From positions 18,261 through 82,260 of the forward strand of contig JBGSQF010000006.1 of assembly GCA_041738235.1 (NCBI GenBank): a stretch of DNA of 64,000 bases, read 5' to 3'. Shown here piece by piece: positions 1 through 64,000 of the stretch. Both the position numbers and the translations under genes were made by a program. The stretch comes from Minisyncoccia bacterium. GTDB lineage: Bacteria > Patescibacteriota > Minisyncoccia > Moranbacterales > GCA-2747515. How positions within the stretch are numbered: the first letter of the stretch is position 1; the number at the start of each line of letters is the position of its first letter. Below the pieces are notes generated by a model, which saw only the letters and a program-made list of their open reading frames with translations, searched no databases and had not been told where the DNA came from.

Positions 1-1
1 T

Positions 2-157
2 CCCATCGAACCCGGCTGGTACGCTATCTCGGTAAATTTCCTGCAAGGAAGTATTTATGACACAACAAAAAAGGATGAGGAGAGCTATCGATGGCTTCGT
101 GATCAGACCCCTGTTGCGCAAGTAGGAACATCCATTCTTATCTACCACATACAATAA
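2..157 (+). CDS. 3-prime end (52 codons) of an unidentified gene running in from upstream of the window
   Basis: Frame 2 is open from position 2 to the TAA at 155-157 and is followed by a terminator hairpin. Product not recognised. Confidence 0.3.
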   Translation, partial: PIEPGWYAISVNFLQGSIYDTTKKDEESYRWLRDQTPVAQVGTSILIYHIQ

Positions 158-179
158 ATCTATTCCCCAGGACCACAAA

Positions 180-207
180 AAACCGCCTCTTGCCACAGGC
201 GGTTTTC
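180..207 (+). terminator. Rho-independent terminator
   Basis: Stem ccgcct/aggcgg (183-188 with 197-202) followed by TTTTCC. Seen directly in the sequence. Confidence 0.5.
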
Positions 208-344
208 CTTTTAATTTTTCGTACTCTTATTTTCCTGCTTGCCTATCATACATTCCCTGTTTCTTCTCCCCTACACCACAAAATCCTTCCTCAGCTCCCC
301 CCTACTATCCCACACTATCTTCCTACCTTGTTAGAGCACTATTT

Positions 345-1313
345 TCATTCCTTTTTTATCTGAGAAGTCTCTACATCATCTTTAAGGTCCTTTTGATCCC
401 CCTCTCCATCACCTTCCAATGTGATCTCAGCCTTCTTCTCCGTAAAAAACACCTTTCCATCCACTCGTAGATCAATAGATTCCAGTATATCCTTGCGATC
501 TGGAGGAAGAGCCACAAGAAATGCATAAAGAGACCGAAGTGTATCTTCAATAGAGAGATCTCTGGCCACCTTGATCTTCCAATTCTTACTCGTCTGGACC
601 TGATATTCCTCAAAGTTCTGCGGTTGATCAAAATACATAGCACTAAACTGATCTCCCAATCGACTACGAAGAAAATTGTCCCATTCAAGATACTGTGCAA
701 GCGTATCTTTTTTTATGACGCTACTTCCTAGTGATGCATCCCCACTGTCATTACTGACCACAACAGGGTATACCTTTTCGTTGTTTGCCACAATGACTTC
801 CCTGTCAGGTAATTCCTGAAAAGCATACCCTCCCTCATCAACCCCAAAACATTTCTGCAAACCACACCAATAGGCCACCATTTCACGCTCCGTAAATGTT
901 ATATGGACCGCGTTGGGAAATTTCTTTTCTATATGAATGTTACTCAATAGGAGAAATTTGTGATCCAGCCTATCCCTCATATCATCCACGGAAAAGAAAA
1001 AAAAGTTTCGATGCAAAAAAATATGCCACACCTTCTCCTGTCCATACTCGTTAACTACTGAAATAACCTCATCTTGGGTGACCGTATGTGAATCAGAGTC
1101 TATGTGCACCTCTCCTATTTCTGTATATGAAGAAAAGAATAGGAAGTAAGCACACACGCCCAAAAATGTAAAAAATAGTAACCAAAGAAAAAGAATATGA
1201 ATTTTATGCACTCGTTCTCGCCTACTCATCTCCGTCATTCCTGATCTGCCAGCAGATCTATTTCGAATACGGATAGATTTCTTTTGTATTACGATATTTT
1301 TTCGCATATACAT
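345..1313 (-). CDS. FtsQ/DivIB-like cell-division protein (single N-terminal TM helix plus POTRA-like domain)
   Basis: TM segment IHILFLWLLFFTFLGVCAYFLFF, then a POTRA-like block ending KKFPNAVHITFTEREMVAYW. True start is probably an internal Met (MTEMSRRER). Confidence 0.5.
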   Translation of the reverse strand: MYMRKNIVIQKKSIRIRNRSAGRSGMTEMSRRERVHKIHILFLWLLFFTFLGVCAYFLFFSSYTEIGEVHIDSDSHTVTQDEVISVVNEYGQEKVWHIFLHRNFFFFSVDDMRDRLDHKFLLLSNIHIEKKFPNAVHITFTEREMVAYWCGLQKCFGVDEGGYAFQELPDREVIVANNEKVYPVVVSNDSGDASLGSSVIKKDTLAQYLEWDNFLRSRLGDQFSAMYFDQPQNFEEYQVQTSKNWKIKVARDLSIEDTLRSLYAFLVALPPDRKDILESIDLRVDGKVFFTEKKAEITLEGDGEGDQKDLKDDVETSQIKKE

Positions 1314-1361
1314 CTACAAAACTCTTTATCAATAAACTTCAAGTGAGAAATATCATATATA

Positions 1362-2258
1362 TCACAAACTCAACAAGGTGTTTTCTAGTATAAGACGGCT
1401 ATTTACCTGTGTGTTTTTGAGTAATTTTACACATTCATACATCTTTTCTACGCGTGCGAACATTATATGCATATTCTCCTTTTCCGAAAACGCTCTTTCT
1501 CGAAAAAGAAATGCCCATAATTCCAAAGTTTCTATAGCTTTTGGTATATTTTTTGAAAGCGCTTCCCCCAACCGGAGTCTTTCACCAATTCCCATGTTCT
1601 CGATCCTTAATGAGTCCTTACCGATCGATGTTCGTTCATCAAACATTTGCCTGTTTTCACTCATTTTGATCGCAAGACCAGGAAGCCCTAAGGAAAGACT
1701 CCACAAATGATCTGCGTCCGAGAATCCCCTGCTTGAAAATGACCTTTTAAAGGCCTCTCGAGAGACCATTCCAAACATTTCTTTTTCACAACGCGACAAG
1801 ATCGTAGGCAAGAGTGTATCAAGTGTATGTGCAACAAGAACGATCACGGTATTTCCAACAGGTTCTTCCAGTGTTTTAAGGATCGCATTCTGTGCTTGTA
1901 CGGTCATCTTTTGTGCTTCATCGATCAAAAGGGCCTTCCTACCATGATGTGCAGAAGAAAGGGAGACCGCTCGAACACTTTCTCGAACCACGTCAGTATC
2001 GATCTGCTTTTCCTTAACTACACCCTTTTTCTCTTCGACTTCTGGAGATATCTCAACGATATCTCCAGAAGTATCAATGGGTCCTAGGGAAGACCCCAAA
2101 TGCACAGACTCATTTACATACGCCGTAACAAAAAGATGAGCCAATGTGTGTTTTCCAGAATATTTTGGCCCAAAAAAAAGAAAGGCTTTTGAACGAGCCG
2201 GGCTCACTAAAAACTTCTCGAGACGCTCCTGTACCGCGTAATGACCGATAAAAGACAT
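1362..2258 (-). CDS. holB: DNA polymerase III delta-prime subunit (AAA+ clamp-loader)
   Basis: N-terminus MSFIGH..FFGPKYSGKHTLAHLF has a P-loop-like box; LIDEAQKM Walker-B-like; SRC motif; about 300 aa, as expected. Confidence 0.7.
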   Translation of the reverse strand: MSFIGHYAVQERLEKFLVSPARSKAFLFFGPKYSGKHTLAHLFVTAYVNESVHLGSSLGPIDTSGDIVEISPEVEEKKGVVKEKQIDTDVVRESVRAVSLSSAHHGRKALLIDEAQKMTVQAQNAILKTLEEPVGNTVIVLVAHTLDTLLPTILSRCEKEMFGMVSREAFKRSFSSRGFSDADHLWSLSLGLPGLAIKMSENRQMFDERTSIGKDSLRIENMGIGERLRLGEALSKNIPKAIETLELWAFLFRERAFSEKENMHIMFARVEKMYECVKLLKNTQVNSRLILENTLLSL

Positions 2259-2321
2259 ATTTTTTTATACAATCCTTAGAAATCAGCAATGAGGATCTTA
2301 CAACGATCCCCCGAAAGATCC

Positions 2322-3440
2322 TCACTCTTGAACATTCATTTCCTCAATTGCCCCTAAGATCTTATCTCGAAAACACTTCCCAGAAAACCGAAGTGCGCGC
2401 TCACGTATAAGCTTCCTATCCCAGGTCTTTTTTTCCAAGAACCGCCTTACTGCATCCGCCACCATAACAGATACCGGCTCTTCAAAAAATATCCCGGACA
2501 CACCTTCTTCGATAGTCTCCAATGCACCTCCTTTTCCTAACGCAATGACGGGTGTTCCCACTTGCATAGCCTCCACTGTAACCATCCCAAAATCATCTTC
2601 TGCAGGAAAAATGAGAGCACGTGCGTTCACCATATAACGAAGAACCTCTGTATCGGACCTACGACCGAGAAACTTGACGGTGTTCATAGAAGATTTCTGG
2701 ATACTTCTTGCATCATAGCCATCACCAATGATCACAAGAGGCAAGTTGAGTTTTTGAAAGGCCTCGACTACTAGAGAAACATTTTTACTCTCCGTCAAAC
2801 GGGAAACCACAAGAAAATACCCTTGCTCACTCAACTGGGCATCTCGCATTGCTTCCGGATCAATATCCTCTCCCAGTGTAACTGGTGGATATATCACTTG
2901 GGCCCGTCGACGGTAATATTTATTGATACGTTTCTTTGTGTATTGAGAGTTAGCAATCAATATATCTGGACGGTCGGCTGCCATACGGTCCCAGACTCGA
3001 ATATAGCTCAATAAAGCGCGACGGCACAATGCTACTCCTCGTCCCAAACCCTTCGTATAACGCTCATTGTAATCCCACACAAATCGCATAGGCGAATGTA
3101 GATACGCGATATGTTTCGTTCTCAGTTTTGTTACAACTCCTTTGCTCCAGGCCCCTGAAGATGAGATAACTAGATCAAAGTCCCGAAGGTCAAAGGCTTC
3201 TATGGCCGATCCAAAAAAAGGCAAAAGCCATCGGTATCGACGTCGAAAAAATCTTGGAAGTTTTTGCAATATAGAAGAGTGAATAACACGATCGGAGAAT
3301 CTTCCTCCTGATAACTCTTCATCGTAGAGAAGTGTGTATATCGGGGCCTCCGGAAACATATCTGCGAGCTCCCGAAGTACCCGTTCCGCACCTCCAAACG
3401 TCATCAAAAAATCGTGCACGATCACCACTTTCTTTTCCAT
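2322..3440 (-). CDS. Family-4 (GT-B fold) glycosyltransferase
   Basis: VVIVHDFLMTFGGAERV N-terminal motif; C-terminal EDDFGMVTVEAMQVGTPVIA (EX7E motif). The six-frame ORF runs to 3521, but the start is likely the Met of MEKKVVIV at 3440. Confidence 0.65.
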   Translation of the reverse strand: MEKKVVIVHDFLMTFGGAERVLRELADMFPEAPIYTLLYDEELSGGRFSDRVIHSSILQKLPRFFRRRYRWLLPFFGSAIEAFDLRDFDLVISSSGAWSKGVVTKLRTKHIAYLHSPMRFVWDYNERYTKGLGRGVALCRRALLSYIRVWDRMAADRPDILIANSQYTKKRINKYYRRRAQVIYPPVTLGEDIDPEAMRDAQLSEQGYFLVVSRLTESKNVSLVVEAFQKLNLPLVIIGDGYDARSIQKSSMNTVKFLGRRSDTEVLRYMVNARALIFPAEDDFGMVTVEAMQVGTPVIALGKGGALETIEEGVSGIFFEEPVSVMVADAVRRFLEKKTWDRKLIRERALRFSGKCFRDKILGAIEEMNVQE

Positions 3441-3628
3441 AAAAATATCACTAAAAATACAGGAATTGATGTATTTTCCACATCCCCAGTATACCATCCA
3501 TCCGAACTTCCCGAAAGACACTGGCTCGCTACCCCGAAAGAGCAGAACCCTTTAAAGGGTCAAAGGATATAATATTGACTTTCAATGATATTTTTGTTAT
3601 TCTCTAAGGGTATTTTTGAGATCTTCAT

Positions 3629-3701
3629 GCGCCCATAGCTCAGCTGGTAGAGCAGTTGGCTCTTAACCAAACGGTCGTAGGTTCGAATCCTACTGGGCGC
3701 A
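3629..3701 (+). tRNA. tRNA-Lys (anticodon CTT)
   Basis: Hand-folded cloverleaf: acceptor gcgccca/tgggcgc, anticodon stem gttgg/ccaaa, loop ctCTTaa, T-loop ttcgaat. Confidence 0.9.
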
Positions 3702-3733
3702 CTAAAGACCTGTGTGAACATCTAATGAATTGA

Positions 3734-3805
3734 GCCCCGATAGCTCAATGGATAGAGCAGGAGTCTTCTAAGCTCTTGATGGGGGTTCGATTCCCTCTCG
3801 GGGTA
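3734..3805 (+). tRNA. tRNA-Arg (anticodon TCT)
   Basis: Acceptor gccccga/tcggggt, anticodon stem ggagt/gctct, loop ctTCTaa, T-arm gggggttcgattccctc. Confidence 0.9.
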
Positions 3806-3842
3806 CACAAAGAGCATTTTGAAGAGTGTGGCAAAGATATAT

Positions 3843-3916
3843 GGCGATTATCGTCTAATGGTTAAGACATCGGTTTGTGGTACCGAGAATCTGGGTTCGA
3901 TTCCCAGTAATCGCCC
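3843..3916 (+). tRNA. tRNA-His (anticodon GTG) with genome-encoded G-1
   Basis: Acceptor gcgatta/taatcgc with an extra 5-prime G pairing C73; anticodon stem tcggt/accga, loop ttGTGgt. Confidence 0.9.
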
Positions 3917-3941
3917 AGGTAGGTCACTGGAAGATATAGGG

Positions 3942-4015
3942 GCGCCCGTAGCTCAGTGGATTAGAGTACTTGGCTTCGAACCAAGGGGTCGCAGGTTCGA
4001 GTCCTGCCGGGCGCA
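3942..4015 (+). tRNA. tRNA-Arg (anticodon TCG)
   Basis: Acceptor gcgcccg/cgggcgc, anticodon stem cttgg/ccaag, loop ctTCGaa, T-loop ttcgagt. Confidence 0.85.
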
Positions 4016-4016
4016 C

Positions 4017-4047
4017 TAAAAAAACCAACCCTAAAGGTTGGTTTTTT
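4017..4047. terminator. Bidirectional intrinsic terminator (ends the tRNA cluster on + and the pilus operon on -)
   Basis: aaaa-AACCAACC-ctaaa-GGTTGGTT-tttttt: perfect 8-bp stem flanked by an A-run and a T-run. Confidence 0.6.
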
Positions 4048-4058
4048 GTAAAAAAAGA

Positions 4059-4358
4059 TCATTCATAAAACAGGTCACGCTTTATAACAGCATTTCCAGA
4101 TGGGATCTTTCTCTCTTCCAAAACATCAAGGATCTCCCCAAACTTCTTCATATCCAAACTTTCTCCTTCTGATTCTAAGATCTTTACTTTTACGGCTTCA
4201 ATATGATCTTGTGGAGCATAAAACATAGTATACCACTCAAATATCCCAAGGCAGGACACTATCATGAATAAAACAAAGAAGATCGATCCCCAATGACGCA
4301 TCCATAGAGATCCTATTCTCTTAAAAAACAAACTGACCTTTCTAACCAGTAAATTCAT
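4059..4358 (-). CDS. Small membrane protein, last gene of the pilus operon (function unknown)
   Basis: 99-aa ORF with one TM helix (SIFFVLFMIVSCLGIF), 61 nt downstream of the pilO-like gene on the same strand. Confidence 0.4.
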   Translation of the reverse strand: MNLLVRKVSLFFKRIGSLWMRHWGSIFFVLFMIVSCLGIFEWYTMFYAPQDHIEAVKVKILESEGESLDMKKFGEILDVLEERKIPSGNAVIKRDLFYE

Positions 4359-4419
4359 AACACCAAAACTTCTTTAAGAATAAATATTGTTCTCCTTGCA
4401 AAAAACTCAACCAGATCAC

Positions 4420-5100
4420 CTAACTCTTCAATTCCCAAAACTGCATAAAAGAAAGCACAGCATTCGTCACAACCTTTTTCCCAGCCGGTACCTGTTCTTG
4501 CTCAGAACTCCCCTCAGAAGAGACTGTAGATTGACCTGCTTCCTGATCTTCTTTTTCCATTTTTATACTCTCAAAAGATGCTACAGGACTCATTCTATCC
4601 AACCGGTCAAGATAACTCATAGTAGCTGAGTATGTTCCGCGGATCTCTACAAAAAACGTGAATTGATTTTTCTCCTGTTCAGCCTGTTCTTTCTTTTCTT
4701 GGTCCGTTCTTGTGTCCTTTGTGGCAACTGGCGTTTTTGCTTTTGGTTTTTTTACGGGTCCCTCTTGAATGTCCAACTTAACCTCAACGCCCGATAACTG
4801 AGCCATTGATTCAAGCTTTTCAATGGTGTTAATAAGGTCCTCCTTTCGCACAAATATATCTTGTAATGCTCCCTCTTTTTCCCGAACGAATTCGTAACGA
4901 CGCAAAATATCTTCCCTTTGTTTTATCTTTTCGGTGTTAATCTCATCACGGGCCAAGAGGTTCTCAACAGAACCTTGCTTCTGTTGCACTGAACGAAAGA
5001 CCCAAAACAGAAAATACGAACCAGCTATTAACCCCACCAAGATAAAGGCGGATGTGATGAAAAAAAATTTAGTATGCGCATTGATCCTCATAAACTCCAA
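4420..5100 (-). CDS. pilO: PilO-like type IV pilus assembly protein (TM plus coiled coil plus Ser/Glu-rich C-terminus)
   Basis: Sits right after pilN; N-terminal TM FFFITSAFILVGLIAGSYFLFWVF then coiled coil. The call rests on position and architecture. Confidence 0.5.
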   Translation of the reverse strand: MEFMRINAHTKFFFITSAFILVGLIAGSYFLFWVFRSVQQKQGSVENLLARDEINTEKIKQREDILRRYEFVREKEGALQDIFVRKEDLINTIEKLESMAQLSGVEVKLDIQEGPVKKPKAKTPVATKDTRTDQEKKEQAEQEKNQFTFFVEIRGTYSATMSYLDRLDRMSPVASFESIKMEKEDQEAGQSTVSSEGSSEQEQVPAGKKVVTNAVLSFMQFWELKS

Positions 5101-5121
5101 AATACAAATAACTCTAAATAA

Positions 5122-5670
5122 TCAGAAACACTTCGGTTGAATCGAAATCTCCATTTCAAAATCGATACTTTCCTTTTGTGCTATCTGAGAAAGAGGCAAC
5201 TTGACATCTGTAAAACACTCGATCTTTTGTAAGCTCTCTTGAAATACCAATAAATTTTCCCGATTATCAGAGTGTCCCACTATCTTTAATTTTCCTTCCT
5301 CTATTGATATGGATGAGAACATAACCCCTCCAGGGGAATTTGATTCTATAGCATGGTATACCCAAATAAGATTCTTCTGTTGCTTTAGTAGCTTCTCGGC
5401 CATTGGGATCTTGGCCTGCACCTGAGAAAACTCTTTCTCATAAAATAAAATGTCAGCATAAGACTTATCCTGTTGTTCCCGCTCAGAGACCCTGTTCAAT
5501 ACGGATCGCTCTTCCAAACTCAATAAAAACCACACACCCGAAAGCAGGCTCCCTAGAAAAATAACCAGAAAAAGGAGCCCCACTTCCTGACGTATCAGGT
5601 CCCGATATAACTTTGAAAGACGGAGGTTTTCCTTTCTTTCAGGGGGAAGAATATTAAGAAATGTCTTCAT
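5122..5670 (-). CDS. pilN: PilN type IV pilus assembly protein
   Basis: N-terminal LNILPPERKEN (PilN LLPxR signature) followed by one TM helix; overlaps the pilM stop. Confidence 0.65.
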   Translation of the reverse strand: MKTFLNILPPERKENLRLSKLYRDLIRQEVGLLFLVIFLGSLLSGVWFLLSLEERSVLNRVSEREQQDKSYADILFYEKEFSQVQAKIPMAEKLLKQQKNLIWVYHAIESNSPGGVMFSSISIEEGKLKIVGHSDNRENLLVFQESLQKIECFTDVKLPLSQIAQKESIDFEMEISIQPKCF

Positions 5671-6745
5671 ATGTATATTGTAATCCCTGCCAAGCGAGTC
5701 CTATGGCTGTTGAGTAACGTAATGCATCTTGATAGGGTATTGTCGGAATAGCCTTTCCCAAATTCATTCGAGCCCATGGATCTCCTCTCTGCACCGTCTT
5801 CCCCAATCTTTTACCAAGGTATACAGGCAGTCCTTCGGTGTTTGCGCCACCACCACATAAAATTACTCTATCAACTGAATGAGAAAATTTTAATCCGCCT
5901 ACAAAAAAATCCATAGACGTTTGAATATGCTGAATAAGATTCTCCATAATGGATTCGACTCCCTGAAACACTGGATCCCTTTTAACAAATGATCCGATTC
6001 CTTGTTCATATTTTATCTTTTCTGCCTCTTCTTGGGGCACGTGTAGGGTCTTGGCTATGGCATCCGTCATCATTTGGGAAGAAAGGGAAATGCTCGACGT
6101 AAAGCATGGTGTTCCTCCAACTGCAAACGTAAACGTGGTCCTTCTATCACCAAAATCCACCACAAGAACCGTTTCAGCGCTGTCCACCTCCTCCGCCAGT
6201 AAGCTTTGAACCTGTGCCACAGATTCAGTGCCCATACCAATTGTCTGCAATCCAGCCAACTCCAGGACACCCAAAAAAGAATCCACTACACCCCTCGCCA
6301 CGGCCACCATCAAAATACTCATCTTCTTTGGATCCTTTGAGAAACTTTTTTGAAGTGGGGTCCAGTCATAATACAACTGATCCAAACCCATTGGAATATT
6401 TTCCTCAACTTGCCATCGAATCGCCTCCTCTAATTGCTCATGTTTCAAAAATGGGACCTCGATAACACGCAAAAAAGATTTTCCTTCAGGTAAAGAACAA
6501 AATACCTTTTTGGTACGGATCCGTGATGCCTTTAAACAGTTCAGTATGGATTCACGAACGCCTTCAGGATTTTTGATTTCTCCATCAACGATATTTCCGG
6601 GGGCAACAGAATAAGAAGCATACCTCGAAACATTACAATGTTTCCCAGAAAGACCCAGTTGGACCACTTTCACAGAAAGATCACTCAGATCAAGTCCAAA
6701 GGGTAATTGTTTAGGAAGAAAGATTGGATCATAAAAAATATTCAT
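5654..6745 (-). CDS. pilM: PilM type IV pilus assembly ATPase-fold (actin-like) protein
   Basis: 363 aa, starts FGLDLSDLSVKVVQL, has the VVDFGDRRTTFTF actin-fold motif, and lies directly upstream of pilN. Confidence 0.75.
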   Translation of the reverse strand: MNIFYDPIFLPKQLPFGLDLSDLSVKVVQLGLSGKHCNVSRYASYSVAPGNIVDGEIKNPEGVRESILNCLKASRIRTKKVFCSLPEGKSFLRVIEVPFLKHEQLEEAIRWQVEENIPMGLDQLYYDWTPLQKSFSKDPKKMSILMVAVARGVVDSFLGVLELAGLQTIGMGTESVAQVQSLLAEEVDSAETVLVVDFGDRRTTFTFAVGGTPCFTSSISLSSQMMTDAIAKTLHVPQEEAEKIKYEQGIGSFVKRDPVFQGVESIMENLIQHIQTSMDFFVGGLKFSHSVDRVILCGGGANTEGLPVYLGKRLGKTVQRGDPWARMNLGKAIPTIPYQDALRYSTAIGLAWQGLQYTYEDIS

Positions 6746-6757
6746 ACCTACAGTATA

Positions 6758-8173
6758 TTATAATTCCTCCCAAAGGTCGATAGCATAATGTGTTCCTGTT
6801 GGAAAGTAAGGAGGCGGAGTATATAAAAAGTTGTTATCATAAACGATATCCCTTGTTGTATATCCCCAATCTTGTGCCCCGTTCGTCCAAGCAAATCCGT
6901 ATCGCCCCCTTGTTGCCAGGGAACCAAACACTGTTATCCTGCTTTTATGATCACTTGTTCCATAATCTGGCCTACCAACTCGCCCATTTTGAGCTATAAG
7001 CGCTGCATCAATCCGCAGATCATCTTCGCTACTCTTTATTACATCAATATTATTTTGTGCTATAAGACCAATCGTTTCGGATCCGTCATAACGAGTATAT
7101 AAAATATCCTTTTTGAGATATATATTTTTTTGACTTCCGCCTGACATATCCGCGGCAACAACCGTTACCATTTTTCCATCAACTCTCCCGTCAACCCAAA
7201 CATCATCCTCTACAAATATCACACCATTGTTAGGTATTGTATACGATGTTGCTGAAGTTTCCTTAGTGATGTCATTATAGGCATCCACGTTCTTCACCTT
7301 ACGAACACTGACTGTACCATTTGAATTTAACGTAATGTGTCTCCCAAGGTTTGAGTCATTAAAATAGAGATTACCATTCGAGCTCCTGTCCGTACAATAT
7401 GATCCCGGTGTCAAGCATCCGGACTCCCCTTTCATAAAAGCAAGATCAGCAGTCACTCCATTAAAACTCGGCCCAGTTTTTGGAAATTCCTTTCCACCAA
7501 GAAACACATCGCTCCCCATATTTGCATTATACTCATTGGTCCAACTAGTCCACACGCCATCTCGCATATCAACCGCAACAGTATCAGGGTCATCGTATGT
7601 CTCTCGAGCACTCGAAATCACATTATGAGCAACCCCATCAAAACGAATCCCGCCATTTGAGTGAATTGGTCCTTGTACCTCCGTCCCGTCCCCGAACCGA
7701 ATATCAGAATCGCATAACACCGAGAATTCACTCCATGACGGTTGTCGAAATCGAACCCTAATAGTTCGAATTCGAGACGGATCCTTGTACAGATATCCAG
7801 TGGATTCAACCATGGCCACTGTTGAATTTCCATTTGGCGGCGTAACCGTGATCGAATACTCTCCAATGCCCTCATATTCGGAAACATAGGGAACATCCAC
7901 ACCAAAAGGAGATCCGTTTTCCCAAAAATCTTGAATCTGTTGCTTTGTTCTCCCCTCGACCTGATGGGCTAAGTACCAACGATAGAAATAGATCCCGGAT
8001 TCAGCAGCATGAAGCGCACGCTCTTGTGTCACCTTTTTGTTGGCATACTGAATCTGTGAGGTTATAACTCGTATAAAACCAGAAAACAAGATAGAGCTAA
8101 TCACCAAAATGATCAGAGTGTATACAAGAACACTTCCCGTAGCATGCTTATTTTTTCTATTGGGCGCGATCAT
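6758..8173 (-). CDS. PilX-like large pseudopilin / pilus-tip protein
   Basis: PilX_N-like hydrophobic start (HATGSVLVYTLIILVISSILFSG) without the Glu+5. Start chosen at MIAPNRKN (8173); the ORF track extends to 8200. Confidence 0.5.
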   Translation of the reverse strand: MIAPNRKNKHATGSVLVYTLIILVISSILFSGFIRVITSQIQYANKKVTQERALHAAESGIYFYRWYLAHQVEGRTKQQIQDFWENGSPFGVDVPYVSEYEGIGEYSITVTPPNGNSTVAMVESTGYLYKDPSRIRTIRVRFRQPSWSEFSVLCDSDIRFGDGTEVQGPIHSNGGIRFDGVAHNVISSARETYDDPDTVAVDMRDGVWTSWTNEYNANMGSDVFLGGKEFPKTGPSFNGVTADLAFMKGESGCLTPGSYCTDRSSNGNLYFNDSNLGRHITLNSNGTVSVRKVKNVDAYNDITKETSATSYTIPNNGVIFVEDDVWVDGRVDGKMVTVVAADMSGGSQKNIYLKKDILYTRYDGSETIGLIAQNNIDVIKSSEDDLRIDAALIAQNGRVGRPDYGTSDHKSRITVFGSLATRGRYGFAWTNGAQDWGYTTRDIVYDNNFLYTPPPYFPTGTHYAIDLWEEL

Positions 8174-8774
8174 ATTCAGAAAGATTACGAATAGAAGCAA
8201 ATGATTGAAAATGAGTGGCCGCCGGAGAGGAACTGGGATTTATATCCACATAAAGATCAATACCGATCATACGAACTACACTAATAGAAAAACTCCCTGT
8301 CAACTCACTATTTCCATTATCATAAAAAGAGAACACGTCTCCCGGATATGGTTCGAAACCGTTTCTTACGTCCGACAAAAAAATACTGACCACTTCTTGA
8401 TTCGTCGGATAAGTAGCCGGACTTCCAACCGGATCAATAATCCCCATACGGAGATTTGTTCCATCAAGAAATATTCGAACACGTTCTATATCTCCATCTT
8501 CATCCTGATCAGCAAAAAAAATCACTTCGGTCGGATCGGCTAATTTCAGAGCATACTCTCCAGCATCTGACTGTCTCATATTCCGGAAAAGTGAAACTAG
8601 AGAGGTAACGGTCTGAGATGCTTTATACTGAGCCTGCGCACTATCTATGGCAAATTGTTGCAAAGGCCAAATATTTACAAAATACAGCACAACACCAAAC
8701 ATTGTCATAGATAATATCCCGATAGCAACGATCATCTCCACCAAGGAGAGTCCTTTGTAAAAATAGTTTTTCAT
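8157..8774 (-). CDS. Type IV pilin-like protein (class III signal peptide)
   Basis: MKNYFYKG|LSLVEMIVAIGIL is a prepilin cleavage motif with Glu at +5. An AAAGGAA RBS lies upstream of the ATG at 8774; the alternative start is 8795. Confidence 0.6.
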   Translation of the reverse strand: MKNYFYKGLSLVEMIVAIGILSMTMFGVVLYFVNIWPLQQFAIDSAQAQYKASQTVTSLVSLFRNMRQSDAGEYALKLADPTEVIFFADQDEDGDIERVRIFLDGTNLRMGIIDPVGSPATYPTNQEVVSIFLSDVRNGFEPYPGDVFSFYDNGNSELTGSFSISVVRMIGIDLYVDINPSSSPAATHFQSFASIRNLSEYDRAQ

Positions 8775-8784
8775 ATAGTTCCTT

Positions 8785-10158
8785 TTAGTCTGCATGGAGA
8801 GAAACAGTTACCTCCTCCAGTCCCACAAGAGTCACGGTCTCAGTTTCAGAATGATATCCAGCTAGATCCACCTGGATATCATACGACTCCCCAAGCGTAA
8901 GCTCATTTGCATTCGTTGGAAAATACCCAAAACCATACAAACCACTCATTTGCGTTGCATCATATAATCCCCCACCCCCCGTAACATGGATTGTTGCTCC
9001 CGGTAACTCCACACCGGAAGCATTGTCTACCACTTTGACAAAAATACCGGGATCCGTTTTCTTGAGTAAGATAATATCAGTACTAACGGTCCCCCCATAA
9101 GGGAATAACACGATTTCAGGGTCATCACCAGACAGGCCTGATTTCCAAAACACGTAGTCTGTTTCACTTGTATCTAAAGAAAAGGTATATGTGCCACCGC
9201 TTCTATCAGTAAAGTGGATGTCTCCATTTTCATCCGATGTACTTGATTCATTTTTATATTCATAATCCGTTGGAAGAGCATTGTTATCAAGTCGCCTCCC
9301 ACCAGATAACAAAAAGGCAATATCAGGAAATGAATTTCCAAAAGGATCTTTTACATGAAAAGTAATATCCGTTAAAGGATTTAATTCAAAATTACCCACA
9401 TTAATAGCTCCATTTGCAACAATAACAGGGGGATTTTTTGGAGGAAACGCCCCCACAGGAGGATACGGAAGAGTCTCCAATGTTTCATACCCAGACTTCG
9501 TAAGGCGTATAGTATACCCAACATCACTCACGGGTACTCCCAGTAAAAACAAATTACCCGTATTATCGGTAGAAAAATTCCCCGCTATCCCAGTGATCGT
9601 CACATGAACACCAGAAACAGGATTACCCGCGTTATTATAAACATTTATCGACAGTGCGCCCGTATTTGGGATCTCCTGTTCAATTCCCGGAGGAACAAAC
9701 CGAGCAACCATCTCCACATGTTGCTCAGAACTTCTCGCTCCCCATTCAACGGAGATAAATACCTTTTTATAATCATTTGGCACAGCATCCGTAGATGTTA
9801 GTAGTGTCCCGTCATTCGGGTCATCTTCATATTGAACGGTAGTGCTAATATAAAAGTGTCCCGTCCCAAAATCCTTCTCTTCATTTGGCACCATAACACA
9901 ATGACTCACACATGAAGGCACGCCCCCATCAAACCCAACGTCTTCATAGGGAAGATTGCGTATTCTCTCCATCTGCTCGTTCGCTAAATTCATTGCTTGT
10001 AAGCGCCTTTGCGCATCCAAAATACGAACCATTCCCAAAGAAAAAGCAGAATAAAATGTTAAAGCCATCACGGAAAATACAAATACAACGATCAAACTCT
10101 CGATAAGGGTCGTGCCCCTCAAATAAAAACGTGCTTGCTTTTTCCCCATACAAAACAA
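8785..10158 (-). CDS. Large (457 aa) minor pilin / pseudopilin with Cna-B/carboxypeptidase-regulatory-like beta-sandwich domains
   Basis: MGKKQARFYLRG|TTLIESLIVVFVF prepilin motif; the C-terminal region has GxxVxGVxVTITGIAG..TDNTGNLFL repeats typical of CarbopepD_reg-like folds. Confidence 0.55.
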   Translation of the reverse strand: MFCMGKKQARFYLRGTTLIESLIVVFVFSVMALTFYSAFSLGMVRILDAQRRLQAMNLANEQMERIRNLPYEDVGFDGGVPSCVSHCVMVPNEEKDFGTGHFYISTTVQYEDDPNDGTLLTSTDAVPNDYKKVFISVEWGARSSEQHVEMVARFVPPGIEQEIPNTGALSINVYNNAGNPVSGVHVTITGIAGNFSTDNTGNLFLLGVPVSDVGYTIRLTKSGYETLETLPYPPVGAFPPKNPPVIVANGAINVGNFELNPLTDITFHVKDPFGNSFPDIAFLLSGGRRLDNNALPTDYEYKNESSTSDENGDIHFTDRSGGTYTFSLDTSETDYVFWKSGLSGDDPEIVLFPYGGTVSTDIILLKKTDPGIFVKVVDNASGVELPGATIHVTGGGGLYDATQMSGLYGFGYFPTNANELTLGESYDIQVDLAGYHSETETVTLVGLEEVTVSLHAD

Positions 10159-10170
10159 AGTTTAACGTCC

Positions 10171-11394
10171 TTATTTTATATTATCCAAAACACTATACAT
10201 TGGCGTAAGCATGGCCACCGCAAAAAAACCAACCCCGGTTCCAATAACGATCATGAGCAATGGTTCTATAATAGATGACATATTTTTGGTCATCTGGTCC
10301 ACATCTGCTTCGTAGAATTCTGCCAATTTCAAAAGAACCTCTTCGGTCTTTCCCGTTGATTCTCCCACTTCAACTATCTGATACACCAAAGGAGGAAATA
10401 CCTTTGACCGAGAAATAGATTCACTCAGATTTATACCCTTTTGAACATCTTCCATGCTCCTCAAAATAGCAGTTCGATAAGCATAATTTGAAAGTGTTTC
10501 CGATATAACACGAAGAGCCTCAACAACAGACACACCACTTTTTAGAAGAGAACTGTATATACGAGCAAAACGAGCAGAGTTGGTCTTTATAACAATTTCT
10601 TTTACTACCGGAAAGTGCAACAAAAGAAACGAGATCACCCTCTTTCCAATTACCGTCTTAGCAAAAAGTGAAAGACAAATAATAATTACTACAACAGCAA
10701 TCGAAACAAGTATAGCGTGCCCCCTTAAAAAATTACTCACTCCGATAATGAACTGAGTGGACGCTGGTAACTTGACCTCCATATCTGAAAACACTGATGT
10801 GATCTTCGGCAAAATATAGGTCAGCATCAATACTCCAACACCGACCATAGCTGTCAAAATAACTGCGGGATACATCATTGCTCCACGAACTTTGCTGATC
10901 AGATCATGTTCTTTCTCTAGCTGAACCGATACGATCACCAAAACTTCTTCTAAATTTCCACCCAACTCTCCCACACGAACCATACTGACAAATAAATTAC
11001 TGAATATATCTGGATATTTTGCCAATGCATCGCCAAGTGGGGTGCCCGATTGGACTCTTTCCGCAATGTCATGAAGTGCTTTTTGGAACCGTTTATTTTT
11101 TGTTTGATTTACAAGAGTATTGATCGCCTTGGTGACCTGTACACCCGATGATATCATGACGCTCAAATTCCTTGCAAAAAGCATCTTGTCCTTTAAAGAA
11201 ACGCCTCCGAAAACCTTATCCATCAATCCCATTGTCTCAGCCGATTGACTCTCTTTCTCCTCCTCGTGAAACGTGAGTAGAAAACCCTCTGAACGCAACT
11301 GATGGAAAAGTGCGCTATCACTTTTTGCAAACATGCTTCCAGTACGCTCTTCTCCCGTGCTTATATTTTGGGCTGTAAATTTGTAATTCGGCAT
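10171..11394 (-). CDS. pilC: Type IV pilus inner-membrane platform protein PilC (GspF family)
   Basis: Two T2SSF-like repeats (LSVMISSGVQV.. and LLKSGVSVVEAL) and three TM segments; follows pilB. Confidence 0.8.
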   Translation of the reverse strand: MPNYKFTAQNISTGEERTGSMFAKSDSALFHQLRSEGFLLTFHEEEKESQSAETMGLMDKVFGGVSLKDKMLFARNLSVMISSGVQVTKAINTLVNQTKNKRFQKALHDIAERVQSGTPLGDALAKYPDIFSNLFVSMVRVGELGGNLEEVLVIVSVQLEKEHDLISKVRGAMMYPAVILTAMVGVGVLMLTYILPKITSVFSDMEVKLPASTQFIIGVSNFLRGHAILVSIAVVVIIICLSLFAKTVIGKRVISFLLLHFPVVKEIVIKTNSARFARIYSSLLKSGVSVVEALRVISETLSNYAYRTAILRSMEDVQKGINLSESISRSKVFPPLVYQIVEVGESTGKTEEVLLKLAEFYEADVDQMTKNMSSIIEPLLMIVIGTGVGFFAVAMLTPMYSVLDNIK

Positions 11395-11403
11395 ATTTTT
11401 GTT

Positions 11404-13173
11404 TTATTCTTTGGTAACACGCAATATCTCCTCTATGGAGGTGATCCCGAGAGCTGCCTTGATCATACCATCCTCTACCATTGTATGCATACCTGCTTTT
11501 CTTGATTCTAACTCAATATCCTCAGAAGAGGCTTTCTCAACGATCATCCTCCTGATAGTATCGTCTACCTCCATTACCTCAAATACTCCGTTTCTCCCCC
11601 GATACCCCTCATTGTTACAGCGAGCACACCCTTGTGCTCGGTAAAAAGAAACGTCCTCCCATGTTTGAATTTTCTTTTGCTTTGCAACTGAAGATTTTTG
11701 TAAAACGGCAAGTATTTCTTTCATGTTGAAACTCTCTCCTAATGTCTTCAGTTCCTCGGATGTTAATACGTAGGACTTCCGACAATCCGGACATAATCTT
11801 CGCACTAGTCTCTGTGCAATAATGACGTTCAACGTAGTCGCGACCAAGAATGGTTCGGCGCCCATATCCAACATTCTTGGTATCGTGGCAACAGCACTAT
11901 TCGTATGGAGCGTAGAAAGCACAAGATGTCCTGTCATAGCAGCATGCATGGCAATTTCCATGGTCTCTCCATCACGTATCTCCCCTACCATGATAATATC
12001 TGGATCCTGACGTAGTAACGAACGAAGTGCTGCTGCAAACGTCATGCCAATTTTTGATACTACCTGCGTTTGATTGATGCGTTGCATTCGATATTCAACA
12101 GGGTCTTCTACAGTACTAATATTCACTTCCGGGGTGTTAAGAATATCAACTACCGTGTAGAGCGTGGTAGTTTTCCCAGAACCCGTTGGCCCTGTAACCA
12201 ATATCATCCCGTTCGGCTTTTTTACCTCTCGATGCATGACTTCCAGATCTCGTCCCTCAAACCCGATCTTTTCCAAAGTGAGTCCCTTGGATGATTCATC
12301 CAAAAGACGCATAACGATCTTTTCACCGTCAAACACCGGTAAAATACTCACACGAAAAGAGATCTTATACCCTTCAGTTTCTATTTTAAACCTCCCATCC
12401 TGAGGTAATCTATGCTCATCCAACTTTAAGTTTGACAGCACTTTTATACGAGCAACAATGCCTTGTTGTACACTTCTCGGTAAACTCATAGCATCATGCA
12501 ATACCCCATCGATACGATATCGAACAACTACTTCTCTTTCTGTTGGTTCAATATGAATATCACTCGCCTGTTGCAAAATTGCATGTTTCAACAACGTATC
12601 TACAATACGAATGACAGGAACGTCCTCAGCAACTTTCTCCAAACTTTTTACATCACCATCTTCCTCCGGCTGATCGCTCTTTGCAGACTCGGAAAGAGAC
12701 TCTACATCCTGATCGATCAAATCTCCAAATTCCGCTTGTAAACTTTTTTCATATTGTTTCAATATTTCCGTAATACTTTCCTGTGAAGTGAGACAGGGAA
12801 TGATACGGAGACCCGTCTTCTTTTGAATGAAATCGATCGTCTGTAAATCATTCGGATTGAGCATGGCAACTTTAAGATTGCTTCCCTCCTTCTCAAATGC
12901 AACAATATTATATTTCTTGGCAATTGGAGCTGGAATGATCTGTAAAATATTTACAGGAATCTCATTCTTTTCCAAGTTCACAAAAGGGATCCCCAAGATC
13001 AATGAGTAGATCTTTCGTAGCTTCGTATCTTGAATAAATCCTCCTTTCAATAACACTTCTCCCAAAGAAACACCCTCTTTTTGAGAGGTGTCCCACGAAG
13101 CCTTAAGATCTTCCTTATTAAGAAAGTCAGCCCCCTGAAGAAACTCATAAAGTTGTTTATCCTGAATCTTCAT
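11404..13173 (-). CDS. pilB: Type IV pilus assembly ATPase PilB (GspE family)
   Basis: N-terminal MshEN-like domains, Walker A VTGPTGSGKTTTLY, Asp and His boxes, and a tetracysteine cluster CPDC...CARC. Confidence 0.85.
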   Translation of the reverse strand: MKIQDKQLYEFLQGADFLNKEDLKASWDTSQKEGVSLGEVLLKGGFIQDTKLRKIYSLILGIPFVNLEKNEIPVNILQIIPAPIAKKYNIVAFEKEGSNLKVAMLNPNDLQTIDFIQKKTGLRIIPCLTSQESITEILKQYEKSLQAEFGDLIDQDVESLSESAKSDQPEEDGDVKSLEKVAEDVPVIRIVDTLLKHAILQQASDIHIEPTEREVVVRYRIDGVLHDAMSLPRSVQQGIVARIKVLSNLKLDEHRLPQDGRFKIETEGYKISFRVSILPVFDGEKIVMRLLDESSKGLTLEKIGFEGRDLEVMHREVKKPNGMILVTGPTGSGKTTTLYTVVDILNTPEVNISTVEDPVEYRMQRINQTQVVSKIGMTFAAALRSLLRQDPDIIMVGEIRDGETMEIAMHAAMTGHLVLSTLHTNSAVATIPRMLDMGAEPFLVATTLNVIIAQRLVRRLCPDCRKSYVLTSEELKTLGESFNMKEILAVLQKSSVAKQKKIQTWEDVSFYRAQGCARCNNEGYRGRNGVFEVMEVDDTIRRMIVEKASSEDIELESRKAGMHTMVEDGMIKAALGITSIEEILRVTKE

Positions 13174-13188
13174 GTCGGTTTATACAAT

Positions 13189-14214
13189 CTATTTTATTTC
13201 ACAGTTACCCAACTTTCTCGGAAAAACCAAGAAGAAGGTTGTCCCTCGTCCTTTTTTCGACTCAAATCGAATGCTTCCTCCAACCCGATCCATAATCCTC
13301 TGGCATAAATTCAATCCCAATCCAACCCCCTCGGTATTTAATAACATGGCATTATCAGATCGAAAGAACTTTTCAAAGATCTTCCCCTGATGCTCTATGG
13401 GTATACCTATTCCCGTATCTTTGATATCCACCTCGATCTCTTTCTCCTTGTTACGTATGTAAAGAGATATCGTTCCAGACCGGTCTGTATACCGCAAAGC
13501 ATTAAGAAAGACGTTTTCTAAAACCATCTCTATTTTTCTTGCATCCCCGCAGGATTCTTTCTCTTCTCCAAATACTTCAAAAAGAAGTCGAATATTCTTT
13601 TGCTGTATATCCATGCGGTAACGGTCACAGACCTTTTTCATGAGATTCGAGATGTTTATACGCTCCTCATACCATCGAACTTCCCCACTTTCAAATCGAG
13701 ATACCATTAGAAACTCATCCACCATTCGTATAAGATGTTCGTTTGATAACTCAATACTGCGCATAGCCTCACGAGATCCATCATTTCCATCCCCACTATT
13801 TTTACTTCTACAAAGATCAATATGCCATTTTATCTGCGCAAGTGGCGATTTTAATCTATGTGACATAGCCGATATAAAATCACTCTTGAGCTTTCTAATA
13901 ACGGCGATCTCCTCTAACAAACGAATGATAAGACCTCCAATAAGCAGTGATGACATGACTATCCCAGATTCTATAAGAACTAGCGCCTCAGCATTATTAG
14001 AATAAGAAAATATAAGGTATGTTGCCCCCATGAAGAAAATAACCACAGCACCCAAAAGCAAAGAAAAAAACGCCGGCGTATGCCACAAGGAAACGCCGAG
14101 TTGTTTGGCCTGCTTTCGAAGGTCTAAACCTGACTCAATAGGAAGAAAAGGGGAATGCATATGTATCTTTTTTTTACTGTCAATTCTCTTTTTATTATAC
14201 CCTAAACACCACAC
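13189..14214 (-). CDS. Membrane sensor histidine kinase (HisKA plus HATPase_c), no cognate response regulator in the window
   Basis: H-box SAMSHRLKSPLAQI, N-box NALRYT, G-boxes DTGIGIP and GVGLGLNLC; TM helices at the N-terminus. Confidence 0.75.
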   Translation of the reverse strand: MWCLGYNKKRIDSKKKIHMHSPFLPIESGLDLRKQAKQLGVSLWHTPAFFSLLLGAVVIFFMGATYLIFSYSNNAEALVLIESGIVMSSLLIGGLIIRLLEEIAVIRKLKSDFISAMSHRLKSPLAQIKWHIDLCRSKNSGDGNDGSREAMRSIELSNEHLIRMVDEFLMVSRFESGEVRWYEERINISNLMKKVCDRYRMDIQQKNIRLLFEVFGEEKESCGDARKIEMVLENVFLNALRYTDRSGTISLYIRNKEKEIEVDIKDTGIGIPIEHQGKIFEKFFRSDNAMLLNTEGVGLGLNLCQRIMDRVGGSIRFESKKGRGTTFFLVFPRKLGNCEIK

Positions 14215-14232
14215 ACACCCCTAAGAGCAACT

Positions 14233-15540
14233 CTACTCAAAAAGTTTCTTATAGTTCTTCGACCAATACACAATGCCATTATAATAGGATGTATTGAACC
14301 CTCCAAGATAGTTGATCGATGCACTTTTTATAACTGATTCCTTGCTCGATGTGGCTCCTGCCTTTTGCAATTTAAGGGCCATAGCCATAACACCATCAGT
14401 AAGACTCCAGGGATCCGGTTTGCTATGACCCGTCTTTGATCGTACTGATGCTTCATATCCTTTCCATACGTCCGACATAAATTGAGAAACACCCATCGCG
14501 CCACCTTGACCAATATACCCACTTGGAGAACAAGAGACCTTTTTGTCCTTACTATAACCAAGCGTCTTCACGATCTCATAAAAAATATCTCTTCTTTTAT
14601 ACAGTAAATTTATCGATGATTGATATTTGGTTCCATACTTTTTATACCGGGCAACGGCAACCTTCTCCACCTCTTTGTAAGTACACTGTCCTGTGTTTGC
14701 TCCAAGATTCGTTTCCATCTTCAAAAATCCATACAACACCCCTTCAGGAACGCCCGTTTCATCACTCGCAAAATTCACCGCTTCACGGATGTCCTTCGCA
14801 TTAAATGACTTCCCGGTCAATATATTCAAATCACTTTCTAATTCCGCCAACTTTTTTTGCAGCTCTTCAATGGTCGCATCTTTCTCTGCTATATCAGACT
14901 GCGTTTCCTGCTTTGCTCCCAAAAGGTTATTCTTTTGGGAATTTTGAACAACAAGGAGTTGCTCCTTTTCCTTCTTGATATTATCTAGGTCCTCACGTTC
15001 TTTTTTGATATTTTCTTTTGTTTTAGATGATTCATCAATAAGCATGCCTATTCGCTCTTGCAGAGTAAGCACCTGATCCGATCCGTCTAATATCTGGGAC
15101 ATGCTTCCCTCATGAAACACCACTTCTGAAAGCGGAGTTTGCGAGGTATCATACATTAATTGCACCATATCCTGGAGCACTTTCTTTTGCTGACCAAGCT
15201 TCACCTCTAATTGAGCTATTTCTCCCTCCTTACGAGAGATCGTCTCTTGCGTGGTTTCAATGTGGGTCTTAGTCTCTTGTATTGCTCGCTGTGTTGCTGT
15301 CAAACTCCCATCGATCGCCTGGAGATTTTGAGAGAGACTCGTTTTTTCTTTGGTTACTTTATCGATCTTCTTCTCAAGATCTTTGATATCACCTTTTGTT
15401 TCGTCTATTTTATCGGGGTTTATCTCATCCGCCAAAGCTGGAAAAGAGATACAAAAAACTATCCCCAGACCTATCATTAAAAGACCTGAGAACAAGAAGG
15501 ATCCCCCCTTATCCTTGTGAGAATTATTCCAATGTTTCAT
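14233..15540 (-). CDS. Secreted coiled-coil protein with a C-terminal MltB-like lytic murein transglycosylase domain
   Basis: Signal peptide (LLMIGLGIVFCISFPALA), about 200 aa of heptad-rich coiled coil, then the GAMGVSQFMSDVW motif typical of MltB-family transglycosylases. Start set at MKHWNN (15540); the ORF track extends to 15591. Confidence 0.55.
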   Translation of the reverse strand: MKHWNNSHKDKGGSFLFSGLLMIGLGIVFCISFPALADEINPDKIDETKGDIKDLEKKIDKVTKEKTSLSQNLQAIDGSLTATQRAIQETKTHIETTQETISRKEGEIAQLEVKLGQQKKVLQDMVQLMYDTSQTPLSEVVFHEGSMSQILDGSDQVLTLQERIGMLIDESSKTKENIKKEREDLDNIKKEKEQLLVVQNSQKNNLLGAKQETQSDIAEKDATIEELQKKLAELESDLNILTGKSFNAKDIREAVNFASDETGVPEGVLYGFLKMETNLGANTGQCTYKEVEKVAVARYKKYGTKYQSSINLLYKRRDIFYEIVKTLGYSKDKKVSCSPSGYIGQGGAMGVSQFMSDVWKGYEASVRSKTGHSKPDPWSLTDGVMAMALKLQKAGATSSKESVIKSASINYLGGFNTSYYNGIVYWSKNYKKLFE

Positions 15541-15626
15541 GCCTAAAGTATAGCACATTTTTTCAATTTTTGAAAAACAAAAGACCCGCAATGGAACTAT
15601 GCGGGTCTTTTTCCTTGAAAACTAGA

Positions 15627-16058
15627 CTATTTCAATTCTACAGTTGCACCAGCAGCCTCAAGTTTCTTCTTTAACTCCTCTGCCTCTTCTTTCTTTACAG
15701 CCTCTTTGATCACCTTTGGAGCAGCATCTACCATATCCTTCGCCTCTTTCAAGCCCAACCCTGTAATCTCACGAACCGCCTTAATTACATTAATCTTCTG
15801 ATCTCCTGCAACCTTCAGCTCCACATCAAATTCCGTCTTCTCTTCTACTGCCTCACCCGCACCGGCAGCAGCAGGCATTGCCCCCATCATCATAGGAGCA
15901 GCAGCACTCACACCAAACTTATCTTCCAAGACCTTTACAAGCTCAGACAGATCCAGAACGCTCATCTTCTCGATCTCGCTCACGATACCTTGAAACTTAG
16001 CTGGCACTTCCACTGCCTTTGCCTCAACCTGCTCATCCGCCTTTGTTACTTCTGTCAT
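15627..16058 (-). CDS. rplL: 50S ribosomal protein L7/L12 (with about 20-aa N-terminal extension)
   Basis: Core [18 protein letters not shown] ... [25 protein letters not shown]. Confidence 0.85.
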
Positions 16059-16120
16059 ACGATTATTGTTACTTATTACGATAGTTAATTATATATCTTG
16101 CACCATCATCACTACATACT

Positions 16121-16648
16121 CTATTTCTTCTCCTCAATAGCATGAAGCACCGTTACCAAGCCACGCAAATTGCCACCCAATACCCGAACAAATCCTGAAA
16201 TAGGTGCCTGTATTGTTCCCACAACCTTAGCCAACATCTGTTGCTTACTCGGCATCTTCGCCAATGCCTCAACACTATGGGCAAAAAGCATTTTCTTTTC
16301 CAAGACTCCACCGAGAATACGAATATTTTTGTTGGTCTGAGAGAATTCATGTACCGCCTTGACCGCACCCACCTCATCCTCTTGAGAAAAAATAACCGCG
16401 ATCTGTCCGTCCAAAACCTTTTCATCAATTTCTATACCCGCCTCTTTGCCAATTCTCGAGATCAAGGTCTTTTTTACCACTCGAAATGTACCTCCCGCAT
16501 CTCGTAGCTTCTTCTTTAATGCTCGTGTGTCAAAAACGTTCAAACCTCGATAGTCAACAAACACCACTGACTTAGCTGTCTTCGCCTGATCCGACATCTC
16601 AGAAACCAGTGTTTCTTTTTGTGCTCGTGTAAGCATAAATTTTTCCAA
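16121..16648 (-). CDS. rplJ: 50S ribosomal protein L10
   Basis: MLTRAQKETLVSEMSDQAKTAKSVVFVDYRGLNV.. is the typical L10 N-terminus, and rplL lies immediately downstream. Confidence 0.85.
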   Translation of the reverse strand: MEKFMLTRAQKETLVSEMSDQAKTAKSVVFVDYRGLNVFDTRALKKKLRDAGGTFRVVKKTLISRIGKEAGIEIDEKVLDGQIAVIFSQEDEVGAVKAVHEFSQTNKNIRILGGVLEKKMLFAHSVEALAKMPSKQQMLAKVVGTIQAPISGFVRVLGGNLRGLVTVLHAIEEKK

Positions 16649-16855
16649 AGGAAATTAAAAAACGGACTTTTCTGTCCGATCCCGTGTGAAACAATTAAGA
16701 GAAAATTTTTGAAATATTTGCTCTATTACATTGCCTCGGTAGGACTTATTACCCTTTCGGATACGCCTCTTCAACCTGTGTTGAAGTCCCTTGCAGGAAC
16801 GGTCATCGGACATATTCAATTGTAAAATATTCTATCAGCACCACTATTTTTACCT
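16649..16855 (-). promoter_or_regulatory. rplJ 5-prime leader region (possible L10 autoregulatory leader)
   Basis: A 207-nt untranslated gap upstream of rplJ with a hairpin (cttcaacacaggttgaag). Assigned by position; structure not verified. Confidence 0.25.
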
Positions 16856-17239
16856 CTACTTGGCAGGTTCAGCCTTTGTGTCCTCCTCAACTTTATCACT
16901 TTCCACCTGCGCACTCTCAGGCAACCCTTCCTTTACCGCTTCTGCTACCTCCTGAACATTTTCCTCTACTTTTGGTCGTTCCATCTTTACTGCTCGTTTT
17001 TTTCCTTCAACCACGCCTTGAGCAACCAAAAGGTTATATACCGTATCAGAAGGCTGAGCCCCTTGTCCTAACCAGTGCAATATCCGATCATTTTCCAAAA
17101 CCGCGACCTTCTTATGTGGATCCCAGCTTCCAACCATTTCTACATGCCTTCCACCAGGTGCGACCGTCTTCTCCTGCACCGCAATACGAAAATGCGATCG
17201 ATTCTTCCGTCCTGTTCTATTGAGTCGAATTACCAACAT
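16856..17239 (-). CDS. rpsP: 30S ribosomal protein S16 with acidic C-terminal extension
   Basis: MLVIRLNRTGRKNRSHFRIAVQE.. is an S16 core (about 80 aa); an extra Glu-rich tail of about 45 aa follows. Confidence 0.8.
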   Translation of the reverse strand: MLVIRLNRTGRKNRSHFRIAVQEKTVAPGGRHVEMVGSWDPHKKVAVLENDRILHWLGQGAQPSDTVYNLLVAQGVVEGKKRAVKMERPKVEENVQEVAEAVKEGLPESAQVESDKVEEDTKAEPAK

Positions 17240-17337
17240 AAATATACCACAAATAATATACAGTAAACAAAAACGGCCTTCGCCTTTTTCTTACTGCCCT
17301 ACTTTACAGCCATTCATAAATTCTGTCAAGACCCCTT

Positions 17338-20300
17338 TCACACCAGCCACTTCTTCACCAACAATCCACCTTTTTCCATAGTGATAGTGTCTTGAGCATC
17401 TCTGGATTCCCCTGTAGCAGGATTTTGGACAGAGACTTTAACAGTATATACTCCAGCCTCAAGAAAAATAAGATAGCGCCCATGTTCATCAGCCATAGTT
17501 CTTGAAAGCATGCGCTCGTTTTTATCAAATACCGAGATAGTGGTAAACACAAGTCCCTTTTGGGAAAATCTTTCCTTAGAAACTACTTCTCCCCACTGAC
17601 GACTCTTATTTGTAAACTGCCTCACAAAGAAGAGGGCAATGTTAAAGAGTAAAAGCACCCAATAGGCAAGGTTACCACGATCAATAATAACAGCATACAT
17701 GGTCCAGAAAAAACTCACCACAAAAACAATAAAGAAAAAGGAATTGAGCCATACAGAAACATTAAAGAAACCAAGAAAACTAGAGGACCTTCTGATATCC
17801 GGCTTTCTTACAAGTATATTACAACGAATAAACTCTTTATTGGTTACCACAATGGGATCTCCCCGGTAAATATTAGTAATAAAAATAGAAGAGTTCTGTG
17901 TTTCTTTTTCAAAGGTATACCCTTCCTTCTCTGCTTGGATGGTGTAGGTACCGGGATCGACCAGAAAGCCGAAGCGTCCGAGCCTATCGGAGATGATGAC
18001 CTGTTTCTTTTGGGTCTGTTGGTTGATGAGCGTTAACGTGACGTAAGAAAGGATATTGCCCGTATTGGCGTCATAGGTCGTTCCCCAGGATCGTTTTCGA
18101 CGAAAGAACCCAACGATCCCGAAAGCACTTACCATTTGTTGTGTCAAACCTCGCGCAGTTAAGAGCCCAGGAGAAAATACCGACCCAAAAGATCGAAACA
18201 ACGTAGCTATGACCGCTGCTAACGTCAGTGTCTCAGCCGAAGACTCAGGATCCTTCGCCATCTCCTTGACAGCTGCAATAGCAGAACTTCCCATATTATC
18301 AATAAACTCTGGAGTAACTGCTGTAACTGCATGTCCAAGAGTACGAAGTCCTTTTGCAACTACTTCCTCTTGTGTTTGCTTTTGAATTTCATCACTCTTT
18401 AAAACAAAGGTTTTTGTTTCTGACCCTTCCGATGTCATATTGTTCTCATCGGTATAGGTAACATAAATAGTATGAACTCCCTGCTCAATGTCCTTATCCT
18501 TCATAACATATTCAATACTCCAGTGAGTATCAGCGCGCCCCGTAAAGCTAAAAGGACTAGAAAAAATATAAGCGGTAAGCGACCCAGGACCATCGGCCAT
18601 CCCCTTAACAATAAGTGTAGAATCTTTTCTCTCTATAGAAGTAACAGTTGGTGGTTTAGGAATGACGGTAACATTGAGAGAAGCTGTTCTTTTGACAGAT
18701 GTTGCGCTTGTAACACTTGCTTCTACAACATGAAGACCAGTGGTAGGGAACCTATAAGCAAAAGAATTCTCTTTGGAAACCACAACACCATCGACCGCCC
18801 AGGCATATGTATACGTACCGCTTTTATCTGGAAAGACTTGAAAGGTCGCCTCTTGCCCCTTTTCAAGTCGTTCTCTTGACGATGAGGCAGAGACGGAGAA
18901 ATTCTCTTCCTCACTATCCTTTTCTGGTATTATAATACGCCTCCCATTAGAGAATGCGCTCCTCGTTGACCCCTTATAAGCTCTCACGCGATATGTATAA
19001 GTCGCTCCAGGAACAAGAGTTTCAGTATCAATATATAGGATCTTATTCTTTTTGACAGTGGCGATCTCCTTAAAAGCATCACTCCCCTGTCTTCGTTGAA
19101 TACTATAACCATTCTCTAAATCAGTGTTGTCTTGCCATACAAGTCGAATGCCCTTCTCAACCCGCCTAATCCTGAGATTGGTGGGGCGTTGCTCTTGATC
19201 AACAAGAGAGAGCGCTTTTCTATAGATAGTTCCCGCATCACCTGATTGATATCCATTTCCTCCATCAACATTCTTAGTTCCTGTAAAAGTGCTTCTGTTA
19301 TAGTAAAGTGCAATTCTTCCCCCGCCTCCACCACCACCATGCGATCCTCCAACACCTCCCCGAGCACTAATAGATCCGCTCCCAGCAAATAAATTAGCTT
19401 GAAGATGCACAGACCCACCGGAACCACCCCCAGCATAGTCTCCCTCTCCGTCACTCCCATCCGCCACAATACTTCCACCAAGACTTATAGGGCCTGTCAC
19501 CGCTATTTTGACGGCTCCTGCTCCCGATCCACTCAATTGTGCGTCTCCAGATCCCCCACTTGACCCAATATCTGTTGGTTGTGTATCCGAACCGTACGAA
19601 GATCCTCCAAAAGTAGATGAATGGTCACCCACACCCCCCCTTCCTCCGAATCCGCCTCCGCCACCGCCAAAACCCCTCCCGGGACCATTTCCTTCACCAA
19701 AAGAGGTGGAAGTTCCAATATATCCCTTCCCGCTTACATCTATCTTCCCTCCCACATTGATCACAAGCCTTGCAAGAGAAAGATTGATCCCCTTGGTTTG
19801 GTTAACAACGTTAGCTTGATGCGTAAGAGTACCCCCTTTCGCAACCCGCATAGAATTAAAAGAAACTGCTGGTCCCAAGATATCTTGATTCTGAAATTCC
19901 ATGATCCCAAGAACAATAATATCCTTAATAGGCTGAACATCTCCAATGGCAGGATTAACACCATTTTCATACCAGGTAACATTTGCAGAAATAGTTAATG
20001 TAGATTGATAATGGTTATAGATGCCATTGTTAGTGATACTTGCAGCAGTCAACAAGGAAAGTTTTTCTTTCACAGTGATTGTGTAATCGTGCGCGATGAC
20101 ATATCTAGCTGAACCACGAACAGTGAGATGATTAAATACTGACGATTCAACAATGGTCGTAGTGGATCCAGAAACAGCACCATTTCCAACAACAAGATCC
20201 CCATACGTAGCAGAATTTGATTTGATAAAAATAGTTCCAGCCCCCCCTCGCTGATAGCCCGCTCCGCCAAATGCAGTCCTTATTCCATTAAAAGTATCGT

Positions 20301-21192
20301 CATTCGCATAATAAATAGCCAACCTTCCACCACCTCCGCCACCCTCCTCAGTTCCTCCAGAAGCACCCCCGTCAACTCTAATATCACCACTGCCGGCAAG
20401 TGTGCCCACAGTAAGATAGATAGATCCTCCTGATCCGCCTCCAGCGTCACCACTTCCATCACTCCCCTTCGAATAAATATTTCCCTCTATAGTAAGTGTT
20501 CCGGAAACATTCAATCTTATGACACCACCACCAGACCCACCAATACCGCTATAAGCCCCTCCGCTCGATCCAATGTCCGTTGGCTGGGCAACAGAACCAT
20601 ACGTGACACCCCCAACCGCTTCAGATGCATTTCCTCCATTACCACCGAAACCAGCACCGGAACCGGTAGAAGACCCCTTTACTCCTTTTCCTGGTCCATT
20701 ACCATTATCGGCACTTGCCCCCGCATACCCCTTTCCCGTCACACTTACTGTTCCACCACTTCTTACCGTCATATCACCTCCCACCTCTAGAAAGAGAGAA
20801 TGGATATGTGTAGTAGTATTGGCTGTATGTGTAAGTATTCCCAACTCTCCGATAATGACATCATTCGTAACAATAAGCTTTTTCGTATCTACATCTCCAT
20901 TCTCGATGGTAAAAGTCGAAGTTGTATTCTCTCCAATTGAAAGCGACTGTATTGTTATGGGTCCACCAGAAAGATCGATCGTCGGTTGATTCGTGCCTCC
21001 GTCTATGACAACGTCATCACCACTTTGGGGAGTGGTTGAAGCACAACTGCTCCAGTTAGAAGAGTTGCTCCAGTCTGTAGAAGAAGATCCTGTCCAAGTA
21101 CAGGTACCTGCATAAACCGGAAGTGCGCCAGAAAAAACCCCAAACACACTGAGGTAAAAAAATATAAAAAGAAAGTTTTGTTTTTTCTGCAT
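17338..21192 (-). CDS. Giant (1284 aa) secreted/membrane-anchored surface protein: signal peptide, two tandem Gly-rich beta-solenoid-like modules, FN3/PKD-like region, TM helices flanked by carboxypeptidase-regulatory-like domains
   Basis: Signal peptide FLFIFFYLSVFGVFSGALPVYA. A duplicated module of about 200 aa (..GKGY.G..GNGPG.G....YGS..QPTDIGSSGG...GSDG.GD.GGGSGGS..L.....GSG.I...GG..GGGGGGR.A.YY..) occurs twice. TM cluster FFFIVFVVSFFWTMYAVII. Two CarbopepD_reg-like segments (GTYTIQAEKEGYTFEKE and GVYTVKVSVQNP). Confidence 0.6.
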   Translation of the reverse strand: MQKKQNFLFIFFYLSVFGVFSGALPVYAGTCTWTGSSSTDWSNSSNWSSCASTTPQSGDDVVIDGGTNQPTIDLSGGPITIQSLSIGENTTSTFTIENGDVDTKKLIVTNDVIIGELGILTHTANTTTHIHSLFLEVGGDMTVRSGGTVSVTGKGYAGASADNGNGPGKGVKGSSTGSGAGFGGNGGNASEAVGGVTYGSVAQPTDIGSSGGAYSGIGGSGGGVIRLNVSGTLTIEGNIYSKGSDGSGDAGGGSGGSIYLTVGTLAGSGDIRVDGGASGGTEEGGGGGGRLAIYYANDDTFNGIRTAFGGAGYQRGGAGTIFIKSNSATYGDLVVGNGAVSGSTTTIVESSVFNHLTVRGSARYVIAHDYTITVKEKLSLLTAASITNNGIYNHYQSTLTISANVTWYENGVNPAIGDVQPIKDIIVLGIMEFQNQDILGPAVSFNSMRVAKGGTLTHQANVVNQTKGINLSLARLVINVGGKIDVSGKGYIGTSTSFGEGNGPGRGFGGGGGGFGGRGGVGDHSSTFGGSSYGSDTQPTDIGSSGGSGDAQLSGSGAGAVKIAVTGPISLGGSIVADGSDGEGDYAGGGSGGSVHLQANLFAGSGSISARGGVGGSHGGGGGGGRIALYYNRSTFTGTKNVDGGNGYQSGDAGTIYRKALSLVDQEQRPTNLRIRRVEKGIRLVWQDNTDLENGYSIQRRQGSDAFKEIATVKKNKILYIDTETLVPGATYTYRVRAYKGSTRSAFSNGRRIIIPEKDSEEENFSVSASSSRERLEKGQEATFQVFPDKSGTYTYAWAVDGVVVSKENSFAYRFPTTGLHVVEASVTSATSVKRTASLNVTVIPKPPTVTSIERKDSTLIVKGMADGPGSLTAYIFSSPFSFTGRADTHWSIEYVMKDKDIEQGVHTIYVTYTDENNMTSEGSETKTFVLKSDEIQKQTQEEVVAKGLRTLGHAVTAVTPEFIDNMGSSAIAAVKEMAKDPESSAETLTLAAVIATLFRSFGSVFSPGLLTARGLTQQMVSAFGIVGFFRRKRSWGTTYDANTGNILSYVTLTLINQQTQKKQVIISDRLGRFGFLVDPGTYTIQAEKEGYTFEKETQNSSIFITNIYRGDPIVVTNKEFIRCNILVRKPDIRRSSSFLGFFNVSVWLNSFFFIVFVVSFFWTMYAVIIDRGNLAYWVLLLFNIALFFVRQFTNKSRQWGEVVSKERFSQKGLVFTTISVFDKNERMLSRTMADEHGRYLIFLEAGVYTVKVSVQNPATGESRDAQDTITMEKGGLLVKKWLV

Positions 21193-21225
21193 TACCCGAA
21201 CTATTAAAAAATTTTACTGAATAAA

Positions 21226-21234
21226 ATTATACCA
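21226..21234 (-). promoter_or_regulatory. Extended -10 promoter element (TGgTATAAT) for the giant surface-protein gene
   Basis: The minus-strand sequence tggtataat lies about 35 nt upstream of the start codon at 21192. Confidence 0.4.
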
Positions 21235-21280
21235 CAAAAAAAAGAATTTCTCTACTAAAATACAGTTCATTAAATATAGT

Positions 21281-21316
21281 AAAAAGACCACCCCTTTAGT
21301 AAGGTGGTCTTTTTTA
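21281..21316. terminator. Intrinsic terminator downstream of the GH1 gene
   Basis: agaccacc-cctttagtaa-ggtggtct stem, flanked by an A-run and a T-run. Confidence 0.5.
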
Positions 21317-21424
21317 AAATCTATTTTATGGCCCCACCTCCTGAAACCCATCGGACAAACCTTAAAAACAAGACAATCACCAAAATGATCGATCGCAGTT
21401 TTACAGATCGCCTTGTACAAAAAA

Positions 21425-22675
21425 CTAATTCATCTGATCATCTCGTATAATATCTTTATACACGTGGAAACTCTTTCTCGGTTTCCGTTCGAGTGTTTTT
21501 CGATCTATTTCAACAAGGCCAAATTTTGGCCAGAATCCTTTATCCCATTCAAAGTTGTCCATAAGTGACCAATGGAAATATCCTCGCACATCAACTCCCT
21601 CACTTACCGCCTTTTTTACCGAGGCAATACGTTTTCGCAAGAATTCTCCACGTAGATGATCGTTCGCATCTGCCAAACCGTCTTCCGTCACATACAGTGG
21701 TACACCAACTTTCGCATACTGTTTCAAGATCCCTTTCAATCCTTCAAGATCTACCCCCCATCCCAGATCTGACCGATCTTCCCGCAATTTTACCGATCCA
21801 AACAGACTAACACGAATAGAGAGATAATTCTGCACACCCAAGAAATCATATTTCCCAATAACGCGAGCTAAAAATTGTTCATTCCCCCAATATCTGACAC
21901 AAGCCGAGATCGATCGACTTAAAAAGTATCTCTTTTGGAACTTAAAGGATGTAAGAAACTCTGTGAAACCTACTTGAGCACTTGGATGTATCACTTTCAC
22001 ATCTTGATACGCTCTGGTATGCGCCTTTGCCAGATTTTTATACCCACGTAAAGCCAAAAAAATATTCTTCTTCTGCGGTGGCCACTGTCCCGTTATGTAT
22101 CCATTAGTAATTATACTGTTTGGTTCATTGAAGGTCATAAAGAAAACCACATCCTCCTTCAAAACCTCTACCATCTTCTGAGCATACCGAGAAAACATCT
22201 CAGAGAAATCTTGAGCAAGGATCCCGCCTCTACGTGACAACCAAACAGGCAATGTCCAATGCCAGAGCGTAACAAATGGTTCCAGACCTTTCATGCGAAG
22301 TGCCTTTACCACATCCTTATAATGTCTTAAGGCATCCTCATCGAAAACACCCTCCTCCGGTTCCACTCGCGACCATTCGATAGAAAAACGATGCGCATTA
22401 TGACCACCTTCTCGCACAAGGTCAAAGTCCTCTTCATAGCGATGATAGTGATCGCATGCGATCCCCGAAATATAATTCTTCACATCAAACATCTCAGGAA
22501 ACTTTTTCTGCTGCCAAGGTTCCCATCTTCTCTTCGCCTCATAGACAAGACGATCTGCATTCTCCCGTTCCCATTTAGACCAATCATTTTGTGTATTCCC
22601 CTCTACCTGATGAGCAGAGGTGGCAGCGCCCCAATAAAAAACACTTGGATCTATTTCTGTTTTTGATCGTTCCAT
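21425..22675 (-). CDS. Glycoside hydrolase family 1 (beta-glucosidase / 6-phospho-beta-glucosidase-like)
   Basis: N-terminal FYWGAATSAHQVEGN, acid/base motif TFNEPN, nucleophile region YVTEDG; 416 aa. Confidence 0.8.
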   Translation of the reverse strand: MERSKTEIDPSVFYWGAATSAHQVEGNTQNDWSKWERENADRLVYEAKRRWEPWQQKKFPEMFDVKNYISGIACDHYHRYEEDFDLVREGGHNAHRFSIEWSRVEPEEGVFDEDALRHYKDVVKALRMKGLEPFVTLWHWTLPVWLSRRGGILAQDFSEMFSRYAQKMVEVLKEDVVFFMTFNEPNSIITNGYITGQWPPQKKNIFLALRGYKNLAKAHTRAYQDVKVIHPSAQVGFTEFLTSFKFQKRYFLSRSISACVRYWGNEQFLARVIGKYDFLGVQNYLSIRVSLFGSVKLREDRSDLGWGVDLEGLKGILKQYAKVGVPLYVTEDGLADANDHLRGEFLRKRIASVKKAVSEGVDVRGYFHWSLMDNFEWDKGFWPKFGLVEIDRKTLERKPRKSFHVYKDIIRDDQMN

Positions 22676-22709
22676 AATCTCTATCTCTTATTCCATCGAG
22701 GCCTGTTAC

Positions 22710-24527
22710 TTAAACCACATTCTCTTCCGTTTGTTTCACATTTGTCACTCTTTTCTGTAATAAAAAAGCTGTGCTTAAGAAGAGCGCTCCAACCACAAAA
22801 AACGTAATGATCTTTTCAACAGAGCTCATAGTCCAAAACTCGACCAAGAAAAGACGTGCAAGCACGATGATAAACAAAGCCATTCCTATTCTTTGCATAG
22901 ATGGGCGTCCCCACAGAATGCCTGACACATGAAAATACAATCCGACGCCCGTAAACAGAATGAGCGCAATCATGCTTGCCACATAGTATCCGGTGACCAC
23001 CTCATGAAGAAAGAACCAAACAAACAGGAGACTATACGCTACAAACAATACTTTTGAAAATGCCACAATGGAAAATTCTCCGTTCTCCCGCTTGGGCACA
23101 AGATAATACCCCGCGAAAAGAACCGCTCCATAGACCATGGCTAGGACTCCCAGAACAAAAAGATGTTCTACCGCAAAAGTAGAAACATTCAACGCTAGTC
23201 TTTCTAATTTATCATACCTCTCAAAAGAGAGCAGTTTCTCGATATTTCCAAATGACAGTATCGTAGGCCAGAGCATAAGGAGTGTTAGAACCTTTCCCGC
23301 CTGAAATCCTCGCTCACGGAACAAAATAAATGAGGCGATTGCCAATCCTCCGATCTCTACAGCAAGAAGTGTTGTCAATAAAGATCCATCCAACATTTTT
23401 GCCGTCGCCGCAAAAAGAAAACCTGCAGAGACAGCAGCATACATAAGTATAGGTTCTCGCATGCGAAGAAATAAGAAAAAGACGTAAGCACTTAAAGCAA
23501 ATACAAGGGCCGCTATAGTAAACACCAGACCAATGAATTCAGCATCAACAGTCATTACGACCCACGAAAAAAAAGTAAATCCCACCAATGCAGCAAGCCC
23601 TAGATCATACTCTTTGGCCGATCGAGTGACCGCCATAACGCCAACATTCGCAAAATAGAAAAGACAGGTGAAACAGAGCATTATAAAGAAATTTAGGAAT
23701 GTCCGTTCAATATCACCGGCTATAAAAGAAAGAATGGTGTAAAAGAAAACCCCGATCAAGGCCGTAAGCGTTGTCGCACGCCACCCCAATATCACATCCA
23801 AAACAATAACCCCGAAAGAAAGGACAAAAAGATACCCTGCCAGAATATTGATCTCCACATGTCCCCACACAAAAAGCGGTGCCACAAAACCATATATGAG
23901 CGTCGCAAAAGAAAGCGACCGCGATGCACGAAAACCACTCAGAACCATCATATACGCCGTTACAACTCCCATAAAGAAAAGTCCCACAATAGGGGTATAG
24001 AAATTATACAACGTCATACCAGCAAATACCGAAACATAGATTGAAGCAACTCCACCAGTAAGGAGTGCGATCCCCTGAATAGATGATCGAGCAAACCTCC
24101 ATGTTCCCATACCAAGAAGGATTCCCCCAAAGATCACCCCCAACAAAACCCGTCCGATCGGACCAATCCAATCATGAGAGAATGCATAAGTAACAAACCA
24201 TCCAAGAGATAGAACCAGGAGAAGCACTCCTACTTTAACTAACCAATTCTCTCCCAAAAAGTCGGTCTTACTCTCAAACATAGTACGCAAAGACACAAGT
24301 GGATCCAATGGTTGCTGAGAACTTTTCGAGACTTTCGCATCAGAAACAAACGACCCGTTTAACCCCTGTGTGTTCACAACTGCCCCCTGATCTTTTGTCT
24401 GAACAGGTGTCGAAATAAGAGACTCCCCTGAGGAAGACTTTTGTCTGAGCACTTTCTCGATATTTTCTATGCGCCGATAGCAGTCGATTATAAAAAATAC
24501 TAGCAATAAAAATACTATCGTGCTCAT
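22710..24527 (-). CDS. Polytopic membrane protein (DUF2339-like: N-terminal anchor, Ser/Gln-rich linker, about 16 TM helices)
   Basis: The ENWLVKVGVLLLVLSLGWF start and long run of TM helices resemble the DUF2339 architecture. No catalytic motif recognised. Confidence 0.45.
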   Translation of the reverse strand: MSTIVFLLLVFFIIDCYRRIENIEKVLRQKSSSGESLISTPVQTKDQGAVVNTQGLNGSFVSDAKVSKSSQQPLDPLVSLRTMFESKTDFLGENWLVKVGVLLLVLSLGWFVTYAFSHDWIGPIGRVLLGVIFGGILLGMGTWRFARSSIQGIALLTGGVASIYVSVFAGMTLYNFYTPIVGLFFMGVVTAYMMVLSGFRASRSLSFATLIYGFVAPLFVWGHVEINILAGYLFVLSFGVIVLDVILGWRATTLTALIGVFFYTILSFIAGDIERTFLNFFIMLCFTCLFYFANVGVMAVTRSAKEYDLGLAALVGFTFFSWVVMTVDAEFIGLVFTIAALVFALSAYVFFLFLRMREPILMYAAVSAGFLFAATAKMLDGSLLTTLLAVEIGGLAIASFILFRERGFQAGKVLTLLMLWPTILSFGNIEKLLSFERYDKLERLALNVSTFAVEHLFVLGVLAMVYGAVLFAGYYLVPKRENGEFSIVAFSKVLFVAYSLLFVWFFLHEVVTGYYVASMIALILFTGVGLYFHVSGILWGRPSMQRIGMALFIIVLARLFLVEFWTMSSVEKIITFFVVGALFLSTAFLLQKRVTNVKQTEENVV

Positions 24528-24576
24528 ACAAAATGTTGTTATTTGAGTTTTTATTTAATATGGAAATGCGGAAAAC

Positions 24577-24855
24577 TTAACGCATTGTTTGGATCTTTTT
24601 TCGAAGATCTTTGTGCTCCTCCTCCTTCAAGCGCAGATCTTCTTCTGCTTTTCTTAACTTTCTTTCTAACTCCTCCTTCTCAGCATGTATGTCACGTTCC
24701 TTCTTGTCCACCATCCGCAACGCCATCCCAGCGTCGTCAACAGCTCTTTTAAGAGCAATAATATCAGATTGGAGTATCATCTCATCCCGCTCCATCTCAA
24801 TCTTCCGAATACGATCTTCTTGTTCGTCACCACTAGATCCTGTGTTGTAAGTCAT
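24577..24855 (-). CDS. Small (92 aa) charged coiled-coil protein
   Basis: ORF dominated by E/K/R heptads (ERKLRKAEEDLRLKEEEHKDLRKK); lies directly downstream of the ATPase gene. Confidence 0.35.
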   Translation of the reverse strand: MTYNTGSSGDEQEDRIRKIEMERDEMILQSDIIALKRAVDDAGMALRMVDKKERDIHAEKEELERKLRKAEEDLRLKEEEHKDLRKKIQTMR

Positions 24856-24899
24856 AGAGTAAAAATTAAAACGCTCTTTAAAATAACAAGAGACACGCC

Positions 24900-26810
24900 T
24901 CAGCTATCAGACTCTTCCCTTGAGGCCTTTTGTAACAGTGTCTTAACTGCATTGATATCGGGTTCTGAGCGCTTTCTCAGAGGTTTGAATCTCTTAGGGG
25001 CCACATGATGCATCTGGGAAAGACGCATAGGTTCATCACGCGTTATATATGCCACAGGCTCTACATTTTGCTCAAGTTTTACTGTTTCCTCACGAGATGA
25101 TTTTGCAATAACAACGTTCTCCACCGTTGTTTTGACCACACTCGATCCAGATGCAACTTGAGTCTTCGCCATCGTCCGCTGGTATTCCTTGAGACACTCT
25201 TTGCAAAAAGTTGGGCGACGCCCATCTGGCACGAATGGAAGTTGTATCTTCAGCCCACAAGTGTCACAAAATGCATCGTACAAAACCCTCTCCGACGTAC
25301 GTCCTTCTTTTTTTACCTCTTCTTTTGGTAGAGAAACGGATGTCGATGCCACAACATTTTTCGTTCCTCCAGGCACGTCTTTTTTGACCAACTTCCGTGG
25401 TTGAGCAATAGAACTCGAAATTCTTTCAACAGAAGCAACTTCTCGCCTCCTTGGCGACAAAGGGTTCTTATGATCAGCCAAAGAAGCTTCCCTGCTGGGT
25501 TCTTGGACTGTCTGTACTGGCGGAGCAAATACACCACTCCATTCTCTGATTCCCTCTTCTACATCTTCTTTTGAGTAAGAATAAGATTCACGAGAACTGC
25601 CTATAACATCCTCAGAAACATCCTGTACATTCTCTGTCTCGATCGGAGGCAAGGTTGTCGCACTAAAAGCATCTCCAGCAATACCATCAATCATGAGCTT
25701 TAGATAAATGTGGTACTTTGGCAGATTGACCACATCATTCATCATGAAAACCGGCTCGAATTCTTTCTCCAAAAATTCAGCATCCATGGCTCCAACACGA
25801 AACGCGATGAGCGTCCCTGCATTTCCAAAAATAGCATCCCGCACGATCTCATCGATCTGGGTCACATATTGATTTGCAAGAATAAGGTTCAGACGATACT
25901 TTCTCGCCTCAGAAAGAATGTTGGCAAATGATTCCGTGGCAAAGTTTTGAAACTCATCTACATAGAGGTAAAAATCATTTCGAACATTTTCAGGAATATC
26001 CACTCGAGCCATTGCCGCCATCTGTATCTTCGTGATCATCATAGCTCCTAAAAGAGCACTGTTATCTTCTCCGATCCGTCCCTTTGCAAGATTGAGTATC
26101 AAGATCTTTCTGTTATCCATCGCTTCACGGATATTAAAAGACGATTTTGTTTGTCCTACAATATTACGGATCAAGGAGGTAGAAAGGAATTGTCCTACCT
26201 TGTTCTGGATAGGCGAGATCACTTCCTGCAACACTCGGTCATTCCACTTTGAAAATTCATCTACCCAAAACGACTTAACAACGGGATCGGTAACGCAATT
26301 GACCACCTGTGCACGATATTTTTTATCCACCAAAATGCGCATGACTCCCAATAAGGTACTTCCTGGATATTCCAGCAAAGCAAGGATGGCATTGCGTAAA
26401 ATATATTCAAGTCGCGGTCCCCATGACTCAGCCCACAGTTTTTTAAATACTCCTATCAGTCCAGATGCTACCAAATGCCGATATTCCGGGGCTACCTGCT
26501 CCATCACATTGAAAGCGATCGGAAACGCCTGGTCTGCAGGATTAAAATAGATCACATCTTTTATTCGATCCGGTGGGATCATTCGTATAAGTTTCTCAGC
26601 CGTATCTCCGTGCGGGTCAACATATGCCACACCGTGTCCATTTTGAATATCCTGCAAAACCAAATGTTCCAAAAGATTGGTCTTTCCCATTCCAGTCTTT
26701 CCAATGATGTACATATGTCGCCTTCGATCATCCGTCTTGATACCAAAAATAGCCTCCTGTCCACGGAAGTTTGTTTTGGCAAAATACGTTATATCATGAG
26801 ATTGAGGCAT
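24900..26810 (-). CDS. Soluble TraD/VirD4-HerA-superfamily ATPase (type IV coupling-protein-like) with C-terminal CxxC..CxxC zinc ribbon
   Basis: HMYIIGKTGMGKTNLLEHL (Walker A) ... VAYVDPHGD (the DPxGD box of TraD/TrwB/HerA) ... FYLYVDEFQNF (Walker B) ... CDTCGLKIQLPFVPDGRRPTFCKEC. No N-terminal TM anchor. Confidence 0.6.
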   Translation of the reverse strand: MPQSHDITYFAKTNFRGQEAIFGIKTDDRRRHMYIIGKTGMGKTNLLEHLVLQDIQNGHGVAYVDPHGDTAEKLIRMIPPDRIKDVIYFNPADQAFPIAFNVMEQVAPEYRHLVASGLIGVFKKLWAESWGPRLEYILRNAILALLEYPGSTLLGVMRILVDKKYRAQVVNCVTDPVVKSFWVDEFSKWNDRVLQEVISPIQNKVGQFLSTSLIRNIVGQTKSSFNIREAMDNRKILILNLAKGRIGEDNSALLGAMMITKIQMAAMARVDIPENVRNDFYLYVDEFQNFATESFANILSEARKYRLNLILANQYVTQIDEIVRDAIFGNAGTLIAFRVGAMDAEFLEKEFEPVFMMNDVVNLPKYHIYLKLMIDGIAGDAFSATTLPPIETENVQDVSEDVIGSSRESYSYSKEDVEEGIREWSGVFAPPVQTVQEPSREASLADHKNPLSPRRREVASVERISSSIAQPRKLVKKDVPGGTKNVVASTSVSLPKEEVKKEGRTSERVLYDAFCDTCGLKIQLPFVPDGRRPTFCKECLKEYQRTMAKTQVASGSSVVKTTVENVVIAKSSREETVKLEQNVEPVAYITRDEPMRLSQMHHVAPKRFKPLRKRSEPDINAVKTLLQKASREESDS

Positions 26811-26849
26811 AGGCGTTTAGAAATATTTGAGATATTCAAATAAAAACCA

Positions 26850-28133
26850 CTATACGGGCAAATTTGCCGGAGCGCTACTTTTCTTAGCATCCACTCGTCT
26901 CAAATACGGAGACTGTACCACCATATCAGGCATATGAAAAACCGATGCAAGTTCCTTGGTACTTAAAATGAATGTTTTACCATCCGTATCCCGATCCTTA
27001 TATCGTCGAAAGATCTTCCGTTGTCGATACCGAAGACGCGTTTCCCGAGCAAAAAAGTTAGCAAATGTCTTTGATGTATTGTCTGGTTTAAAACTATTCA
27101 AGTTCATATCGGCAAATTGCTTGATACCTCCGATAAAAGACGAAACCACAGATTTATTAAACTGCTCTCTTCGCCCCAAATACACAAACCTCATTTTTGT
27201 TTTAAAGACATTTCTTCCGACATTCGCTTCCAAGGCCTCCAAGGCCTTCCTCTCTCCAGGAGTAAGCCTAAGATCAAGGGGATCCTCTCCCGCCTTCTCC
27301 TCCCCCTTCTTGGCCCACACCGGCTGTTGAAATAATGCTGGAATAATATTTTTTGCAAATTCCCCTACTCCACCAACTACACCTTCAATAACACTCACCT
27401 TCTTGACCTTTTTCTTTCGACCTGCAAGTTCTTCCACTAGTTCATGCCCCTCTTTGCTCCACGATTCATTCAAAGGAACAATCACGATCTGAAACCAAGT
27501 CTTTTGATCCATCCCCACTTTTCCAAGCGCTTCAATGAGTCCTGCCATAGGATCGATCATCTTTCCTGTAATATCCTCCTCAAAAAAATCATACGTCTTA
27601 ATTGGAAGCGGGTCTGGTCCCACAAGCTGCATATCGGTTCCCCATAGATCCCATTCTTTATTTGGCATCACACCGGGAACATCATAGATATAATCCTCTA
27701 CTTCTCGGATCTCTACGTCGGGATATTGAGCATACAAATGTGACTCGACAAGATTTCTATATGGCTTCGGCGTTCGAATATAAAGATGCACCACCCCCGA
27801 TTCACCCATCATTTCTAAACTAAATTTAGTGGTAAATTTCCCATCTATAAATTCTTCCAATACGTTGAATGTGGAAAGAATACCCGCCATTGCCGAGTAA
27901 AGAGACTCCATGATCTTTGGACTTTTTTCGAGATTTTGAGGAGGAAATATCTCAAGAAGAACATATTCTATCGTACCAGCATATTTTATCTGGATGTGGT
28001 CTACCCACAGCAGCAAAAATATCGGGTAGAACATGATCGGCAAAACAACATACCATACCAACGAGAAAAAGCGCCATGCCGAGGCGATATCCGCTCCCAT
28101 CCCTTGGAATGTTCCTAGGAGGAGTTCCATCAT
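26850..28133 (-). CDS. Membrane protein (2 N-terminal TM helices plus about 350-aa soluble domain), partner of the coupling-protein-like ATPase
   Basis: TM helices FFSLVWYVVLPIMFYPIFLLLWV. Sits immediately upstream of the ATPase on the same strand with a 40-nt gap. No known domain recognised. Confidence 0.45.
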   Translation of the reverse strand: MMELLLGTFQGMGADIASAWRFFSLVWYVVLPIMFYPIFLLLWVDHIQIKYAGTIEYVLLEIFPPQNLEKSPKIMESLYSAMAGILSTFNVLEEFIDGKFTTKFSLEMMGESGVVHLYIRTPKPYRNLVESHLYAQYPDVEIREVEDYIYDVPGVMPNKEWDLWGTDMQLVGPDPLPIKTYDFFEEDITGKMIDPMAGLIEALGKVGMDQKTWFQIVIVPLNESWSKEGHELVEELAGRKKKVKKVSVIEGVVGGVGEFAKNIIPALFQQPVWAKKGEEKAGEDPLDLRLTPGERKALEALEANVGRNVFKTKMRFVYLGRREQFNKSVVSSFIGGIKQFADMNLNSFKPDNTSKTFANFFARETRLRYRQRKIFRRYKDRDTDGKTFILSTKELASVFHMPDMVVQSPYLRRVDAKKSSAPANLPV

Positions 28134-28195
28134 TCTTATTTTATTTTTAAAATAATGATTCGATCATCATCCTTATGAATATGCCGTCGATCGAC

Positions 28196-29263
28196 CTACA
28201 AGGCTGAATTCGAATCTTTGTCAGGCAACGCATATGTATCCCTTCCAACCTTCCTAAAATGCATATTAAGATTGATAAGAATAGTGGTTGCTTTCACCTC
28301 TTTTTCTCTCAAAACCGAAGCATAGATCTCTTTTCGACTCATAGACTTTTTAGAAGCACGCAATACTTTCTCTATAGCATCACGAACCGTACCTCCTTCA
28401 TGTCCCCATTCACGCAAACCATAAACACCCCTACCTACCAAGGAAAAGATGGGATCCTTGATCAATTCGTTATGTGCCGTTTGCGGATTAGTTGGTTTAC
28501 GTCTCCCAAGACCATGTTCATCAATGTGGCGAGCGATGTCTCGGAAATGTAATGGCTTCTTTCCATATTTTAGCACAAGATATGCTTTATCGCGAGTACT
28601 CTTTGGATTCACCTCAGGCCAGTGTACCAATCCCCAATGACCGAAGGGATTTACTGCCAATTTTGCACTCGTTTGAAGATAAGATTCGAAGTGTGGTTTT
28701 TCCAAGGCATCGGGACGGATCGAGCGAAGAGCATCATACACTTCATCAAAAACGAAAGGACGTCCTTCTTTTTCAAATATAGCATGGATGACATTCAATA
28801 TCTGATCATACATTTCCATGTCAAAGTCCGACAAAAGCACCGATGGTCTAAACCGAGGATCTCGCTCAAGCACAGCGAATCGATCGGAGTAATCCAAAAA
28901 GAGATCTATTGCGCCCCTCTCAGCAAGGTCCTCCCCTGAAATAGTCTGATAAAGGTCCTGTTTTGCAGCGATCCCCCCTCGACTACGAAGAATGGACTCT
29001 AATGTCTCTATAGCAGCCTGAACCTCTTCCTTGCTTCGTGACCCAAAATCACGAAGAACTTGTTGGATGATCTGACGAATACGTTCACGAGTGATCCCAT
29101 ATCGCTCTCCGATAGATTCCAACGTCATCGGTTTTCCTTTTCCATAAATATCAAAACGACTTTTCACAATATCTTGTGTTCGTTTCGGAAAATTCTCCAA
29201 CTCCCTTTCCACGATTTCTCGAAAAGAAAATGGGCTTCTTCTGTTTAAAGCATCAAAAGACAT
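28196..29263 (-). CDS. DNA-binding protein with sigma-70 region-4-like HTH and C-terminal HARE-HTH-like winged helix
   Basis: TLESIGERYGITRERIRQI is a sigma r4 signature; the C-terminus has VGRGVYGLREWG, typical of HARE-HTH. Confidence 0.5.
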   Translation of the reverse strand: MSFDALNRRSPFSFREIVERELENFPKRTQDIVKSRFDIYGKGKPMTLESIGERYGITRERIRQIIQQVLRDFGSRSKEEVQAAIETLESILRSRGGIAAKQDLYQTISGEDLAERGAIDLFLDYSDRFAVLERDPRFRPSVLLSDFDMEMYDQILNVIHAIFEKEGRPFVFDEVYDALRSIRPDALEKPHFESYLQTSAKLAVNPFGHWGLVHWPEVNPKSTRDKAYLVLKYGKKPLHFRDIARHIDEHGLGRRKPTNPQTAHNELIKDPIFSLVGRGVYGLREWGHEGGTVRDAIEKVLRASKKSMSRKEIYASVLREKEVKATTILINLNMHFRKVGRDTYALPDKDSNSAL

Positions 29264-29424
29264 ATTTTTATCAGTAATACCAAAAATAAGATTTCAACCA
29301 ATACTAACACCGATAAGCATTTTTGTCAATAGCTAATTACGCTCACGGTCGTTACCGAAAAAAAAGACCAAAAAAAGAAGTTTATCCCTTATTTTTGGCC
29401 TTATAATAGCACACTCAGAAATGC

Positions 29425-30579
29425 CTATTCCGCCTTCTCATTGACCAACAACACTTTCACGTCTTTCTGAACTCCGTCACGGTAAATCGTAACCTTAATC
29501 TCAACCCCTGGCTTATATTGGGATACTATACGAGAAAGAGGCATGTCCAATGTAATTGGCACGTCATTTATAGATACAATAACATCACCTTGACGAATAC
29601 CAGCAAGATATGCCGGGGAGCCAAAAAGCACAACCGTTGCTGATGTTTCAGGTATCTTGACCCACGCGCCAGAGGAAATGGGAAGGTCATACATTGTAGC
29701 AAGCTCTGGAGTAAGAGAAACATAGGAAATTCCAAAAAGGGGCCGAGTTGGTTTCCCTTCTCCCTGATTCAAGAAAGCAAGCGCATCTGTCAAAGCACGA
29801 ATAGGCAAGATGATTGTCTGAGTCCGATCATTAGTTGTAAGTTCACGAACCATTCCTAACAATTCCCCCTGATATGTGATGACTGCCGATCCGTCTTGAG
29901 CATAATCTCCTGGCTCTATCTTTCCCACTCCTTCGTACTTCTCACTTGATCCAACCGACTGATCAGCAATATTGGTCGTCTTGGCCAATTCAGCCAAGGA
30001 AGAAGTTTGCGCTATAGGAGTGCTCCCCTCCAAGGACCGACTGATAAGTAACACATTCCTTCCTACAAAAAAAGCATCCTGTGGAGCAATGGTTGGGGTA
30101 GGCGCATTCTTCCTTTCGGTACGAAAAAATGTTGTTTCCGTAAATGGGTCTGAACCAATGAGCGTTGCATCGTTCGTCTCACCATTCATAGCAAAGACCT
30201 TATAAGTTGTCACCTTCCCAAAGGAGACCTCTTTAGTTGGAACAGCCACAACACCATCATTCGTAATAAAAAATCCAGAGGCCAGCGTGCTCGTGTCAGT
30301 TCCTAAGACGTTGGAAAGGGAGACGACTGTAACAACTGCATTCTGGGAATTGACTACGAGTTTTGAAACAAAATCACTTTCAGTGACCGTAACCTGGTCC
30401 TTTCTTTCTATGATCGTGACTTGGTCAGGGACATCGTGTTCCGATATCCATCGAAAATACTCTGGGTGCGAGTTACGAAATGGTTCAAAATAAGAATGGT
30501 ATAAGAAAACAGCAACAAAAACACTTGCAAAAAAGAATATGGTCCGAAATAGCCCTTGTATACCCCTTTTTATGTACAT
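29425..30579 (-). CDS. HtrA-like protein with PDZ domain but degenerate protease active site (likely inactive paralog)
   Basis: Trypsin-fold block SGFFITNDGVVAV lacks the catalytic His (the paralog has TNKHVV). AQDGSAVI replaces GNSGGPL. The PDZ domain is intact (GIRQGDVIVSINDVPI). Confidence 0.55.
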   Translation of the reverse strand: MYIKRGIQGLFRTIFFFASVFVAVFLYHSYFEPFRNSHPEYFRWISEHDVPDQVTIIERKDQVTVTESDFVSKLVVNSQNAVVTVVSLSNVLGTDTSTLASGFFITNDGVVAVPTKEVSFGKVTTYKVFAMNGETNDATLIGSDPFTETTFFRTERKNAPTPTIAPQDAFFVGRNVLLISRSLEGSTPIAQTSSLAELAKTTNIADQSVGSSEKYEGVGKIEPGDYAQDGSAVITYQGELLGMVRELTTNDRTQTIILPIRALTDALAFLNQGEGKPTRPLFGISYVSLTPELATMYDLPISSGAWVKIPETSATVVLFGSPAYLAGIRQGDVIVSINDVPITLDMPLSRIVSQYKPGVEIKVTIYRDGVQKDVKVLLVNEKAE

Positions 30580-30591
30580 ATGAAAGATTAT

Positions 30592-31365
30592 TTATTGTGT
30601 AAGGGTCCAGGGCGTGGTCAAAAGCACCATCGAGACTAAAACGATAAGCACTGTTACATCACCCCACGCACGCGAACGCGTGAATACTCCCTCCGTATAG
30701 CTGCTCAGAACGTCCCATAGAACATAATAGAGGATAAGGAGGATCACTCCTGTTGTCAAATACCCAAATGGCCAAAACTGCGTCATCCATCCTAACTCAA
30801 CAAAGAATATACCTACGGCCACACTATACATTTTAACATGGACGTTATCTCGAGCAATACCAGAGAGGTATTGATGTGTCAAAATATATGCACCAAACCC
30901 CATAAACCCCATAAATGACCAGATCGGGACAGAGTAATTAATGAGTATCCCGATCAAAACCGAGAAAAAAAGAAACACTGAAGCAATGGTAATAGCTGAT
31001 AAAATACTTTTTGTCATCCCCACAAGAGGTCCCTCATGCCAACGACGATACCCCCACAACATCCAAAAGAGAAGACTTCCCGATATCACCGAAAATATAT
31101 GCTGTCTCACCATATCATCTATAAACAAGAGAAGGGCCCAAGAAAATATTCCAAAAAAGAACAACAGAACATTACCTCGTGAAGACCCCCGAAAAACAAG
31201 TGGCCGAATGGAGACCAAAAGCATCAACAGTGCAACAAGTGAGAATATATACCATTCGGGAAAGAATACCGAAAACTCTAGTATTGCAAGAAAAAGACCA
31301 GATAATACAATAACCAATGGATGCATACGATAGTATAACGATAACCTTCCCGAAACCTGCACCAA
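30592..31365 (-). CDS. Polytopic membrane protein (about 8 TM helices) between the two HtrA paralogs
   Basis: 257 aa, hydrophobic throughout; function unknown. Confidence 0.45.
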   Translation of the reverse strand: MVQVSGRLSLYYRMHPLVIVLSGLFLAILEFSVFFPEWYIFSLVALLMLLVSIRPLVFRGSSRGNVLLFFFGIFSWALLLFIDDMVRQHIFSVISGSLLFWMLWGYRRWHEGPLVGMTKSILSAITIASVFLFFSVLIGILINYSVPIWSFMGFMGFGAYILTHQYLSGIARDNVHVKMYSVAVGIFFVELGWMTQFWPFGYLTTGVILLILYYVLWDVLSSYTEGVFTRSRAWGDVTVLIVLVSMVLLTTPWTLTQ

Positions 31366-31370
31366 TCCTT

Positions 31371-32654
31371 CTACTGAGATCTTTGTTCAAGTCGAACCTG
31401 AATATTTTTCTCACTATCTTTGTGCCATATCTTCAATTTCAATTCATCGCCAACGTGATATTTTGAAACAATGTGCGAGACATCATTATCTTGTGTCACT
31501 TTCTCCCCATTGATCTCCAAGATAATATCATTTTCAACTATACCCACCTTATCAGCTGGGGATCCAGGGATAACAGCAAGATCAGTTCTTGCATCCCCCC
31601 GCAACACCAATGCGCCATAGTCATATTTAAGATTATTCTGGCTCTGAATATCTTTATTTAAGATAATGTATCGAACACCCAGGAATGGAACAGATATTTT
31701 TCCCGTTTCTTTTACTTGATTGATCGTGTCCTTCAGAGCGTTTATAGGAAGGGCAAACCCAACATTCTGGGCACCCTGTGCAACGGCCGTATTAATACCG
31801 ATCACTCGACCACTTATATCAAGCAATGGGCCACCGGAATTCCCAGGATTAATAGCTGCATCCGTCTGAATAATGTCATCCAACTGTTCCGACTGGCCAA
31901 ATCCCGATCCCGCAACAATATCCCGCCCAAGTCCAGATACAATCCCTCGACTGACAGAGTTACTAAACTCTCCCAAGGAGTTCCCAATCGCAATAACTGT
32001 TTGCCCCACCTCTAGCGAACCAGAATCCCCCAAGTCCAAAACTGGAAAATCTTTTCCTTCGATCTTCACGACAGCAACATCTCGCATGGGATCACGCGCC
32101 AAAACAGTCGCTGAATGTTCTGTCCCATCCTGTGTGATAACCGTATATTCTGCACTAGTATCACTTACTACGTGTTTATTTGTGACAATGGTCCCATCAG
32201 AACTCACAAAGAATCCGGTACCCCCTCCCACTTGTTGTTTTTCTGTACCTTGTGACGGGTTGGGAGAAGAGTAAGGATCAAAGAAAAAACCAAATGGATC
32301 GCCCCGATAAATTGGAACGTCTTTCTTCACGATCACGCTCACAACCGCAGGCGTGGCCTTTTTTACAACAGAGATCGTTGCGCTTTGTTCCTCCACATCA
32401 TTAGTAGCTACCGTCTGACCATTCGGGGTACTCTTCTCACTACTGTGTACACCCGCCAACCCGCCAAAGAGCTGCTCAACTCCAGAAACATTCCCCAAAC
32501 GTCCGACAATAAAAATAACGAGTGCGGTTCCCACTATCCCACCGAGTATACCCAATACGAAAGAGGTAACCTTATTTCTTTCTATTTTATCCTTTTTAAG
32601 TTCTTTGTTCTGCTCTGTTGATGATGGCTCCATTTGTATGTTATTCGTTTCCAT
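31371..32654 (-). CDS. htrA: HtrA/DegP-family serine protease with PDZ domain
   Basis: GTGFFVSSDGTIVTNKHVV (His), DVAVVKI (Asp), AINPGNSGGPLLD (Ser); C-terminal PDZ; N-terminal TM anchor. Confidence 0.8.
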   Translation of the reverse strand: METNNIQMEPSSTEQNKELKKDKIERNKVTSFVLGILGGIVGTALVIFIVGRLGNVSGVEQLFGGLAGVHSSEKSTPNGQTVATNDVEEQSATISVVKKATPAVVSVIVKKDVPIYRGDPFGFFFDPYSSPNPSQGTEKQQVGGGTGFFVSSDGTIVTNKHVVSDTSAEYTVITQDGTEHSATVLARDPMRDVAVVKIEGKDFPVLDLGDSGSLEVGQTVIAIGNSLGEFSNSVSRGIVSGLGRDIVAGSGFGQSEQLDDIIQTDAAINPGNSGGPLLDISGRVIGINTAVAQGAQNVGFALPINALKDTINQVKETGKISVPFLGVRYIILNKDIQSQNNLKYDYGALVLRGDARTDLAVIPGSPADKVGIVENDIILEINGEKVTQDNDVSHIVSKYHVGDELKLKIWHKDSEKNIQVRLEQRSQ

Positions 32655-32665
32655 ACTTAGAGATA

Positions 32666-33718
32666 TTACTTATTTGATAGAGGGTCCTCCGCTTGAATAA
32701 ATCCATTTTCTTGTTCAAAAGCGGCCATGGTTGGATTTGTAAATTCTACATACCCCGTTTCAGCATTCCACTCATATTCCGGCAATAATACCCAAACGGT
32801 CGACCCTCGAATACTATTACCGATCCAGTCGGCGAACGTTTCTTTGCGAGTCATGATCTGACTTATTCGATAGAGTATCACACCCGCTTCCTTTCGAGTC
32901 TCATTTAATTGAACAATATGGTATCCGAGCGATGTTTCAGTAATATCACTCATTTCACCAACCGAAAGTTTTTCGATCGCATCAGCAAGTGCCGGCTCAG
33001 CCTGACTGATATCGATCCAACCGATCTCACCCCCGTCCCCCACAGTGGATCCTTCAGAGTACTGCTTCGCTACATCAGGAAAAACTTCCCCAGAATTGAG
33101 ACGGCCCTGAGCCTCCTGGATCTTTTTAAGCGCCTGAACATCTTGTGATCTATCCTGACGCGCTTCAAAGATTGCGGATAACTTCTCTTTATAAAGGTCG
33201 GGCACAACCACCTCCTTTTTAAAATCAGCGAGATCCCAACCATAAAGACGGCTTAAATCATCCATCACGCGTTCCTCAGAACTGAACTCATGCATTTTTC
33301 TTTCTACACTTTGGTCCGCCTCTAAGGAGGTAACACGCACCCCTGCTTTTTCGGCCAAATACTTGACCATCTGATCCTCAATATATTTATTCAACAACCC
33401 TCGCTCTCGCACCTGCAACCTTTTTTTTCCTTCTTCAGTAGTAAAATCCACACGCATCCCAACCGAAGAGAAGTCCTGCTTCTCATAAAACTGGCGCAGT
33501 GACTGCAATTTCCATTGCAATTCCGCTGCTGTAAGAACCGAAAATGGTTTCCACGTGATCAACACGGGAAGATGAAAGGTATGTGCTGCTCCCTGTGCCC
33601 ATGAACTTGTGGCGTATCGAGCATACACAGCAACCAGAAAGGCCATCGCTACACACACTAAGATAATACTTGATCCAATAAATATTACCTTCTTAGAAAA
33701 CATTTTTTCTTTTTTCAT
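32666..33718 (-). CDS. PrsA/SurA-like peptidyl-prolyl isomerase (parvulin domain), membrane-anchored
   Basis: N-terminal TM; the parvulin block GDGGEIGWIDISQAEPALADAIEKLSVGEMSDITETSLGYHIV. Confidence 0.65.
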   Translation of the reverse strand: MKKEKMFSKKVIFIGSSIILVCVAMAFLVAVYARYATSSWAQGAAHTFHLPVLITWKPFSVLTAAELQWKLQSLRQFYEKQDFSSVGMRVDFTTEEGKKRLQVRERGLLNKYIEDQMVKYLAEKAGVRVTSLEADQSVERKMHEFSSEERVMDDLSRLYGWDLADFKKEVVVPDLYKEKLSAIFEARQDRSQDVQALKKIQEAQGRLNSGEVFPDVAKQYSEGSTVGDGGEIGWIDISQAEPALADAIEKLSVGEMSDITETSLGYHIVQLNETRKEAGVILYRISQIMTRKETFADWIGNSIRGSTVWVLLPEYEWNAETGYVEFTNPTMAAFEQENGFIQAEDPLSNK

Positions 33719-33727
33719 ACATTACTT

Positions 33728-34132
33728 TTATTTGGGGCCAAAAAAGAAACTCCACCATTTTTTCGGATTTGAGATACTACTATTTATCACTATACGAACT
33801 TCACGTTTTGGCTGAGGATCTTCCACTTGTGTTGACTCCTGTTGAAATCGGTCCGGCTGTACGACTGCTACGCTTTCCCCCGGTTTTTTAAGATTGAGTT
33901 TATCTTTCGCCTCACGCTCAACATATTCCGGAGTACGAAGATAGGCAATACGATCATTCAGTTTCTGTGTTTCTTCCTCGATCTTTTGAGCCTCTTCTTG
34001 AAGTTTTAATACGTCTTCCGAAATTTTTTCTTTCTCTCGATACTTCTCATATCCCCTCCAAGAAATGACAACTGCAATACCTAATATCACCACTGATATT
34101 AATAATATTAAAAATATGCGTGATGATTTCAT
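33728..34132 (-). CDS. FtsB/DivIC-like septum-formation initiator
   Basis: TM, then coiled coil, then the conserved YLRTPEYVEREAKDKLNLKKPGE motif. Confidence 0.6.
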   Translation of the reverse strand: MKSSRIFLILLISVVILGIAVVISWRGYEKYREKEKISEDVLKLQEEAQKIEEETQKLNDRIAYLRTPEYVEREAKDKLNLKKPGESVAVVQPDRFQQESTQVEDPQPKREVRIVINSSISNPKKWWSFFFGPK

Positions 34133-34422
34133 AAAAAAGCTAACCCAATGCCGGTAAGATCAAATACCCAACCATAGAAAAAATGACAATGGTAGAGACG
34201 ATCCACCAAAACACCTTAACTACTCTTTGTCGTTGTTTTCTGTTCATAGAAGCAAATCCTTCCTTTAATTACTTTTTATTATTATTGAGTATATCACATT
34301 GCCTGAAATGTGAAAACAACCCCCATTGACCAGCAAGCACACTCCTTACCTCTTCCCCAAAGGTATGCTACAATACCCACAAGAATTGAAAACTTTTACT
34401 CCATATCCTCATTGATAGCATT

Positions 34423-36027
34423 ATGGACAGCCTCCGAAGAAAACCTGCTCCTAGACGGCTTCCCCCTCTTCCGCAAAACAAAGCTATTTTACAAAACCAG
34501 TCCCACCAAAAAAGTTCAAGTGGAAGTTTTTCGTACTCTTTTTCCCTGCCTCCACAAAACCCGCCAATTATCCCACGGACAAAAATTCCACGGAACAAAA
34601 ACAAGTTTCCAAGCATCAAAAAGATACTCTCAACGGTCTTCCTTCTTCTGCTGTTGGCCTTGTGTATTGGAACATCCCTCATATTTTGGCGTATCCACAA
34701 AGTATCGCAGAACACTTTTACACAAAAACCGGAAAAAGGCATCATTTCCGAAACCACGCAATACCTTCTTGGAGGCTCAAAAGATGACAGAAAACCCCTA
34801 CGCGGGGAGGCAGATGGGCGCATTAATATACTTCTCCTGGGGAAAGCAGGGAAAGACTACCCAGGACAAAACCTTACCGACACAATAATAGTTGCAAGTA
34901 TTGACACAAAAGAACGAAAGACCGCCCTCCTCTCTCTTCCCCGCGATCTCTATACCCGCATTCCCAATACCAACACCTCAACAAAGCTCAACGCGTTCTA
35001 TCTTTATGGACAAAATGACAGTGACCCCTTTGGCGTAGTTCGTTCTGCTATAGAGGACATCACTGGACTCCCAATTCACTACACGGTCGCCTTAGACTAC
35101 GATGGTTTTGTAAGGATCATAGAGGCACTTGGAGGTGTCAATGTTACTGTTGAGCGAGATTTCTACGATCCAGCGTTCCCAGGTCCAAACTACTCCTATG
35201 AAACATTTGAGATCAAAAAAGGATTTCATACCCTTGATGGAGCAACAGCCCTAAAATATGTGCGCGAGCGACATAACGATCCCATGGGTGACTTCGGAAG
35301 ATCAGCCCGCCAGCAACAGGTGATCCAAGCTATCAAAAATAAGGCCTTTACTCTAGAAACCTTTCTCAACCCCTTTACCGTATATACGCTGCTTGGAACG
35401 ATCGAGGCTAATATTCGAACCGACTTTTCTCCAGAAGATATCGCGAGCATCCTTACGCTCATTCAAAATGTCGACACACAAAATGTAAGTACCTATGTTG
35501 TAGACGCCTGGAGACCGGACAGTCTACTGCGCGTATCCCATATTGCACTGGAAAATGGTCAGAACATGTTTGTGCTGATTCCTCGAACGGGGACGTATCA
35601 AGAAATACGGGAAGTTGCCTCAGGTATATTCTCACAAGATGAGCAGAGAGCTCGGGTACAAAAAATTCAAGAAGAGTCACCACATGTACTACTTATCAAT
35701 ACAACAGGTAACCCCCAACTTATCGAAAATGTTCGCGCACTCTTATCAGACCTTGGATTTGAGAACGTGACAACTGCCGAACCAGTTGACACGGCACCTC
35801 TGGCCAGAACGTATGTACGAAAAACCTCCGAAAACGCCAAGCCATACTCTCTTGATGAGGTGATGAAAAAGATCCCCGCCTCTCTCTCAGGCGAATCCCT
35901 CGATGACCTAATTCCAAAAAAGATCCCCGAAGACACAGACTTCACCGTATTACTCGGCAATGACATCATACAAAACTATCTCTGGGAAAAAGGAACCGTA
36001 GAGGACTACCTCAAAGAAAGCGAGTAA
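34423..36027 (+). CDS. LytR-CpsA-Psr (LCP) family cell-envelope phosphotransferase
   Basis: TM anchor; LLLGKAGKD..LTDTIIVASIDTKERKTALLSLPRDLY; ALDYDGFVRIIEALGGVNVTVERDF; plus a C-terminal LytR_C-like region. Confidence 0.75.
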   Translation: MDSLRRKPAPRRLPPLPQNKAILQNQSHQKSSSGSFSYSFSLPPQNPPIIPRTKIPRNKNKFPSIKKILSTVFLLLLLALCIGTSLIFWRIHKVSQNTFTQKPEKGIISETTQYLLGGSKDDRKPLRGEADGRINILLLGKAGKDYPGQNLTDTIIVASIDTKERKTALLSLPRDLYTRIPNTNTSTKLNAFYLYGQNDSDPFGVVRSAIEDITGLPIHYTVALDYDGFVRIIEALGGVNVTVERDFYDPAFPGPNYSYETFEIKKGFHTLDGATALKYVRERHNDPMGDFGRSARQQQVIQAIKNKAFTLETFLNPFTVYTLLGTIEANIRTDFSPEDIASILTLIQNVDTQNVSTYVVDAWRPDSLLRVSHIALENGQNMFVLIPRTGTYQEIREVASGIFSQDEQRARVQKIQEESPHVLLINTTGNPQLIENVRALLSDLGFENVTTAEPVDTAPLARTYVRKTSENAKPYSLDEVMKKIPASLSGESLDDLIPKKIPEDTDFTVLLGNDIIQNYLWEKGTVEDYLKESE

Positions 36028-36056
36028 ATCAAACCTCACCATAAAAGTCTATCCTT

Positions 36057-36599
36057 ATGAAACTCATTGTTGGTCTCGGAAATCCAGGAAAACAATACTA
36101 CACAACCCGCCATAACATCGGATTCCTTGTAGCAGACACTCTTCAAAAAACATTCACCTTTCCTACATTTCAGATCAAATCACGATTTCAAGCGGAGATA
36201 TCAGAAAACTTTGTTGGCTTACACCGAACACTCCTGATCAAACCTCAAACATATATGAATCTTTCCGGTGAAACCGTTTCATCGCTCCTCTCCTTCTACA
36301 AATTACCCACAAAAGATATACTTGTTGTTCACGACGATATTGACATTCCCTGGGGAACCTATAAATATACTCAGGATTCTCGCTCTGCAGGACATCGTGG
36401 CGTACAAAACATCATCGAAAAGATAGGTACACAAAAATTCCCACGACTGAGGATCGGGGTAGGTCCAAGACCTGAAAACATCCCTACCGAACAATTTGTT
36501 CTTACCCCATTAGGAACAAAAGAAGTTGGGGAACTTTCCGACATTCTGACAAAGATCGTTCAAGTGATCCCAGAATATCTGGATGCACGAATTTCTTAG
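36057..36599 (+). CDS. pth: Peptidyl-tRNA hydrolase
   Basis: MKLIVGLGNPGKQYYTTRHNIGF is the canonical Pth N-terminus. Confidence 0.85.
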   Translation: MKLIVGLGNPGKQYYTTRHNIGFLVADTLQKTFTFPTFQIKSRFQAEISENFVGLHRTLLIKPQTYMNLSGETVSSLLSFYKLPTKDILVVHDDIDIPWGTYKYTQDSRSAGHRGVQNIIEKIGTQKFPRLRIGVGPRPENIPTEQFVLTPLGTKEVGELSDILTKIVQVIPEYLDARIS

Positions 36600-36632
36600 C
36601 AAGACTTCGTCTACTCTTATCACGCACTTCCA

Positions 36633-36887
36633 CTATTTATTTTTGCTTCTTTTTTTAGGAACAAGATCAACCCCTCCAGGATTCCAGGGATGACACCGAA
36701 GCACTCGTTGTATGCCCATCCACGATCCACGCATTACACCAAATCGATCTATTGCTTCGTAAGTATACTGCGAGCAAGTAGGATAAAAACGACACAAGCG
36801 CTCTCCTAAGATACGCCCCAATATCCCATGATCTACAGAGAGCGTTTTTTGGTATACTCGAATAAATAATAAAAGAATTCTTTTCAT
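36633..36887 (-). CDS. yidD: Membrane protein insertion efficiency factor YidD
   Basis: [45 protein letters not shown] is the YidD signature. Confidence 0.8.
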
Positions 36888-37039
36888 ATAGTCTCATCTT
36901 GTAAAAATTAGAACATTCATACGATCCCCAACTTCCATCTTAGCCAAAAACGATCCACGCGACTTAATGTCTGTTTTATCTCTCTTGAATCTTATGATAT
37001 ACTATATCATAAAGATCATCCAAAAAAATAAAAAAGACT

Positions 37040-37957
37040 ATGTCAATGAAAAGCGTCTCCTTCGGGAAAGTCACATGGATCAACTTTGAACAACCCGACC
37101 AAAAAGATGTTTCTTATCTTCAAGAAAATTTTGATATCCACCCCCTGGCCGTTGAGGAATTCATGACGCCCACATTTCGTCCAAAAGCAACTCGGTATGA
37201 TAATTGTCTCTATCTAACGATCCACATCCCCCTTTTTGACCCCGTCCGTCGAACAACATACCCAGGAGAAGTAGATATCCTTATCACAAACACTCATCTC
37301 ATTACTGGACACGAGGAACACATTTTTCAGTTAGAAAACCTCTTTGCCTCACTCGAAAGAAGTATTGGCAAAAGACGCCTCCACATGAGCAAGACGCCAG
37401 CACATCTTCTCTACACACTTCTTGAGTCACTGCTTGAGTCTTGTTTCCCCCGACTTGATAATATCGTACGAAAGATCGATGAGGTGGAAGACGAGGTATT
37501 CAATGGAAATGAAAAAGAGATGCTTAAGGAGATCTCTCTCGTCAAACGCGATATCCTCAACTTCCGCAGAACGCTTATGCCACAACGATCTATTCTGGAA
37601 TCCCTTGCGCAAAAGGAAACTCCCTTCGTATCAAAAGATCTCACACCTTTCTTTCAAGATCTCGTTGGTACCAATATACGCCTCTGGAACACATTACAAA
37701 GTGCCAAAGAGACGATCGAATCCCTTGAGGACACGAATGAATCCCTCCTATCCAACAAATTAAACGAGAAAATGCGTCTCATTACCATTTTTTCTGTCAT
37801 TCTTTTGCCTTCTACACTCTATGCTAACATTCTAGGAATGAACTCTACGGAGCCACTTGATCCCGATAATGGTCCGTTCTTTTGGATGCACATTGCCATT
37901 ATTGTTATCATCGCCCTTGTCACACTCACTATTTTCAAATGGAAGAAATGGGTCTAA
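37040..37957 (+). CDS. corA: CorA-family Mg2+/Co2+ transporter
   Basis: Two C-terminal TM helices with a YANILGMNS (GMN) motif between them. Confidence 0.75.
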   Translation: MSMKSVSFGKVTWINFEQPDQKDVSYLQENFDIHPLAVEEFMTPTFRPKATRYDNCLYLTIHIPLFDPVRRTTYPGEVDILITNTHLITGHEEHIFQLENLFASLERSIGKRRLHMSKTPAHLLYTLLESLLESCFPRLDNIVRKIDEVEDEVFNGNEKEMLKEISLVKRDILNFRRTLMPQRSILESLAQKETPFVSKDLTPFFQDLVGTNIRLWNTLQSAKETIESLEDTNESLLSNKLNEKMRLITIFSVILLPSTLYANILGMNSTEPLDPDNGPFFWMHIAIIVIIALVTLTIFKWKKWV

Positions 37958-38069
37958 AGGTCTTTACAAAAGAAACGACCAATGATTCATGATCCAAAAA
38001 TACAAGACCCTTGTATACAGTGCAAAACCGCGGGGGTACTCCTCCCGCGGCCATGCTCCTTTGACATCC

Positions 38070-38366
38070 TCACCCCTCATCTGATTTGATCCATACACTC
38101 CTGTACACCGCCTTGTAGGCAAAGGCCATGAACCCCAGCAGGAGTACCCCCACAGCAAGAAGAATGATCCATTCTGAGACGACCCCAAAACAAACCGATT
38201 GAATGAGGGCGATCCCATCGAATATTAAAAGGCCTATCCTTGTGCCTTCAAAGATCACCCCCAACATCTCTCGCTCTTCCTCGAATCTCGATACCCAAGC
38301 AAAGAGACCAAAGAAGCAGAAAACGAAAAGGTTCTCAAGCAATAATACCGCCCAAAAGCCACTCAT
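38070..38366 (-). CDS. Small hydrophobic membrane protein (unknown)
   Basis: 98-aa ORF with 3 predicted TM helices; no homology recognised. Confidence 0.3.
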   Translation of the reverse strand: MSGFWAVLLLENLFVFCFFGLFAWVSRFEEEREMLGVIFEGTRIGLLIFDGIALIQSVCFGVVSEWIILLAVGVLLLGFMAFAYKAVYRSVWIKSDEG

Positions 38367-38489
38367 ACCAAACCCCCACTAGTTGAGATCATATGGATTG
38401 TCAAAGAAGACATTTGAGAGTACTCTAAAAATAAGAAAAAATCAAGGGCCCTTTACCTGATAAACACCTGGTCTACTTATTTTAACAAT

Positions 38490-39911
38490 ATGCTTACTCT
38501 TTACAATACACTCACAAAGCAAAAGGAAATATTTGAACCTATCCACCCGGGAAAAGTTTCTATTTATGCCTGTGGCCCGACCGTCTATGACTATGCGCAT
38601 ATTGGAAACTGGAAAACATATATCACCAATGACCTTCTGCGCCGACATCTAGAATACCTTGGATATGAAGTGCGCCATATCGAAAACATTACCGATGTTG
38701 GACATCTCACACGTGATGATATCTCTCAGGGTGATACCGGGGAGGACAAGATCGAGATGAAAGCCAAGAAAGAGCATAAAACTCCACAAGAGATCGCTCG
38801 TTTCTATGAAACCTACTTTAAAGATGCTCTTACGAAACTTAATATTCTCCCTGCACACTACTTCCCATGTGCCACAGAGCACATCCCCCACATGATAAAG
38901 CTTATCGAATCTTTGATCACAAACGGACATGCCTACGAATCAAATGGAAATGTGTTCTATGATATCTCAAGCTTCCCTCACTATGGGGAACTTTCCGGAA
39001 ACACTCTCGAGAGTCTTAGGATCGGTGCACGCCTCGAAGCGGAACACCCCGACAAGAAAAACCAATGGGATTTTGCACTCTGGCTCAAAGCACCAAAAGA
39101 TCACCTTATGCAATGGGATTCCCCGTGGGGAAAGGGCTATCCCGGATGGCACATCGAATGCTCTGCTATGAGTTTGGAATATCTTGGTAATACTTTCGAC
39201 ATCCATATGGGGGGTGAGGACCATATCTTCCCCCACCACGAAGCAGAAATTGCTCAATCAGAAGGTGTGACGAATATACATCCTTTCGTACATTTTTGGA
39301 TCCATACACGCCATATGATGGTGGAGGGGAAAAAGATGTCCAAATCAAGAGGAACCACCTATAGGATCGAGGATGTAGAGACGAATGGATACACCACCAT
39401 GCACTTACGTCTTGCCCTTCTTTCTGCACACTACCGATCACAGATGAATTTCACCTGGGACGCTTTGGACCAAGCCAAAAAGAACTTTGAACGTATCACA
39501 AATTGGGTAAACAACACGAGTGACGTACATGAGAATGCGCGCAAGGAAAACAGAGAGGAAATACAACGATACGAACAAAAATTCTGGGATGCTCTCAACG
39601 ATGACCTTAATACCCCGAAAGCACTTTCTGTGCTGTACGAATTGATCACGTTCACCAACACACACAAACGCTCTGTTTCCGTCGACACCTTAAATATCCT
39701 GTGGGGTCGGCTAAACAGCGTCTTAGGGCTTATCCTCCCTTCGTTCTCACACGAAACGATCCCCAAAGAAGTCACAATTCTTACCGCCGAGCGAGACGAA
39801 GCTCGAATGAACAAGGACTTTCAAAAGTCTGATGCACTTCGAGCAAAGATTGAATCCCTTGGCTACATCGTCGAAGATTCCCCAAACGGTACGACGGTAA
39901 AAAAACAATAA
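38490..39911 (+). CDS. cysS: Cysteinyl-tRNA synthetase
   Basis: HIGN motif ([15 protein letters not shown]), KMSKS motif (KKMSKSRGT), 473 aa. Confidence 0.9.
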
Positions 39912-40017
39912 CCCTTCTTTTGCCCATCTGGCTATCAAAGGGGAAAACATGTGTATAAAAAGAGCTTCTTCGAAACTCTTTTTATTTTTTGTCAATATGT
40001 CTTTTTAAAATTGGTTG

Positions 40018-40026
40018 TGATATACT
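40018..40026 (+). promoter_or_regulatory. Extended -10 element (TGaTATACT) upstream of dnaB
   Basis: Sequence tgatatact lies about 40 nt upstream of the dnaB start codon. Confidence 0.3.
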
Positions 40027-40067
40027 CTTAAAACAATACACGAGTTACTTGCTACCAAATATCCCCT

Positions 40068-41417
40068 ATGGCCAAGAAATCCGAACTTCGCGTTCCTCCT
40101 CATAACCTAGAAGCTGAACAATCCGTTCTCGGCGCTTTAATGCTCGATAAAGAAGCAGTTACCCGAGTAGCCGACATTCTCCGTAAAGAAGACTTTTATA
40201 AAGATGCACATGGTCTCATATACCAAGCCATGCTTGATCTTTATGAAGAACGCGAACCGATCGACGTCTTGAGCGTTTCTAATAAGCTTGAAGAAAAAAA
40301 GATTCTTGATAAGATCGGCGGATCGGGCTATCTCGCCTCACTCGTTAGTCAAACCCCTTCCGCACAAAACATCATCCACTACGCTCGTCTCACACAGAAG
40401 AAAGCCACATTGCGCCGACTCATTCAAGTTGCCAATGAGATCGGTGAGTTAGGATACAAAGAAGCCGAGGACCTTCAGGACACACTTGATAGCGCCGAAC
40501 AAAAACTTTTTCAGATCTCACAAAAATACGTCAAAAAAGATTTCACTCCGATCAAGTCGATTTTGGAAGAAGCCTTTAACCGTATCGACGAGCTCCATAA
40601 AAGCGGTCATGATCTTCGTGGGGTACCTTCCGGATTCTCCGACCTCGATGCGATCCTGGCAGGATTTCAAAAATCAGATCTCGTCATTCTTGCCGCACGT
40701 CCCTCCATTGGAAAAACTACGCTAGCGCTAGACTTTGCTCGCCTCGTAGGAAAAGTTGCCAAAGTGCCTGTCGGGGTCTTTTCTCTAGAAATGTCCTCGG
40801 ACCAGCTCGTAGACAGGATGATCGCCGCCGAGGCCGGGATCGATCTCTGGAAACTCCGAACAGGAAAACTCAAAACAGGGTCCGATTCTGATGACTTCCA
40901 GAAGATCGGCGTTGCCATGGGAACTCTCAGTGAAGCCCCTATATTTATTGACGACACGTCAAGCGCAAACATCATGCAACTTCGCACTCTAGCGCGACGC
41001 CTCCAATCAGAACACAATCTCGGCATGATCATCATTGACTATCTCCAGCTTATGGAGGGACGCTCCAAAGAGAATCGCGTACAGGAAATCTCGGAGATCT
41101 CCAGAGGTCTCAAAAATCTTGCCAAAGAGCTCAACATCCCCGTTCTGGCCCTTTCCCAGCTTTCTCGTGGTGTAGAAAACCGAACCGACCAAGTGCCTAA
41201 ACTTTCCGACCTTCGTGAATCGGGATCGATCGAACAGGACGCCGATGTGGTGATGTTTCTCTATCGTGAAGACCGCTACAAGCCAGACTCTCCGAATAAA
41301 AACATTGTCGACCTGATTATCGCCAAGCACCGTAATGGTCCGCTGGGGAAAGTCTCTCTTTTCTTTGACGAAGCCTCCACAACTTTTCGACAACTTGAAC
41401 GTGTACATGCGGAATAA
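40068..41417 (+). CDS. dnaB: Replicative DNA helicase DnaB
   Basis: N-terminal PHNLEAEQSVLGALML, Walker A AARPSIGKTTLAL, RecA-like C-terminal domain. Confidence 0.9.
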   Translation: MAKKSELRVPPHNLEAEQSVLGALMLDKEAVTRVADILRKEDFYKDAHGLIYQAMLDLYEEREPIDVLSVSNKLEEKKILDKIGGSGYLASLVSQTPSAQNIIHYARLTQKKATLRRLIQVANEIGELGYKEAEDLQDTLDSAEQKLFQISQKYVKKDFTPIKSILEEAFNRIDELHKSGHDLRGVPSGFSDLDAILAGFQKSDLVILAARPSIGKTTLALDFARLVGKVAKVPVGVFSLEMSSDQLVDRMIAAEAGIDLWKLRTGKLKTGSDSDDFQKIGVAMGTLSEAPIFIDDTSSANIMQLRTLARRLQSEHNLGMIIIDYLQLMEGRSKENRVQEISEISRGLKNLAKELNIPVLALSQLSRGVENRTDQVPKLSDLRESGSIEQDADVVMFLYREDRYKPDSPNKNIVDLIIAKHRNGPLGKVSLFFDEASTTFRQLERVHAE

Positions 41418-41423
41418 GTTCAC

Positions 41424-42041
41424 ATGGACTTCTCAAAACACATATTAAAATCTATGCATTATCCCAGACCTTTTGCCAATCTCATTAAACACTTCTCCGC
41501 TCTTCCCTCCATAGGACCGAAAATGGCAGAACGCCTCGTATTGTATCTCTTCAAGCAAAATCCGGAATCTTTGCGTGATTTTTCTGAAAACCTCCAGAAA
41601 CTCACACATCTCAACTCTTGTAAAGCATGTCACAACATTTGCGAGAACGATATCTGTTTGTACTGTCAAGATACCAAAAGGGATGCCTCGGTTATTGCCG
41701 TAGTAGAAGACGCCCTTGATATCATTGCCTTAGAGCGAACAGGCATATTTCATGGACGATACCATGTCCTTGGTGGAACACTTGGGCCTATCCGAAAACA
41801 AGAAGAAGATACCTTCACTCTTTCGTCCCTCATTAAACGCATCGAAGAAGAACACATTCAAGAAGTGATCCTTGCTTTCAACCCAACCATAGAAGGCGAT
41901 ATGACTGCGCTTTACCTCAAACAAAAGATCACGCCTCTTGGTGTTACGGTAACACGACTCGCTCGCGGACTGGCCACCGGTGGAGATATTGAGTACGCCG
42001 ATGAAGAATCCCTTGCTTCAGCAATAACCAATAGAAAATAG
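41424..42041 (+). CDS. recR: Recombination protein RecR
   Basis: Zn finger CKACHNICENDICLYC plus Toprim region VIAVVEDALDI. Confidence 0.85.
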   Translation: MDFSKHILKSMHYPRPFANLIKHFSALPSIGPKMAERLVLYLFKQNPESLRDFSENLQKLTHLNSCKACHNICENDICLYCQDTKRDASVIAVVEDALDIIALERTGIFHGRYHVLGGTLGPIRKQEEDTFTLSSLIKRIEEEHIQEVILAFNPTIEGDMTALYLKQKITPLGVTVTRLARGLATGGDIEYADEESLASAITNRK

Positions 42042-42075
42042 ATCGCACTCTTCCCATTAAATTTAAAAAATACCT

Positions 42076-42303
42076 ATGTTTGAAAAATGGCTCAAAAAAA
42101 CTTCACAAGAAGGTCAAATACAAGATACGACATCTGGTCCTGCCCCCTCTCAAGAGATCTCGGACCAAGATCGTACACAAACACCCATAAAAACACCAAC
42201 AGACCCGCATGCCGTACGCGATTATAAAGACCTCTCACCAGAAGAAAGGGAGAAACTCAAACAAATAGCGATCAATATCCAAAAGAAAATGAGAGAAAAC
42301 TAA
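42076..42303 (+). CDS. Small (75 aa) hydrophilic protein, unknown
   Basis: ORF downstream of recR, followed by a terminator; no recognisable domain. Confidence 0.35.
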   Translation: MFEKWLKKTSQEGQIQDTTSGPAPSQEISDQDRTQTPIKTPTDPHAVRDYKDLSPEEREKLKQIAINIQKKMREN

Positions 42304-42310
42304 TGAACTA

Positions 42311-42338
42311 AAAACAGCGGACAAGCCGCTGTTTTTTT
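42311..42338. terminator. Intrinsic terminator (bidirectional position between recR operon and rplU)
   Basis: aaaa-CAGCGG-acaag-CCGCTG-ttttttt. Confidence 0.55.
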
Positions 42339-42371
42339 ATTTCCAAGAGTATGAGACTTAACCAAGAAAAA

Positions 42372-42680
42372 TTAAGCAACCTTAGTGATCTCTACTTCAG
42401 TAAACATCTGACGATGGCCAAAAGTAACCTTGTATCTCTTTTTTGCCTTGTGCTTTATGCCAGTTACCTTCTTCGCCCGTCCCTGACCCTTTATCTTACC
42501 CTCTACAACCGTTTTTCCAAGACCCTTTGCATCAATCTTAGCAGAAGTGTCATCCCCAGCAAAAAGGACCCTATCAAAAGTAACCACCGACCCCTCTTCT
42601 CCCAAAAGTTTCTCGACGCGGATCACATCGCCCTTACTTACCAAATATTGTTTTCCCCCAGTAAAAATAATAGCATGCAT
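42372..42680 (-). CDS. rplU: 50S ribosomal protein L21
   Basis: MHAIIFTGGKQYLVSKGDVIRVEKL.. and GHRQMFTEVEITKV match the L21 consensus. Confidence 0.85.
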   Translation of the reverse strand: MHAIIFTGGKQYLVSKGDVIRVEKLLGEEGSVVTFDRVLFAGDDTSAKIDAKGLGKTVVEGKIKGQGRAKKVTGIKHKAKKRYKVTFGHRQMFTEVEITKVA

Positions 42681-42863
42681 ATGTATAATCGATATTTAAA
42701 CAAAAAACGTTTTTCTACGTCTCCTGGATTATAAAGACAAATAAGGAAAAAGTCAACAGCCAAGAATAAAAAACCAATACCCCTACAAATAGCACGGTTT
42801 CCCACAACTAAAAGTAAAGGTGCCAGATCCGATCCAGCCATTCACATTTTATAACCTACCTTG

Positions 42864-42934
42864 CAGGAGTGGAAGGAATCGGACCCTCGTATCAGGTTTT
42901 GGAGACCTGCGTTCTACCACTGAACTACACTCCC
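42864..42934 (-). tRNA. tRNA-Trp (anticodon CCA)
   Basis: Minus-strand cloverleaf: acceptor gggagtg/cactcct, anticodon stem caggt/acctg, loop ctCCAaa, discriminator G. Confidence 0.9.
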
Positions 42935-43040
42935 ATATGCACAACTCAATCCTATGAAAAAAGCACTCTTCTACTATACACAATTTTCTTCCAAAGAAAA
43001 AGAGGGTGCGCGATCTAGCAACCTCTTTTCTCAAGAAAGA

Positions 43041-43205
43041 CTACTTTACCTCTCGAAACTCCACATGAGACCGAGTAAGAGGACAATATCTTTTTTGCAC
43101 TAACTTCACTTGTATCTTTTTCTTATTCCGCTTTGTAAAATAGGTAATTCCAGGACAGTCCTTACTTCGAAGCTTGACCAACCTTTCTTTATACTTTGTT
43201 GCCAT
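43041..43205 (-). CDS. rpmG: 50S ribosomal protein L33 (54 aa; absent from the ORF track because it is under 60 aa)
   Basis: Translation MATKYKERLVKLRSKDCPGITYFTKRNKKKIQVKLVQKRYCPLTRSHVEFREVK; the C-terminus Y.P..R.HV.F.E.K matches L33 (E. coli ..KFDPVVRQHVIYKEAK). Confidence 0.75.
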   Translation of the reverse strand: MATKYKERLVKLRSKDCPGITYFTKRNKKKIQVKLVQKRYCPLTRSHVEFREVK

Positions 43206-43370
43206 ACTCTCTTACGTTAAAACAGCTTATTACACACTTCTGCCTCTTCTTCTCAAAGGGGAAAATCCAAAACCTTTCCCCAACGATACCCGAACAAAAG
43301 AGAAAAGTCAAGAAAACGATTCGTAGACTAGTCAAAAAAATTCTTCACAAAAAACCATCTGCGATATATG

Positions 43371-43443
43371 AGCCGAGATCGGGAATCGAACCCGAGACCT
43401 CATCCTTACCATGGATGCGCTCTACCGACTGAGCTATCTCGGC
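43371..43443 (-). tRNA. tRNA-Thr (anticodon GGT)
   Basis: Acceptor gccgaga/tctcggc, anticodon stem catcc/ggatg, loop atGGTaa. Confidence 0.9.
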
Positions 43444-43499
43444 ATTTAAAACACCGCACAACCTCCTTTATAAAAGGTTGAGAAGCAAAAGGATCTCTG

Positions 43500-43582
43500 T
43501 GGGCAGGGAGGGATTCGAACCCCCGTAGACCGAAGTCGGCAGATTTACAGTCTGCTGCGATTGACCGCTCCGCCACCTACCC
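43500..43582 (-). tRNA. tRNA-Tyr (anticodon GTA), long variable arm
   Basis: Acceptor gggtagg/cctgccc, anticodon stem gcaga/tctgc, loop ctGTAaa, 14-nt variable arm, T-loop ttcgaat. Confidence 0.9.
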
Positions 43583-43667
43583 ATTCATACAACTCTCTTT
43601 CTACACTATTTTCCTCCTTTGGGCAAATATGCCACCACATCATCACCAAATACCCGTTACTTTTCTG

Positions 43668-43740
43668 AGCCATCTGTCGGGCTCGAACCGACGACCTGCG
43701 GTTTACAAAACCGCTGCTCTACCAACTGAGCTAAGATGGC
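43668..43740 (-). tRNA. tRNA-Thr (anticodon TGT)
   Basis: Acceptor gccatct/agatggc, anticodon stem gcggt/accgc, loop ttTGTaa. Confidence 0.9.
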
Positions 43741-43745
43741 TTTAA

Positions 43746-44513
43746 TCACCTCCCAGATAAACTTTTTTCAACTCGACGCATTCGAAACCGGGCTCTACGA
43801 CTCAACGGACTCAAACGGAGCACTTGTTTAAAACACTCTTTTGCATCACTGAGGTTCCCATTTTCCATATAATAATCCCCTAAACGCTCGTATGCTTCAA
43901 CATCCCTTGGGTTCAACGCAATACGCTCTATGAGAACTTGCTCATATCGATCCTTCTCGTCCTTCTTTTGAGGAAGCGTCACTTCATCACTGATCATTGG
44001 GCGCCCTTTGAAATATTCTCTCTTACGACGTTTTGCTATTTTATCACGAGGTGAAACTACTGCCTCGACCGATATTTCACGCAATCCTTTCCTTTCCGAA
44101 TTTTGGCCTACCACAGAAGAAACTCCAAAAACCTGATCCCCCTGCTCCATCTTAGGAAATTTTACCTCTCGGACAGCGCCTCTATGCAAGGCACGTTCGA
44201 CCACAATATTCTTCAGCCACATAAAGAAGGACCTAACGACCTGGATGACCAGCATACCCAAGGACGGCTTCTGGAGGATATCTTCTTGCTCTTGCACACT
44301 CACTTCACTCTGTTTTCTTTTGGGAGGTGTTATTACCTGAAATATATTTTTTTCTCCCAAGTGAAACCGCGTACCACTGCGCTTCTTCAAAAATAACCAA
44401 ACTAAAAAGGCAACACAGCAGACAACACCGATAGGAGGAAGAATAAGTGAAAGCATAGGGTCATTAGAACTTGTTTGGAATCTTACCACATGACAAACTG
44501 ATACACCAGCCAT
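43746..44513 (-). CDS. Membrane-anchored protein with C-terminal TPR-like repeats
   Basis: TM LILPPIGVVCCVAFLVWLFL; C-terminal VEAYERLGDYYMENGNLSDAKECFKQVLRLSP is TPR-like. Confidence 0.45.
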   Translation of the reverse strand: MAGVSVCHVVRFQTSSNDPMLSLILPPIGVVCCVAFLVWLFLKKRSGTRFHLGEKNIFQVITPPKRKQSEVSVQEQEDILQKPSLGMLVIQVVRSFFMWLKNIVVERALHRGAVREVKFPKMEQGDQVFGVSSVVGQNSERKGLREISVEAVVSPRDKIAKRRKREYFKGRPMISDEVTLPQKKDEKDRYEQVLIERIALNPRDVEAYERLGDYYMENGNLSDAKECFKQVLRLSPLSRRARFRMRRVEKSLSGR

Positions 44514-44568
44514 TCAATCAAACACAAGAACCTCTCACTAAAAATCTGATTCAAACGAACCTTATGAT

Positions 44569-45153
44569 CTAGATCTCAAAACGCTCGAAAGAACCGATTT
44601 GGATGTTCTCTCCAATACGTGCGATAAACTCTGTCACCACCTCACGGACAGTCTTGCTGGGATCCTTTACAAATGGTTGTGTCAAAAGAGCTACTTCTTC
44701 ACGATACTTCTTTTCTTTTCCAATAAGTATGGTATCTACGATATTTTCGGGCTTTCCTTCAGCGGCAAGCTGTTCACGCCATATTATCTTTTCTTTTTCC
44801 ACGAGATCCAAAGAAACCTCCTCCGGATCCAAATATTTGGGATCAGATGCAGCAATATGCATAGCAATATCTTTCGAAAATCCAAGGAAGTCTTCATTTC
44901 GAGCAACGAAATCCGTTTCACAAAAGATCTTAACCATTACGCCGATCTTTCCATTCGTATGAATATATGAGCCGATCACACCCTCTTTCGCCTCTCGGTC
45001 TGATTTTTTAAGTGCCTTATCTTGCCCTCGTTTTTTCAACAATTCAAGTGCTTTTACTTCATCCCCTCCCGCTTCATCAAGAGCCTTTTTTACATCCACC
45101 ACTCCGGCACCAGTGCGTTCACGAATCTTTTTTATTTGTTCAAGCGTGCTCAT
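44569..45153 (-). CDS. tsf: Elongation factor Ts (short form)
   Basis: MSTLEQIKKIRERTGAGVVDVKKALDEAGGDEVKALELLKKRG is the UBA-like N-terminus of EF-Ts. Confidence 0.85.
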   Translation of the reverse strand: MSTLEQIKKIRERTGAGVVDVKKALDEAGGDEVKALELLKKRGQDKALKKSDREAKEGVIGSYIHTNGKIGVMVKIFCETDFVARNEDFLGFSKDIAMHIAASDPKYLDPEEVSLDLVEKEKIIWREQLAAEGKPENIVDTILIGKEKKYREEVALLTQPFVKDPSKTVREVVTEFIARIGENIQIGSFERFEI

Positions 45154-45180
45154 ATAGCATGTTTTGAATGAATTTAATGT

Positions 45181-45969
45181 TTATTTCTCGTCAGCAACAA
45201 CGGTAGTTGTTGTGGCAACAAGGCAAGCTTTGCAAATATGCCCCAAAAGGTATTTCAAGGAAGAGATCGCGTCATTGTTAGCAGGTATCACATAATCCAC
45301 CGACAAAGGACTATCGTTCGTATCCACAAAGGCAATGACCGGAATGCCCATCTTCTTGGCCTCATGAATAGCAATGACGTCATTTTTTATATCAGCCACA
45401 AATATTGCAGCAGGAAGTTCTTTCATCTTTCGTAGTCCTCCTACCTTTCTCTCCAATTTCTCAGCTTCTTCGGCCTTCTTCATCTGTTCAAATTTGGTGT
45501 AATGATTGAATTCTCCTGCCGCGATCTTCTGTTCGAGCTCCTCCATATGTCGCACTCGACGACGGATCACATCAAAGTTTGTAAAGGTTCCTCCAAGCCA
45601 ACGCTCAGTAATATATGGCGACTCACATTTTTCAGCGGCAGAACGTACCAACATATGAGCGTGCTTCTTCGTTCCCACAAAGAGAAGTACTTTCTTCTCG
45701 CGAACGATAGATGCAATAAATTCAAGCGCTTCCTCCAAGCGATCTTTAGTTTTCTTCAGATCGATCAGGGCGAGATCTCCCCGATAAGTATATACATACT
45801 CTTCCATCATAGGATCCCTTCTGGACTTCTTGTGTCCATAATGCACCCCAGCCTTAAAAAGTCCCTCGAGAGTAAGCTCCCATTTTGTGACGTCTTCAGT
45901 TGAAAAATAGTCAACCGGAACACTTTTTACGGACTTCTTTTTTTCCGCATCCTTTTTCTCTTCCTGCAT
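45181..45969 (-). CDS. rpsB: 30S ribosomal protein S2
   Basis: LFKAGVHYGHKKSRRDPMM, IFVADIKNDVIAIHEAKKMGIPVIAFVDTN; EF-Ts downstream, the canonical rpsB-tsf pair. Confidence 0.85.
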   Translation of the reverse strand: MQEEKKDAEKKKSVKSVPVDYFSTEDVTKWELTLEGLFKAGVHYGHKKSRRDPMMEEYVYTYRGDLALIDLKKTKDRLEEALEFIASIVREKKVLLFVGTKKHAHMLVRSAAEKCESPYITERWLGGTFTNFDVIRRRVRHMEELEQKIAAGEFNHYTKFEQMKKAEEAEKLERKVGGLRKMKELPAAIFVADIKNDVIAIHEAKKMGIPVIAFVDTNDSPLSVDYVIPANNDAISSLKYLLGHICKACLVATTTTVVADEK

Positions 45970-46204
45970 ATGTTTATAATTACCTTATTATCACCTCCTT
46001 TATGTAATAAATCCTTTCTCAAAAAACGAAACTGGCGGTTTCGTCAGGTAGAGAGAAAGGTCAATAAAGAATGTTTTCCCCAAATAGGGATACGAGAAGT
46101 ATACTGGAGCATTCCCCTCTTGTCAATTTTAATTCCCCGTGCTATGCTCTTTCTACGCCCAACTGCGGACGTTGTTTGTTTTTATTTATTCTAACCATCC
46201 CGTT

Positions 46205-46525
46205 ATGAAAAAAGAGATCCACCCAAAATATTTTGAAAAGGCTGAGATGCATTGTTCTTGCGGCGCCGTCTTTGTGACCGGATCTACAGAAGAAACCCTT
46301 CATATTGAAATATGCTCACAATGTCACCCTTTTTATACCGGAAAAAAGAAAGTTGTTGATACACTCGGACGCGTAGATAGGTTCAAGCGAATGACAGAAA
46401 GAGCTGATAAAAAACGCGCTGAAACAGAAAAAACCAAGGAAAATAAGAAAAAACGAGCCACCAAGAAGGAAGAAGTGGAAACACCTAAAAAAACTTCCCC
46501 GAAAAAACCCGCATCAAAAAAATAA
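46205..46525 (+). CDS. rpmE: 50S ribosomal protein L31 with Lys-rich C-terminal tail
   Basis: [50 protein letters not shown] is an L31 core; an extra KK-rich tail of about 45 aa follows. The ORF track starts at 46139, but the L31 Met is at 46205. Confidence 0.8.
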
Positions 46526-46537
46526 CGGGACTTTCAA

Positions 46538-46566
46538 GAAAACCGGTTCCCTGCCGGTTTTTTTAT
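46538..46566 (+). terminator. Intrinsic terminator after rpmE
   Basis: AACCGG-ttccctg-CCGGTT-tttttat. Confidence 0.55.
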
Positions 46567-46625
46567 CCCCTTTTATTTCGTTCTTTGTTCTAAGCTCAAA
46601 ACCAATCTTGTAAATTCCCCATGTT

Positions 46626-47696
46626 ATGCACGTTATCATTGAATCACTCAAAAAAGAATACTCTGATCTTGATAAACAACTCACCTCCCCTGAGGTGGTT
46701 TCACAACCTCAGGAACTCAAGCGAATCGGGCAACGGAAGGCCGAACTTGAGGCCATTTTTACAATATCCGACCAACTCGACAAGGTACGGCTACAAATGC
46801 AAGGAAACGCGGAGATCCTCAACACGGAAAATGATGAGGAACTAAAAACCATGGCGCTTGAAGAGAATATTACCCTCGTACAAAACGAAACAAGACTCGA
46901 GCAGGAACTCAAGATCGCACTCCTTCCCAAAAACCCCAACGATGAAAAAGATGTTATTGTGGAGATCCGAGCTGGGGCCGGTGGGGATGAATCAGCACTC
47001 TTTGCCGCCGATCTGTTCCGTATGTATGCACGTTTTGCCGAACGAAAAAATTGGAAATCCAGCATTCTTCATTCACATGGAAATGGGCTCGGCGGTTACA
47101 AAGAGATCATCTTCGAGATCCACGGGGAAAATGTCTATCAAACCATGAAATACGAATCAGGTGTCCACCGCGTACAACGCATTCCTGAGACTGAAAAATC
47201 GGGACGTATCCATACGTCAACAGCTACCGTCGCTATTCTGCCAAAAGCAGAAGAGATCGACATTGCTGTCGACCCCAAGGATGTCCGTATCGATACCTTT
47301 TGTTCTTCGGGTCCTGGTGGACAATCCGTCAATACTACCTACTCTGCCGTTCGACTCACGCACGTTCCCTCAGGACTGGTTGTATCTTGCCAAGACGAGA
47401 AGTCTCAGATCAAAAATAAAGAAAAGGCCTTCACCGTCCTACGATCACGCCTACTCCAACTTGAAGAAGATCGTCGCGCCAAAGAACTTGGTGACGCGCG
47501 CCTGGGACAGATCGGCACGGGAGATCGGAGCGAAAAGATCCGCACCTATAATTTTCCCCAGGATCGCATTACCGACCATCGCATCAAACAGTCTTGGAGT
47601 GGCATTCCCGATAAACTCGATGGGAACATTGATACCCTTCTTGAGGCACTTCGGGAAGAGGATATGAAACTGCAACTCGAAAAGAAAGAAAAATAA
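46626..47696 (+). CDS. prfA: Peptide chain release factor 1
   Basis: GGQ motif ([11 protein letters not shown]) and RF1-type region [23 protein letters not shown] (PxT / RIHTS). Confidence 0.85.
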
Positions 47697-47726
47697 CGTC
47701 TATTGCTTTCCCATTAAGACAAAAAA

Positions 47727-48050
47727 AATCGGCGACACATCCCTGTGTATCGCGCGATTCCCTGCACAACTGCATCCTCACCGCATCCTCCTTGCGATGA
47801 GCCTCACAGCAGCGCACCCACCATTGATCTCCGAAGAAAGAAATGGATATCCATCCATCCCACTTCCCCGTTTGAGTGCATAGGTCCTGGGCCCAATCTT
47901 GACCCGAAGGCCAACCCCATTGATACGGGCTTCCACGATGCGCCCGTGGATACGAATTTCCCTCCTGGGAACAAGCGTGATGCACTCGATGGTGCAAAAA
48001 AATCTGCGTGGTTTACACACAATTTAGCTCCTCTGGTGGTTTCGGAAATT
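47727..48050 (-). other. GC-rich antisense transcription unit between prfA and prmC (possible small basic protein, GTG start 48020 to stop 47778, or structured RNA)
   Basis: Minus-strand promoter TTGACT-16-TATCAT at 48057-48084; an RNA-sense GC hairpin followed by a U-run ends near 47727; GC about 53% against about 40% genome-wide. Confidence 0.3.
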
Positions 48051-48056
48051 TTAAGA

Positions 48057-48084
48057 ATGATACAACATTGGTATTTAAAGTCAA
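48057..48084 (-). promoter_or_regulatory. Sigma-70-like promoter (TTGACT-16 nt-TATCAT) reading antisense into the prfA-prmC spacer
   Basis: -35 at 48079-48084 and -10 at 48057-48062 on the minus strand. Confidence 0.35.
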
Positions 48085-48993
48085 ATGTCCACTATTTACA
48101 CCCTTACTAAAAACCTGCGAGAAGCTTCAACCGTTGAGTCGGCCGACGTTGTATTGATCCTTTCTTTTATTCTCAAAAGACCAAAAGAGTATATCCTCGC
48201 GCACCCGGAACACGAACTCTCAAAAGAAGAACAGAAAAAACTTCAACAGCTCCTGGAAAGACGCGGATCAGGAGAGCCCCTCGCATACATCTTTGGAAAA
48301 AAAGAGTTCTTTGGAAAGGACTTTCGGGTCACGCCCGATACCCTCATCCCACGACCAGAGACAGAACTGCTTGTGGAAGAAACGGTGGAGCACCTTCTAA
48401 AGAACGAGAATAAAAAAACAATTCTTGTCGATGTTGGAACAGGATCAGGATGCATCATCGCATCAGTCGTTAGTCAGCTAAGAAAATTAAATTCTACATT
48501 ACTCCAAGATATTAAATTCTATGGTCTTGATATTTCCAAGCAATCACTCGACATCGCAATAAAAAATGCGAAGTGCCATAACGTTTTAAGTAACATTGTT
48601 TTTCTCCGATCAAATCTTTTGGAATATCTTTTGCATCACCCATCCTTGATCAAAGATCATACATCACTCATTGTTGTTGCAAATCTTCCTTACGTTCCTT
48701 CTGCATACCTCCAACAGAAAAAAACAAAACTCACGAAAGGGCTTTCTTTTGAACCATCGCTCGCACTCGATGGTGGCAAGGATGGTTTCGATCTCTATCG
48801 ATCACTTCTCGATCAAATTCGATCACTTCGAAAGTTACATTCACACATCATCATTCACTGTTTATTTGAAATAGGGAATGATCAAAAATTAACCTCCAAA
48901 AAAAATATTACAAGCGTATTTCCCCACATCAAAATCAGTTCTAAAAAAGATCTCTCAGGACAGATACGCATGATAAAATTTTCCTTAGATTAA
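48085..48993 (+). CDS. prmC: Release-factor glutamine N5-methyltransferase PrmC/HemK-like
   Basis: SAM motif VDVGTGSGCI; motif IV reads NLPY (VVANLPYVPS) rather than the canonical NPPY; lies downstream of prfA. Confidence 0.7.
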   Translation: MSTIYTLTKNLREASTVESADVVLILSFILKRPKEYILAHPEHELSKEEQKKLQQLLERRGSGEPLAYIFGKKEFFGKDFRVTPDTLIPRPETELLVEETVEHLLKNENKKTILVDVGTGSGCIIASVVSQLRKLNSTLLQDIKFYGLDISKQSLDIAIKNAKCHNVLSNIVFLRSNLLEYLLHHPSLIKDHTSLIVVANLPYVPSAYLQQKKTKLTKGLSFEPSLALDGGKDGFDLYRSLLDQIRSLRKLHSHIIIHCLFEIGNDQKLTSKKNITSVFPHIKISSKKDLSGQIRMIKFSLD

Positions 48994-49011
48994 AGTAAAA
49001 ATACAACATAA

Positions 49012-49045
49012 AACAAAAGCTCCGGAGTTCCGGAGCTTTTGTTTT
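49012..49045. terminator. Bidirectional intrinsic terminator (palindromic)
   Basis: aaaa-GCTCCGG-agtt-CCGGAGC-ttttgtttt, between the convergent prmC and the small Lys-rich gene. Confidence 0.6.
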
Positions 49046-49090
49046 ATATCGAAATCAAAAGAGCTTTTTGTATTGTTTTTCAAGACAAAA

Positions 49091-49222
49091 CTATTTCTTT
49101 CGCTTTGCGACTTTTCGTTTTGCTGTCTTCTTCACAGCCTTCTTTGCTGTCTTCTTCACAGCCTTCTTTACGGCCTTCTTAGCTGGCTTTCGCACAGCCT
49201 TTTTCTTTTTTGCAACTGCCAT
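49091..49222 (-). CDS. 43-aa Lys/Ala-rich basic protein (histone-H1/Hc1-like tail; absent from the ORF track)
   Basis: Translation MAVAKKKKAVRKPAKKAVKKAVKKTAKKAVKKTAKRKVAKRKK. Strong RBS AAAGGAGGTGA 8 nt upstream of the ATG, and a terminator immediately downstream. Confidence 0.55.
   Translation of the reverse strand: MAVAKKKKAVRKPAKKAVKKAVKKTAKKAVKKTAKRKVAKRKK
49121..49168. repeat. Perfect 2 x 24-bp tandem repeat (plus degenerate third copy to about 49180) inside the Lys-rich gene
   Basis: tgctgtcttcttcacagccttctt repeated head-to-tail; each copy encodes KKAVKKTA. Confidence 0.6.
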
Positions 49223-49561
49223 AGAGGTCACCTCCTTTCAATTTTATTTTCCTTTTTTTTATTTTCTTGAAACACATCTTTATATACATATATTATACAA
49301 ACAAATATTTTTTTATACAAGTACAAATACAAAAAAATAAATGTGCATAACTTTTTAATACAAAAAAATATTTTCTTGTTGACTTTAATACAAATCCCCA
49401 CCGTTATTATTTCCATTCATACATTTAAACTTTTTCGTCATGGGATAGTAAGTTAATTTTTATCTCACCTCTGCTCCAGCACTACTCTACACAAACACCT
49501 TTTTTATAGTTGCAATTTATTGTTTAAAAAAACAAAAGTTCTATACTCATTTTTATTCAAT

Positions 49562-49590
49562 TTGACTGTATCAGAAAAATCCTTTATCCT
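49562..49590 (+). promoter_or_regulatory. Candidate promoter TTGACT-17-TATCCT for the 49692 gene
   Basis: Hexamers at 49562-49567 and 49585-49590 inside a 470-nt AT-rich gap; AGAGAGG RBS before the ATG. Confidence 0.3.
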
Positions 49591-49691
49591 AAAAGGAAAT
49601 CGGTCGATATTCTTGTTCGCAACGACGAAATCAAGGATTATGCAGTATTATCCGACAGGACAGTTATTCTAGAAAGAGAGGTGACAACAAA

Positions 49692-50330
49692 ATGGAAGAA
49701 GCCCCAAAAGAAACGCAAGAAGAAGAAAAGATAGGATCGGTTCGCCACTGGGTCGAGGAAAACCTTCGCCTTATTGTTAGCGTGGTGATCGTTATCGCTC
49801 TCGGAGCAACGATCTATTCCTATTCCCAAAGAACAAAAGAATCCACGGTTGTATTTGAGAATGGAAACAACACTCAAGAGCAAGTACTCGTCGACAACAC
49901 TGGGGAAAAGACGACAGACTCCCAACAAGTCGTTGATACCGCAGGATCTGATCAACAGAACAATGAGCAGCCCGCAGTGGAAACAACTCCGGCCAAACCA
50001 GAGGTCACTTCGACAGAAACGAGCAAAGAAACTTCTGACGCTTTTATCGCTATTGCTCAAAAAGGAGATGGGCTCACTCACCTCGCACGAAAAGCTCTGG
50101 CAGATTATCTCGCCAAGAACCCCGATTCACAACTGACCGTAGCTCATAAGATCTACATTGAAGACGCCCTCAGAAAGGCCGTTGGTCATAAGGGAGGTGT
50201 CCATGTAGGCACAGAAGTATCGTTCTCGAAAGACCTTATTCAGAAGACCATTGAGCAAGCCAAAAACCTTAACGAACGTCAACTCCAGAACTTACAGAAA
50301 TACGTTCCGCTTGTGCCTTCACTCTCCTGA
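49692..50330 (+). CDS. Membrane-anchored acidic protein, unknown function
   Basis: 212 aa; TM LIVSVVIVIALGATIY; Glu/Thr/Gln-rich low-complexity segment; C-terminal globular part. Confidence 0.45.
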   Translation: MEEAPKETQEEEKIGSVRHWVEENLRLIVSVVIVIALGATIYSYSQRTKESTVVFENGNNTQEQVLVDNTGEKTTDSQQVVDTAGSDQQNNEQPAVETTPAKPEVTSTETSKETSDAFIAIAQKGDGLTHLARKALADYLAKNPDSQLTVAHKIYIEDALRKAVGHKGGVHVGTEVSFSKDLIQKTIEQAKNLNERQLQNLQKYVPLVPSLS

Positions 50331-50357
50331 AAATAAAACTATTTGTTCTTTAGTAAA

Positions 50358-50385
50358 CAAAACCCCGCAACGGCGGGGTTTTGTT
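50358..50385. terminator. Intrinsic terminator
   Basis: aaaa-CCCCGC-aacg-GCGGGG-ttttg. Confidence 0.55.
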
Positions 50386-50413
50386 ATGAAACTAAACTCC
50401 CTCTGTATAATTT

Positions 50414-51421
50414 TCATGATCTATTTCTACTGTTCATAAATAAAAAGAAGCTCAATACCAGCATAACAATAGTGATCACCTTCCCAACCGTATCAGACAA
50501 AAACGTAGAAAGAGCACAAATACTCACAAATCCCAAGATAAAGAAACTTACACTCCTCTCGCTCCATCCCCTCGCCAAGAGAATATGATGCAAGTGTCTC
50601 TTGTCAGGACTCACCCATGACACGCCTGCCTGGTTCCTTTTCCACACCACCCAGAGGGCATCAAGTACAGGAAGTCCCAATACAAGAAAAGCAGTTGCTA
50701 TCTTTGCCCCAGCAAATATGGATAAATAGGCAATAGCAAATCCAGCAACAAAAACACCAGCAGTCCCGGTAAATATCTTTGCGGGATACATATTAAAAAA
50801 GAATAGACCGAGATACGACCCTAAAAAGGCTAATGAAATTATAGCTACGGGAGGTTGAAAAACCTCCGTACGAAGACTCAGCATAAAGAAAGCAAGGGCC
50901 ACTATCACCACTATGCCAGGCGCAACCCCGTCCACCCCATCACTCCAGTTGAGCGCATTCATAAGAAGTAAAAACCACACCCCCGCAAGCATGCTCCCAA
51001 AAAATACCCCCCATGCTCCCCAAAAAATAATGCGATCCCCGAACGGGTTTGGGATATTTAGGATAGAAATTCCAAAAACAAAGATAACGACCAAAACGAT
51101 CATAGTCTGTGTAAATAACTGCGTTTTCCATCCGACTGGCTTAACATCATCCAAAATTCCTAAGAGTAACATCCCCAAACAGCCAAAGATAAGCCCCCAT
51201 ATATCTTTTGTGATTTGTAAAGATGGGTCAAAAAAGAGCGTTGCAATAAACACCACAACAACAACCCACCCTCCCCACCGAGAAATATCACTCGACTCCC
51301 TCCCTAATTCCTGCCTTGTTCTCTTAAAAAAAGAAAAATATTTTTCCAGACTAGTAAATATCCCAAGTCCAGCTACGCTCAAAACGAGAGAAAAAACAAG
51401 TGGAAAGATATAGAGAGACAT
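50414..51421 (-). CDS. MraY/WecA-family polyprenyl-phosphate N-acetylhexosamine-1-phosphate transferase (glycosyltransferase family 4)
   Basis: 10-11 TM helices; LGILDDVKP and NALNWSDGVDGVAPG motifs (the NxxNxxDGxDGL signature). Confidence 0.75.
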   Translation of the reverse strand: MSLYIFPLVFSLVLSVAGLGIFTSLEKYFSFFKRTRQELGRESSDISRWGGWVVVVVFIATLFFDPSLQITKDIWGLIFGCLGMLLLGILDDVKPVGWKTQLFTQTMIVLVVIFVFGISILNIPNPFGDRIIFWGAWGVFFGSMLAGVWFLLLMNALNWSDGVDGVAPGIVVIVALAFFMLSLRTEVFQPPVAIISLAFLGSYLGLFFFNMYPAKIFTGTAGVFVAGFAIAYLSIFAGAKIATAFLVLGLPVLDALWVVWKRNQAGVSWVSPDKRHLHHILLARGWSERSVSFFILGFVSICALSTFLSDTVGKVITIVMLVLSFFLFMNSRNRS

Positions 51422-51505
51422 ATAGCAACAGTGTGGTTTTCAATACCGTAACTCCTCAGAGCCGAATCATTTTCCTATTTACCAAACACTCATGAAAACA
51501 ATTTC

Positions 51506-51880
51506 CTACCTATTCCCCAAGATAACACTCACCAAAGCAATAAGTGCTGCAATTTGGACCATTCCCCCACAAAGAACCATAAGATGTGCCATAATACGAT
51601 CTTTTTCTCGAAAGAATCTCCAGGCCAAGATCATCTGCATTACAAGAAATATAAATGCAGCCACAGGAATCTCATAAGGAGAATACCAGGGACTTATTGA
51701 GGTTGGATCGACACCCAAATAAACATTAAAACGAAGCGCCACCGGCACGCCTTCTTTATGAAAGAACCAAGTACATCCAGCCCATAAAATAATATGCAAC
51801 AGAAAAGCAAATGCAAACAACCACTGTATAACATGGTTTCTAAAAAATTCTTTTCTGATCGAAGAATATTTAGAAGGCAT
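51506..51880 (-). CDS. Small polytopic membrane protein (unknown)
   Basis: 124 aa, 3-4 TM helices. Confidence 0.35.
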   Translation of the reverse strand: MPSKYSSIRKEFFRNHVIQWLFAFAFLLHIILWAGCTWFFHKEGVPVALRFNVYLGVDPTSISPWYSPYEIPVAAFIFLVMQMILAWRFFREKDRIMAHLMVLCGGMVQIAALIALVSVILGNR

Positions 51881-51924
51881 ACAAATTGAAGATCTTGGAA
51901 ATTTCGATCCAGTCAGATAAAAAC

Positions 51925-53160
51925 TTACACCTCGATCAAAGGAAGGACATTTTCTTCCTTTGCCTCAGGTAACTCCTGAACCCTTCCTAATCTTTTCTCT
52001 ATGGTCCGACTCTTGCGAGATGCCGTTTCGATAGTATTACTTGCTTCTTGAAGTTTTTTATGTGTTTTGTCCAATAGATCACCAAATGTGATAAACTCTT
52101 TTTTAATAGATCCTAACACCTCCCACACCTCACTTGATCGCTTCGTAATAGCCAAAGTGCGAAATCCCATTTGTAAACTATTAAGGATCGCGGCTATGGT
52201 CGTGGGCCCCGTAATGATCACACGGTACTCTCGTCGCAAAATATCCGAAAGTCCGGGACGACGAAGCACCTCCGCATACAATCCTTCATTCGGCAAAAAC
52301 AAGATCCCAAAATCCGTTGTATAGGGAGGATCGAGATATTTATGCATAATATCCTTTGCCTCAGATTTTATGCGAACCTCAAGTGCTTTGGAAAAACGAT
52401 CAATTGCCTCCACATCACCTTTTTCCGAAGCATCAATAAGCCCCTGATAATCTTCCAGGGGAAATTTCGCATCGATAGGCAAGAGTATGGTTTGTATTTT
52501 TTCGTCCTTGGCCGGGATTCGAATGGCAAATTCTACACGATCATTCGACCCCTTCTTTACTGCAACATTTTTGACGTATTGTTCAGGAGTTAGGATATCA
52601 TCCAGAAGGGTTCCCAGTTGCACCTCACCCCATGTGCCACGCGTCTTTACATTTTGCAGTACTTTTTTCAGATCCCCCACGCCAGTAGCAAGCGTCTGCA
52701 TCTCCCCCAAGCCTCTATGCACCAACTCCAAACGCTCATCTACACGCTTAAATGACTCTCCGAGTCGTTTTTCAAGTGTAGCATGAAGTTTTTCGTCCAC
52801 CGTCTCACGCATCTTCTCCAATTTTTCACTATTATCCCTCTGAATATTTTCCAGGCGTTGCTCCACCGACTTCCGCACCTCATTCATCTTCGCTTCATTG
52901 CGATCGATAAGATCACCCAGAACACGAGAAACATATTCCAACCTATCCGTTATCTCCTTTCTCATTCGATCGTTGACCTCCGAAGATTCTCGACGGTTAA
53001 TAGATATCTCTTGTCGTACCGATTGTTCTATCCTCCCCTCTAATTTCTCAACCCTCTCAAGAATAGGTCGAACTGTTCCTTCTCCCCTACTGGAACGAAG
53101 TACAAAGAAAAGTGTCAAACCCACTATTACGATAATACCAAGCAACAAAAAGATTTCCAC
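51925..53160 (-). CDS. rmuC: DNA recombination protein RmuC
   Basis: N-terminal TM, long coiled coil, C-terminal RmuC nuclease-like domain (TGPTTIAAILNSLQMGFRTLAI). Confidence 0.8.
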   Translation of the reverse strand: MEIFLLLGIIVIVGLTLFFVLRSSRGEGTVRPILERVEKLEGRIEQSVRQEISINRRESSEVNDRMRKEITDRLEYVSRVLGDLIDRNEAKMNEVRKSVEQRLENIQRDNSEKLEKMRETVDEKLHATLEKRLGESFKRVDERLELVHRGLGEMQTLATGVGDLKKVLQNVKTRGTWGEVQLGTLLDDILTPEQYVKNVAVKKGSNDRVEFAIRIPAKDEKIQTILLPIDAKFPLEDYQGLIDASEKGDVEAIDRFSKALEVRIKSEAKDIMHKYLDPPYTTDFGILFLPNEGLYAEVLRRPGLSDILRREYRVIITGPTTIAAILNSLQMGFRTLAITKRSSEVWEVLGSIKKEFITFGDLLDKTHKKLQEASNTIETASRKSRTIEKRLGRVQELPEAKEENVLPLIEV

Positions 53161-53170
53161 AAATATTTTT

Positions 53171-53773
53171 TTATTTCTTTAGAATGGATATGAAACGTTT
53201 CAAATTGGGAATTCGATTTACCAACTCTTCGTTCGGTCCTTCAAAAAAATCAGTCAGAAATCGATCCGTAAGCTCCAAGCGGTACCGAAACTCTTCAGCA
53301 TCCAAAAGCATATAGCGAATCTCTCTCCCCACCTCCGCTTCTACCTGAGCGATGATCTGTGCTAACTTCGTGCGTTGAATATTATTGACCACCAGAAGCA
53401 TATCGATCTTCCCCTTGGCATAATCGAGAAATATTCCACTCAAAAGCACAAGCTTGACATCTCCTATTTGACGGATCTTCTTCAAGCCCTCACACTGGGG
53501 ATGCCGGTTGGTTGCGGCAATAAGTGTATGGAGCTCCGGATAGTAAGGAAAGGCCTTATTAAGAACATAAAACTTTTGTTTCTTTATTGACCGCTCCACT
53601 ATCAATTTCATCTTTACAAGTACTCGCAGGGCTTTCCGTGATTCATTCTTCCTGATCTTGTTCTTGGAGATCACCTCATCAAAAGAAAAAAGCGTCTCTT
53701 TATTGAGTATAAAGAAACGAATAAGACGAGCTTTTTCTTTTGTACCAAAGAGAAGTTCGAGAGTATCGGTCAT
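53171..53773 (-). CDS. Hypothetical protein (possible wHTH-containing), unknown function
   Basis: ORF of 221 aa; start set at MTDTLELLF (53773) because a terminator hairpin occupies 53838-53859. Confidence 0.4.
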   Translation of the reverse strand: MTDTLELLFGTKEKARLIRFFILNKETLFSFDEVISKNKIRKNESRKALRVLVKMKLIVERSIKKQKFYVLNKAFPYYPELHTLIAATNRHPQCEGLKKIRQIGDVKLVLLSGIFLDYAKGKIDMLLVVNNIQRTKLAQIIAQVEAEVGREIRYMLLDAEEFRYRLELTDRFLTDFFEGPNEELVNRIPNLKRFISILKK

Positions 53774-53837
53774 AGAGCTCTGTATATTAGAAGATAAATA
53801 CCCATTCAGTATAAGCGAATCTGGTAAAAAAAGCAAA

Positions 53838-53859
53838 AAGCGGGGAAACCCGCTTTTTG
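53838..53859. terminator. Intrinsic terminator downstream of the Cys-rich secreted-protein gene
   Basis: aaaa-AGCGGG-gaaa-CCCGCT-ttttt. Confidence 0.5.
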
Positions 53860-53947
53860 ACCAAATGCTTCTTATTTCTGAAGATCCACGTCAAAGTACA
53901 TATGGAGATACTTTGCCTCTATGGGCATGGTGTGCGAAGACCACCGT

Positions 53948-54553
53948 TTAATCAAAGCATGTACAGCCTGTATCAGTTGTGGTCATACCATTTAGGAGTC
54001 CCGCCGCATAGCCAGCGTTCCTACAATATCTATTGCAGGAGGTTCCACACGCCACAAGCTCTCCCGCTGAGCCAAGCCCACTTATCCCAGTGCCACGTAC
54101 ATCACACGGAGAATTAAGAGAATACATAGTATTATTTGACACCAACACAGAATACGATTTTCGTGGCATGGATGCAGTGGTCGCAAATGGAGGAGTTGCA
54201 CAGTTCAAACCATTCTTATCACAATATGCTGATGCGCCCACATTTCCCTCAACATCGACTTTTAGCGTACCGTCTGGGGTTGAATCCCCAATTCCCACCT
54301 TTCCATTTGCCACAATAAGCCCATTTGCCGCCACAGGAATACCATTAAGACCAGTGTTAAGGATAAGGTTCCCATCCTTGATCTGTCCTGCTCCCGTAGT
54401 AATAGGTCCGGAAACAGTGGCAGTTGTGGGATCACCCGCGGGTGCTGGTGTCCATGCTGCCTGAGCAAATTGAAGACCGACGCCCAGAGCCGCCCCTAAT
54501 ACAACAACCTTAGACCAGTAACCAACTTCTTTAAAAACACTTTTACTCTGCAT
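53948..54553 (-). CDS. Secreted Gly-rich / C-terminal 8-Cys protein (bacteriocin- or adhesin-like), unknown
   Basis: Signal peptide VVVLGAALGVGLQFAQA; Gly/Asn-rich beta-strand-like middle region; 8 Cys in the last 75 aa. Confidence 0.5.
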   Translation of the reverse strand: MQSKSVFKEVGYWSKVVVLGAALGVGLQFAQAAWTPAPAGDPTTATVSGPITTGAGQIKDGNLILNTGLNGIPVAANGLIVANGKVGIGDSTPDGTLKVDVEGNVGASAYCDKNGLNCATPPFATTASMPRKSYSVLVSNNTMYSLNSPCDVRGTGISGLGSAGELVACGTSCNRYCRNAGYAAGLLNGMTTTDTGCTCFD

Positions 54554-54602
54554 AAGGATTATATTACAACTTATGTGTTAATTTTTTAATCTCAAACTAT
54601 TT

Positions 54603-54995
54603 TTATTGTCTCAAGGCCTTTTCTAACTCATCCTGAGAATAATTTGTTACCTCTTCTTCAGGAGCGAGAACGGTGAGTACTTCTCTCAACTGTTTCTGCT
54701 CAACCGTCGGGTCAATCTTGACCTGGGGGGAATCCCCTTCTTGATCTCTAGATTCAACGGATTCGGCAGATTTGTCCAATGCCAATTGCAATTCTTCTTG
54801 AGTATATACAACTGGTTTTACGTCATCAGTATGCTTTAAAGAGGGCGCCTCTACTCCAACTCCCTTTGTAAAGACATCCACAGCGATCAGTACCACAAAG
54901 ATCATTATGACACCAAGTACTACAAGAAGGATCTTAATTGAAGAATTTTTTTGATCAGGCATAGTGTTTATTTTAAAATTTTGTAACGTCTTCAC
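54603..54995 (-). CDS. Membrane-anchored acidic protein (unknown)
   Basis: TM ILLVVLGVIMIFVVLIAV, then a Glu/Asp/Gln-rich tail. Confidence 0.4.
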   Translation of the reverse strand: MKTLQNFKINTMPDQKNSSIKILLVVLGVIMIFVVLIAVDVFTKGVGVEAPSLKHTDDVKPVVYTQEELQLALDKSAESVESRDQEGDSPQVKIDPTVEQKQLREVLTVLAPEEEVTNYSQDELEKALRQ

Positions 54996-55038
54996 AGTAT
55001 CACAAACAAATAACGCATGTTTTCAGTAAGATCCCCTT

Positions 55039-55958
55039 TTAAGGAGCTACTTCCCTAAATCCTGCAGGATTGCATACTTTTGTTCCGGGTGAAGCAGGAC
55101 TACAACCGTTGTTACATGTAGATCCGATACATGTCGATGACTCGCATCCATTTGGGAGGCACGGGTCAGATACAGTGACAGTGACTGAATAAGAGTTTAC
55201 CCCTTTTTGAGCTGTTACTGTTTCCGTTCCGACAGCCAGGGCTTCTATTCTTTTTTTAGAACTGTCATCGATAAAATGCGCGAAATCCTTTCCTGATTCA
55301 TCACTCCATGTTGTGGTTGCAGTAACGTCCGTAGATCCGTCACAGGCCACGATCGGCAAAGATGTTCTACTGCTCAACGTAAGACTTATCGCTGAAGGAA
55401 CAGGGGATCCTGTACTACAATCATCAAATTTTAAAGTTAGGGTCGGCGCCGGGGCAGGTTTTCCGGAAAATTGGATGAATCCAAGCTCATCACTCCATGC
55501 GTATCCTTGAAGCTCCTGAGTACTTGGATCGATCGTCACGCCGTTCAGCTGTACAAAACCACTCCACCCACCAGAATTTCCAACAGCTTCCTCATTTTTA
55601 ATAGAGAGAATTCGAGCCCATCCTTGCAAGGTGTTCCCAACCCTTTTTGAATAGCACGTTCCCGATACTGGACAACCCACGACATCTGCATCTTCAAAAC
55701 TTACCCATCCGTATCCATGACCACCCCAAGCATGTCCAGTAACATCTCCATCGGTTTCTGGCATAACAACCTGAGTCGCATCAAAGGCACCGGAACCCTG
55801 ATAAATGCTCGGTGTCAAACCGTCATTGGTCCCCCCCCAAAAAATATGCTATACCTCCTCCCACACCATCAAGAGCATTCGTTATTCCTGCGACAAATAC
55901 CATCCCTAAAAATGCAAGAGCAAATATGGGAAGCGTGAAGAGAAGTTTTGTTTTCATA
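55039..55958 (-). pseudogene. Secreted Cys-rich protein gene interrupted by a frameshift at a poly-C(8) tract (55831-55838)
   Basis: An ATG at 55958 encodes a signal peptide MKTKLLFTLPIFALAFLGMVFVAGITNA...; the reading frame breaks in the C8 run; the downstream ORF 55039-55818 carries AWxxxGWxxF-type repeats and a Cys-rich C-terminus. Nine Cs would restore one 306-aa ORF. Confidence 0.45.
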
Positions 55959-56180
55959 TTGTTTTTTAGAAAAGTTGAATTTCTTTATTAAAAATAATAT
56001 CATATCAGACAAAAAACCACAACAAAAGTGTACCGACCTGCATTCCATACCAAAGCCCTCCCACTAAGAGTTATACGATATTAAAGAAGCACTTCACTCG
56101 CGTGAAGAATAAAACAACAAGAACCGAGGATCTTTCACTTTAAAAATAAGTTACCCCATATGTGATTTCCTTCGAAATTG

Positions 56181-56189
56181 TGGTACAAT
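56181..56189 (+). promoter_or_regulatory. Extended -10 promoter element TGgTACAAT
   Basis: 49 nt upstream of the 56238 start codon. Confidence 0.4.
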
Positions 56190-56192
56190 TAA

Positions 56193-56215
56193 CTTATTCT
56201 TCTAGGAAGAATAAG
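56193..56215. promoter_or_regulatory. Perfect 10-bp inverted repeat CTTATTCTTC-tag-GAAGAATAAG at the predicted transcription start (candidate operator or 5-prime hairpin)
   Basis: The palindrome lies between the -10 element and the start codon. Confidence 0.4.
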
Positions 56216-56237
56216 CATTTGAATTTTCACTAGCTGT

Positions 56238-58634
56238 ATGACAGAGAAACAAAATCGCAAAGACCAAACGGAAATGCAATCCGTCATCACGCCCCTTACC
56301 ATAATAGGCAACGATCGCTTAGCCCCCTACATCCAAGTATTCACCCATCAACCGGAAAACATTACCCAACATGCCCTTGGAACGCTTTTTGGGATATTCA
56401 AGATCGACGACATCAGCGTTGATAGTGCCTTTATCGTAAACTTTCTTGTTTCCGAATTCAAGAAAGAATACTATGGAAATCCCCGAAGAACTCCTGCGGG
56501 AAGTTTTGAAGCGGGTCTCAATCGAATAAACATCGCCCTTTCCGAACTCGCCAAACAGGGAAATATTGCCTGGATAGGAAAGATCGAATCAGCTCTTTGT
56601 GCTCTTGAGAAAAACGGGATGCTACACTTTAGCGCAACAGGTCCTGCGCACATCGCGCTCATGAGAGAAGGTTCTCTATCGCTGATCAGTGATGGCCTTG
56701 CCCCAGAAGCCACAGCACCCAATCCCCTCAAGACATTTATTGAGATCTCCTCAGGAAAACTTCACCCTGAAGACCTGGTCATCCTTGGAACACATGAATT
56801 GTTCGAATTCCTCCCCAAAGAAAAAATGGAAAGAAACGCAAAACACTTCAGCTATGAAGAATTTACGAGATTTCTTCATACTGCACTTGTCAATGAATTT
56901 GATCTTTGTGGAACAGTAACTGTTTTACTCAACAAAAGAGCCCCGATCCCCAAAACAAGAAAGTCATCCTCATCAATATCCCCAGAATCCATACCGAACA
57001 TGTTTAGTGCAAAAGCATTTCGTAAACATTCTGGAAAGAAAGAGGGAATGATAGTCACCGACCCAGAAGAAGACAGTTCGACCCAAAGAAAAAATCAGGA
57101 AGGACATCTTTATATTCAACAACAAGCATCGTCGGTCAATGACTCTGGTCAGGAACTCAGAGAAACGCTCCTTATGTTCAAAGAACGAATCGCAAACATC
57201 CTAGATGAGCGTATTACTGCCTCCCAAAATACCTTGCGTCAATGGCGACGAACCCTTGAAAAAGAGCTCTCCCGCAGATTTAAAAAGTCTTCGCCTGTAA
57301 AACCGACACCCATAATAAGCAAAGATCGTGTGCCCAACAACGGAGAACCTCTTGTCAAAAAATATAACACTCAACAAGAAACACCCTCACTTCAAGAAAT
57401 ATCTTTTATACGTCCATCCCAAAAAACGCCGGACAACAGAGATCAAAAAACAACAGAGGAGCTCAAATTGGAAGAATCTTCAGTTACTAACATCTTTGAC
57501 ACCATTTTTAAAAATTCCACAATAAAGAAAATAGGTGATCTTCTCCGCACGTTATGGAAAAAAATCCGTACTCTTACCCCGGTTATCCTTGGCGTATTTC
57601 AAAGATACACTCGGGATCTCCCAAAAGCCTTCTCACATCTTTCTCGTTTTATTCAACAATTGGTACAGATCGTACCGGAACAATACAGGAAGATCGTCCC
57701 ACTCGCTCTTGCTATTGCTATCGCTCTCATCGCCTTCTTTCTTATTCCCAAAAAAGACAATACAAAAATACAAGAAACACCCCAGGAAATTACTCAACAA
57801 GAACCAGCTCTTCCCGATCGATCAGCGACCTTCTCACAAGAAAAGAATGTTTTCTTTCCTAAAAAAGAGGATGAGATAGCCCTCTATACATCGCAAAACA
57901 CTATTCAAAATATTTTCACTTTTGACGAGAAAACACTGCTTGTTTTGGATGATAGCTCCATCAGCATCGTTCCAAAAGAAGGGGCGCCTGAAAATTTCCC
58001 GATTCCAGAAACAAACGGCACGACACTATCGGCCACCTATATGAAAGATCTGTCCACCCTCTTTGTTCTGACAGACAAGGGGTCCATTGTTTCCTTTAGT
58101 CCCATCTCCAAGAAATTTTCAAACAACTCACTAGTCCTAGAAGATCCCTCTACCAATAAATTCCTTCTTGGTAGTTACCTCACCTACCTCTATGTCGCCA
58201 ACACCACACAAAATACCATACTCCGCTATCCACGTGCTGAAGCAGGTGGCTTTGGAGAACCTCTTACGTGGCTTTCGAACGATTCAGGTGTTTCTCTTTC
58301 AGATGCGATCGACATGACGATCGACGGGTCGATCTATCTCATCAAACCAACAGGTATTACCCGTCTGAACAATAAAAAAGAAGATCCCCTTACGATTGAA
58401 AGCCCTAATAATCCAGCACAATTTGGATCTATCTTTACTCAAAATGAGTCAGATGCTCTTTACGTCTCAGATATAAAGAATAACAGGATCCTCCTCTTTA
58501 AAAAAGATGGTTCGATCGAACGACAGATCATACTTCCAGAAGCAACACCCGCAATATCAAAGGTGAGCCATTTAGAAAATAGCAGTGCCCTTATACTCCA
58601 GGGAGAACGTGAGATACTTCAGCTGGAGCAATAG
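56238..58634 (+). CDS. Large (798 aa) hypothetical protein: N-terminal cytoplasmic domain, central TM helix, C-terminal beta-propeller-like (NHL/YVTN-like) repeats
   Basis: TM IVPLALAIAIALIAFFLI at about aa 490; the C-terminal 300 aa carry repeated hydrophobic/Gly/Asp beta-strand blocks (YVSDIKNNRILLFKKDGS). Confidence 0.5.
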   Translation: MTEKQNRKDQTEMQSVITPLTIIGNDRLAPYIQVFTHQPENITQHALGTLFGIFKIDDISVDSAFIVNFLVSEFKKEYYGNPRRTPAGSFEAGLNRINIALSELAKQGNIAWIGKIESALCALEKNGMLHFSATGPAHIALMREGSLSLISDGLAPEATAPNPLKTFIEISSGKLHPEDLVILGTHELFEFLPKEKMERNAKHFSYEEFTRFLHTALVNEFDLCGTVTVLLNKRAPIPKTRKSSSSISPESIPNMFSAKAFRKHSGKKEGMIVTDPEEDSSTQRKNQEGHLYIQQQASSVNDSGQELRETLLMFKERIANILDERITASQNTLRQWRRTLEKELSRRFKKSSPVKPTPIISKDRVPNNGEPLVKKYNTQQETPSLQEISFIRPSQKTPDNRDQKTTEELKLEESSVTNIFDTIFKNSTIKKIGDLLRTLWKKIRTLTPVILGVFQRYTRDLPKAFSHLSRFIQQLVQIVPEQYRKIVPLALAIAIALIAFFLIPKKDNTKIQETPQEITQQEPALPDRSATFSQEKNVFFPKKEDEIALYTSQNTIQNIFTFDEKTLLVLDDSSISIVPKEGAPENFPIPETNGTTLSATYMKDLSTLFVLTDKGSIVSFSPISKKFSNNSLVLEDPSTNKFLLGSYLTYLYVANTTQNTILRYPRAEAGGFGEPLTWLSNDSGVSLSDAIDMTIDGSIYLIKPTGITRLNNKKEDPLTIESPNNPAQFGSIFTQNESDALYVSDIKNNRILLFKKDGSIERQIILPEATPAISKVSHLENSSALILQGEREILQLEQ

Positions 58635-58711
58635 CGACTAGATCCGACCATGGTCAAATAAAAAAAACGCTCTTGGGTAGAGTGTTTTTTAAACATGCTC
58701 TGTCTCCTTGC

Positions 58712-59845
58712 TTACATGAGCTGTAGACGTTCGATAAGCTCATCAATATTTTCGTTACTTTCGAATACAACACTTCCAACGGCTATCCTCTGAGCACCCG
58801 CCATGATGCATGCTTTCAGATTTTCTTGCGTGATACCTCCGTCCAAACCAATAGAAACCCTTTTTGGAAAAGATTTGCGAGCTTCCCCAATACGGTCCAC
58901 AACTCCAGGGAGCATGCTTTGTCCTGATTTCCCGGGGTGAACCCCCATAAGCAGAACGCTCTCAATATACGGCGCGAGACCGACGACTTTTTGTATGTCC
59001 GTTTCGGAGTTTATAGCGACCCCGACCTGCATGCCATGCCCCACTACTGTTTCACAAAAAGACCGAGCTTGTTCAACATCACGAACTGACTCCCAATGGA
59101 ATATACATCGATCGATCCCCGCTTTCTGACATAATTCTATGTATTCAAATGGGTCCACCACCATCAAATGCGCCTCATAGAAAAATGGATATCGCTTCCC
59201 ATCAAACTCTTGTAGCGCGAACGATATTTCAGGAACAAACTTCCCATCCATAATATCCAACTGTACCCAATCCGCCAGACCCTCCACTAAAGAAAGTTTT
59301 TTATACACGGCGTCTAAACCCTTCTCTAAAATAGCTGGAATGATCTTTCTAGACCCAAAACTTTTCATTGTCCGAATCGCCTCCGATCGTTCAAATGCAT
59401 CTATCTTCCTTACTCTTCTAACAAAACGCTTGTTTTCCTCGAACCCTGTACAAAGCCACGCAAGAATAACATGTTTTTCCTCCTCTAAAGAAACACTTCT
59501 GGCGGCCACACATAACACATTCGTATCATCATCTCGTTTTCCGCTTTGTACATGTCCTTCTCCAAGCGCACAAGCCGCTCGAATCCCACGAACCTTATTG
59601 GCCGATATACACATTCCCACACCAGAACCACACAAAACGATTCCCAGTGATCCGGAATCCTTCGACACTGATCGTCCAACAGCAAAGCCAAAATCAGGAT
59701 AGTCATCTTCAGCCTCAAATTTTGTATTTCCACAATCTTTCACCTCATACCCATGGTCATGCAAAAAAACTCTAAGGGCCTCCTTCATTTCAAACCCCGC
59801 ATGATCAGACCCAATATAGATAGTTCTGCCACTTGGTGAATCCAT
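58712..59845 (-). CDS. Bifunctional fusion: ribose-5-phosphate isomerase B (N-terminus) and ribulose-phosphate 3-epimerase (C-terminus)
   Basis: N-terminus IYIGSDHAGFEMKE...GIVLCGSGVGMCISANKVRGIRAA (RpiB/LacAB); C-terminus VQLDIMDGKFVP...LLMGVHPGKSGQSM...GLDGGIT (Rpe). Confidence 0.75.
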   Translation of the reverse strand: MDSPSGRTIYIGSDHAGFEMKEALRVFLHDHGYEVKDCGNTKFEAEDDYPDFGFAVGRSVSKDSGSLGIVLCGSGVGMCISANKVRGIRAACALGEGHVQSGKRDDDTNVLCVAARSVSLEEEKHVILAWLCTGFEENKRFVRRVRKIDAFERSEAIRTMKSFGSRKIIPAILEKGLDAVYKKLSLVEGLADWVQLDIMDGKFVPEISFALQEFDGKRYPFFYEAHLMVVDPFEYIELCQKAGIDRCIFHWESVRDVEQARSFCETVVGHGMQVGVAINSETDIQKVVGLAPYIESVLLMGVHPGKSGQSMLPGVVDRIGEARKSFPKRVSIGLDGGITQENLKACIMAGAQRIAVGSVVFESNENIDELIERLQLM

Positions 59846-59871
59846 AGTATATTATTTCACAACCTTATATT

Positions 59872-60792
59872 TTACCCTTTAAGCTTCTTGACGTATTCGT
59901 ACGCACTGAGTGCCGCAAGCGTACCATACCCAGCAGAAATATTGTTTTGTTTGTAAGCTGCATCAGTTGCATCACCCGCAGCAAATATCCCAGCATGAGA
60001 TGTTGCGCATGTTCGATGATCGATCGTAATCTCTCCATATGGGTTTCGATCTACTAGGCCCTTAACGAGCTCTGTATTCGGCACCATTCCGATCTCCACA
60101 AAGACTCCCTGCACATCAAGAGTCTTTTCCTCTTGTGTTTGAAGGTCCTGGTAACGAATACCAGCAACTGCCTCTCCCCCCAACACTTCCTTTGTATCCA
60201 CATTATAGATAACCTCCACTTTTGGATTGCCCTTCACCTCCTCTTGTAAAAGGGGATCTCCGGTCAATTCTCCACGAGACAATAAATAAATTTGATCCGC
60301 GTATGGGTAGAGGTCTTGGCACGCCTCGAGCCCACTGTTTCCCCCACCCACGACCGCTACCGTTTTCCCTCGAAAGAAGGGCGCGTCACACGTTGAACAA
60401 TATACAACCCCGTGACCGATAAATTTCTCTTCACCGGGTACGTTCAAGTGTCGATGCCTTCCTCCGGTAGCGAGTATTATACTTTTTGTTTCATATTTCT
60501 CCCCCTTCTCCGTTTCAACCTCAAATCCTTCATATTGTTTAGCAATCGCCCTCACCTTCACGCCCGTTTGAATTTCAATATCCTCCTGTGCACGCAGATG
60601 CCCTTCCAACTTCTGAGCAAACTCAAATCCTTTGATAGAAACCTCTCCGATCCAATTCTCGATCGTCGCCGAAACACTCGACTGCCCTCCGATCGTATCC
60701 GTAAGAAAGAGCGTCTTCATCTTCTTGCGCGCCGCATATACTCCAGCAGATACTCCGGCGGGTCCACCACCGATAATTATGACATCATACAT
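59872..60792 (-). CDS. trxB: Thioredoxin reductase
   Basis: [13 protein letters not shown] (FAD), redox [24 protein letters not shown]. Start set at the Met of MYDV; the ORF track extends to a TTG at 60873. Confidence 0.8.
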
Positions 60793-61037
60793 ATGTATTG
60801 CTTTATATTGGATAACCCTTTTATTTGGATACCTTTCATTATTGCTTTTTTGACCACCCTGACAACCCGTCAACTGTCAGTATACCGAAATAACACGTTA
60901 TTGACAAACAAAAGAATGCTCCCATCATATTTATTTACTACGCGATACCAGTATTTAAATTTCTCTTCGACACTTTTCTTTTTTAGAAAGATGCAGTATT
61001 GTATATACATCCCAAAAACCACTCAGGGGAGAGGTCC

Positions 61038-61211
61038 ATGTCCGGAGAAAACTGGGTTCGTAAGCAGTACAAATGCCCCTATTGCGGGGCGTATTTGGTT
61101 CAAGAGGAGGAACTCTGTCCCAAAGCGTGCCCGAATTGCGAAGCGCCCATCACTGTCGAAGTCATCGAAGTGATGCTCGGGGAACGCCCAAAAGACCACA
61201 GAGATGATTGA
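61038..61211 (+). CDS. Small zinc-ribbon protein (CxxC...CxxC), unknown
   Basis: MSGENWVRKQYKCPYCGAYLVQEEELCPKACPNCEAP...; AGGGGAGAGG RBS upstream; GC-richer than its surroundings. Confidence 0.5.
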   Translation: MSGENWVRKQYKCPYCGAYLVQEEELCPKACPNCEAPITVEVIEVMLGERPKDHRDD

Positions 61212-61249
61212 TCTCGGGAGTCGGCTCCGCGCATAGCCGACTCCCAAAC

Positions 61250-61280
61250 AAAAAAACCGAACTTTATCGGTTTCTTTTTA
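61250..61280. terminator. Bidirectional terminator (preceded by an 11-bp GC hairpin at 61216-61245)
   Basis: aaaaaa-ACCGA-acttta-TCGGT-ttcttttt; separates the zinc-ribbon gene from the convergent purC. Confidence 0.5.
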
Positions 61281-61372
61281 TATAAAGTAAACTGCGCTCA
61301 TTTCATCCGGAAATGGCGCAGTCAAAGATCTTCTTATTACTCTTGTTGTTGCTATTTTTCCTCAGTCCTTAC

Positions 61373-62281
61373 TTAATCGACCATAAGGCGACGCTCCGCC
61401 TCACGATATTTCTCCGCCGTCTTGTCGATGATCTCCTGGGGCAGCTCCGGTCCTGGCGGGGTCTTGTCCCAACCCAGGGTCTCCAGGTAATCACGGACGA
61501 ACTGCTTGTCGAAACTCGGCGGGCTCGTACCAGGTTGATACTGGCTCTCCGGCCAGAAGCGCGACGAGTCCGGAGTGAGCACCTCGTCGATGAGGTAGAG
61601 GCGCCCGTCGGCGTCCAAGCCAAACTCGAACTTGGTGTCAGCGATGATAATGCCGTGAGCCAAGGCGTGAATAGCTCCCCACTGATAAAGCCTCAAGCTC
61701 ACCTCGCGCACCTGCTTGGCCAGGTCACTACCAAGCAGCCAAGCGGTACGGTCGAAGCTGATGTTCTCGTCATGGTCTCCGGTCTGCGCCTTAGTAGACG
61801 GCGTGTAGATCGGCTCACGCAAACGATCAGCCTGAGTCAATCCCTCCGGTAAGGTGATGCCACATACGGCGCCATTCTTCTGGTAGTCCTTCCAGCCGGA
61901 GCCGATCAGGTACCCGCGGACGATCGCCTCCACCGGCAAGGCGTCAAGACGGCGCACTACCACGGCGCGGTCACCCAGGCAAGCACGCTCGTCTGGATCC
62001 GTGACCACATCGTCCACCGAGATACCGCACAAGTCATTCGGGACGATGAAATCAGTCCGCCTCTTCCAAAATCCAGAAAGACGAGCCAACACCTCACCCT
62101 TACCCGGGATGGGCTGTGGCAAAACGACATCGAACGCCGACAGCCGGTCCGTGGCGACCACGAGCATGTGCGCATCGTCCACGTGGTACATATTGCGCAC
62201 CTTACCACGTTGAAAGAGAGGTAAACCCGATCTCGAGAGATCAGCGTCACCAAGAGCCTCTGACATAGGAAGTCTCCTCAT
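61373..62281 (-). CDS. purC: SAICAR synthetase (phosphoribosylaminoimidazole-succinocarboxamide synthase), long form
   Basis: GKVRNMYHVDD...ATDRLSAFD...IIADTKFEFG...DEVLTPDSSRFW; markedly GC-rich (about 60%) against about 40% for the window. Confidence 0.8.
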   Translation of the reverse strand: MRRLPMSEALGDADLSRSGLPLFQRGKVRNMYHVDDAHMLVVATDRLSAFDVVLPQPIPGKGEVLARLSGFWKRRTDFIVPNDLCGISVDDVVTDPDERACLGDRAVVVRRLDALPVEAIVRGYLIGSGWKDYQKNGAVCGITLPEGLTQADRLREPIYTPSTKAQTGDHDENISFDRTAWLLGSDLAKQVREVSLRLYQWGAIHALAHGIIIADTKFEFGLDADGRLYLIDEVLTPDSSRFWPESQYQPGTSPPSFDKQFVRDYLETLGWDKTPPGPELPQEIIDKTAEKYREAERRLMVD

Positions 62282-62405
62282 GCGTTTTGGAAGTCAGACG
62301 GTGTGTCCAACTTGACCATTCTCTTCGTATCATATAACACTTCAAAATGCAAAAACGGACTCACTGTCCGTCTTACAAGCCTTGCTTTCCTACGACTTAC
62401 CGCCC

Positions 62406-63542
62406 CTACCTACTTATAACTCCACTTCCCAAACACCTCTCCCCGTCATAAAGCACTGCAAATTGCCCAGGAGCGATCCCCCGTTCTTTATGATCAAGAA
62501 GCTGTAAACGAAGACAGGTCTTTTGAGTATCAAGAAATTCCACTACACAGGCGTACTGTTGCGCCCCATGTCGTATCTTTACTTTAAACTGAGCACCCTT
62601 ATACAGGATGTCCATCGGCACAAGCCAACGAAAATCTTCCACCTCAAACGTGTCACGCTCAACATTCGTCATTTTGAGACGATGGGAAATAAGAACGATA
62701 TTCTTTGAAACGTCTTTTCCCGTCACATACCATGGCCCACCGGAAAGATTCAACTTGTGCCGTTGTCCGATCGTATACAGCCAATATCCCTTGTGTCGTC
62801 CCACTACCTCACCCGTATCAGTGTTCACAATATCCCCCTCCCTCTCTCCCAAGTGATGACACACAAAATCAGCATAGTTGATCTTTCCCAAAAAACAGAG
62901 TCCTTGACTATCGGGACGATCCTTGGTTGGAAGGCTCCATTCCTTTGCCAATGCACGGACCTCACTTTTCATATACTGGCCTAATGGGAAAAGTGCCTGA
63001 GAAAGTTGCCCCTGAATAAGACGCGAGAGAAAATAGGTCTGATCCTTCACTGGGTCTGCCGCAGTAAGCAGAGTGTACTGGGACAGTTGATCCCGCCCCT
63101 TACGCCCATGCATTTCTTTCGTCTTCAGTTTTTCACTACCTATCATTGGTACAACTCGTGCGTAATGTCCCGTTGCCACCTTATCAAAAGTTATACCTTT
63201 TTCTTTCAACCAATCCGAAAACGCCCCGAATTTGATAAAACTATTGCACATCACATCCGGGTTGGGAGTGCGTCCCGCTCGCACCTCAGAAAGAGCGTAA
63301 GAGATAACTCGCTCATGATACTCCTTTTGAAGAGGCACTATCTCAAGCGGTACGTCAAGCTGCTTACATACCGCTCGCACATACCCCATATCCTCTTCCC
63401 ATGGACACTCACCCAAAAAGGCCGTCTCGTCTTCGAGCCAGATCTTAAGATAGAATGCCAAAACTGTATGTCCTTCATCTTGAAGAAGCTTAAGTGCCAC
63501 AGAACTATCAACTCCTCCAGACACAAGAACCGCTATACGCAT
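62406..63542 (-). CDS. mnmA: tRNA-specific 2-thiouridylase MnmA
   Basis: MRIAVLVSGGVDSSVA (PP-loop), catalytic Cys residues, C-terminal beta-barrel. Start set at MRIAV; the ORF track extends to 63593. Confidence 0.8.
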   Translation of the reverse strand: MRIAVLVSGGVDSSVALKLLQDEGHTVLAFYLKIWLEDETAFLGECPWEEDMGYVRAVCKQLDVPLEIVPLQKEYHERVISYALSEVRAGRTPNPDVMCNSFIKFGAFSDWLKEKGITFDKVATGHYARVVPMIGSEKLKTKEMHGRKGRDQLSQYTLLTAADPVKDQTYFLSRLIQGQLSQALFPLGQYMKSEVRALAKEWSLPTKDRPDSQGLCFLGKINYADFVCHHLGEREGDIVNTDTGEVVGRHKGYWLYTIGQRHKLNLSGGPWYVTGKDVSKNIVLISHRLKMTNVERDTFEVEDFRWLVPMDILYKGAQFKVKIRHGAQQYACVVEFLDTQKTCLRLQLLDHKERGIAPGQFAVLYDGERCLGSGVISR

Positions 63543-63663
63543 ATGTTCATGGTTACATTGGATTATTGTGAAATTATTAGAACAATAAGTCAAGTAAAAG
63601 TTTGCTTTTCTTCTCTCTTCGCCCTATTATAAAGGAAAGTATTTTATATTTTATATTTTCTTT

Positions 63664-64000
63664 ATGGCCCTAAACGAGAAACAGCAGGAACACCTCCATA
63701 ACCTTCGTCATTCTTTGGCACATATCCTTGCAGCGGCCATCACCCGACTCTACGATAATGTTAAATTTGGCACGGGACCCGTCACCGAGCAGGGCTTCTT
63801 CTACGATATCGATATGACCCATCGACTCGCCCCCGAAGACCTCAAACGGATCGAAAAGGAAATGCGAAAGATCATCCGCGCCGACTACCCCTTCGAACGA
63901 TCCGAGCTCACCACTAAAGAAGCCAAAGAAAGGTTCTCCGAATTGAATCAGTCCTATAAGGTCGAACTCATCGAGGGACTTGAGAACGAGGGAACAAAAG
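63664..64000 (+). CDS. thrS: Threonyl-tRNA synthetase, 5-prime part (runs off the window end)
   Basis: ATG at 63664; LRHSLAHILAAAITRLYDNVKFGTGPVTEQGFFYDIDM matches the ThrRS N2/editing-domain start; no TGS (N1) domain is encoded upstream. Confidence 0.75.
   Translation, partial: MALNEKQQEHLHNLRHSLAHILAAAITRLYDNVKFGTGPVTEQGFFYDIDMTHRLAPEDLKRIEKEMRKIIRADYPFERSELTTKEAKERFSELNQSYKVELIEGLENEGTK

Follow-up and report, generated by a model that had tools for sequence, protein, structure and literature searches.

We found that the minus strand at positions 4059-15540 of the window (the whole stretch of 64,000 nucleotides that was analysed) carries eleven co-directional genes flanked by two intrinsic terminators. 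The operon encodes a motor (PilB), a platform (PilC), alignment proteins (PilM, PilN and a PilO-like protein) and three pilin-like proteins. It is probably the core operon for assembly of a type IVa-like pilus in a monoderm, ultra-small, Moranbacteria-related Patescibacteria cell, with the pilin-like trio at the fibre tip, where it would display ligand-binding modules. The operon is an ordinary member of the known type IV pilus (T4P) machinery and not a new kind of machine.

The genes run in the order SLT-type transglycosylase, histidine kinase, PilB, PilC, pilin-like trio, PilM, PilN, PilO-like protein and a 99-aa membrane protein (Table 1). A first-pass annotation had described a single-strand T4P operon, and all ORFs indeed lie on the minus strand; the identities it gave to the SLT_2 protein, the kinase, PilB, PilC, PilM and PilN were upheld by Pfam and NCBIfam. 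Its count of ten genes is corrected here to eleven, and the 99-aa gene has an upstream gap of 61 nt where it had described overlaps or gaps of 20 nt or less.

Table 1. Features of the pilus operon and its boundaries, in order of transcription
Feature	Position	Strand	Evidence
Intrinsic terminator of the upstream rplJ-rplL unit	15579..15611	-	-21.6 kcal/mol, z -4.67
Promoter-like site TTTTCA-18-TATACT with TG extension	15547..15576	-	consensus scan, pattern match
Membrane-anchored coiled-coil protein with C-terminal SLT_2/MltB-like lytic transglycosylase domain	14233..15540	-	PF13406
Two-TM sensor histidine kinase	13189..14214	-	HisKA + HATPase_c (Pfam)
PilB-type extension ATPase with MshEN N-terminal domain	11404..13173	-	PF00437 450 bits, PF05157 61 bits
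PilC/GspF platform protein	10171..11394	-	PF00482, two stretches, 199.7 bits
454-aa modular minor pilin (457-aa ORF 8785-10158)	8785..10149	-	class III signal, family matches
205-aa GspJ/PilW-class minor pilin	8157..8774	-	class III signal, fold match
471-aa GspK/PilX-class minor pilin, G at -1, Tyr at +5	6758..8173	-	fold + family alignment
PilM, actin-like alignment protein	5654..6745	-	PF11104 (PilM_2) 156.5 bits
PilN	5122..5670	-	PF05137 31.2 bits vs cutoff 22.8
PilO-like bitopic protein	4420..5100	-	position + weak profile evidence
99-aa single-TM protein, last gene of the unit	4059..4358	-	ORF, orthologue position
Bidirectional intrinsic terminator (A-run, 13-bp stem, T-run)	4019..4047	.	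sequence + folding

The 5' boundary of the operon is the rplL terminator, whose stability was matched by 0 of 200 shuffled sequences. The TTG at 15591, originally proposed as the start of the first gene, sits within this hairpin, and the gene most likely starts at ATG 15540. Since the -10 element of the promoter-like site ends 6 nt before this ATG, the operon mRNA may be leaderless. At the other end, folding confirmed the strong terminator annotated earlier (-14.8 kcal/mol, z -2.9), which is common to the pilus operon and a convergent tRNA cluster ending at 4016.

The motor protein joins a T2SSE core to an N-terminal MshEN/T2SSE_N domain, as in PilB-type ATPases, and its top NCBIfam match was TIGR02538 PilB (610.9 bits, under the equivalog cutoff of 675.65). 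Two T2SSF repeats place the platform protein in PilC/GspF. The earlier assignment of an alignment module stands for PilN and for PilM, which matched TIGR01175 at 184.9 bits against a cutoff of 133, and is weak for PilO: the window protein had no Pfam match, the profile of its orthologues matched M. xanthus PilO (3jc8_O) with an E-value of 5.7e-4, and PF04350 was present in 5 of 13 orthologues. The 99-aa protein was without a match in the family search, and 12 of 39 related loci have an orthologue in the same place.

The first gene of the operon encodes 435 aa counted from ATG 15540. Its SLT_2 domain scored 40.7 bits (cutoff 24.3), and the EnvC-like coiled coil and MltB matches were both sub-threshold. 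The same gene heads the operon in a related locus (L002), and its product would probably open the peptidoglycan locally to pass the fibre. The histidine kinase has no extracytoplasmic domain but a conserved membrane-embedded Glu, located in TM2 and kept in 14 of 14 sequences. Its gene lies directly 5' of pilB in about 30 related loci, and this sensor-less kinase probably ties pilus gene expression to a membrane signal.

The nearest PilB relatives belong to Moranbacteria (Patescibacteria). An identical order from the kinase gene through pilB, pilC, the genes for the 454-, 205- and 471-aa proteins, pilM and pilN to (pilO) was found in 34 GTDB species representatives, and also in an ENA contig with other flanks at about 55% identity. 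In Woesebacteria the trio stays together though the remaining genes are rearranged, and the neighbouring, divergent pilM gene string has a 130-aa pilin with a GFTIIE start at its end.

To locate prepilin signals, we scanned the 64-kb window in six frames and found exactly two G-x4-E starts with a hydrophobic helix on real ORFs, at 10116 and 8753. This bears out the first-pass claim that two of the three prepilin-type proteins have class III signals. A short basic leader up to Gly, Glu at +5 and a hydrophobic helix of about 20 residues are predicted for the 454-aa protein (R-G/TTLIE; reads R-G/TTLIESLIVVFVF) and the 205-aa protein (K-G/LSLVE; reads K-G/LSLVEMIVAIGIL).

The 454-aa protein consists of a pilin module (residues ~1-158) followed by three CarboxypepD_reg/prealbumin-like beta-sandwich modules. 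The gene call by others (P0001) gives a protein identical to this 454-aa version. The family conserves G12 and E/D17, and G-x4-[ED] was found in 131 of 150 distant relatives. The N-module family comprises 447 clusters at E<=1e-30, most of whose members have 440-470 aa or more; the lengths fall into classes near 450, 590 and 740 aa. Among twelve members, the N-module had sub-threshold matches to ComGE (9/12, best 5e-9), PilV (8/12), GspI (5/12) and XpsI (3/12), suggesting a module of the GspI/PilV/ComGE class. Of the beta-sandwich repeats described by the first-pass annotation, one exceeds the Pfam threshold (PF13620 CarboxypepD_reg, residues 170-228, 37.4 bits against 32.3); the second (SpaA-like, 261-326) and third (~374-445) are sub-threshold.

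The 205-aa protein has a weak N_methyl match, and it shows a GspJ-type two-sheet pilin fold with a class III N-terminal helix, as in GspJ/PilW. The 471-aa protein begins KHATG/SVLVY, and the PilX_N-like start ascribed to it was supported by several homologues that match PF14341 (PilX_N). Across the family, 52 of 56 sequences retain G(-1). Position +5 is Tyr or Phe in all 57 members with a residue there, and never Glu. Gly(-1), the missing Glu5, an extra domain and a gene placed after I and J are together the features of GspK/PilX. This family, with at least 3285 members and ~50% identity across Moranbacteria, is the best-conserved pilin of the locus. Its extra domain is an ice-binding-protein-type beta-solenoid, which together with the GspK-like pilin domain gives the domain combination of Thermus ComZ. 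The likeness to ComZ and to GspK does not go beyond the fold (10-15% identity, global TM-score ~0.3); structural alignments with ComZ gave 13-14% identity, and the profile of 58 family members retrieved no ComZ chain from the PDB at E<=10.

The trio is thus a GspI/J/K-type minor-pilin set in canonical gene order, with the I member assigned by its predicted N-module class. These classes and this order point to the complex that primes type IV filaments and sits at their tip. The Woesebacteria locus, where the trio stands beside a 130-aa pilin, likewise suggests that the large proteins most likely form such a complex, with the 471-aa protein as the probable tip subunit. A prepilin peptidase encoded elsewhere would cleave the three proteins, which would then assemble on PilC as a heterotrimeric priming complex. 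The 471-aa K-class protein would cap it because it has a bulky beta-solenoid and no Glu5. A small major pilin from elsewhere would polymerise beneath the cap, leaving the trio at the fibre tip. The beta-solenoid and the beta-sandwich chain of the 454-aa protein would be the ligand-binding modules displayed there; they would most likely bind the cell to a host cell or to a surface, and the main alternative would be DNA capture.

The small pilin, PilT, PilD and secretin noted as missing from the window are indeed missing: phmmer found no PilB/PilT paralogue in the 64 kb, the family scan found neither Peptidase_A24 nor secretin among ~50 window ORFs, and the motif scan found no further pilin-like small ORF in the window. 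However, the idea that this absence characterises the system itself is not supported. TM7x, of the Saccharibacteria, carries its pilins, PilT and PilD at four different loci (PMC11623550), so that little can be concluded from a gap in a single 64-kb window. Secretin absence is expected of a cell without an outer membrane. Dispersed loci and a monoderm envelope would explain all these gaps, and by analogy other parts of the genome probably encode the major pilin, PilD and PilT. An H-class (GspH/FimU/ComGD) minor pilin was not present at the locus.

DNA capture would be the main task if the locus encoded a competence pilus. This reading, modelled on the ComZ-PilA2 proposal in Thermus, keeps the same machine and tip and departs from the attachment reading in the ligand only: the 471-aa protein would be the DNA receptor, the 454-aa protein its I-class partner, and retraction would bring DNA to ComEC. 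We regard it as possible but rather unlikely. A fold does not transfer function, and the ComZ authors stated that the solenoid fold itself gave no functional clue (PMC6561018). Since there is no sequence homology to ComZ, its two DNA-contacting lysines (K98 and K233) cannot be mapped. All three pilins are acidic (pI 4.4-5.3, net charge -11 to -31), and no comEA, comEC or dprA was found among the window ORFs scanned. Pilin mutants of TM7x T4P-2 transformed at wild-type rates (PMC11623550). A bolder version, which we consider doubtful, holds that the 471-aa family would be the Patescibacterial counterpart of ComZ and the tip receptor for extracellular DNA, and that the sensor-less kinase with its membrane Glu would be PilS-like and sense membrane pilin load. 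If true, the operon with its enlarged I-class pilin would be the front end of the DNA/nucleotide scavenging that these auxotrophic ultra-small bacteria rely on.

The first-pass annotation had placed the large subunits in the shaft or the tip. The I-J-K classes and the Woesebacteria trio favour the tip, and a shaft polymerised from the 454-aa protein, the 471-aa protein or both, or else from the 205-aa protein, with no small major pilin at all, is very unlikely. Such a shaft would fit the lack of a small pilin in the 64-kb window and up to 10 kb from pilB at every one of the 34 syntenic loci of the Moranbacteria type, as well as the canonical G/xxxxE signal of the 454-aa protein, and a flexible linker could permit a shaft location of modular pilins (PMC8179133). 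However, the 205-aa protein resembles GspJ and not a major pilin; the 471-aa protein has no Glu5, and the ComZ architecture was argued on steric grounds to fit the tip only (PMC6561018). The trio genes are tightly packed (10-nt gap, 17-nt overlap) in I-J-K order, Woesebacteria keep their small pilin beside the same trio, and dispersed pilin loci are documented in Patescibacteria.

Least probable of all, and scarcely credible, is a T2SS-like pseudopilus, a short non-exposed piston with an I-J-K tip that would export proteins through the wall without a surface pilus: the best structure matches of the minor pilins are T2SS pseudopilins and the GspE/GspF models score nearly as high as those of PilB/PilC, but PilM_2 and PilN are T4aP-type alignment proteins, TIGR02538 PilB scores above GspE, GspL, GspM, GspC and secretin were not found among the window ORFs scanned, and the resemblance to T2SS pseudopilins extends to the T4P minor pilins of Thermus as well and is therefore not diagnostic. 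Pili are visible by cryo-ET on CPR cells, TM7x included.

Pili are regarded as the chief means of host finding and DNA uptake in the large, mostly uncultured CPR/Patescibacteria. To our knowledge, only Saccharibacteria pilus systems have so far been tested among those of CPR, and ComZ is the only structurally characterised tip DNA receptor. The operon, with its identifiable trio of probable tip pilins, has been kept very stable in a second major CPR lineage. The locus supplies concrete proteins testable for DNA, glycan or host binding, and the 471-aa pilin sharing the ComZ architecture is a useful structural lead.

Among known systems, two were rejected as identities of the locus. The Com (ComG) system is defined by ComGA without a long N-terminal domain, ComGB, ComGC-GG pilins and no PilMNO; here ComGA scored 253.5 bits (<300) and covered PilB residues 193-458 only, ComGB scored 151 (<240), and PilM/PilN are present. 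The type II secretion system was rejected because secretin, GspC, GspL and GspM had no family match among the window ORFs scanned.

The T4P-1 and T4P-2 systems of TM7x (Saccharibacteria Nanosynbacter lyticus) share with the locus a Patescibacteria background, T4aP-like PilB/PilC/PilM/PilN/PilO, no secretin and PilV/PilW/PilX-type minor pilins. TM7x has a small PilA plus PilV/W/X, with large PilX proteins that lack a canonical PilD signal (PMC11623550). In both, PilX is the largest, bears an accessory domain, has no such signal and is a proposed tip protein; the second TM7x locus likewise has no PilT, and the TM7x T4P genes are spread over several loci. However, the phylum differs (Moranbacteria-like here), and the accessory domain is a beta-solenoid instead of jelly-roll-like (PilX1) or a beta-propeller (PilX2). 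Unlike in TM7x, beta-sandwich modules enlarge the V-class pilin as well, PilA, PilT and PilD are not in the locus, and the transglycosylase and kinase stand at the operon head.

The competence pilin cluster of Thermus thermophilus that contains comZ (ComZ, PDB 6qvi; PMC6561018) shows no detectable sequence homology to our locus and belongs to a diderm with a PilQ secretin, and the I-class partner here has three extra beta-sandwich modules. Another pilin of Thermus, TTHA1219 (PDB 5g23), is type IV-like. Compared with the GspI-GspJ-GspK tip complex (PDB 3ci0, 5vtm), the I member here is three to four times as large as GspI and the K member ~1.5 times as large as GspK. The putative complex here also differs from the GspI-GspJ-GspK and FimU-PilVWX core minor pilins in its inserted or appended domains, its lack of an H-class member and its T4aP-type machinery.

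PilB and PilC of Streptococcus sanguinis, like the proteins here, belong to a monoderm T4P and fuse a small class III pilin module to non-pilin modules for display (PMC8179133). Modular pilins were argued to be tip-exposed, and their survey already lists CPR examples (PMC8179133). Whereas the modules described there are vWA or lectin domains, those of our locus are CarboxypepD_reg/prealbumin-like beta-sandwiches in tandem.

Between pilC and pilM, the operon encodes three pilin-like proteins of 454 aa (GspI/PilV-like), 205 aa (GspJ/PilW) and 471 aa (GspK/PilX, with a ComZ-like beta-solenoid), representing I-J-K in the canonical gene order. The three genes are tightly packed, with one 10-nt gap and one 17-nt overlap. 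When all six frames of the 64 kb were scanned for G-x4-E preceding an uncharged hydrophobic stretch, two real ORF starts emerged, R-G/TTLIESLIV at 10116 and K-G/LSLVEMIV at 8753, the same two of the three pilins to which the first-pass annotation had assigned a class-III G/xxxxE signal. The N-terminus of the third protein reads KHATG/SVLVYTLIILV. All three proteins are strongly acidic (pI 4.4-5.3).

To characterize the 454-aa protein, whose length is that called in the identical database protein P0001, we examined its family and found G12 and E/D17 to be conserved. The beta-sandwich repeats previously ascribed to this pseudopilin, then given as 457 aa, were recovered in part: CarboxypepD_reg (PF13620) scored above threshold once, and two further regions stayed sub-threshold. 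The first ~158 residues (the N-module) gave sub-threshold matches to ComGE in 9 of 12 members, PilV in 8/12, GspI in 5/12 and XpsI in 3/12, all of which are I-class proteins. Searched against 1.84 billion representatives, the N-module profile matched 447 clusters at E<=1e-30. Among the top 150 relatives, G-x4-[ED] was present in 131, and 74 were 400-519 aa long, 29 were 520-659 aa, 14 were 660-819 aa and nine were longer. The enlarged, probably I-class pilin, with appended modules in variable number, is therefore common across this region of the tree. Relatives P0166-P0313 share the pilin module, and their lengths group at about 450, 590, 740 and >820 aa (maximum ~1550 aa), suggesting that the appended beta-sandwich modules vary in number. 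Sequence-profile searches against the PDB returned nothing significant for the 454-aa family, its N-module or the 471-aa family, and a contig scan for the 454-aa family with a 9-sequence alignment gave 124 pattern matches and no relative.

The remaining genes encode the assembly machinery, and their coordinates are listed with those of other features in the table below. The top NCBIfam match of PilB was TIGR02538 (610.9 bits, slightly under cutoff). Looking up the exact PilC sequence of the window gave no recorded match. The PilO-like, 99-aa and 471-aa proteins had no Pfam match at E<=10, and the identity of the first as PilO is weakly supported. Of 39 related loci, 12 have the 99-aa gene in the corresponding place. 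In the histidine kinase, a connector of ~8 residues links two TM helices, and HAMP and sensor domains are lacking. TM2 contains a membrane-embedded Glu (LVLIESGIV) that is kept in 14/14 aligned orthologues; orthologues occur in related loci L002, L019, L022, L025, L032, L034, L037, L038, L064, L067, L076 and L081. This architecture fits intramembrane sensing, and the kinase may act in a PilS-like manner. The small-ORF scan of the window detected no response regulator.

Coordinates of the machinery genes, transcription signals and other features of the window
Feature	Positions	Strand	Evidence or description
SLT_2 lytic transglycosylase domain after long coiled coil (ORF)	14233-15591	-	curated family models
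HisKA/HATPase_c kinase	13189-14214	-	curated family models
PilB	11404-13173	-	T2SSE 450 bits, MshEN 61 bits
PilC	10171-11394	-	two T2SSF repeats
PilM	5654-6745	-	TIGR01175 184.9 bits (cutoff 133)
PilN	5122-5670	-	PF05137 31.2 bits (cutoff 22.8)
99-aa single-TM protein, closes operon	4059-4358	-	no family match
Bidirectional terminator	4019-4047		A-run, 13-bp stem, T-run; -14.8 kcal/mol, z -2.9 (folding)
rplL terminator hairpin	15579-15611	-	-21.6 kcal/mol, z -4.7
tRNA cluster Lys-Arg-His-Arg	3629-4016	+	convergent with pilus operon
tRNA cluster Trp-Thr-Tyr-Thr	42863-43740	-	
1284-aa predicted surface protein	17338-21192	-	two Gly-rich beta-helix-like repeat regions, fn3, PKD, CarboxypepD_reg
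TrwB/TraG-type coupling-protein ATPase, 636 aa, adjoining 427-aa protein	24900-28133	-	treble-clef zinc finger; 427-aa protein without family match
259-aa ORF	55039-55818	-	no Pfam match at E<=0.001
798-aa ORF	56238-58634	+	no Pfam match at E<=0.001

The minus-strand ORFs run uninterrupted across the operon. We count eleven genes, where ten had been reported, and the final intergenic gap is 61 nt, so that the earlier limit of 20 nt on all gaps does not hold. The strong bidirectional terminator described at the end of the operon was reproduced by folding, and it is common to the pilus operon and the convergent cluster of four tRNA genes. A consensus terminator scan missed both this terminator and that of rplL because the T-tract was absorbed into the stem, and both were confirmed by folding. 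At the other end, the first gene had been started at TTG 15591, the longest-ORF start. This codon falls within the hairpin after rplL, and therefore ATG 15540 is most likely the start of the SLT gene. A -10-like element, TGnTATACT, lies after the rplL terminator and ends only 6 nt 5' of ATG 15540; thus the operon mRNA may be leaderless.

Elsewhere in the window, the 1284-aa protein carries hydrophobic segments near its C-terminus. It was considered as part of the pilus system and rejected on its Sec-type start, its lack of a pilin N-terminus and the rpsP, rplJ, rplL and terminator that lie between it and the operon. The plus-strand GC skew is negative throughout the window (about -0.1 to -0.27 per 2-kb bin) and most genes lie on the minus strand, which is consistent with a window within one replichore and genes co-oriented with replication.

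To assess conservation, we seeded a scan with PilB in one genome per GTDB species and mapped the eleven window proteins onto the resulting loci with phmmer. This yielded 80 loci with 64-69% identity, of which nearly all were labelled Moranbacteria/Moraniibacteriota or Parcubacteria/Patescibacteria. The order HK-pilB-pilC-454-205-471-pilM-pilN-(pilO) is identical in 34 species representatives. An ENA contig at ~55% identity also carries the complete operon, SLT gene included, with different flanks. The other 46 PilB loci have no companion genes, and some of them may simply be short contigs. Over half of the Moranbacteria-type species representatives carry a pilB (64-67% identical) without pilC, pilins or pilMNO within 10 kb. 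In one of them (L009, 9884-11749), pilB is on its own, with groEL and a relA/spoT-type gene as neighbours; in some of the ~45 companion-less loci (L008-L085), only the SLT gene is found, upstream.

The first-pass annotation had seen no PilT, PilD, secretin or small pilin in the window, and our scans agree. We found no PilB/PilT paralogue when PilB was compared with all window ORFs by phmmer, no Peptidase_A24 or secretin in Pfam scans of ~50 further window ORFs, and no further pilin-like gene in the small-ORF scan of the window. No H-class minor pilin was found. A monoderm would be expected to lack a secretin, and the absence of PilT, PilD and a major pilin from a 64-kb window is uninformative. 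Neither a small pilin nor a second ATPase was detected within 10 kb of pilB in any Moranbacteria-type locus. In Woesebacteria GW2011_GWA1_45_8, the trio is intact (448/203/473 aa, ~30% identity), lying between a divergent pilM and pilB-pilC, and the pilM gene string ends with a 130-aa pilin whose start reads GFTIIE.

Starting from the established machinery genes, pilin classes, operon boundaries and synteny, we propose a mechanism that builds on what is established for GspIJK and FimU-PilVWX and on studies of ComZ, a Thermus tip pilin (PMC6561018), and of modular pilins (PMC8179133). The trio would be processed by a PilD encoded elsewhere and would form a cap held together by its N-terminal helices, the bulky, Glu5-less 471-aa protein being uppermost. 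A small major pilin, also encoded elsewhere, would polymerise from this priming cap, leaving it at the fibre tip with the solenoid and the chain of beta-sandwiches on display. A plausible role of the SLT protein is to make way through the peptidoglycan for the fibre. The putative role of the tip is most likely adhesion to a host cell or surface, because of the analogy with PilX2 of the saccharibacterium TM7x, the tapirin-like solenoid matches and the acidity of the trio. The main alternative to adhesion is DNA capture, suggested by the match of the 471-aa protein to ComZ.

The ComZ-type architecture of a conserved Moranbacteria PilX-like family is possibly unreported: ComZ was absent from the 15 top-ranked of 435 literature matches on Patescibacteria, CPR and Moranbacteria, a weak sign of absence. 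Among described systems, the type IV pilus of TM7x is the closest; there, a small PilA is accompanied by PilV, PilW and PilX, and the large PilX proteins have accessory domains and no canonical PilD signal (PMC11623550). TM7x has its T4P genes distributed among four loci, including one machinery locus without PilT, and PilB, PilT, PilM and PilC are reported to be conserved in much of the Patescibacteria (PMC11623550). Modular pilins have already been catalogued, CPR examples among them (PMC8179133). Given these parallels, the operon belongs to a known kind of system.

Follow-up and report, generated by a model that had tools for sequence, protein, structure and literature searches.

A two-module glycine-rich protein of Candidatus Moranbacteria with a predicted beta-helix fold and a recurrent Patescibacteria anchor, from a large unnamed family

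Described beta-helix and glycine-rich surface proteins

Among described systems, beta-helix adhesins of the two-partner and autotransporter types are one of the closest comparisons to a 1284-aa protein encoded in the stretch of DNA analysed here (64 kb, hereafter the window). They include the secretion domains of FHA, HMW1, EtpA and HxuA and the passengers of Ag43, pertactin, IcsA and Hap. Whereas these adhesins are built from coils of 19-25 aa, the repeat unit of the window protein is a glycine-rich supermodule of 225 aa, and the protein further differs from them in its Patescibacteria host, its C-terminal membrane helices and the absence of a family match in Pfam and NCBIfam. Similarity to FHA-like TpsA proteins is found at the fold level only; no TPS (Haemagg_act) domain was detected in residues 1-690 at E <= 1. 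Unlike type V autotransporters, the protein has neither a C-terminal beta-barrel nor an Autotransporter Pfam match, and ends instead in helices and CarboxypepD_reg sandwiches.

Other glycine-rich or repetitive proteins resemble the window protein in single respects. RTX beta-roll and RsaA-type S-layer proteins are likewise secreted or surface glycine-rich beta-solenoids with glycine at the turns, but the RTX nonapeptide GGxGxDxUx is absent here (0 matches), PF00353 gives no match, and the rungs are ~33 aa long rather than 18. The autotransporter-associated beta strand repeat, PATR (PF12951, TIGR02601), is a ~32-aa repeat and so resembles the ~33-aa rungs of the module; PATR profiles matched neither the protein nor the isolated modules, even at E <= 10. 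The Caldicellulosiruptor tapirins (6n2b, 4wa0, 6n2c) align with the model over only 160 residues, at 14-15% identity and Foldseek E 0.5-1.8, and they lack both the glycine-rich motifs and the modular repeats of the window protein. The sole curated model that touches the module is the AgmC N-terminal domain (NF047640) of myxobacterial adventurous gliding motility. In two family proteins, P0100 and P0005, part of a module matches its positions 232-409 with E values of 2e-5 and 4e-5, but at 23-24 bits these matches stay below the cut-off of 275, and no match at E <= 1 was obtained with the window protein.

Gene layout and C-terminal anchor

The open reading frame announced by an earlier, sequence-only reading of the window was present at full length, and its product is probably a Sec-exported surface protein of Candidatus Moranbacteria (Patescibacteria/CPR), a group to which all the best named DnaB matches belong, at 72-78% identity (Moraniibacteriota/Moranbacteria). 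The parts of the gene, with the evidence for each, are as follows.

17338..21192, minus strand: whole gene, 1284 aa (ORF); predicted secreted, membrane-anchored surface protein
21109..21192, minus strand: putative signal peptide, residues 1-28 (MQKKQNFLFIFFYLSVFGVFSGALPVYA), read from sequence
20869..21108, minus strand: N-terminal lead, residues 29-108 (sequence and AF2 model)
20194..20868, minus strand: module 1, residues 109-333 (self-alignment, family HMM, AF2)
20241..20247, minus strand: poly-G(7) on the coding strand, codons CGA GGG GGG GCT, residues 315-318 (RGGA), in module 1
19858..20193, minus strand: spacer, residues 334-445 (AF2 and alignment with P0100)
19165..19857, minus strand: module 2, residues 446-676, anatomy as in module 1 (self-alignment, family HMM, AF2)
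19634..19640, minus strand: poly-G(7) on the coding strand, codons AGG GGG GGT, residues 518-520 (RGG), in module 2
18949..19185, minus strand: fn3-like domain, residues 670-748 (Pfam PF00041, 22.1 bits, under the cut-off of 25)
18670..18900, minus strand: PKD domain, residues 765-841 (Pfam PF00801, 24.4 bits, cut-off 23.5)
18103..18237, minus strand: one or two hydrophobic helices (986-1005, 1014-1028), residues 986-1030, ending RRKRSWG
17809..18084, minus strand: first CarboxypepD_reg beta-sandwich, residues 1037-1128 (Pfam and AF2)
17611..17784, minus strand: two predicted transmembrane helices (1137-1170, 1175-1194), then KSRQWG, residues 1137-1194
17377..17592, minus strand: second CarboxypepD_reg-like beta-sandwich, residues 1201-1272 (Pfam and AF2)

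The signal peptide combines a KK n-region, a hydrophobic core (mean Kyte-Doolittle value 2.05) and a putative VYA-type cleavage site, read by eye rather than with a predictor. It is followed by a lead of the pattern C-x-W-x-G...D-W...N-W...P...DDVVIDG...DTKKLIVTNDV, modelled by AF2 as short beta strands with a pLDDT of ~50-90 per 10-residue block, lowest at the N-terminus. This lead is kept in P0100 and P0043, and its first ~60 residues are also N-terminal in many other metagenomic proteins. One database entry, P0001, which lies on a 111,649-bp NCBI contig, is identical to the 1284-aa protein, and its 90% cluster is a singleton. The gene neighbours are rpsP, GH1 and DUF2339, an operon context that is not informative.

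Downstream of the modules, the FN3/PKD-like segments and the two CarboxypepD_reg domains proposed from sequence were recovered, the fn3 match staying under its cut-off. CarboxypepD_reg (PF13620) scored 52.2 bits over two stretches, the best being 1037-1093 (gathering cut-off 32.3), and weak matches of NOMO models at 1210-1258 fall in the second domain. In contrast, the proposal that three transmembrane helices are bracketed by these two domains did not hold, as the order is one or two helices, CarboxypepD_reg, two helices and CarboxypepD_reg again. Residues 1174-1253 repeat residues 1015-1087, so that helix plus domain form a unit repeated in tandem. For residues 930-1284 (355 residues, 6 homologs), the AF2 model reached a pLDDT of only 58, which does not fix the side of the membrane on which the CarboxypepD_reg domains lie, and the predicted transmembrane helices number 3 or 4.

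The same region is colinear, with BLASTP E values from 5e-29 to 6e-11, with eight other Patescibacteria proteins (P0123, L003, P0128, P0126, P0130, P0132, L005 and P0137), two of which, L003 and L005, are multi-module giants with the same anchor. Invariant motifs of the aligned anchors are W-G, D..GRFGFL.PG.Y and Y.G (alignment A2). The C-terminal topology had been described as odd; its conservation in other Patescibacteria proteins shows that it is nothing exceptional. Judged from these alignments, the Patescibacteria anchor is a recurrent unit of helix, (R/K)xxWG and CarboxypepD_reg, present twice and not peculiar to this gene. Such a recurring, lineage-typical anchor could be used to list the Patescibacteria surface proteome.

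Module fold, family and probable role

Module 1 opens with an entry strand (LTHTAN...), continues with a ~70-aa glycine-loop part of the pattern GKGY..GNGPG..GFGGNGG..YGS..QPTDIGSSGG and three ~33-aa rungs that start at GGSGGG-VIRL, GGGSGGS-IYL and GGGGGG-RLAIYY, and exits at GGAGTIF; module 2 follows the same plan. Compared with the consensus of 820 modules, both copies carry all family motifs in order, the signature being GxGY, GxGPG, GGGGYGG, YGS..P...GSGGG, GGxGGG-aIxL, GGGSGGS-IxL, GGGGGGR-IA and GGAGTIY. The AF2 model of residues 28-690 reached a pLDDT of 81 and a pTM of 0.81; most of each module exceeded 90, and the strand pairs were regularly spaced at 33 residues. The earlier guess of a beta-solenoid-like unit, for which an AlphaFold-type prediction had been proposed, is thus borne out at the level of the model, in which the module fold is a parallel beta-helix, or beta-solenoid. 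The ~70-aa glycine-loop part has high pLDDT yet is almost without DSSP strand; a polyglycine-II bundle was set aside for it, its glycines apparently recurring with period 2 (GxGxGxG) and not 3. The first ~40 residues of the spacer prolong the beta strands, but ~60 residues (~375-435) lie at pLDDT <50, so that the two modules as one continuous rod are not secure.

No solved structure related to the module by sequence was detectable. A PDB sequence search gave chance-level matches only (a nanobody at E 0.6 with the single protein, FlgG at E 0.034 with a 33-sequence profile), and Foldseek of the model against PDB gave no match below E 0.1. Giant-virus glycine- or collagen-like proteins of BFVD were matched at a low TM of 0.2-0.3 and judged uninformative. 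Neither Pfam nor NCBIfam contains a model for the module: residues 1-690 of the whole protein had no match at E <= 1, and the isolated modules gave nothing relevant in Pfam at E <= 10. A tblastn search of both modules against 50,697 phage records returned no match, and a scan of the contigs of GTDB representatives with the single protein found no relative.

The family is nevertheless large, with 14,851, 10,139 and 5,327 cluster representatives at 50% identity for E <= 1e-3, 1e-10 and 1e-30, respectively. Proteins of the family are up to 6.5 kaa long, with as many as 14 matched stretches and between 1 and about 14 module copies. Among the best 120 matches, 75 carry 7 copies and 39 carry 6, with a period of 261 aa, while family proteins of Patescibacteria and DPANN have 1-4 copies with periods of mostly 310-360 aa. 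Hosts include Verrucomicrobiota, in which the module is very common, Planctomycetota, Desulfobacterota, Patescibacteria, DPANN archaea and others. A module found in more than 10,000 protein clusters and more than a dozen phyla, CPR and DPANN included, is still without a Pfam or NCBIfam model or a solved relative. Proteins that carry it are labelled hypothetical or named for minor flanking domains, some under the generic NCBI name 'beta strand repeat-containing protein', and a curated model would help to annotate thousands of giant surface proteins.

We thus regard the window protein as an ordinary member of a large unnamed family, presumably of surface fibres or adhesins. In the reading that we favour, with a probability of roughly 60%, it is a Sec-exported protein held in the membrane, with an inherited two-module beta-helix rod, an fn3/PKD stalk and a helix/CarboxypepD_reg anchor. 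The N-terminal ~650 residues would form the outer rod of two ~225-aa glycine-rich modules, turning at GGGSGGS, GGGGGGR and A-N-G-G motifs. Behind it, the Ig-like fn3 and PKD domains and a helical linker would provide the stalk, and the C-terminal helices would hold the protein in the cell membrane. With export, this orientation and the stalk-and-rod geometry all presumed, the most likely role would be that of a rigid surface-projecting fibre or adhesin touching other cells or particles. In the ultra-small Patescibacteria, which presumably depend on a host, the obvious place to look for attachment factors is among large surface proteins.

An S-layer or envelope-lattice component, its beta-helix head tiling the surface and its C-terminal helices tethering the lattice to the membrane, is an unlikely alternative. 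Beta-helix S-layer proteins with exchangeable anchoring domains have been reported in Pseudomonadota and Verrucomicrobiota, as have S-layer proteins of Patescibacteria (bioRxiv 10.1101/2024.05.28.596244), and the frequency of the module in Verrucomicrobiota agrees with such a role. Caulobacter RsaA was also among the weak Foldseek matches (6p5t), but at E about 2 this is not significant, and the protein has neither the RTX/RsaA-type GGxGxD nonapeptide nor a HemolysinCabind Pfam match. Moreover, 1-14 copies and giant sizes suit fibres better than lattice subunits.

About as unlikely is a bolder proposal, in which the ~225-aa unit would be a distinct beta-solenoid family without a model in the curated libraries searched. 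Its glycine-loop half, modelled with confidence yet poor in strands, would have a separate structure or function, for instance ion binding or contact with a ligand. The two-module head and its conserved spacer would then travel as a mobile cassette between large-genome bacteria on one side and episymbiotic Patescibacteria and DPANN archaea on the other, serving the latter two as a host-contact organ.

It is improbable that the beta-helix is an enzyme, namely, a polysaccharide lyase or hydrolase of the pectate-lyase fold acting on host or environmental glycans. The GH1 glycosidase gene directly upstream (21425-22675) would fit such an activity, but the positions that at least 70% of the 820 modules conserve include no acidic or otherwise plausible catalytic residue. 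The non-glycine ones are L, V, I, A, S, N, R, F, Y, P and T, and look structural (aliphatic stack residues, turn Asn, Ser, Arg and Phe). Up to ~14 repeats per protein would also be unusual for a catalytic domain, and no glycan-active Pfam family matched the module even at E <= 10.

Origin and divergence of the two module copies

The sequence-only reading had treated the repeat as an internal tandem duplication; it is not private to this protein, as its unit belongs to a very large family with 1 to ~14 copies per protein. Within the 820 modules, module 2 is only the rank 15 match to module 1, and module 1 the rank 5 match to module 2. Module 1 is closest to the first modules of P0043 and P0100 (P0043_m1, P0100_m1), and module 2 to P0043_m3 and P0100_m2. 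P0100, which comes from an unrelated genome of 4-5 Mb, aligns colinearly with residues 28-690 (52% identity), lead and spacer included, the latter sharing the pattern NNGIYNH...TWYENG...EFQNQ. Because the sister copies are not each other's closest relatives and the layout is common to P0100, the two-module head was probably inherited as such from an older multi-module ancestor rather than duplicated in the Moranbacteria gene. A metagenome scan with an alignment of the head found no close ortholog, the best match being 44% identical.

Duplication within the gene of this lineage, with copy number or expression still varying through recombination or poly-G(7) slippage (phase variation), is very improbable. 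In its favour, P0043 has two nearly identical adjoining units, which shows that units have recently been duplicated within the family, and Logan assemblies of SRR28170473/4, from the same population, are interrupted on either side of the ectodomain-coding region. The gene contains two of the three G/C homopolymers of at least 7 in the 64-kb window, and a one-base change in either tract would truncate the protein at residues 349-553. However, three such runs per 64 kb are close to the base-composition expectation (an estimated ~3), and both tracts are glycine codons. The poly-C(7) run pointed out earlier is indeed present within module 2 (19634-19640), and the poly-C runs give no sign of a special meaning, being plain glycine-codon runs. 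Each module is, again, nearer to modules of other proteins, and the DNA copies have diverged too far for homologous recombination between them to be expected. In the codon alignment, 56% of bases and 36% of third positions are shared, the latter near random; the codon is the same for only 37 of the 105 identical residues, and blastn found short patches only (E >= 0.005). The likeness is therefore confined to the protein level and the duplication is old, as had been concluded from sequence.

At that level, two recognisable copies of one ~220-aa glycine-rich module were confirmed, and every motif previously listed as shared appears in their alignment. Residues 110-327 and 446-662 are 47% identical over 224 columns, with BLAST E values, taken from split-sequence comparisons, of 5e-56 uncorrected and 1.6e-25 composition-adjusted. 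The Smith-Waterman score was 478, against 110 +/- 12 in 500 residue shuffles (z = 29.9), and an HMM built from 818 modules of other proteins recovered both copies, 110-329 at 209 bits (E 5e-66, HMM positions 2-225) and 446-662 at 186 bits (E 6e-59, HMM positions 2-223), with no third copy in the 1284 aa. Self-alignment thus revealed similarity beyond glycine content, as 51 of the 142 columns without glycine in either copy (36%) are identical. Lead (28-120) and spacer (325-460) show no significant similarity (E 0.22), so a duplicated unit can be demonstrated only for the ~220-aa module and not for the full 337-aa period.

That the repeat is a compositional artefact of two low-complexity stretches, each ~28% glycine, is refuted by these tests, since SEG masking with composition adjustment lowers the BLAST match sharply, to 39.7 bits, but corrected E values still range from 2e-8 to 1.6e-25, and the 30-SD excess over shuffles, the identity in non-glycine columns and the independent HMM all tell against it. 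With the repeat real and the fold guess right, the outcome for the window is mostly a tidying-up. The antisense proline-rich ORFs attributed to the glycine-rich module both exist; the one at 20573-20989 is 20% proline, whereas that at 19621-19998 has only 10%.

The internal repeat and its age

The 1284-aa surface protein described in the sequence-only reading is encoded by an ORF at 17338..21192 on the minus strand, and the stretch in which that reading had placed one module twice (19180-20850) corresponds to protein residues 115-670. Upon BLASTP comparison, residues 110-327 (module 1) and 446-662 (module 2) aligned with 47% identity over 224 columns. In the two-fragment comparison the E value was 5e-63 uncorrected for composition and 2e-8 once SEG masking and composition adjustment were applied; split-sequence comparisons gave 5e-56 uncorrected and 1.6e-25 with composition adjustment alone. 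Since both regions contain 28% glycine, residue shuffles were used as an additional test. The Smith-Waterman score was 478, against 110 +/- 12 in 500 shuffles (maximum 166; z = 29.9), and 51 of the 142 columns in which neither residue is glycine were identical (36%), excluding a similarity of glycine content only. Furthermore, a profile of 818 modules, all from other proteins, matched exactly two stretches of the surface protein, 110-329 (209 bits) and 446-662 (186 bits), and detected no degenerate third copy.

The proposal that the similarity survives at the protein level only, and hence that the duplication is ancient, was also borne out. Codon-aligned DNA of the two modules had 56% of bases in common, and 36% at third positions; of the 105 identical residues, only 37 are encoded by the same codon. 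Comparison of the two DNA copies by blastn returned short patches only (E >= 0.005).

Fold and spread of the module

No Pfam-A or NCBIfam model covered the module in the whole surface protein at E <= 1, nor did any match the isolated modules at E <= 10. Its multi-module relatives likewise lacked a module model, apart from two homologous proteins (P0100 and P0005) that faintly matched the AgmC N-terminal model NF047640; this is the lone curated model to touch the module, at 23-24 bits, far below its cut-off of 275. No related PDB sequence was detected with either the single protein or a 33-sequence profile as the query. Residues 28-690 were modelled with AlphaFold2 from an alignment of 32 two-module stretches of homologs. 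The mean pLDDT was 81 (pTM 0.81), with values mostly above 90 across both modules and below 50 only at about residues 375-435, within the spacer that separates them. In the C-terminal half of each module, DSSP assigns a long strand and a short one that return at intervals of ~33 residues (at protein residues 224, 257, 290, and then 320), with rungs opened by the motifs GGSGGG-VIRL, GGGSGGS-IYL, and GGGGGG-RLAIYY. High confidence was also reached for the first ~70 residues of each module (GKGY..GNGPG..GGNGG..YGS..QPTDIGSSGG), which contain almost no regular strand in the model. Structural neighbours were Candida Awp adhesins and autotransporter passengers, followed at lower rank by pectate lyases, tailspikes, and ice-binding proteins. 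Foldseek gave no match with E <0.1. By its modelled structure, the module is a beta-solenoid without a close solved relative, in line with the fold first guessed from its sequence.

A word-indexed search retrieved 1218 proteins. The best 120 of these were mostly 1,900-2,200 aa long and came from Verrucomicrobiota, Planctomycetota, and relatives; they carried 7 copies of the module in 75 proteins and 6 in 39, and the period, 261 aa, hardly varied (5th-95th percentile 249-273). When 1.84 billion cluster representatives were searched exhaustively with a profile, 14,851 proteins matched at E <= 1e-3, 10,139 at <= 1e-10, and 5,327 at <= 1e-30, among them proteins 4,000-6,500 aa long in which as many as 14 stretches matched. 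In GTDB species genomes, with module counts verified separately, the module occurred in Verrucomicrobiota, Planctomycetota, Lentisphaerota, Kiritimatiellia, Desulfobacterota, Alpha- and Gammaproteobacteria (including the cultured Spongiibacter thalassae), Bdellovibrionota, Myxococcota, Omnitrophota, Auribacterota, Armatimonadota, Elusimicrobiota, and Chloroflexota, as well as in several Patescibacteria lineages (Moraniibacteriota, Doudnabacteria, and Saccharibacteria) and DPANN archaea (Aenigmatarchaeota, Woesearchaeota, and Nanoarchaeota). Patescibacteria and DPANN proteins have 1-4 copies and a longer period, mostly 310-360 aa, which the 337-aa period of the surface protein resembles. The repeat is thus real and was read correctly from the sequence, as was its fold, but the surface protein is an ordinary representative of a very large family for which Pfam-A and NCBIfam have no model, and its repeat is not a peculiarity of this gene.

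Origin of the two-module head

The duplication had been taken as internal to the surface-protein gene, a view that the ranking of 820 modules did not sustain. Module 1 was closest to the first modules of the homologs P0043, P0002, and P0100, with module 2 only 15th; module 2 was closest to the third and second modules of P0043 and the second of P0100, with module 1 ranking 5th. A neighbour-joining tree agreed with these rankings, although its branches are long. More telling still, P0100 is colinear with residues 28-690 at 52% identity, N-terminal lead and spacer included: the lead motif …DTKKLI.TNDV.IG..G.LTHTAN… is common to both, and the otherwise unique spacer is conserved as N.GIYNH…LTWYENG…IGD.QPI.DII..G..EFQNQ. 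Within the surface protein, lead and spacer showed no significant similarity to each other. From the module ranking and the colinearity with P0100 it follows that the two-module head with its spacer either predates the divergence of these lineages' genes or moved between them.

P0100, the closest relative of the two-module head, has 905 aa and is encoded in a 4-5 Mb genome by the first ORF of a giant fn3/Laminin_G gene that has been broken up; P0043 consists of three 330-aa units, then other domains and a peptidoglycan-binding domain. In the P0100 loci of JGI metagenomes (L084-L087, on contigs of up to 4.2 Mb), the stretch from 6001-8718 onwards resembles one giant surface gene of the fn3/Laminin_G_3 type, which is interrupted by a stop following codon 905 and also by a Transposase_mut insertion, whose position differs between samples. 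The lead motif, W.G....W....NW......P...DDV.I (residues 29-90, window 20923-21108), recurs alone in loci L092-L112, where it opens many metagenomic proteins that are otherwise unrelated; beta-helix surface proteins may commonly be capped by it at the N-terminus.

Anchor and proposed working of the surface protein

The surface protein begins with an evident N-terminal signal peptide. Module 2 is followed by an fn3-like domain and then a PKD domain, as the sequence had suggested, and by a long predicted helix at about 933-979. The C-terminal anchor (residues 986-1272; 17377-18237, minus strand) is arranged as follows:

Residues 986-1005 and 1014-1028: hydrophobic helices, ending in RRKRSWG
C-terminal of these: first CarboxypepD_reg sandwich
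Residues 1137-1170 and 1175-1194: helices, then KSRQWG
After KSRQWG: second CarboxypepD_reg sandwich

Helices and domains thus alternate, and the topology first proposed, with transmembrane helices bracketed by two CarboxypepD_reg domains, gives way to a tandem unit of hydrophobic helix, (R/K)xxWG, and CarboxypepD_reg (1015-1087 versus 1174-1253, E 8e-4), the sole further internal repeat in the split-sequence self-comparison. The same anchor, with invariant W-G and GRFGFL.PG.Y, recurs in Patescibacteria proteins whose ectodomains are of quite another kind (P0123, P0126, P0128, P0130, P0132, and P0137) and in two multi-module giants, L003 (Moraniibacteriota, >4,280 aa, four modules) and L005 (Doudnabacteria, 2,833 aa, three modules). 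By the positive-inside rule, the basic residues that follow the helices point to three membrane spans and would put both sandwiches in the cytoplasm, an unusual arrangement. Four spans are favoured by the extracytoplasmic location that such domains usually have. The AlphaFold2 model of this part had a pLDDT of only 58. A second CarboxypepD_reg-containing protein (8785-10158, minus strand), whose N-terminal hydrophobic segment resembles a pilin leader, adjoins the type IV pilus genes pilC (T2SSF, 10171-11394) and pilB (T2SSE, 11404-13173) on the same strand.

The analyses show the repeat and its age, the fold class, the family, the order of domains, and the conserved anchor; how the protein works is inferred. 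Most likely, it would be exported via Sec and stay attached through its C-terminal helices. The Ig-like domains and the long helix would form a stalk, and the beta-helix head of 650 residues a stiff fibre that projects from the cell and mediates contact. Host-dependent Patescibacteria are expected to attach via large surface proteins; we infer adhesion for this reason, and because the structural neighbours are adhesins and the whole family has surface-protein architectures. An S-layer-type lattice protein is a less well supported reading, for which there is a precedent in known S-layer proteins that combine a beta-helix with exchangeable anchors (bioRxiv 10.1101/2024.05.28.596244). An enzymatic beta-helix is likewise less well supported: glycines apart, the residues that 70% or more of the 820 modules conserve are L, V, I, A, S, N, R, F, Y, P, and T, a composition of stacks and turns and not of an active site. 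A still-variable repeat also fares less well than the adhesive fibre: no evidence of phase variation was seen, and the three G/C runs of 7 or more bases in 64 kb are about what base composition predicts (an estimate).

Two of these runs are poly-C(7) tracts, the one already noticed at 19634-19640 and a second at 20241-20247, both Arg-Gly-Gly codon runs on the coding strand (AGG/CGA GGG GGG); the third, a poly-C(8) at 55831-55838, lies just upstream of an ORF at 55039-55818 (minus strand). The antisense ORFs regarded as Pro-rich artefacts are indeed by-products of GGN codons, but only one reaches 20% proline, the other 10%. Scans of genome contigs and metagenomes found no close relatives of the surface protein. 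Short-read assemblies of SRR28170473/4 contain identical flanking genes and break at both ends of the ectodomain-coding part (17922-21265), Logan contigs L081 and L083 covering 21266-22702 and 13646-17921, respectively; these breaks are consistent with repeat-induced or strain-induced fragmentation.

The window belongs to a Patescibacteria genome of Moranbacteria type: the best named matches of DnaB (40068-41417), at 72-78% identity, were all from Candidatus Moraniibacteriota/Moranbacteria, and the gene content (rpsP, rplJ, rplL, pilB, pilC, LytR, and a VirD4-like ATPase) agrees. The VirD4/TrwB-like coupling ATPase (24900-26810, minus strand) carries a treble-clef zinc finger (PF23477) at its C-terminus and is surrounded by genes that are otherwise of the housekeeping kind. 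The 64-kb window has two tRNA clusters, each of four genes (3629-4015, plus strand; 42864-43740, minus strand); rRNA and other Rfam families were not detected in it. GC skew was negative in all 2-kb windows of 1-64000 (-0.10 to -0.27), including the plus-strand block at ~34-42 kb, and this absence of a switch places the whole window on one replichore.

What the first reader, a model, noticed from the sequence alone, without database searches (positions are those of the whole stretch)
24577..29263. Orphan coupling-protein-like ATPase module: soluble TraD/VirD4-HerA-type ATPase with C-terminal zinc ribbon, a large membrane partner, a sigma-r4/HARE-HTH protein and a small coiled-coil protein
The 636-aa protein has the Walker A, DPxGD and Walker B arrangement of TraD/TrwB/VirD4 coupling proteins (FtsK-HerA superfamily) but lacks their N-terminal transmembrane anchor. 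Instead, the gene just upstream encodes a 427-aa protein with two N-terminal TM helices. That looks like a split coupling protein. The ATPase also ends in a CxxC-(20)-CxxC zinc ribbon that classical T4CPs do not have. A dedicated DNA-binding protein with a sigma-70 region-4 HTH and a HARE-type winged helix, plus a 92-aa coiled-coil protein, complete the block. No relaxase, VirB4 or other T4SS or conjugation gene lies anywhere in the 64 kb. So this is not a conventional conjugative element. It could be a DNA-translocation motor working with the type IV pilus 11 kb away, a defence system, or a remnant of one. I cannot assign it to any described system from the sequence alone.
Basis: partly seen in the sequence, partly recalled or inferred. 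Interest (0 to 1): 0.65.

Follow-up and report, generated by a model that had tools for sequence, protein, structure and literature searches.

The report
Split type IV coupling protein operon
This is a three-gene operon conserved across Patescibacteria (ultra-small CPR bacteria) that encodes a conjugation-type "coupling" ATPase split into a membrane anchor and a soluble motor, plus a DNA-binding partner; it is a candidate for the substrate receptor missing from these bacteria's type IV secretion system.

Summary
The four ORFs and their motifs are real, but the module is not an orphan. The window is a housekeeping stretch of a Candidatus Moranbacteria (Patescibacteria) chromosome.

Three genes form a strongly conserved operon in the order HTH, DUF8128, ATPase. 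The HTH gene lies directly upstream in 72 of 77 related loci. The ATPase lies directly downstream in 66 of 68. At least 590 species carry the module.

- **ATPase:** a TrwB/VirD4-type coupling protein core with no transmembrane (TM) segment.
- **Split gene:** actinobacterial conjugation loci encode 812–819-aa coupling proteins in which a DUF8128-like N-terminal half joins the ATPase seamlessly.
- **HTH protein:** a sigma region-4 domain followed by about four predicted winged helices.
- **92-aa gene:** only loosely syntenic, not core.

I found no support for defence, phage or plasmid carriage, or type IV pilus linkage. The most likely role is a trans-encoded substrate receptor and motor for the Patescibacteria type IV secretion system. 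That role is inferred, not shown.

The parts
29301..29329 (-). Promoter-like site TTGACA-17-TAGTAT (with TG) in the 161-nt gap upstream of the HTH gene; possible operon promoter
   Evidence: sequence seen. This is a consensus match only. The number of such sites in the region is no higher than in shuffles.
28196..29263 (-). Gene 1: 355-aa multi-HTH DNA-binding protein (sigma-70 region 4 plus about four tandem predicted winged helices, one of them HARE-HTH)
29048..29224 (-). Sigma region-4 domain (aa 14-72), including the invariant T58-R-E-R-x-R-Q64 stretch
   Evidence: That this stretch matches the -35-recognition helix of sigma-70 is from my own knowledge; it was not tested here.
28406..28597 (-). 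HARE-HTH winged helix (aa 223-286), the most conserved part of the protein
26850..28133 (-). Gene 2: 427-aa DUF8128 (PF26449) membrane anchor with a VirB4-N-terminal-domain-like / EccE-like cytoplasmic domain
27993..28070 (-). Single TM segment of DUF8128 (aa 22-47)
26853..26885 (-). Extreme C-terminal short motif KKSSAPANLPV, of the form basic-basic-x-[A/P]PxxLP[V/I/F]. In the fused actinobacterial proteins this segment is the linker into the ATPase domain, so it is the predicted docking peptide.
   Evidence: Invariant A421, P422, N424, L425, P426. Kept at the very C-terminus, and sometimes duplicated, in long variants. Unique to DUF8128 among the ORFs of the loci. Aligns to residues 333-392 of the Embleya T4CP.
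24900..26810 (-). Gene 3: 636-aa soluble VirD4/TrwB-type ATPase (T4CP core, aa 1 to about 425), then a disordered linker, a treble-clef Zn finger and a basic tail
   Evidence: hhalign against TrwB: 96% probability, E 2e-9, TrwB residues 111-393. Against VirB4 only the P-loop aligns. Directly downstream of DUF8128 in 66 of 68 loci.
26679..26702 (-). Walker A GKTGMGKT (aa 37-44)
25953..25970 (-). Walker B YLYVDE (aa 281-286)
25185..25289 (-). CxxC-x17-CxxC treble-clef zinc finger (Pfam zf_Tbcl_2 / TIGR04272, aa 508-542)
   Evidence: A CxxC-x15-22-CxxC motif is present in 111 of the 120 closest homologues.
24936..25031 (-). Conserved basic motif in the C-terminal tail of the ATPase (aa 594-625); candidate partner- or nucleic-acid-binding peptide
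   Evidence: Conservation in alignment A2, sequence. The function is inferred.
24577..24855 (-). 92-aa highly charged, probably coiled-coil protein; loosely syntenic and not a core member
   Evidence: Homologues of 85-114 aa occur in 16 other loci, always downstream on the same strand. In the loci where I checked the order it follows MnmA, and in L002 it precedes AlaRS. It was not found in the more distant loci.

Best explanation
The locus encodes a chromosomal, vertically inherited, three-component type IV coupling protein (T4CP) complex typical of Patescibacteria.

**Shown**
- The ATPase is a TrwB/VirD4-family core without a TM domain.
- DUF8128 is a single-pass membrane protein. Its soluble domain is predicted to have the fold seen in VirB4 (TrwK), and more weakly in EccE.
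- The two genes together are co-linear with single-chain T4CPs of 812-819 aa in actinobacterial conjugation loci. The pair is therefore a split T4CP.
- A sigma-region-4 / multi-winged-helix protein is encoded immediately upstream in most genomes.

**Inferred**
- DUF8128 tethers a hexameric ATPase to the cytoplasmic face of the membrane.
- Its conserved C-terminal PPxNLP tail, which is the inter-domain linker in the fused proteins, docks on the N-terminus of the ATPase.
- The multi-HTH protein binds DNA, possibly -35-like TTGACA sites. It presents DNA or a nucleoprotein to the motor, much as relaxosome accessory proteins do for TraD and TrwB. The Zn finger and basic tail of the ATPase would serve as extra contacts.
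- The most likely channel is the monoderm-type type IV secretion system that about 80% of Patescibacteria encode elsewhere. That system has no coupling protein of its own in most loci: only 148 of 5,713 T4CP homologues lie near virB4.

The module would then be the trans-encoded substrate receptor and motor of that T4SS, working without a relaxase.
For: - **T4CP identity of the ATPase.** Pfam hits are above gathering score. The nearest PDB sequences are TrwB and DotL. The profile alignment to TrwB has 96% probability, runs from just after its TM domain and spans Walker A to Walker B.
- **Split-gene evidence.** A DUF8128 HMM scores 25.5, 21.0 and 19.2 bits on three actinobacterial T4CPs, in two co-linear segments that end at residue 392-402. 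ATPase residue 6 aligns to residue 398 of the Embleya protein. Controls were 900 shuffles (maximum 1.4 bits) and 4316 unrelated ORFs (maximum 9.8 bits).
- **Context of the fused gene.** In Embleya it sits between a PrgI/VirB3-like gene, a VirB4-like ATPase (E 3e-6 against TrwK) and a replication-relaxation gene.
- **Operon conservation.** 72 of 77 and 66 of 68 loci, with median gaps of 57 and 34 nt.
- **Core-genome context.** The recurrent neighbours are SecDF, MnmA, AlaRS, HtrA and DnaX.
- **Literature.** 5,713 T4CP homologues in 2,918 of 3,035 Patescibacteria genomes, only 148 near virB4. VirB4 is present in 2,417 genomes. Only 109 relaxases were found (PMC12102498). The S. epibionticum T4SS lacks a recognisable coupling protein (PMC10633639).
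Against: - No T4SS gene is linked to the trio in the window or in the 83 related loci, so the partnership with the T4SS rests on homology and on literature counts.
- PMC12102498 reports that the T4CP homologue of S. epibionticum is not essential although the T4SS is. I could not check whether that homologue belongs to this DUF8128-linked family.
- T4CP homologues occur in more genomes (96%) than VirB4 (80%).
- No relaxase is present, so the substrate and its processing are unknown.
- The DUF8128-VirB4 similarity is structural only. hhalign finds nothing, and the DUF8128 model is of moderate confidence (pLDDT 74).
- No complex prediction or experiment was possible. Hexamer formation, docking through the tail and DNA binding are all inferences.
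Confidence: 0.5

Rival explanations
1. The module is a T4SS-independent DNA pump. In this reading the split T4CP has been exapted as a stand-alone membrane DNA translocase. It could act like FtsK or Streptomyces TraB, with TM anchor, motor and winged-helix DNA reader on three chains. It could instead be the cytoplasmic motor for DNA uptake through ComEC, like the VirD4-like CedD that is essential for DNA import in Sulfolobus.
For: - T4CP homologues are more widespread than VirB4, and one is dispensable where the T4SS is essential (PMC12102498).
- CedD is a trans-encoded VirD4-like ATPase used for import, and some of its orthologues lack a TM segment (PMC11823120).
- TdtA of Thermus is an ATPase involved in DNA donation in a transformation-dependent conjugation process (abstract of PMC5365140).
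- ComEC lies within 7 kb in 5 loci and DprA-TopA in 4 loci.
- In Minisyncoccus archaeiphilus a pilin-like gene is inserted inside the operon.
- The partner protein is built of winged helices, as is the gamma domain of FtsK.
Against: - The ComEC and DprA neighbours each come from loci with adjacent similarity ranks and near-identical gene spacing, so they are probably one lineage each and reflect inherited synteny.
- Prepilin-like ORFs are otherwise absent from the loci.
- The closest fused relatives sit in conjugative T4SS loci.
- No FtsK_SpoIIIE Pfam match was found.
- FtsK is mentioned in a transcriptome study of the Saccharibacterium TM7x (search listing only).
- A comEC deletion in S. epibionticum abolishes competence but not viability, as reviewed in PMC12857230. 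That says nothing for or against this module.
Confidence: 0.27
2. The module is a transcription- or RNA-polymerase-associated machine. The partner protein combines a sigma region-4 domain, which in sigma factors binds the beta-flap and the -35 element, with a HARE-HTH like that of RNAP subunit delta. It could therefore bind RNA polymerase or promoters. The ATPase would then remodel or membrane-tether transcription complexes. Alternatively the HTH protein is simply the operon's regulator.
For: - Sigma70_r4 and HARE-HTH Pfam hits, and NCBIfam similarity to RpoD C-terminal regions and to RNAP delta (32.4 bits).
- The invariant TRERxRQ stretch.
- A TTGACA promoter-like site upstream of the operon.
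- SecDF lies immediately upstream on the same strand in 29 loci.
Against: - There is no sigma region 2.
- The delta model scores below its cut-off of 42 bits.
- No known RNAP remodeller is a T4CP-family ATPase with a membrane anchor.
- The pair DUF8128 plus ATPase persists without the HTH gene in 3 loci (L061, L062, L082).
- A five-domain protein conserved in thousands of genomes is more than a simple autoregulator.
Confidence: 0.08
3. The module is an anti-phage defence system built around a soluble T4CP/HerA-like ATPase, related to MADS, whose mad8 profile matches the ATPase.
For: PADLOC mad8 hit: E 2.8e-19, 68 bits, aa 13-369. The sigma-r4 region weakly matches MzaA.
Against: - DUF8128 has no PADLOC hit, and no other MADS or MZA component is present.
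- The sampled loci each carry a single copy.
- The core is 60-80% identical across an order.
- The position among housekeeping genes is fixed.
- The family is absent from the plasmid collection and essentially absent from viral contigs.
- None of this fits the patchy, mobile distribution typical of defence islands.
Confidence: 0.03
4. The genes are a decaying remnant of an integrated conjugative element.
For: The ATPase family and the fused homologues come from conjugative elements. No relaxase or mating-pair genes are nearby.
Against: - All catalytic motifs are invariant, with about 200 invariant columns in the ATPase core.
- The gene order is conserved in at least 590 species.
- GC content and GC skew match the surrounding chromosome.
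- No integrase, repeats or tRNA-flanked island were seen.
Confidence: 0.02

Closest known systems
Fused actinobacterial conjugative T4CPs (Embleya sp. NBC_00896 plasmid NZ_CP108778.1, WP_331738717.1, 812 aa; also Embleya NBC_00888 and Streptomyces sp. BHT-5-2)
   Same: They have the same domain order: one N-terminal TM, a DUF8128-like domain with the DPLxxLL...Q..QI..P and ELAxLxHLP...PPxxIP motifs, then a T4CP ATPase 30% identical to the window's (E 2e-56). The junction falls exactly where the window's two genes are split.
   Different: They are a single polypeptide. They have no zinc finger or long tail, judged from length and alignment extent. They are encoded inside a T4SS locus with PrgI, a VirB4-like gene, a replication-relaxation gene and NlpC/P60 on linear plasmids. 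No sigma-r4/HARE partner was seen next to them.
TrwB / VirD4 / TraD / DotL coupling proteins of diderm T4SSs
   Same: They share a homologous nucleotide-binding core, with an insert at the position of the all-alpha domain. The Walker A, DPxGD and Walker B order is the same, and the TraG-D_C region is present.
   Different: They carry their own two-helix N-terminal TM domain and no VirB4-NTD-like domain. They are linked to a relaxase and mating-pair genes, and they lack the CxxC-x17-CxxC finger.
VirB4 (TrwK) N-terminal domain; TrsD of pGO1-type systems; EccE of type VII secretion
   Different: There is no detectable sequence similarity to TrwK. DUF8128 pairs with a VirD4-type ATPase, not a VirB4-type one. 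Its relation to TrsD was not tested because I had no TrsD sequence.
CedD (Sulfolobus) and TdtA (Thermus)
   Same: CedD is a VirD4-like ATPase encoded away from the other genes of its channel, and it moves DNA without a relaxase. It imports DNA, and some orthologues lack a TM segment (PMC11823120). TdtA is an ATPase involved in DNA donation (PMC5365140).
   Different: Only the P-loop region matches the CedD model (NCBIfam 27 bits against a cut-off of 600). Neither has a DUF8128 or sigma-r4/HARE partner, and they occur in different lineages.
FtsK / SpoIIIE / Streptomyces TraB
   Same: This is an analogy in parts: a membrane anchor, a hexameric HerA/FtsK-superfamily motor and a winged-helix DNA reader.
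   Different: There is no FtsK_SpoIIIE domain match. The parts lie on three proteins, and the ATPase is of the T4CP clade.
mad8 of the MADS defence system
   Same: It gives the best single profile score for the ATPase core (68 bits). Mad8 is therefore presumably also a T4CP-like ATPase; I did not check this.
   Different: None of the other MADS genes is present, and the genomic behaviour is that of a core gene.

Membership tests
Type IV coupling proteins (VirD4/TrwB/TraD, Pfam TrwB_AAD_bind / T4SS-DNA_transf / TraG-D_C) | Nucleotide-binding domain homologous to TrwB, with Walker A and Walker B | tested here: met
   Pfam 46.6 bits against a cut-off of 20.5, and TraG-D_C 27.8 against 22. TrwB and DotL are the top PDB sequence hits. 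hhalign 96%, E 2e-9 over 268 columns. Motifs.
Type IV coupling proteins (VirD4/TrwB/TraD, Pfam TrwB_AAD_bind / T4SS-DNA_transf / TraG-D_C) | All-alpha domain inserted in the nucleotide-binding domain | tested here: inconclusive
   The profile alignment runs through the TrwB all-alpha region with low per-column confidence, and a conserved insert of about 110 aa lies at that position.
Type IV coupling proteins (VirD4/TrwB/TraD, Pfam TrwB_AAD_bind / T4SS-DNA_transf / TraG-D_C) | N-terminal transmembrane domain on the same polypeptide | tested here: not met
   There is no hydrophobic segment in the ATPase, and homology to TrwB starts at TrwB residue 111. A TM is supplied in trans by DUF8128. The fused actinobacterial homologues show the two genes are one T4CP split in two.
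Type IV coupling proteins (VirD4/TrwB/TraD, Pfam TrwB_AAD_bind / T4SS-DNA_transf / TraG-D_C) | Genetic linkage to a relaxase and/or mating-pair-formation genes | tested here: not met
   None in the 64-kb window among the ORFs scanned, and none among the recurrent neighbours in 83 loci. The literature reports the same for most Patescibacteria T4CP homologues.
Type IV coupling proteins (VirD4/TrwB/TraD, Pfam TrwB_AAD_bind / T4SS-DNA_transf / TraG-D_C) | Couples a substrate to a T4SS channel | not testable with these tools
   Needs genetics or biochemistry.
VirB4 ATPases | VirB4-type N-terminal domain | tested here: met
VirB4 ATPases | VirB4-type C-terminal ATPase domain on the same chain | tested here: not met
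   The ATPase profile against TrwK aligns only the P-loop, at 5.6% probability. VirB4 models score far below their cut-offs.
Pfam DUF8128 (PF26449) | Match to the family model | tested here: met
   The precomputed Pfam label is carried by every close homologue, including one 95% identical, and by the neighbours of ATPase homologues. The local Pfam copy gave no hit for this protein.
FtsK/SpoIIIE DNA translocases | FtsK_SpoIIIE motor domain | tested here: not met
   Absent from the Pfam hits at E up to 0.1.
Sigma-70 family sigma factors | Region 2 (binds core RNAP and the -10 element) together with region 4 | tested here: not met
   Only Sigma70_r4 is found. The full-length sigma models of NCBIfam score 20-54 bits against cut-offs of 240-800. 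The AF2 model shows winged helices after region 4.
RNA polymerase delta subunit (RpoE) | Match to the delta model | tested here: not met
   A HARE-HTH is present, but TIGR04567 scores 32.4 bits against a cut-off of 42. From my own knowledge, delta is a single HARE-HTH domain followed by an acidic tail. This protein has five DNA-binding-type domains and ends ...PDKDSNSAL.
MADS defence system | mad8-like ATPase together with the other mad genes | tested here: not met
   The mad8 profile is hit (E 2.8e-19), but the other three proteins match no MADS component.

The most novel reading that the evidence does not exclude
Nearly all Patescibacteria would carry a relaxase-independent DNA or nucleoprotein transfer route, directed by sequence recognition. 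In this reading a split VirD4-type motor is anchored by a VirB4-NTD-like protein and guided by a sigma-region-4 / winged-helix adaptor that reads -35-like sites. The motor would feed chromosomal DNA, or import host DNA, through the T4SS that is essential in S. epibionticum. DNA exchange with the host would then be a core, phylum-wide function rather than a trait of mobile elements.
Probability: 0.15. Interest if true: 0.85.

Novelty: new variant of a known kind. Interest (0 to 1): 0.6.

Why it matters
Patescibacteria are one of the largest bacterial radiations. In the one species tested (S. epibionticum), the type IV secretion system is essential for epibiotic growth. Neither its substrate nor its coupling protein is known.

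The analysis yields a concrete three-protein candidate for the missing substrate-recognition module. It makes three testable predictions:
- the C-terminal tail of DUF8128 docks on the ATPase;
- the DUF8128 soluble domain resembles the VirB4 N-terminal domain, so it could slot into the inner-membrane complex;
- the HTH protein binds DNA.

It also assigns a probable role and ancestry to a Pfam domain of unknown function, as the N-terminal half of an extended monoderm T4CP. It links the CPR proteins to cultivable Actinobacteria, where the fused form could be studied.

If the module instead works without the T4SS, it would be a new kind of housekeeping DNA translocase.

Tried and rejected
- **hhalign of the DUF8128 profile against TrwK/VirB4** found nothing. 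The similarity is structural only.
- **hhalign of the HTH profile against the Embleya replication-relaxation protein** found nothing.
- **The DUF8128 profile against the 708-aa Bradyrhizobium T4CP-like protein** found nothing. That protein has a different N-terminus and sits among CHAT/TPR genes.
- **PDB sequence search with the DUF8128 profile** gave no hit.
- **A Pfam scan of ten long DUF8128 variants** found no extra domain. The extensions are disordered linkers with a second tail motif.
- **The afdb50 fold library** was unavailable.
- **Extending the view beyond the window** to look for a T4SS on the same contig failed. Exact-protein look-ups either found nothing or found only a 3.5-kb contig.
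- **Type IV pilus linkage** was rejected.
- **Phage or plasmid carriage** was rejected.
- **Defence** was rejected.
- **Literature.** A search for DUF8128 returned no paper. Papers on Minisyncoccus and on S. epibionticum do not discuss this module.
- **An effector that targets host RNA polymerase.** I considered this for the HTH protein and rejected it. The protein keeps its sigma region 4 in Minisyncoccus archaeiphilus, which parasitises an archaeon, and archaea have no sigma factors.

Full report
**Observation.** The four ORFs exist as described, all on the minus strand with gaps of 39-62 nt between them. The 636-aa protein carries Walker A (G37KTGMGKT), D65PHGD and Walker B (Y281LYVDE). It passes the Pfam gathering scores of TrwB_AAD_bind, TraG-D_C, DUF87 and zf_Tbcl_2. 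It has no hydrophobic segment. The 355-aa protein has Sigma70_r4 and HARE-HTH.

Three details need correcting:
- The 427-aa protein has one hydrophobic stretch (aa 22-47), modelled as a single long helix. It does not have two TM helices.
- The zinc motif is CxxC-x17-CxxC at aa 515-539. About 97 residues follow it, including a second conserved motif.
- The 92-aa gene is not a constant neighbour.

**Context.** Names attached to homologues place the window in Candidatus Moranbacteria (Patescibacteria/CPR). The window is ordinary chromosome. It carries FtsQ, HolB, tRNA clusters, a type IV pilus operon, L10, CysRS, DnaB, RecR, S2, RF1, PrmC, RmuC, PurC and MnmA. GC content is uniform and GC skew is uniformly negative, except for a GC rise at the far end of the window. 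None of the 38 ORFs of at least 150 aa that I scanned is an integrase, relaxase or T4SS gene.

**Conservation.**
The best 120 hits are 57-80% identical, and all carry the T4CP domain plus the zinc finger.
- The 427-aa partner is Pfam PF26449 (DUF8128). A profile search of 1.84 billion representatives found 2989 clusters, 936 of them at E ≤ 1e-30.
- The HTH protein has 4327 homologues with the same two-domain signature.
One is the cultured Minisyncoccus archaeiphilus.
- In the 83 fetched loci the order is HTH, DUF8128, ATPase on one strand. The HTH gene is directly upstream in 72 of 77 assessable loci (median gap 57 nt). The ATPase is directly downstream in 66 of 68 (median gap 34 nt, some overlapping).
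- The pair DUF8128 plus ATPase persists without the HTH gene in L061, L062 and L082.
- Recurrent flanking genes are housekeeping. SecD-SecF lies immediately upstream in 29 loci, MnmA downstream in 25, and AlaRS in 16. HtrA, PpiC, DnaX, DivIC and EF-P also recur.

**The ATPase.**
- Its nearest solved relatives by sequence are TrwB and DotL.
- A profile of 30 homologues aligns to TrwB with 96% probability (E 2e-9, 268 columns). The alignment starts at TrwB residue 111, just after its TM domain, and runs through the all-alpha-domain position to Walker B.
- Against VirB4/TrwK only the P-loop aligns.
- The protein is therefore a VirD4-type core without an anchor.
- The core (aa 1 to about 425) is very strongly conserved, with about 200 invariant columns among 30 sequences.

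**DUF8128.**
- AlphaFold2 (pLDDT 74) gives an N-terminal TM helix, a mixed alpha/beta domain and a disordered tail.
- Foldseek's 14 significant hits are all TrwK chains.
- No TrwB, FtsK or HerA fold appears in either list, and DUF8128 has no Walker motif. I therefore infer that the match is to the non-ATPase N-terminal domain of VirB4.
- There is no sequence-level signal to TrwK.
- The extreme C-terminus carries a short motif of the form basic-basic-x-[A/P]PxxLP[V/I/F]. It is invariant in close homologues and present in nearly all representatives.
- In long variants the motif stays at the very end, after a disordered insert of 100-250 residues, and 24 of 141 carry a second copy.

**The split.** A tblastn search of the ATPase against plasmids found 440 records.
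- In Embleya sp. NBC_00896 the match (30% identity, E 2e-56) is the C-terminal half of an 812-aa protein annotated [quoted passage not shown].
- That gene lies between a PrgI-family gene, a VirB4-like ATPase (E 3e-6 against TrwK), a replication-relaxation gene and an NlpC/P60 hydrolase.
- A broad DUF8128 HMM hits the N-terminal halves of this protein and of two relatives (Embleya NBC_00888 and Streptomyces BHT-5-2) at 25.5, 19.2 and 21.0 bits.
- The hits fall in two co-linear segments. The first is DPLxxLL...Q...QI...P. The second is ELAxLxHLP...APGLxRAGARSVxPPxxIP. The second ends at residue 392 of the Embleya NBC_00896 protein.
- ATPase residue 6 aligns to residue 398 of that protein. The end of DUF8128 and the start of the ATPase therefore abut with no gap.
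- Controls: 900 shuffled sequences reached at most 1.4 bits, and 4316 unrelated ORFs at most 9.8 bits.
- hhalign gives a weak but co-linear alignment.
- The two CPR genes are thus the two halves of an extended monoderm-type T4CP, and the DUF8128 tail corresponds to its inter-domain linker.
- The direction of the event, fission or fusion, is unknown.

**The HTH protein.**
- AlphaFold2 (pLDDT 91) shows a sigma region-4 domain (aa 14-72) followed by about four winged-helix-like modules. The third is the HARE-HTH.
- The stretch T58-R-E-R-x-R-Q64 is invariant. From my own knowledge it matches the -35-recognition helix of sigma-70, so binding of TTGACA-like DNA is a reasonable but untested inference.
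- There is no region 2, so the protein is not a sigma factor. The delta model scores below its cut-off.

**The 92-aa protein.** An iterated profile finds homologues of 85-114 aa in 16 other loci. They are always downstream on the same strand. In the loci where I checked the order the gene follows MnmA, and in L002 it precedes AlaRS. None was found in the more distant loci. It is a syntenic neighbour, not a demonstrated component.

**Rivals tested.**
- **Mobile element or phage:** DUF8128 is absent from 72,556 plasmids and has one partial hit in 2.9 million viral contigs.
- **Defence:** only the ATPase matches a PADLOC model (mad8), with no other component.
- **Type IV pilus or competence:** one locus has a prepilin-like ORF. 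M. archaeiphilus has a 1164-aa pilin-like gene inserted between DUF8128 and the ATPase. ComEC and DprA-TopA are near the trio in 5 and 4 loci, each set probably one lineage. These are leads, not evidence.

**Literature.**
- PMC12102498 reports 5,713 VirD4-type homologues in 2,918 of 3,035 Patescibacteria genomes, only 148 of them near virB4. VirB4 is present in 2,417 genomes, and 109 relaxases were found. The authors raise possible exaptation, because the homologue in S. epibionticum is not essential.
- Wang et al. (PMC10633639) note that the S. epibionticum T4SS has no recognisable coupling protein or relaxase.
- I found no paper that mentions DUF8128, the split, the VirB4-like fold or the sigma-r4/HARE partner.
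- CedD (PMC11823120) is a precedent for a VirD4-like ATPase acting in DNA import away from its channel genes. TdtA (PMC5365140) is a precedent for an ATPase in relaxase-free DNA donation.

**Mechanism.** What is shown is the homology, the domain architecture, the split and the operon conservation.

What is inferred:
- DUF8128 holds a VirD4-type hexamer at the membrane through its tail and its VirB4-NTD-like domain.
- The HTH protein supplies nucleic-acid recognition.
- The complex serves as the trans-encoded receptor and motor of the monoderm-type T4SS of these bacteria.

I give this about 0.5. A T4SS-independent DNA translocase, for uptake, segregation or donation, gets about 0.27. The remaining rivals are minor.

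**Novelty.** The family is a member of a known kind (T4CPs), and its abundance in the phylum is published. The split architecture, the nature of the N-terminal half and the dedicated partner appear to be undescribed. I therefore rate it a new variant of a known kind.

Noticed in passing
L072 8438-11932 (Minisyncoccus archaeiphilus PMX.108 chromosome): A 1164-aa protein with a prepilin N-methylation motif and a Gly_rich_2 domain is inserted between DUF8128 and the ATPase. This is one of only two loci in which the ATPase is not directly downstream of DUF8128 (the other is L076).
   Followed up: partly
L086 8983-10170 (Sulfitobacter mediterraneus plasmid NZ_CP081110.1): A 395-aa soluble T4CP-like ATPase is 42.5% identical to the CPR ATPase core (E 7e-94). 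That is far closer than any classical T4CP. It sits alone among transposase and recombinase genes with no DUF8128 gene. The result suggests a wider clade of anchor-less T4CP-like ATPases, or horizontal transfer.
   Followed up: partly
L062 5154-11690 (contig titled Candidatus Binatia, 65% GC): The gene order is the same as in CPR (SecF, a 201-aa ORF with no Pfam hit, DUF8128, ATPase, HtrA-like), but the contig is high in GC and lacks the sigma-r4/HARE gene. It is either a mis-binned high-GC Patescibacterium or a lineage outside CPR.
   Followed up: partly
Loci L029-L083, immediately upstream of the HTH gene: SecD and SecF lie directly upstream on the same strand in 29 loci, with a gap of about 57 nt in the locus I checked (L039). 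In those genomes the trio may be co-transcribed with secDF. In the window this linkage is broken.
   Followed up: partly
L038, L039, L043, L051, L056 (ComEC); L016, L019, L023, L027 (DprA-TopA): Competence genes lie within 7 kb of the trio in two small groups of loci. Each group probably reflects inherited synteny within one lineage rather than independent linkage.
   Followed up: partly
P0376, P0372, P0343, P0326, P0307 (DUF8128 representatives of 547-691 aa): Long variants insert a disordered, Pro/Glu/Gln-rich linker of 100-250 residues after the domain. They repeat the PPxxLP motif so that one copy stays at the extreme C-terminus.
   Followed up: yes
window 5654-15591: A type IV pilus operon: PilM, a 480-aa ORF with no Pfam hit, a 212-aa ORF with no Pfam hit, a CarboxypepD_reg-domain protein, PilC and PilB. 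A histidine kinase and an SLT-type transglycosylase follow it.
   Followed up: partly
window 17338-21192: A 1284-aa glycine-rich repetitive protein with an N-terminal signal-like segment, PKD and CarboxypepD_reg domains and hydrophobic C-terminal segments. It is probably a surface or adhesion protein.
   Followed up: no
window 29425-34132 compared with L001 8215-11818: The gene set DivIC, PpiC rotamase, DUF5656 and HtrA/PDZ protease lies upstream of the trio in the window. In another Moranbacterium it lies downstream of the ATPase. This indicates a local rearrangement around a fixed trio.
   Followed up: partly
window 60000-63000: GC content rises to 0.50-0.52 against about 0.42 elsewhere, over the TrxB-like, PurC (SAICAR synthetase) and MnmA genes. 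Rfam finds no rRNA there. Several long antisense ORFs overlap these genes.
   Followed up: no
window 56238-58634, 53171-55818: A 798-aa ORF and three ORFs of 201-259 aa have no Pfam match at E ≤ 1e-4.
   Followed up: no
Record titles of L008, L010-L012, L018, L031, L064, L081, L082 and others: Contigs with typical CPR gene order and low GC carry titles such as uncultured Bdellovibrionales, Gammaproteobacteria, Bathyarchaeia or Acutalibacteraceae. These are probably wrong taxonomic labels from automated binning pipelines.
   Followed up: no
L088 6026-8152 (Bradyrhizobium sp. 131 plasmid): A 708-aa T4CP-like protein (31% identity to the ATPase core) has an N-terminal half unrelated to DUF8128. 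CHAT-domain and TPR proteins flank it. This is a different context, possibly a conflict system, for the same ATPase clade.
   Followed up: partly

Follow-up and report, generated by a model that had tools for sequence, protein, structure and literature searches.

The prfA-prmC spacer of a Moranbacteria genome very probably holds a minus-strand gene for a small, highly basic protein

RnpA is the normal protein component of RNase P in bacteria. Several reports on CPR bacteria and their kin bear on the locus described here. CPR genomes have been reported to carry diverged RNase P RNAs that score below Rfam thresholds (PMC8172020), group I introns have been reported in tRNA genes of Patescibacteria (PMC13011429), and csrA has been reported to be highly expressed in ultra-small groundwater prokaryotes (PMC9938205). 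The described systems closest to the unit analyzed here are the CsrA/RsmA-titrating sponge RNAs CsrB and RsmV, the archaeal and eukaryal RNase P protein component 1 (Rpp29/Pop4), the Hfq/Sm-like RNA chaperones, and the lineage-restricted ORFans of CPR/Patescibacteria. The unit lies between prfA and prmC in the window, by which we mean the whole stretch of DNA analyzed (64,000 nucleotides).

The spacer and its minus-strand signals

The prfA gene (peptide chain release factor 1; 46626..47696, plus strand; Pfam PCRF and RF-1) and the prmC gene (release-factor glutamine methyltransferase; 48085..48993, plus strand; Pfam PrmC_N and methyltransferase domains) are separated, as the initial annotation had it, by a block of exactly 388 nt that runs from the prfA stop to the prmC ATG (47697-48084). 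The small minus-strand gene within this block is convergent with prfA, whereas prmC is divergent from its promoter. The closest matches of PrfA among species-representative genomes and JGI metagenomes are Moranbacteria (Parcubacteria/CPR), with 60-68% identity. Relatives had been expected to keep the two genes close together; a distance of 0-130 nt is usual in Moranbacteria relatives, and after correction of the alignment ends the prfA-prmC gap was indeed about -20 to 170 nt in 22 of the 23 Moranbacteria-like loci with both genes. Because of this, the 388-nt block is, judged by gap length, an insert relative to kin. A DNA search of 162 prfA loci from genomes and metagenomes returned no match to the spacer except identical copies on two Logan contigs of the same organism. 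The base composition of the block had been put at about 53% GC against about 40% locally; the contrast is real, but these figures overstate it. GC content amounts to 49% over the whole spacer, 55.7% in its core (47730-48000) and 54% in the 80-aa ORF that it contains, as compared with 42.9% for the window on average, 48% for prfA, and 39% for prmC. Downstream of prmC, the window also shows a long terminator-like hairpin (49006-49051), which reaches 20 pairs if G-U is counted, and next to it a 46-aa Lys/Ala-rich minus-strand ORF (49091-49231) whose KKAVKK repeats are reminiscent of histone-like basic proteins.

The minus strand of the spacer carries a sigma-70-like promoter (48057..48084), consisting of a -35 hexamer TTGACT (48084-48079), a 16-nt spacer and a -10 hexamer TATCAT (48062-48057), in agreement with the consensus at 10 of 12 positions. 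No nucleotide separates the -35 hexamer from the prmC ATG on the opposite strand. Promoter-like sites are not enriched in this region, with three found by a crude consensus match versus 3.5 expected from shuffles, and the call gains weight only because the same position recurs in two relatives considered below, L163 (TTGACT/16/TATTAT) and L169 (TTGACA/16/TACTAT). From the inferred transcription start, a 5′ UTR of about 30 nt (48021..48050) leads to a GTG start codon, with the Shine-Dalgarno sequence GAGGAG (48033-48028) located 7 nt upstream. In L163 the upstream sequence has changed, yet GGAGG is kept before the same GTG. The start codon itself lies in a terminator-like hairpin, UUGUGUG-UAAAC-CACGCAG followed by U7 (47997..48022, minus strand), which is kept in L163 at 1997-1981 on the minus strand. 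This hairpin may mask the start codon or serve as an attenuator; its conservation may be coding-derived, since the U-run also encodes Phe-Phe. At the other end of the unit lies an intrinsic terminator (47721..47753, minus strand), GCGAUACA-CAGGGA-UGUGUCGC followed by CGA and U8, with an 8-bp GC-rich stem at 47753..47732 and the U-run at 47728-47721. It is kept in L163, where a single A-to-G change preserves a G-U pair, and L169 has a different hairpin and U-run at the equivalent place. In the plus-strand sense the structure has no U-run and is therefore no terminator for prfA. Both the promoter and the hairpin with its U-run near 47727, which had been proposed from the window's letters to bound a minus-strand transcript, are thus recovered, the first at an identical position in the two relatives.

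Conservation of the 80-residue frame

The frame between these signals (47778..48020, minus strand) runs from the GTG to a TGA stop and encodes 80 residues, MCKPRRFFCTIECITLVPRREIRIHGRIVEARINGVGLRVKIGPRTYALKRGSGMDGYPFLSSEINGGCAAVRLIARRMR, among them 14 Arg, 3 Lys, and 5 acidic residues, with a pI of 11.3 and a predicted all-beta structure. This ORF is already called in the NCBI annotation of the source contig. The relative that proved decisive, L163 (Logan ERR14790927), was reached only via the neighboring gene, as the second member of the 90%-identity cluster of PrfA. Its prfA-prmC spacer measures 399 nt and is about 79% identical to that of the window. L163 retains the 80-codon frame with the same GTG and TGA, and 65 of the 80 residues are identical (81%). 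The differences between the two ORFs fall 12/5/31 on the three codon positions, an excess at the third, and correspond to a dN/dS of 0.12 at a dS of 0.90. Over the first 180 nt, 53 of 60 residues are identical in the ORF frame; the same nucleotides read in the two alternative frames give 33/60 and 32/60. The sole indel within the ORF is 6 nt long and in frame, whereas the flanks have indels of 1, 3, 2, and 11 nt. Conservation of the product (81%) is intermediate between that of PrfA (90%) and that of PrmC (67%), so that PrmC has diverged more than the small protein. More distant homologues, those of L169 and L174, differ from each other at 2/1/7 sites by codon position.

By these codon-level comparisons, purifying selection acts on the ORF, which is a genuine gene kept by selection; since what is selected is the amino-acid sequence, the protein itself matters. 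The initial annotation had offered an 80-aa Arg-rich protein, read from the GTG at 48020 with GGAG upstream, as one of two possibilities, and it is this one that stands, the GAGGAG motif and the dN/dS against L163 both speaking for it. Two longer frames were rejected: a 137-aa minus-strand ORF has no homologues, and a 121-aa plus-strand ORF has one low-complexity match only (E 1e-4).

In our preferred reading, which we consider very probable, the insert is a monocistronic, protein-coding gene of the minus strand whose product is an 80-residue, highly basic and predicted all-beta protein. Transcription would start from its own sigma-70-type promoter set against the prmC start codon, translation would begin at the GUG behind the GAGGAG Shine-Dalgarno sequence, and the transcript would end at the intrinsic terminator, shortly ahead of the prfA stop codon. 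What looked like a novel noncoding RNA, a GC-rich, strongly folding unit from promoter to terminator, thus reads as a small protein gene once one diverged relative is aligned. The crude consensus scan found no plus-strand promoter-like site in the prfA-prmC interval. Since the terminator is also silent in the plus sense, prfA read-through across the small gene probably still supplies prmC. The read-through RNA would collide or pair with the transcript of the small gene, and this sense-antisense overlap could modulate both genes. The transcript, first described as antisense, would be so only with respect to the prfA-to-prmC read-through RNA; toward prfA it is convergent and does not overlap the coding sequence.

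Apparent turnover of small genes in the prfA-prmC slot

A PrfA search yielded relatives at 86-73% PrfA identity, whose contigs we compared at the prfA-prmC slot. A homologous minus-strand gene occupies the slot in L169, L170, and L174, whose prfA is 79% identical to that of the window. The L169 homologue encodes 91 aa from a GTG behind a G-rich Shine-Dalgarno sequence, or 78 aa from an internal ATG, its promoter is placed against the prmC ATG with the same geometry, and the gene has a terminator of its own. The window protein and the L169/L174 homologue match by BLASTP with an E value of 2e-6 at 24% identity and have the motifs LVPR, G.VVEA, and M.GYPF in common; the family rests on two independent sequence types, and its alignment is shallow. 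In other close relatives the small gene is missing: the slot is empty in L165 (prfA 84%; 83 nt), L168 (82%; 36 nt), and both L172 and L173 (76%; 8 nt). The gene is therefore not essential at the prfA-prmC locus.

Two further types of slot hold minus-strand ORFs of another kind. In L164 (JGI 3300048585; prfA 86%) the slot (1223-1846) contains an 83-aa minus-strand ORF (1582-1833) and a nested palindrome of about 157 nt, and in L176 and L177 (prfA 73%) it contains a 121-aa minus-strand ORF (1474-1839 and 1478-1882, respectively). Neither was accepted as a homologue of the window gene: 1353 of 2000 shuffles scored at least as high as the real 121-aa sequence of L176, and 39 of 2000 did so for the 83-aa sequence of L164, a marginal result. 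The palindrome of L164 (1362-1518) has arms of 26 and 20 nt that are 92-100% complementary, which gives it a MITE-like look. In L176, TTGACT again lies directly against the prmC ATG. A different arrangement was seen in L171 (ENA ERZ15185467; prfA 77%), in which prfA is followed not by prmC but by an rpsI-rplM-rplQ-rpoA ribosomal cluster on the opposite strand, so that the prfA neighborhood has been rearranged within the clade.

On the contigs compared, the slot is variable in the clade, and the family of the window gene occupies it in at least two sublineages. With three mutually unrecognizable genes in it and several relatives empty, the prfA-prmC junction appears to be a hotspot where small genes of the opposite strand repeatedly land or are turned over. 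A mobile element, be it a MITE, an IS, or phage cargo, was rejected as the source of the insert: the spacer has no convincing terminal repeats and no second copy within the 64-kb window, direct DNA similarity found no match to it in phages or plasmids, and viral contigs hold no relative of the small protein. For the foreign origin suggested at the outset on compositional grounds, the indications are mixed. The gene is patchily distributed among relatives and its GC3 is raised in the window and in L163, but GC3 is not raised in L169, and the searches gave neither a donor nor a hallmark of a mobile element nor a match in phages or plasmids. Elsewhere in the window, a 302-aa purC-like (SAICAR synthetase) ORF (61373-62281, minus strand) lies in the most GC-rich part, whose GC content of about 64% versus 43% overall suggests horizontal acquisition of this islet, which the initial annotation had mentioned; Rfam has no match there.

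The arrangement of the unit also raises a reading in which its main role lies at the level of DNA or RNA, with convergent transcription over the prfA-prmC junction modulating prmC and the peptide being secondary. The sequence signals fit such a role in that the promoter abuts the prmC ATG, the terminator works in the minus sense only, and the interval from prfA to prmC has no promoter-like site on the plus strand. The unrelated small minus-strand genes in the same slot of L164 and L176, the latter with TTGACT at the same place, also agree with it. However, the promoter scan behind this reading matched sites only crudely to the consensus, and the amino-acid sequence is under purifying selection, which shows that the protein itself matters. 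We regard a mainly regulatory role as unlikely.

The product, noncoding alternatives, and known systems

If the insert is a protein gene, as we hold very probable, its product belongs to a small, fast-diverging family that is so far found, among the sequences searched, only in the prfA-prmC slot of one Moranbacteria clade. The unit thereby defines a tiny, fast-evolving family of predicted basic beta-proteins in Moranbacteria. The 80-aa protein has no match in Pfam, NCBIfam, PHROGs, or PADLOC, and among 5.8 billion proteins searched by a word index, the ORF itself was the only one recovered. Two AF2 runs, one from the single sequence and one from a two-sequence alignment, gave five to six beta strands and no helix at a pLDDT of 45-48. 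Foldseek ranked Hfq and SH3 barrels as the best matches, none of them significant (best E 0.56). Tentatively, composition and weak similarity suggest a small beta-barrel of the Sm/SH3-like type for the product, which may bind nucleic acid, with RNA as the probable ligand.

A more specific proposal is true homology of the small protein with Rpp29/Pop4: it would be a bacterial member of that family and an RNA-binding barrel of the Sm-like type, with RNase P or some other structured RNA as its target. The only PDB match of the family profile is Rpp29 of A. fulgidus (1pc0 and 1ts9; E 0.013-0.075). The match extends over the first three strands and is co-linear along VE.V...G.VV.E...G, and its E values fall in the range obtained when true Rpp29s are compared with each other over that segment. 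In hhalign comparisons with four solved Rpp29s, P values were 2.5e-4 to 1.3e-3, and none of 200 column shuffles reached the real score; the shuffle also destroys generic beta-strand periodicity, however, so that this control is not specific to Rpp29. The Hfq and SH3 barrels at the top of the Foldseek results, although not significant, point in the same direction. Several results weigh against the homology. The HH-suite probability was only 18-43%, and Rpp29 of one species only was matched. The reverse test failed, as an HMM built from the four solved Rpp29s gave the small proteins 2-3 bits and ranked them 72nd to 210th among 14,208 ORF fragments. The Pfam Rpp29 model (PF01868) had no match at E ≤ 1, the hallmark VVDETRNTL motif is not kept, and the gene is absent from the close relatives L165, L168, L172, and L173, which would be unexpected for a subunit of RNase P. 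We therefore take the similarity to Rpp29 as a lead rather than as membership, on the strength of these profile comparisons, and a genuine homologue seems distinctly unlikely. Still less probable is the fuller scenario of a diverged Rpp29/Pop4 homologue in CPR, an Sm-like barrel acquired or retained in Moranbacteria and possibly tied to the unusually diverged RNase P RNAs of CPR. Were the Rpp29/Sm-like similarity confirmed, it would be relevant to RNA processing in CPR bacteria.

The initial annotation had left room for a structured RNA in place of the protein. Such a transcript would be noncoding, whether a housekeeping RNA that has diverged or an RNA of a new class, and the ORF would be incidental. 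The fold of the minus strand does lend itself to this idea, with -131 kcal/mol (z -3.8) versus -96 kcal/mol (z -2.1) for the plus strand, 18 G-U pairs, and UUCG and GCAA loops. Known families gave no counterpart, however. Rfam returned no family at E ≤ 10 on the 401-nt region, with the models of RNase P, tmRNA, SRP, 6S, and group I intron all silent; nothing reached the gathering score over the whole window, nothing relevant, riboswitches included, appeared at E ≤ 10 on a 1.8-kb region, and ARAGORN found no tmRNA. The failure of the first reading to find signatures of RNase P, tmRNA, and SRP RNA was thus confirmed by Rfam/Infernal cmscan (E ≤ 10) and ARAGORN. A diverged RNase P RNA was also rejected, as visual inspection found neither the CR-I nor the CR-IV motif and Rfam gave no sub-threshold match, and so was a tRNA split by a group I intron, for which neither tRNA halves nor an intron model match was found. 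Comparison of the homologues gave no sign of a conserved structure either. In the window-L163 alignment, paired cells amounted to 92.7% versus 91.8% in shuffles, with 85 of 500 shuffles reaching the observed value. Pairs changed on both sides numbered 3 versus 2.0 expected, and 161 of 500 shuffles reached the observed score, a comparison of two aligned sequences. The minimum-energy fold of L163 has a different interior topology, the L169 homologue has a z of only -1.8, and the substitutions follow a 3-nt period, as codons would. With Rfam silent, covariation not above shuffles, and predicted folds that differ between homologues, the structured-RNA alternative is not borne out; on these alignments and folds it is effectively refuted, and we consider it very improbable.

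Least credible of all is a sponge that titrates CsrA/RsmA in the manner of CsrB or RsmV through GGA motifs in hairpin loops, and we dropped it because codon periodicity accounts for the GGA motifs and codon-level selection contradicts a noncoding transcript. The motifs that recommend it are conspicuous: GGA occurs in 4 of 8 predicted terminal loops versus 0.89 ± 0.83 in dinucleotide shuffles, none of 150 of which reached 4, and GGAUG occurs five times versus 1.0 expected. Moreover, the terminator hairpin ACACAGGGAUGUGU (47735-47748, minus strand) is identical to positions 163-176 of RsmV, a GGA hairpin of the CsrA/RsmA type; this hairpin is part of the 3′ UTR rather than of the ORF and is kept in L163. 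However, the excess of GGA is explained by Arg (AGG, AGA) and Gly (GGA) codons in the conserved reading frame, and other coding stretches of the window have more GGA per 330 nt, up to 24. The L169 homologue retains the protein motifs but not the hairpins, and csrA was not found in the 64-kb window or in any relative's locus compared.

Set beside the known systems, the small gene resembles the CsrB/RsmV sponges in its transcript of about 330 nt, bounded by a promoter and a terminator of its own, in its several predicted GGA loops, and in the one hairpin identical to an RsmV segment. It differs from them in being under codon-level selection, with GGA as codons, in losing the hairpins in the distant homologue, and in having no csrA seen alongside. 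With the Hfq/Sm-like RNA chaperones the predicted product shares small size, basic character, and richness in beta strands, and Hfq is among the top, nonsignificant Foldseek matches; unlike them, it has neither sequence similarity nor an N-terminal helix, and the confidence of the models is too low for a fold assignment. The likeness to Rpp29/Pop4 (1ts9 and 1pc0) comprises similar size, a predicted all-beta structure, the weak co-linear match VEvV...G.VV.E...G, and a basicity that would suit RNA binding. In contrast to Rpp29, the small protein has neither the conserved DETRNTL core nor the RPE.R C-terminal motif, and it lacks a Pfam match and a significant score in the reverse HMM search; its gene resides in a bacterial host and is dispensable in close relatives. 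Finally, the gene is like the lineage-restricted ORFans of CPR/Patescibacteria in being a short single gene with an ordinary promoter, Shine-Dalgarno sequence, and terminator, without a database family, patchy in close relatives, and rapidly divergent, with 24% identity where PrfA keeps 79%. It stands apart from these ORFans in that its coding status is demonstrated by dN/dS rather than assumed, and in that its slot, which is used recurrently, interrupts a prfA-prmC pair that is otherwise compact.
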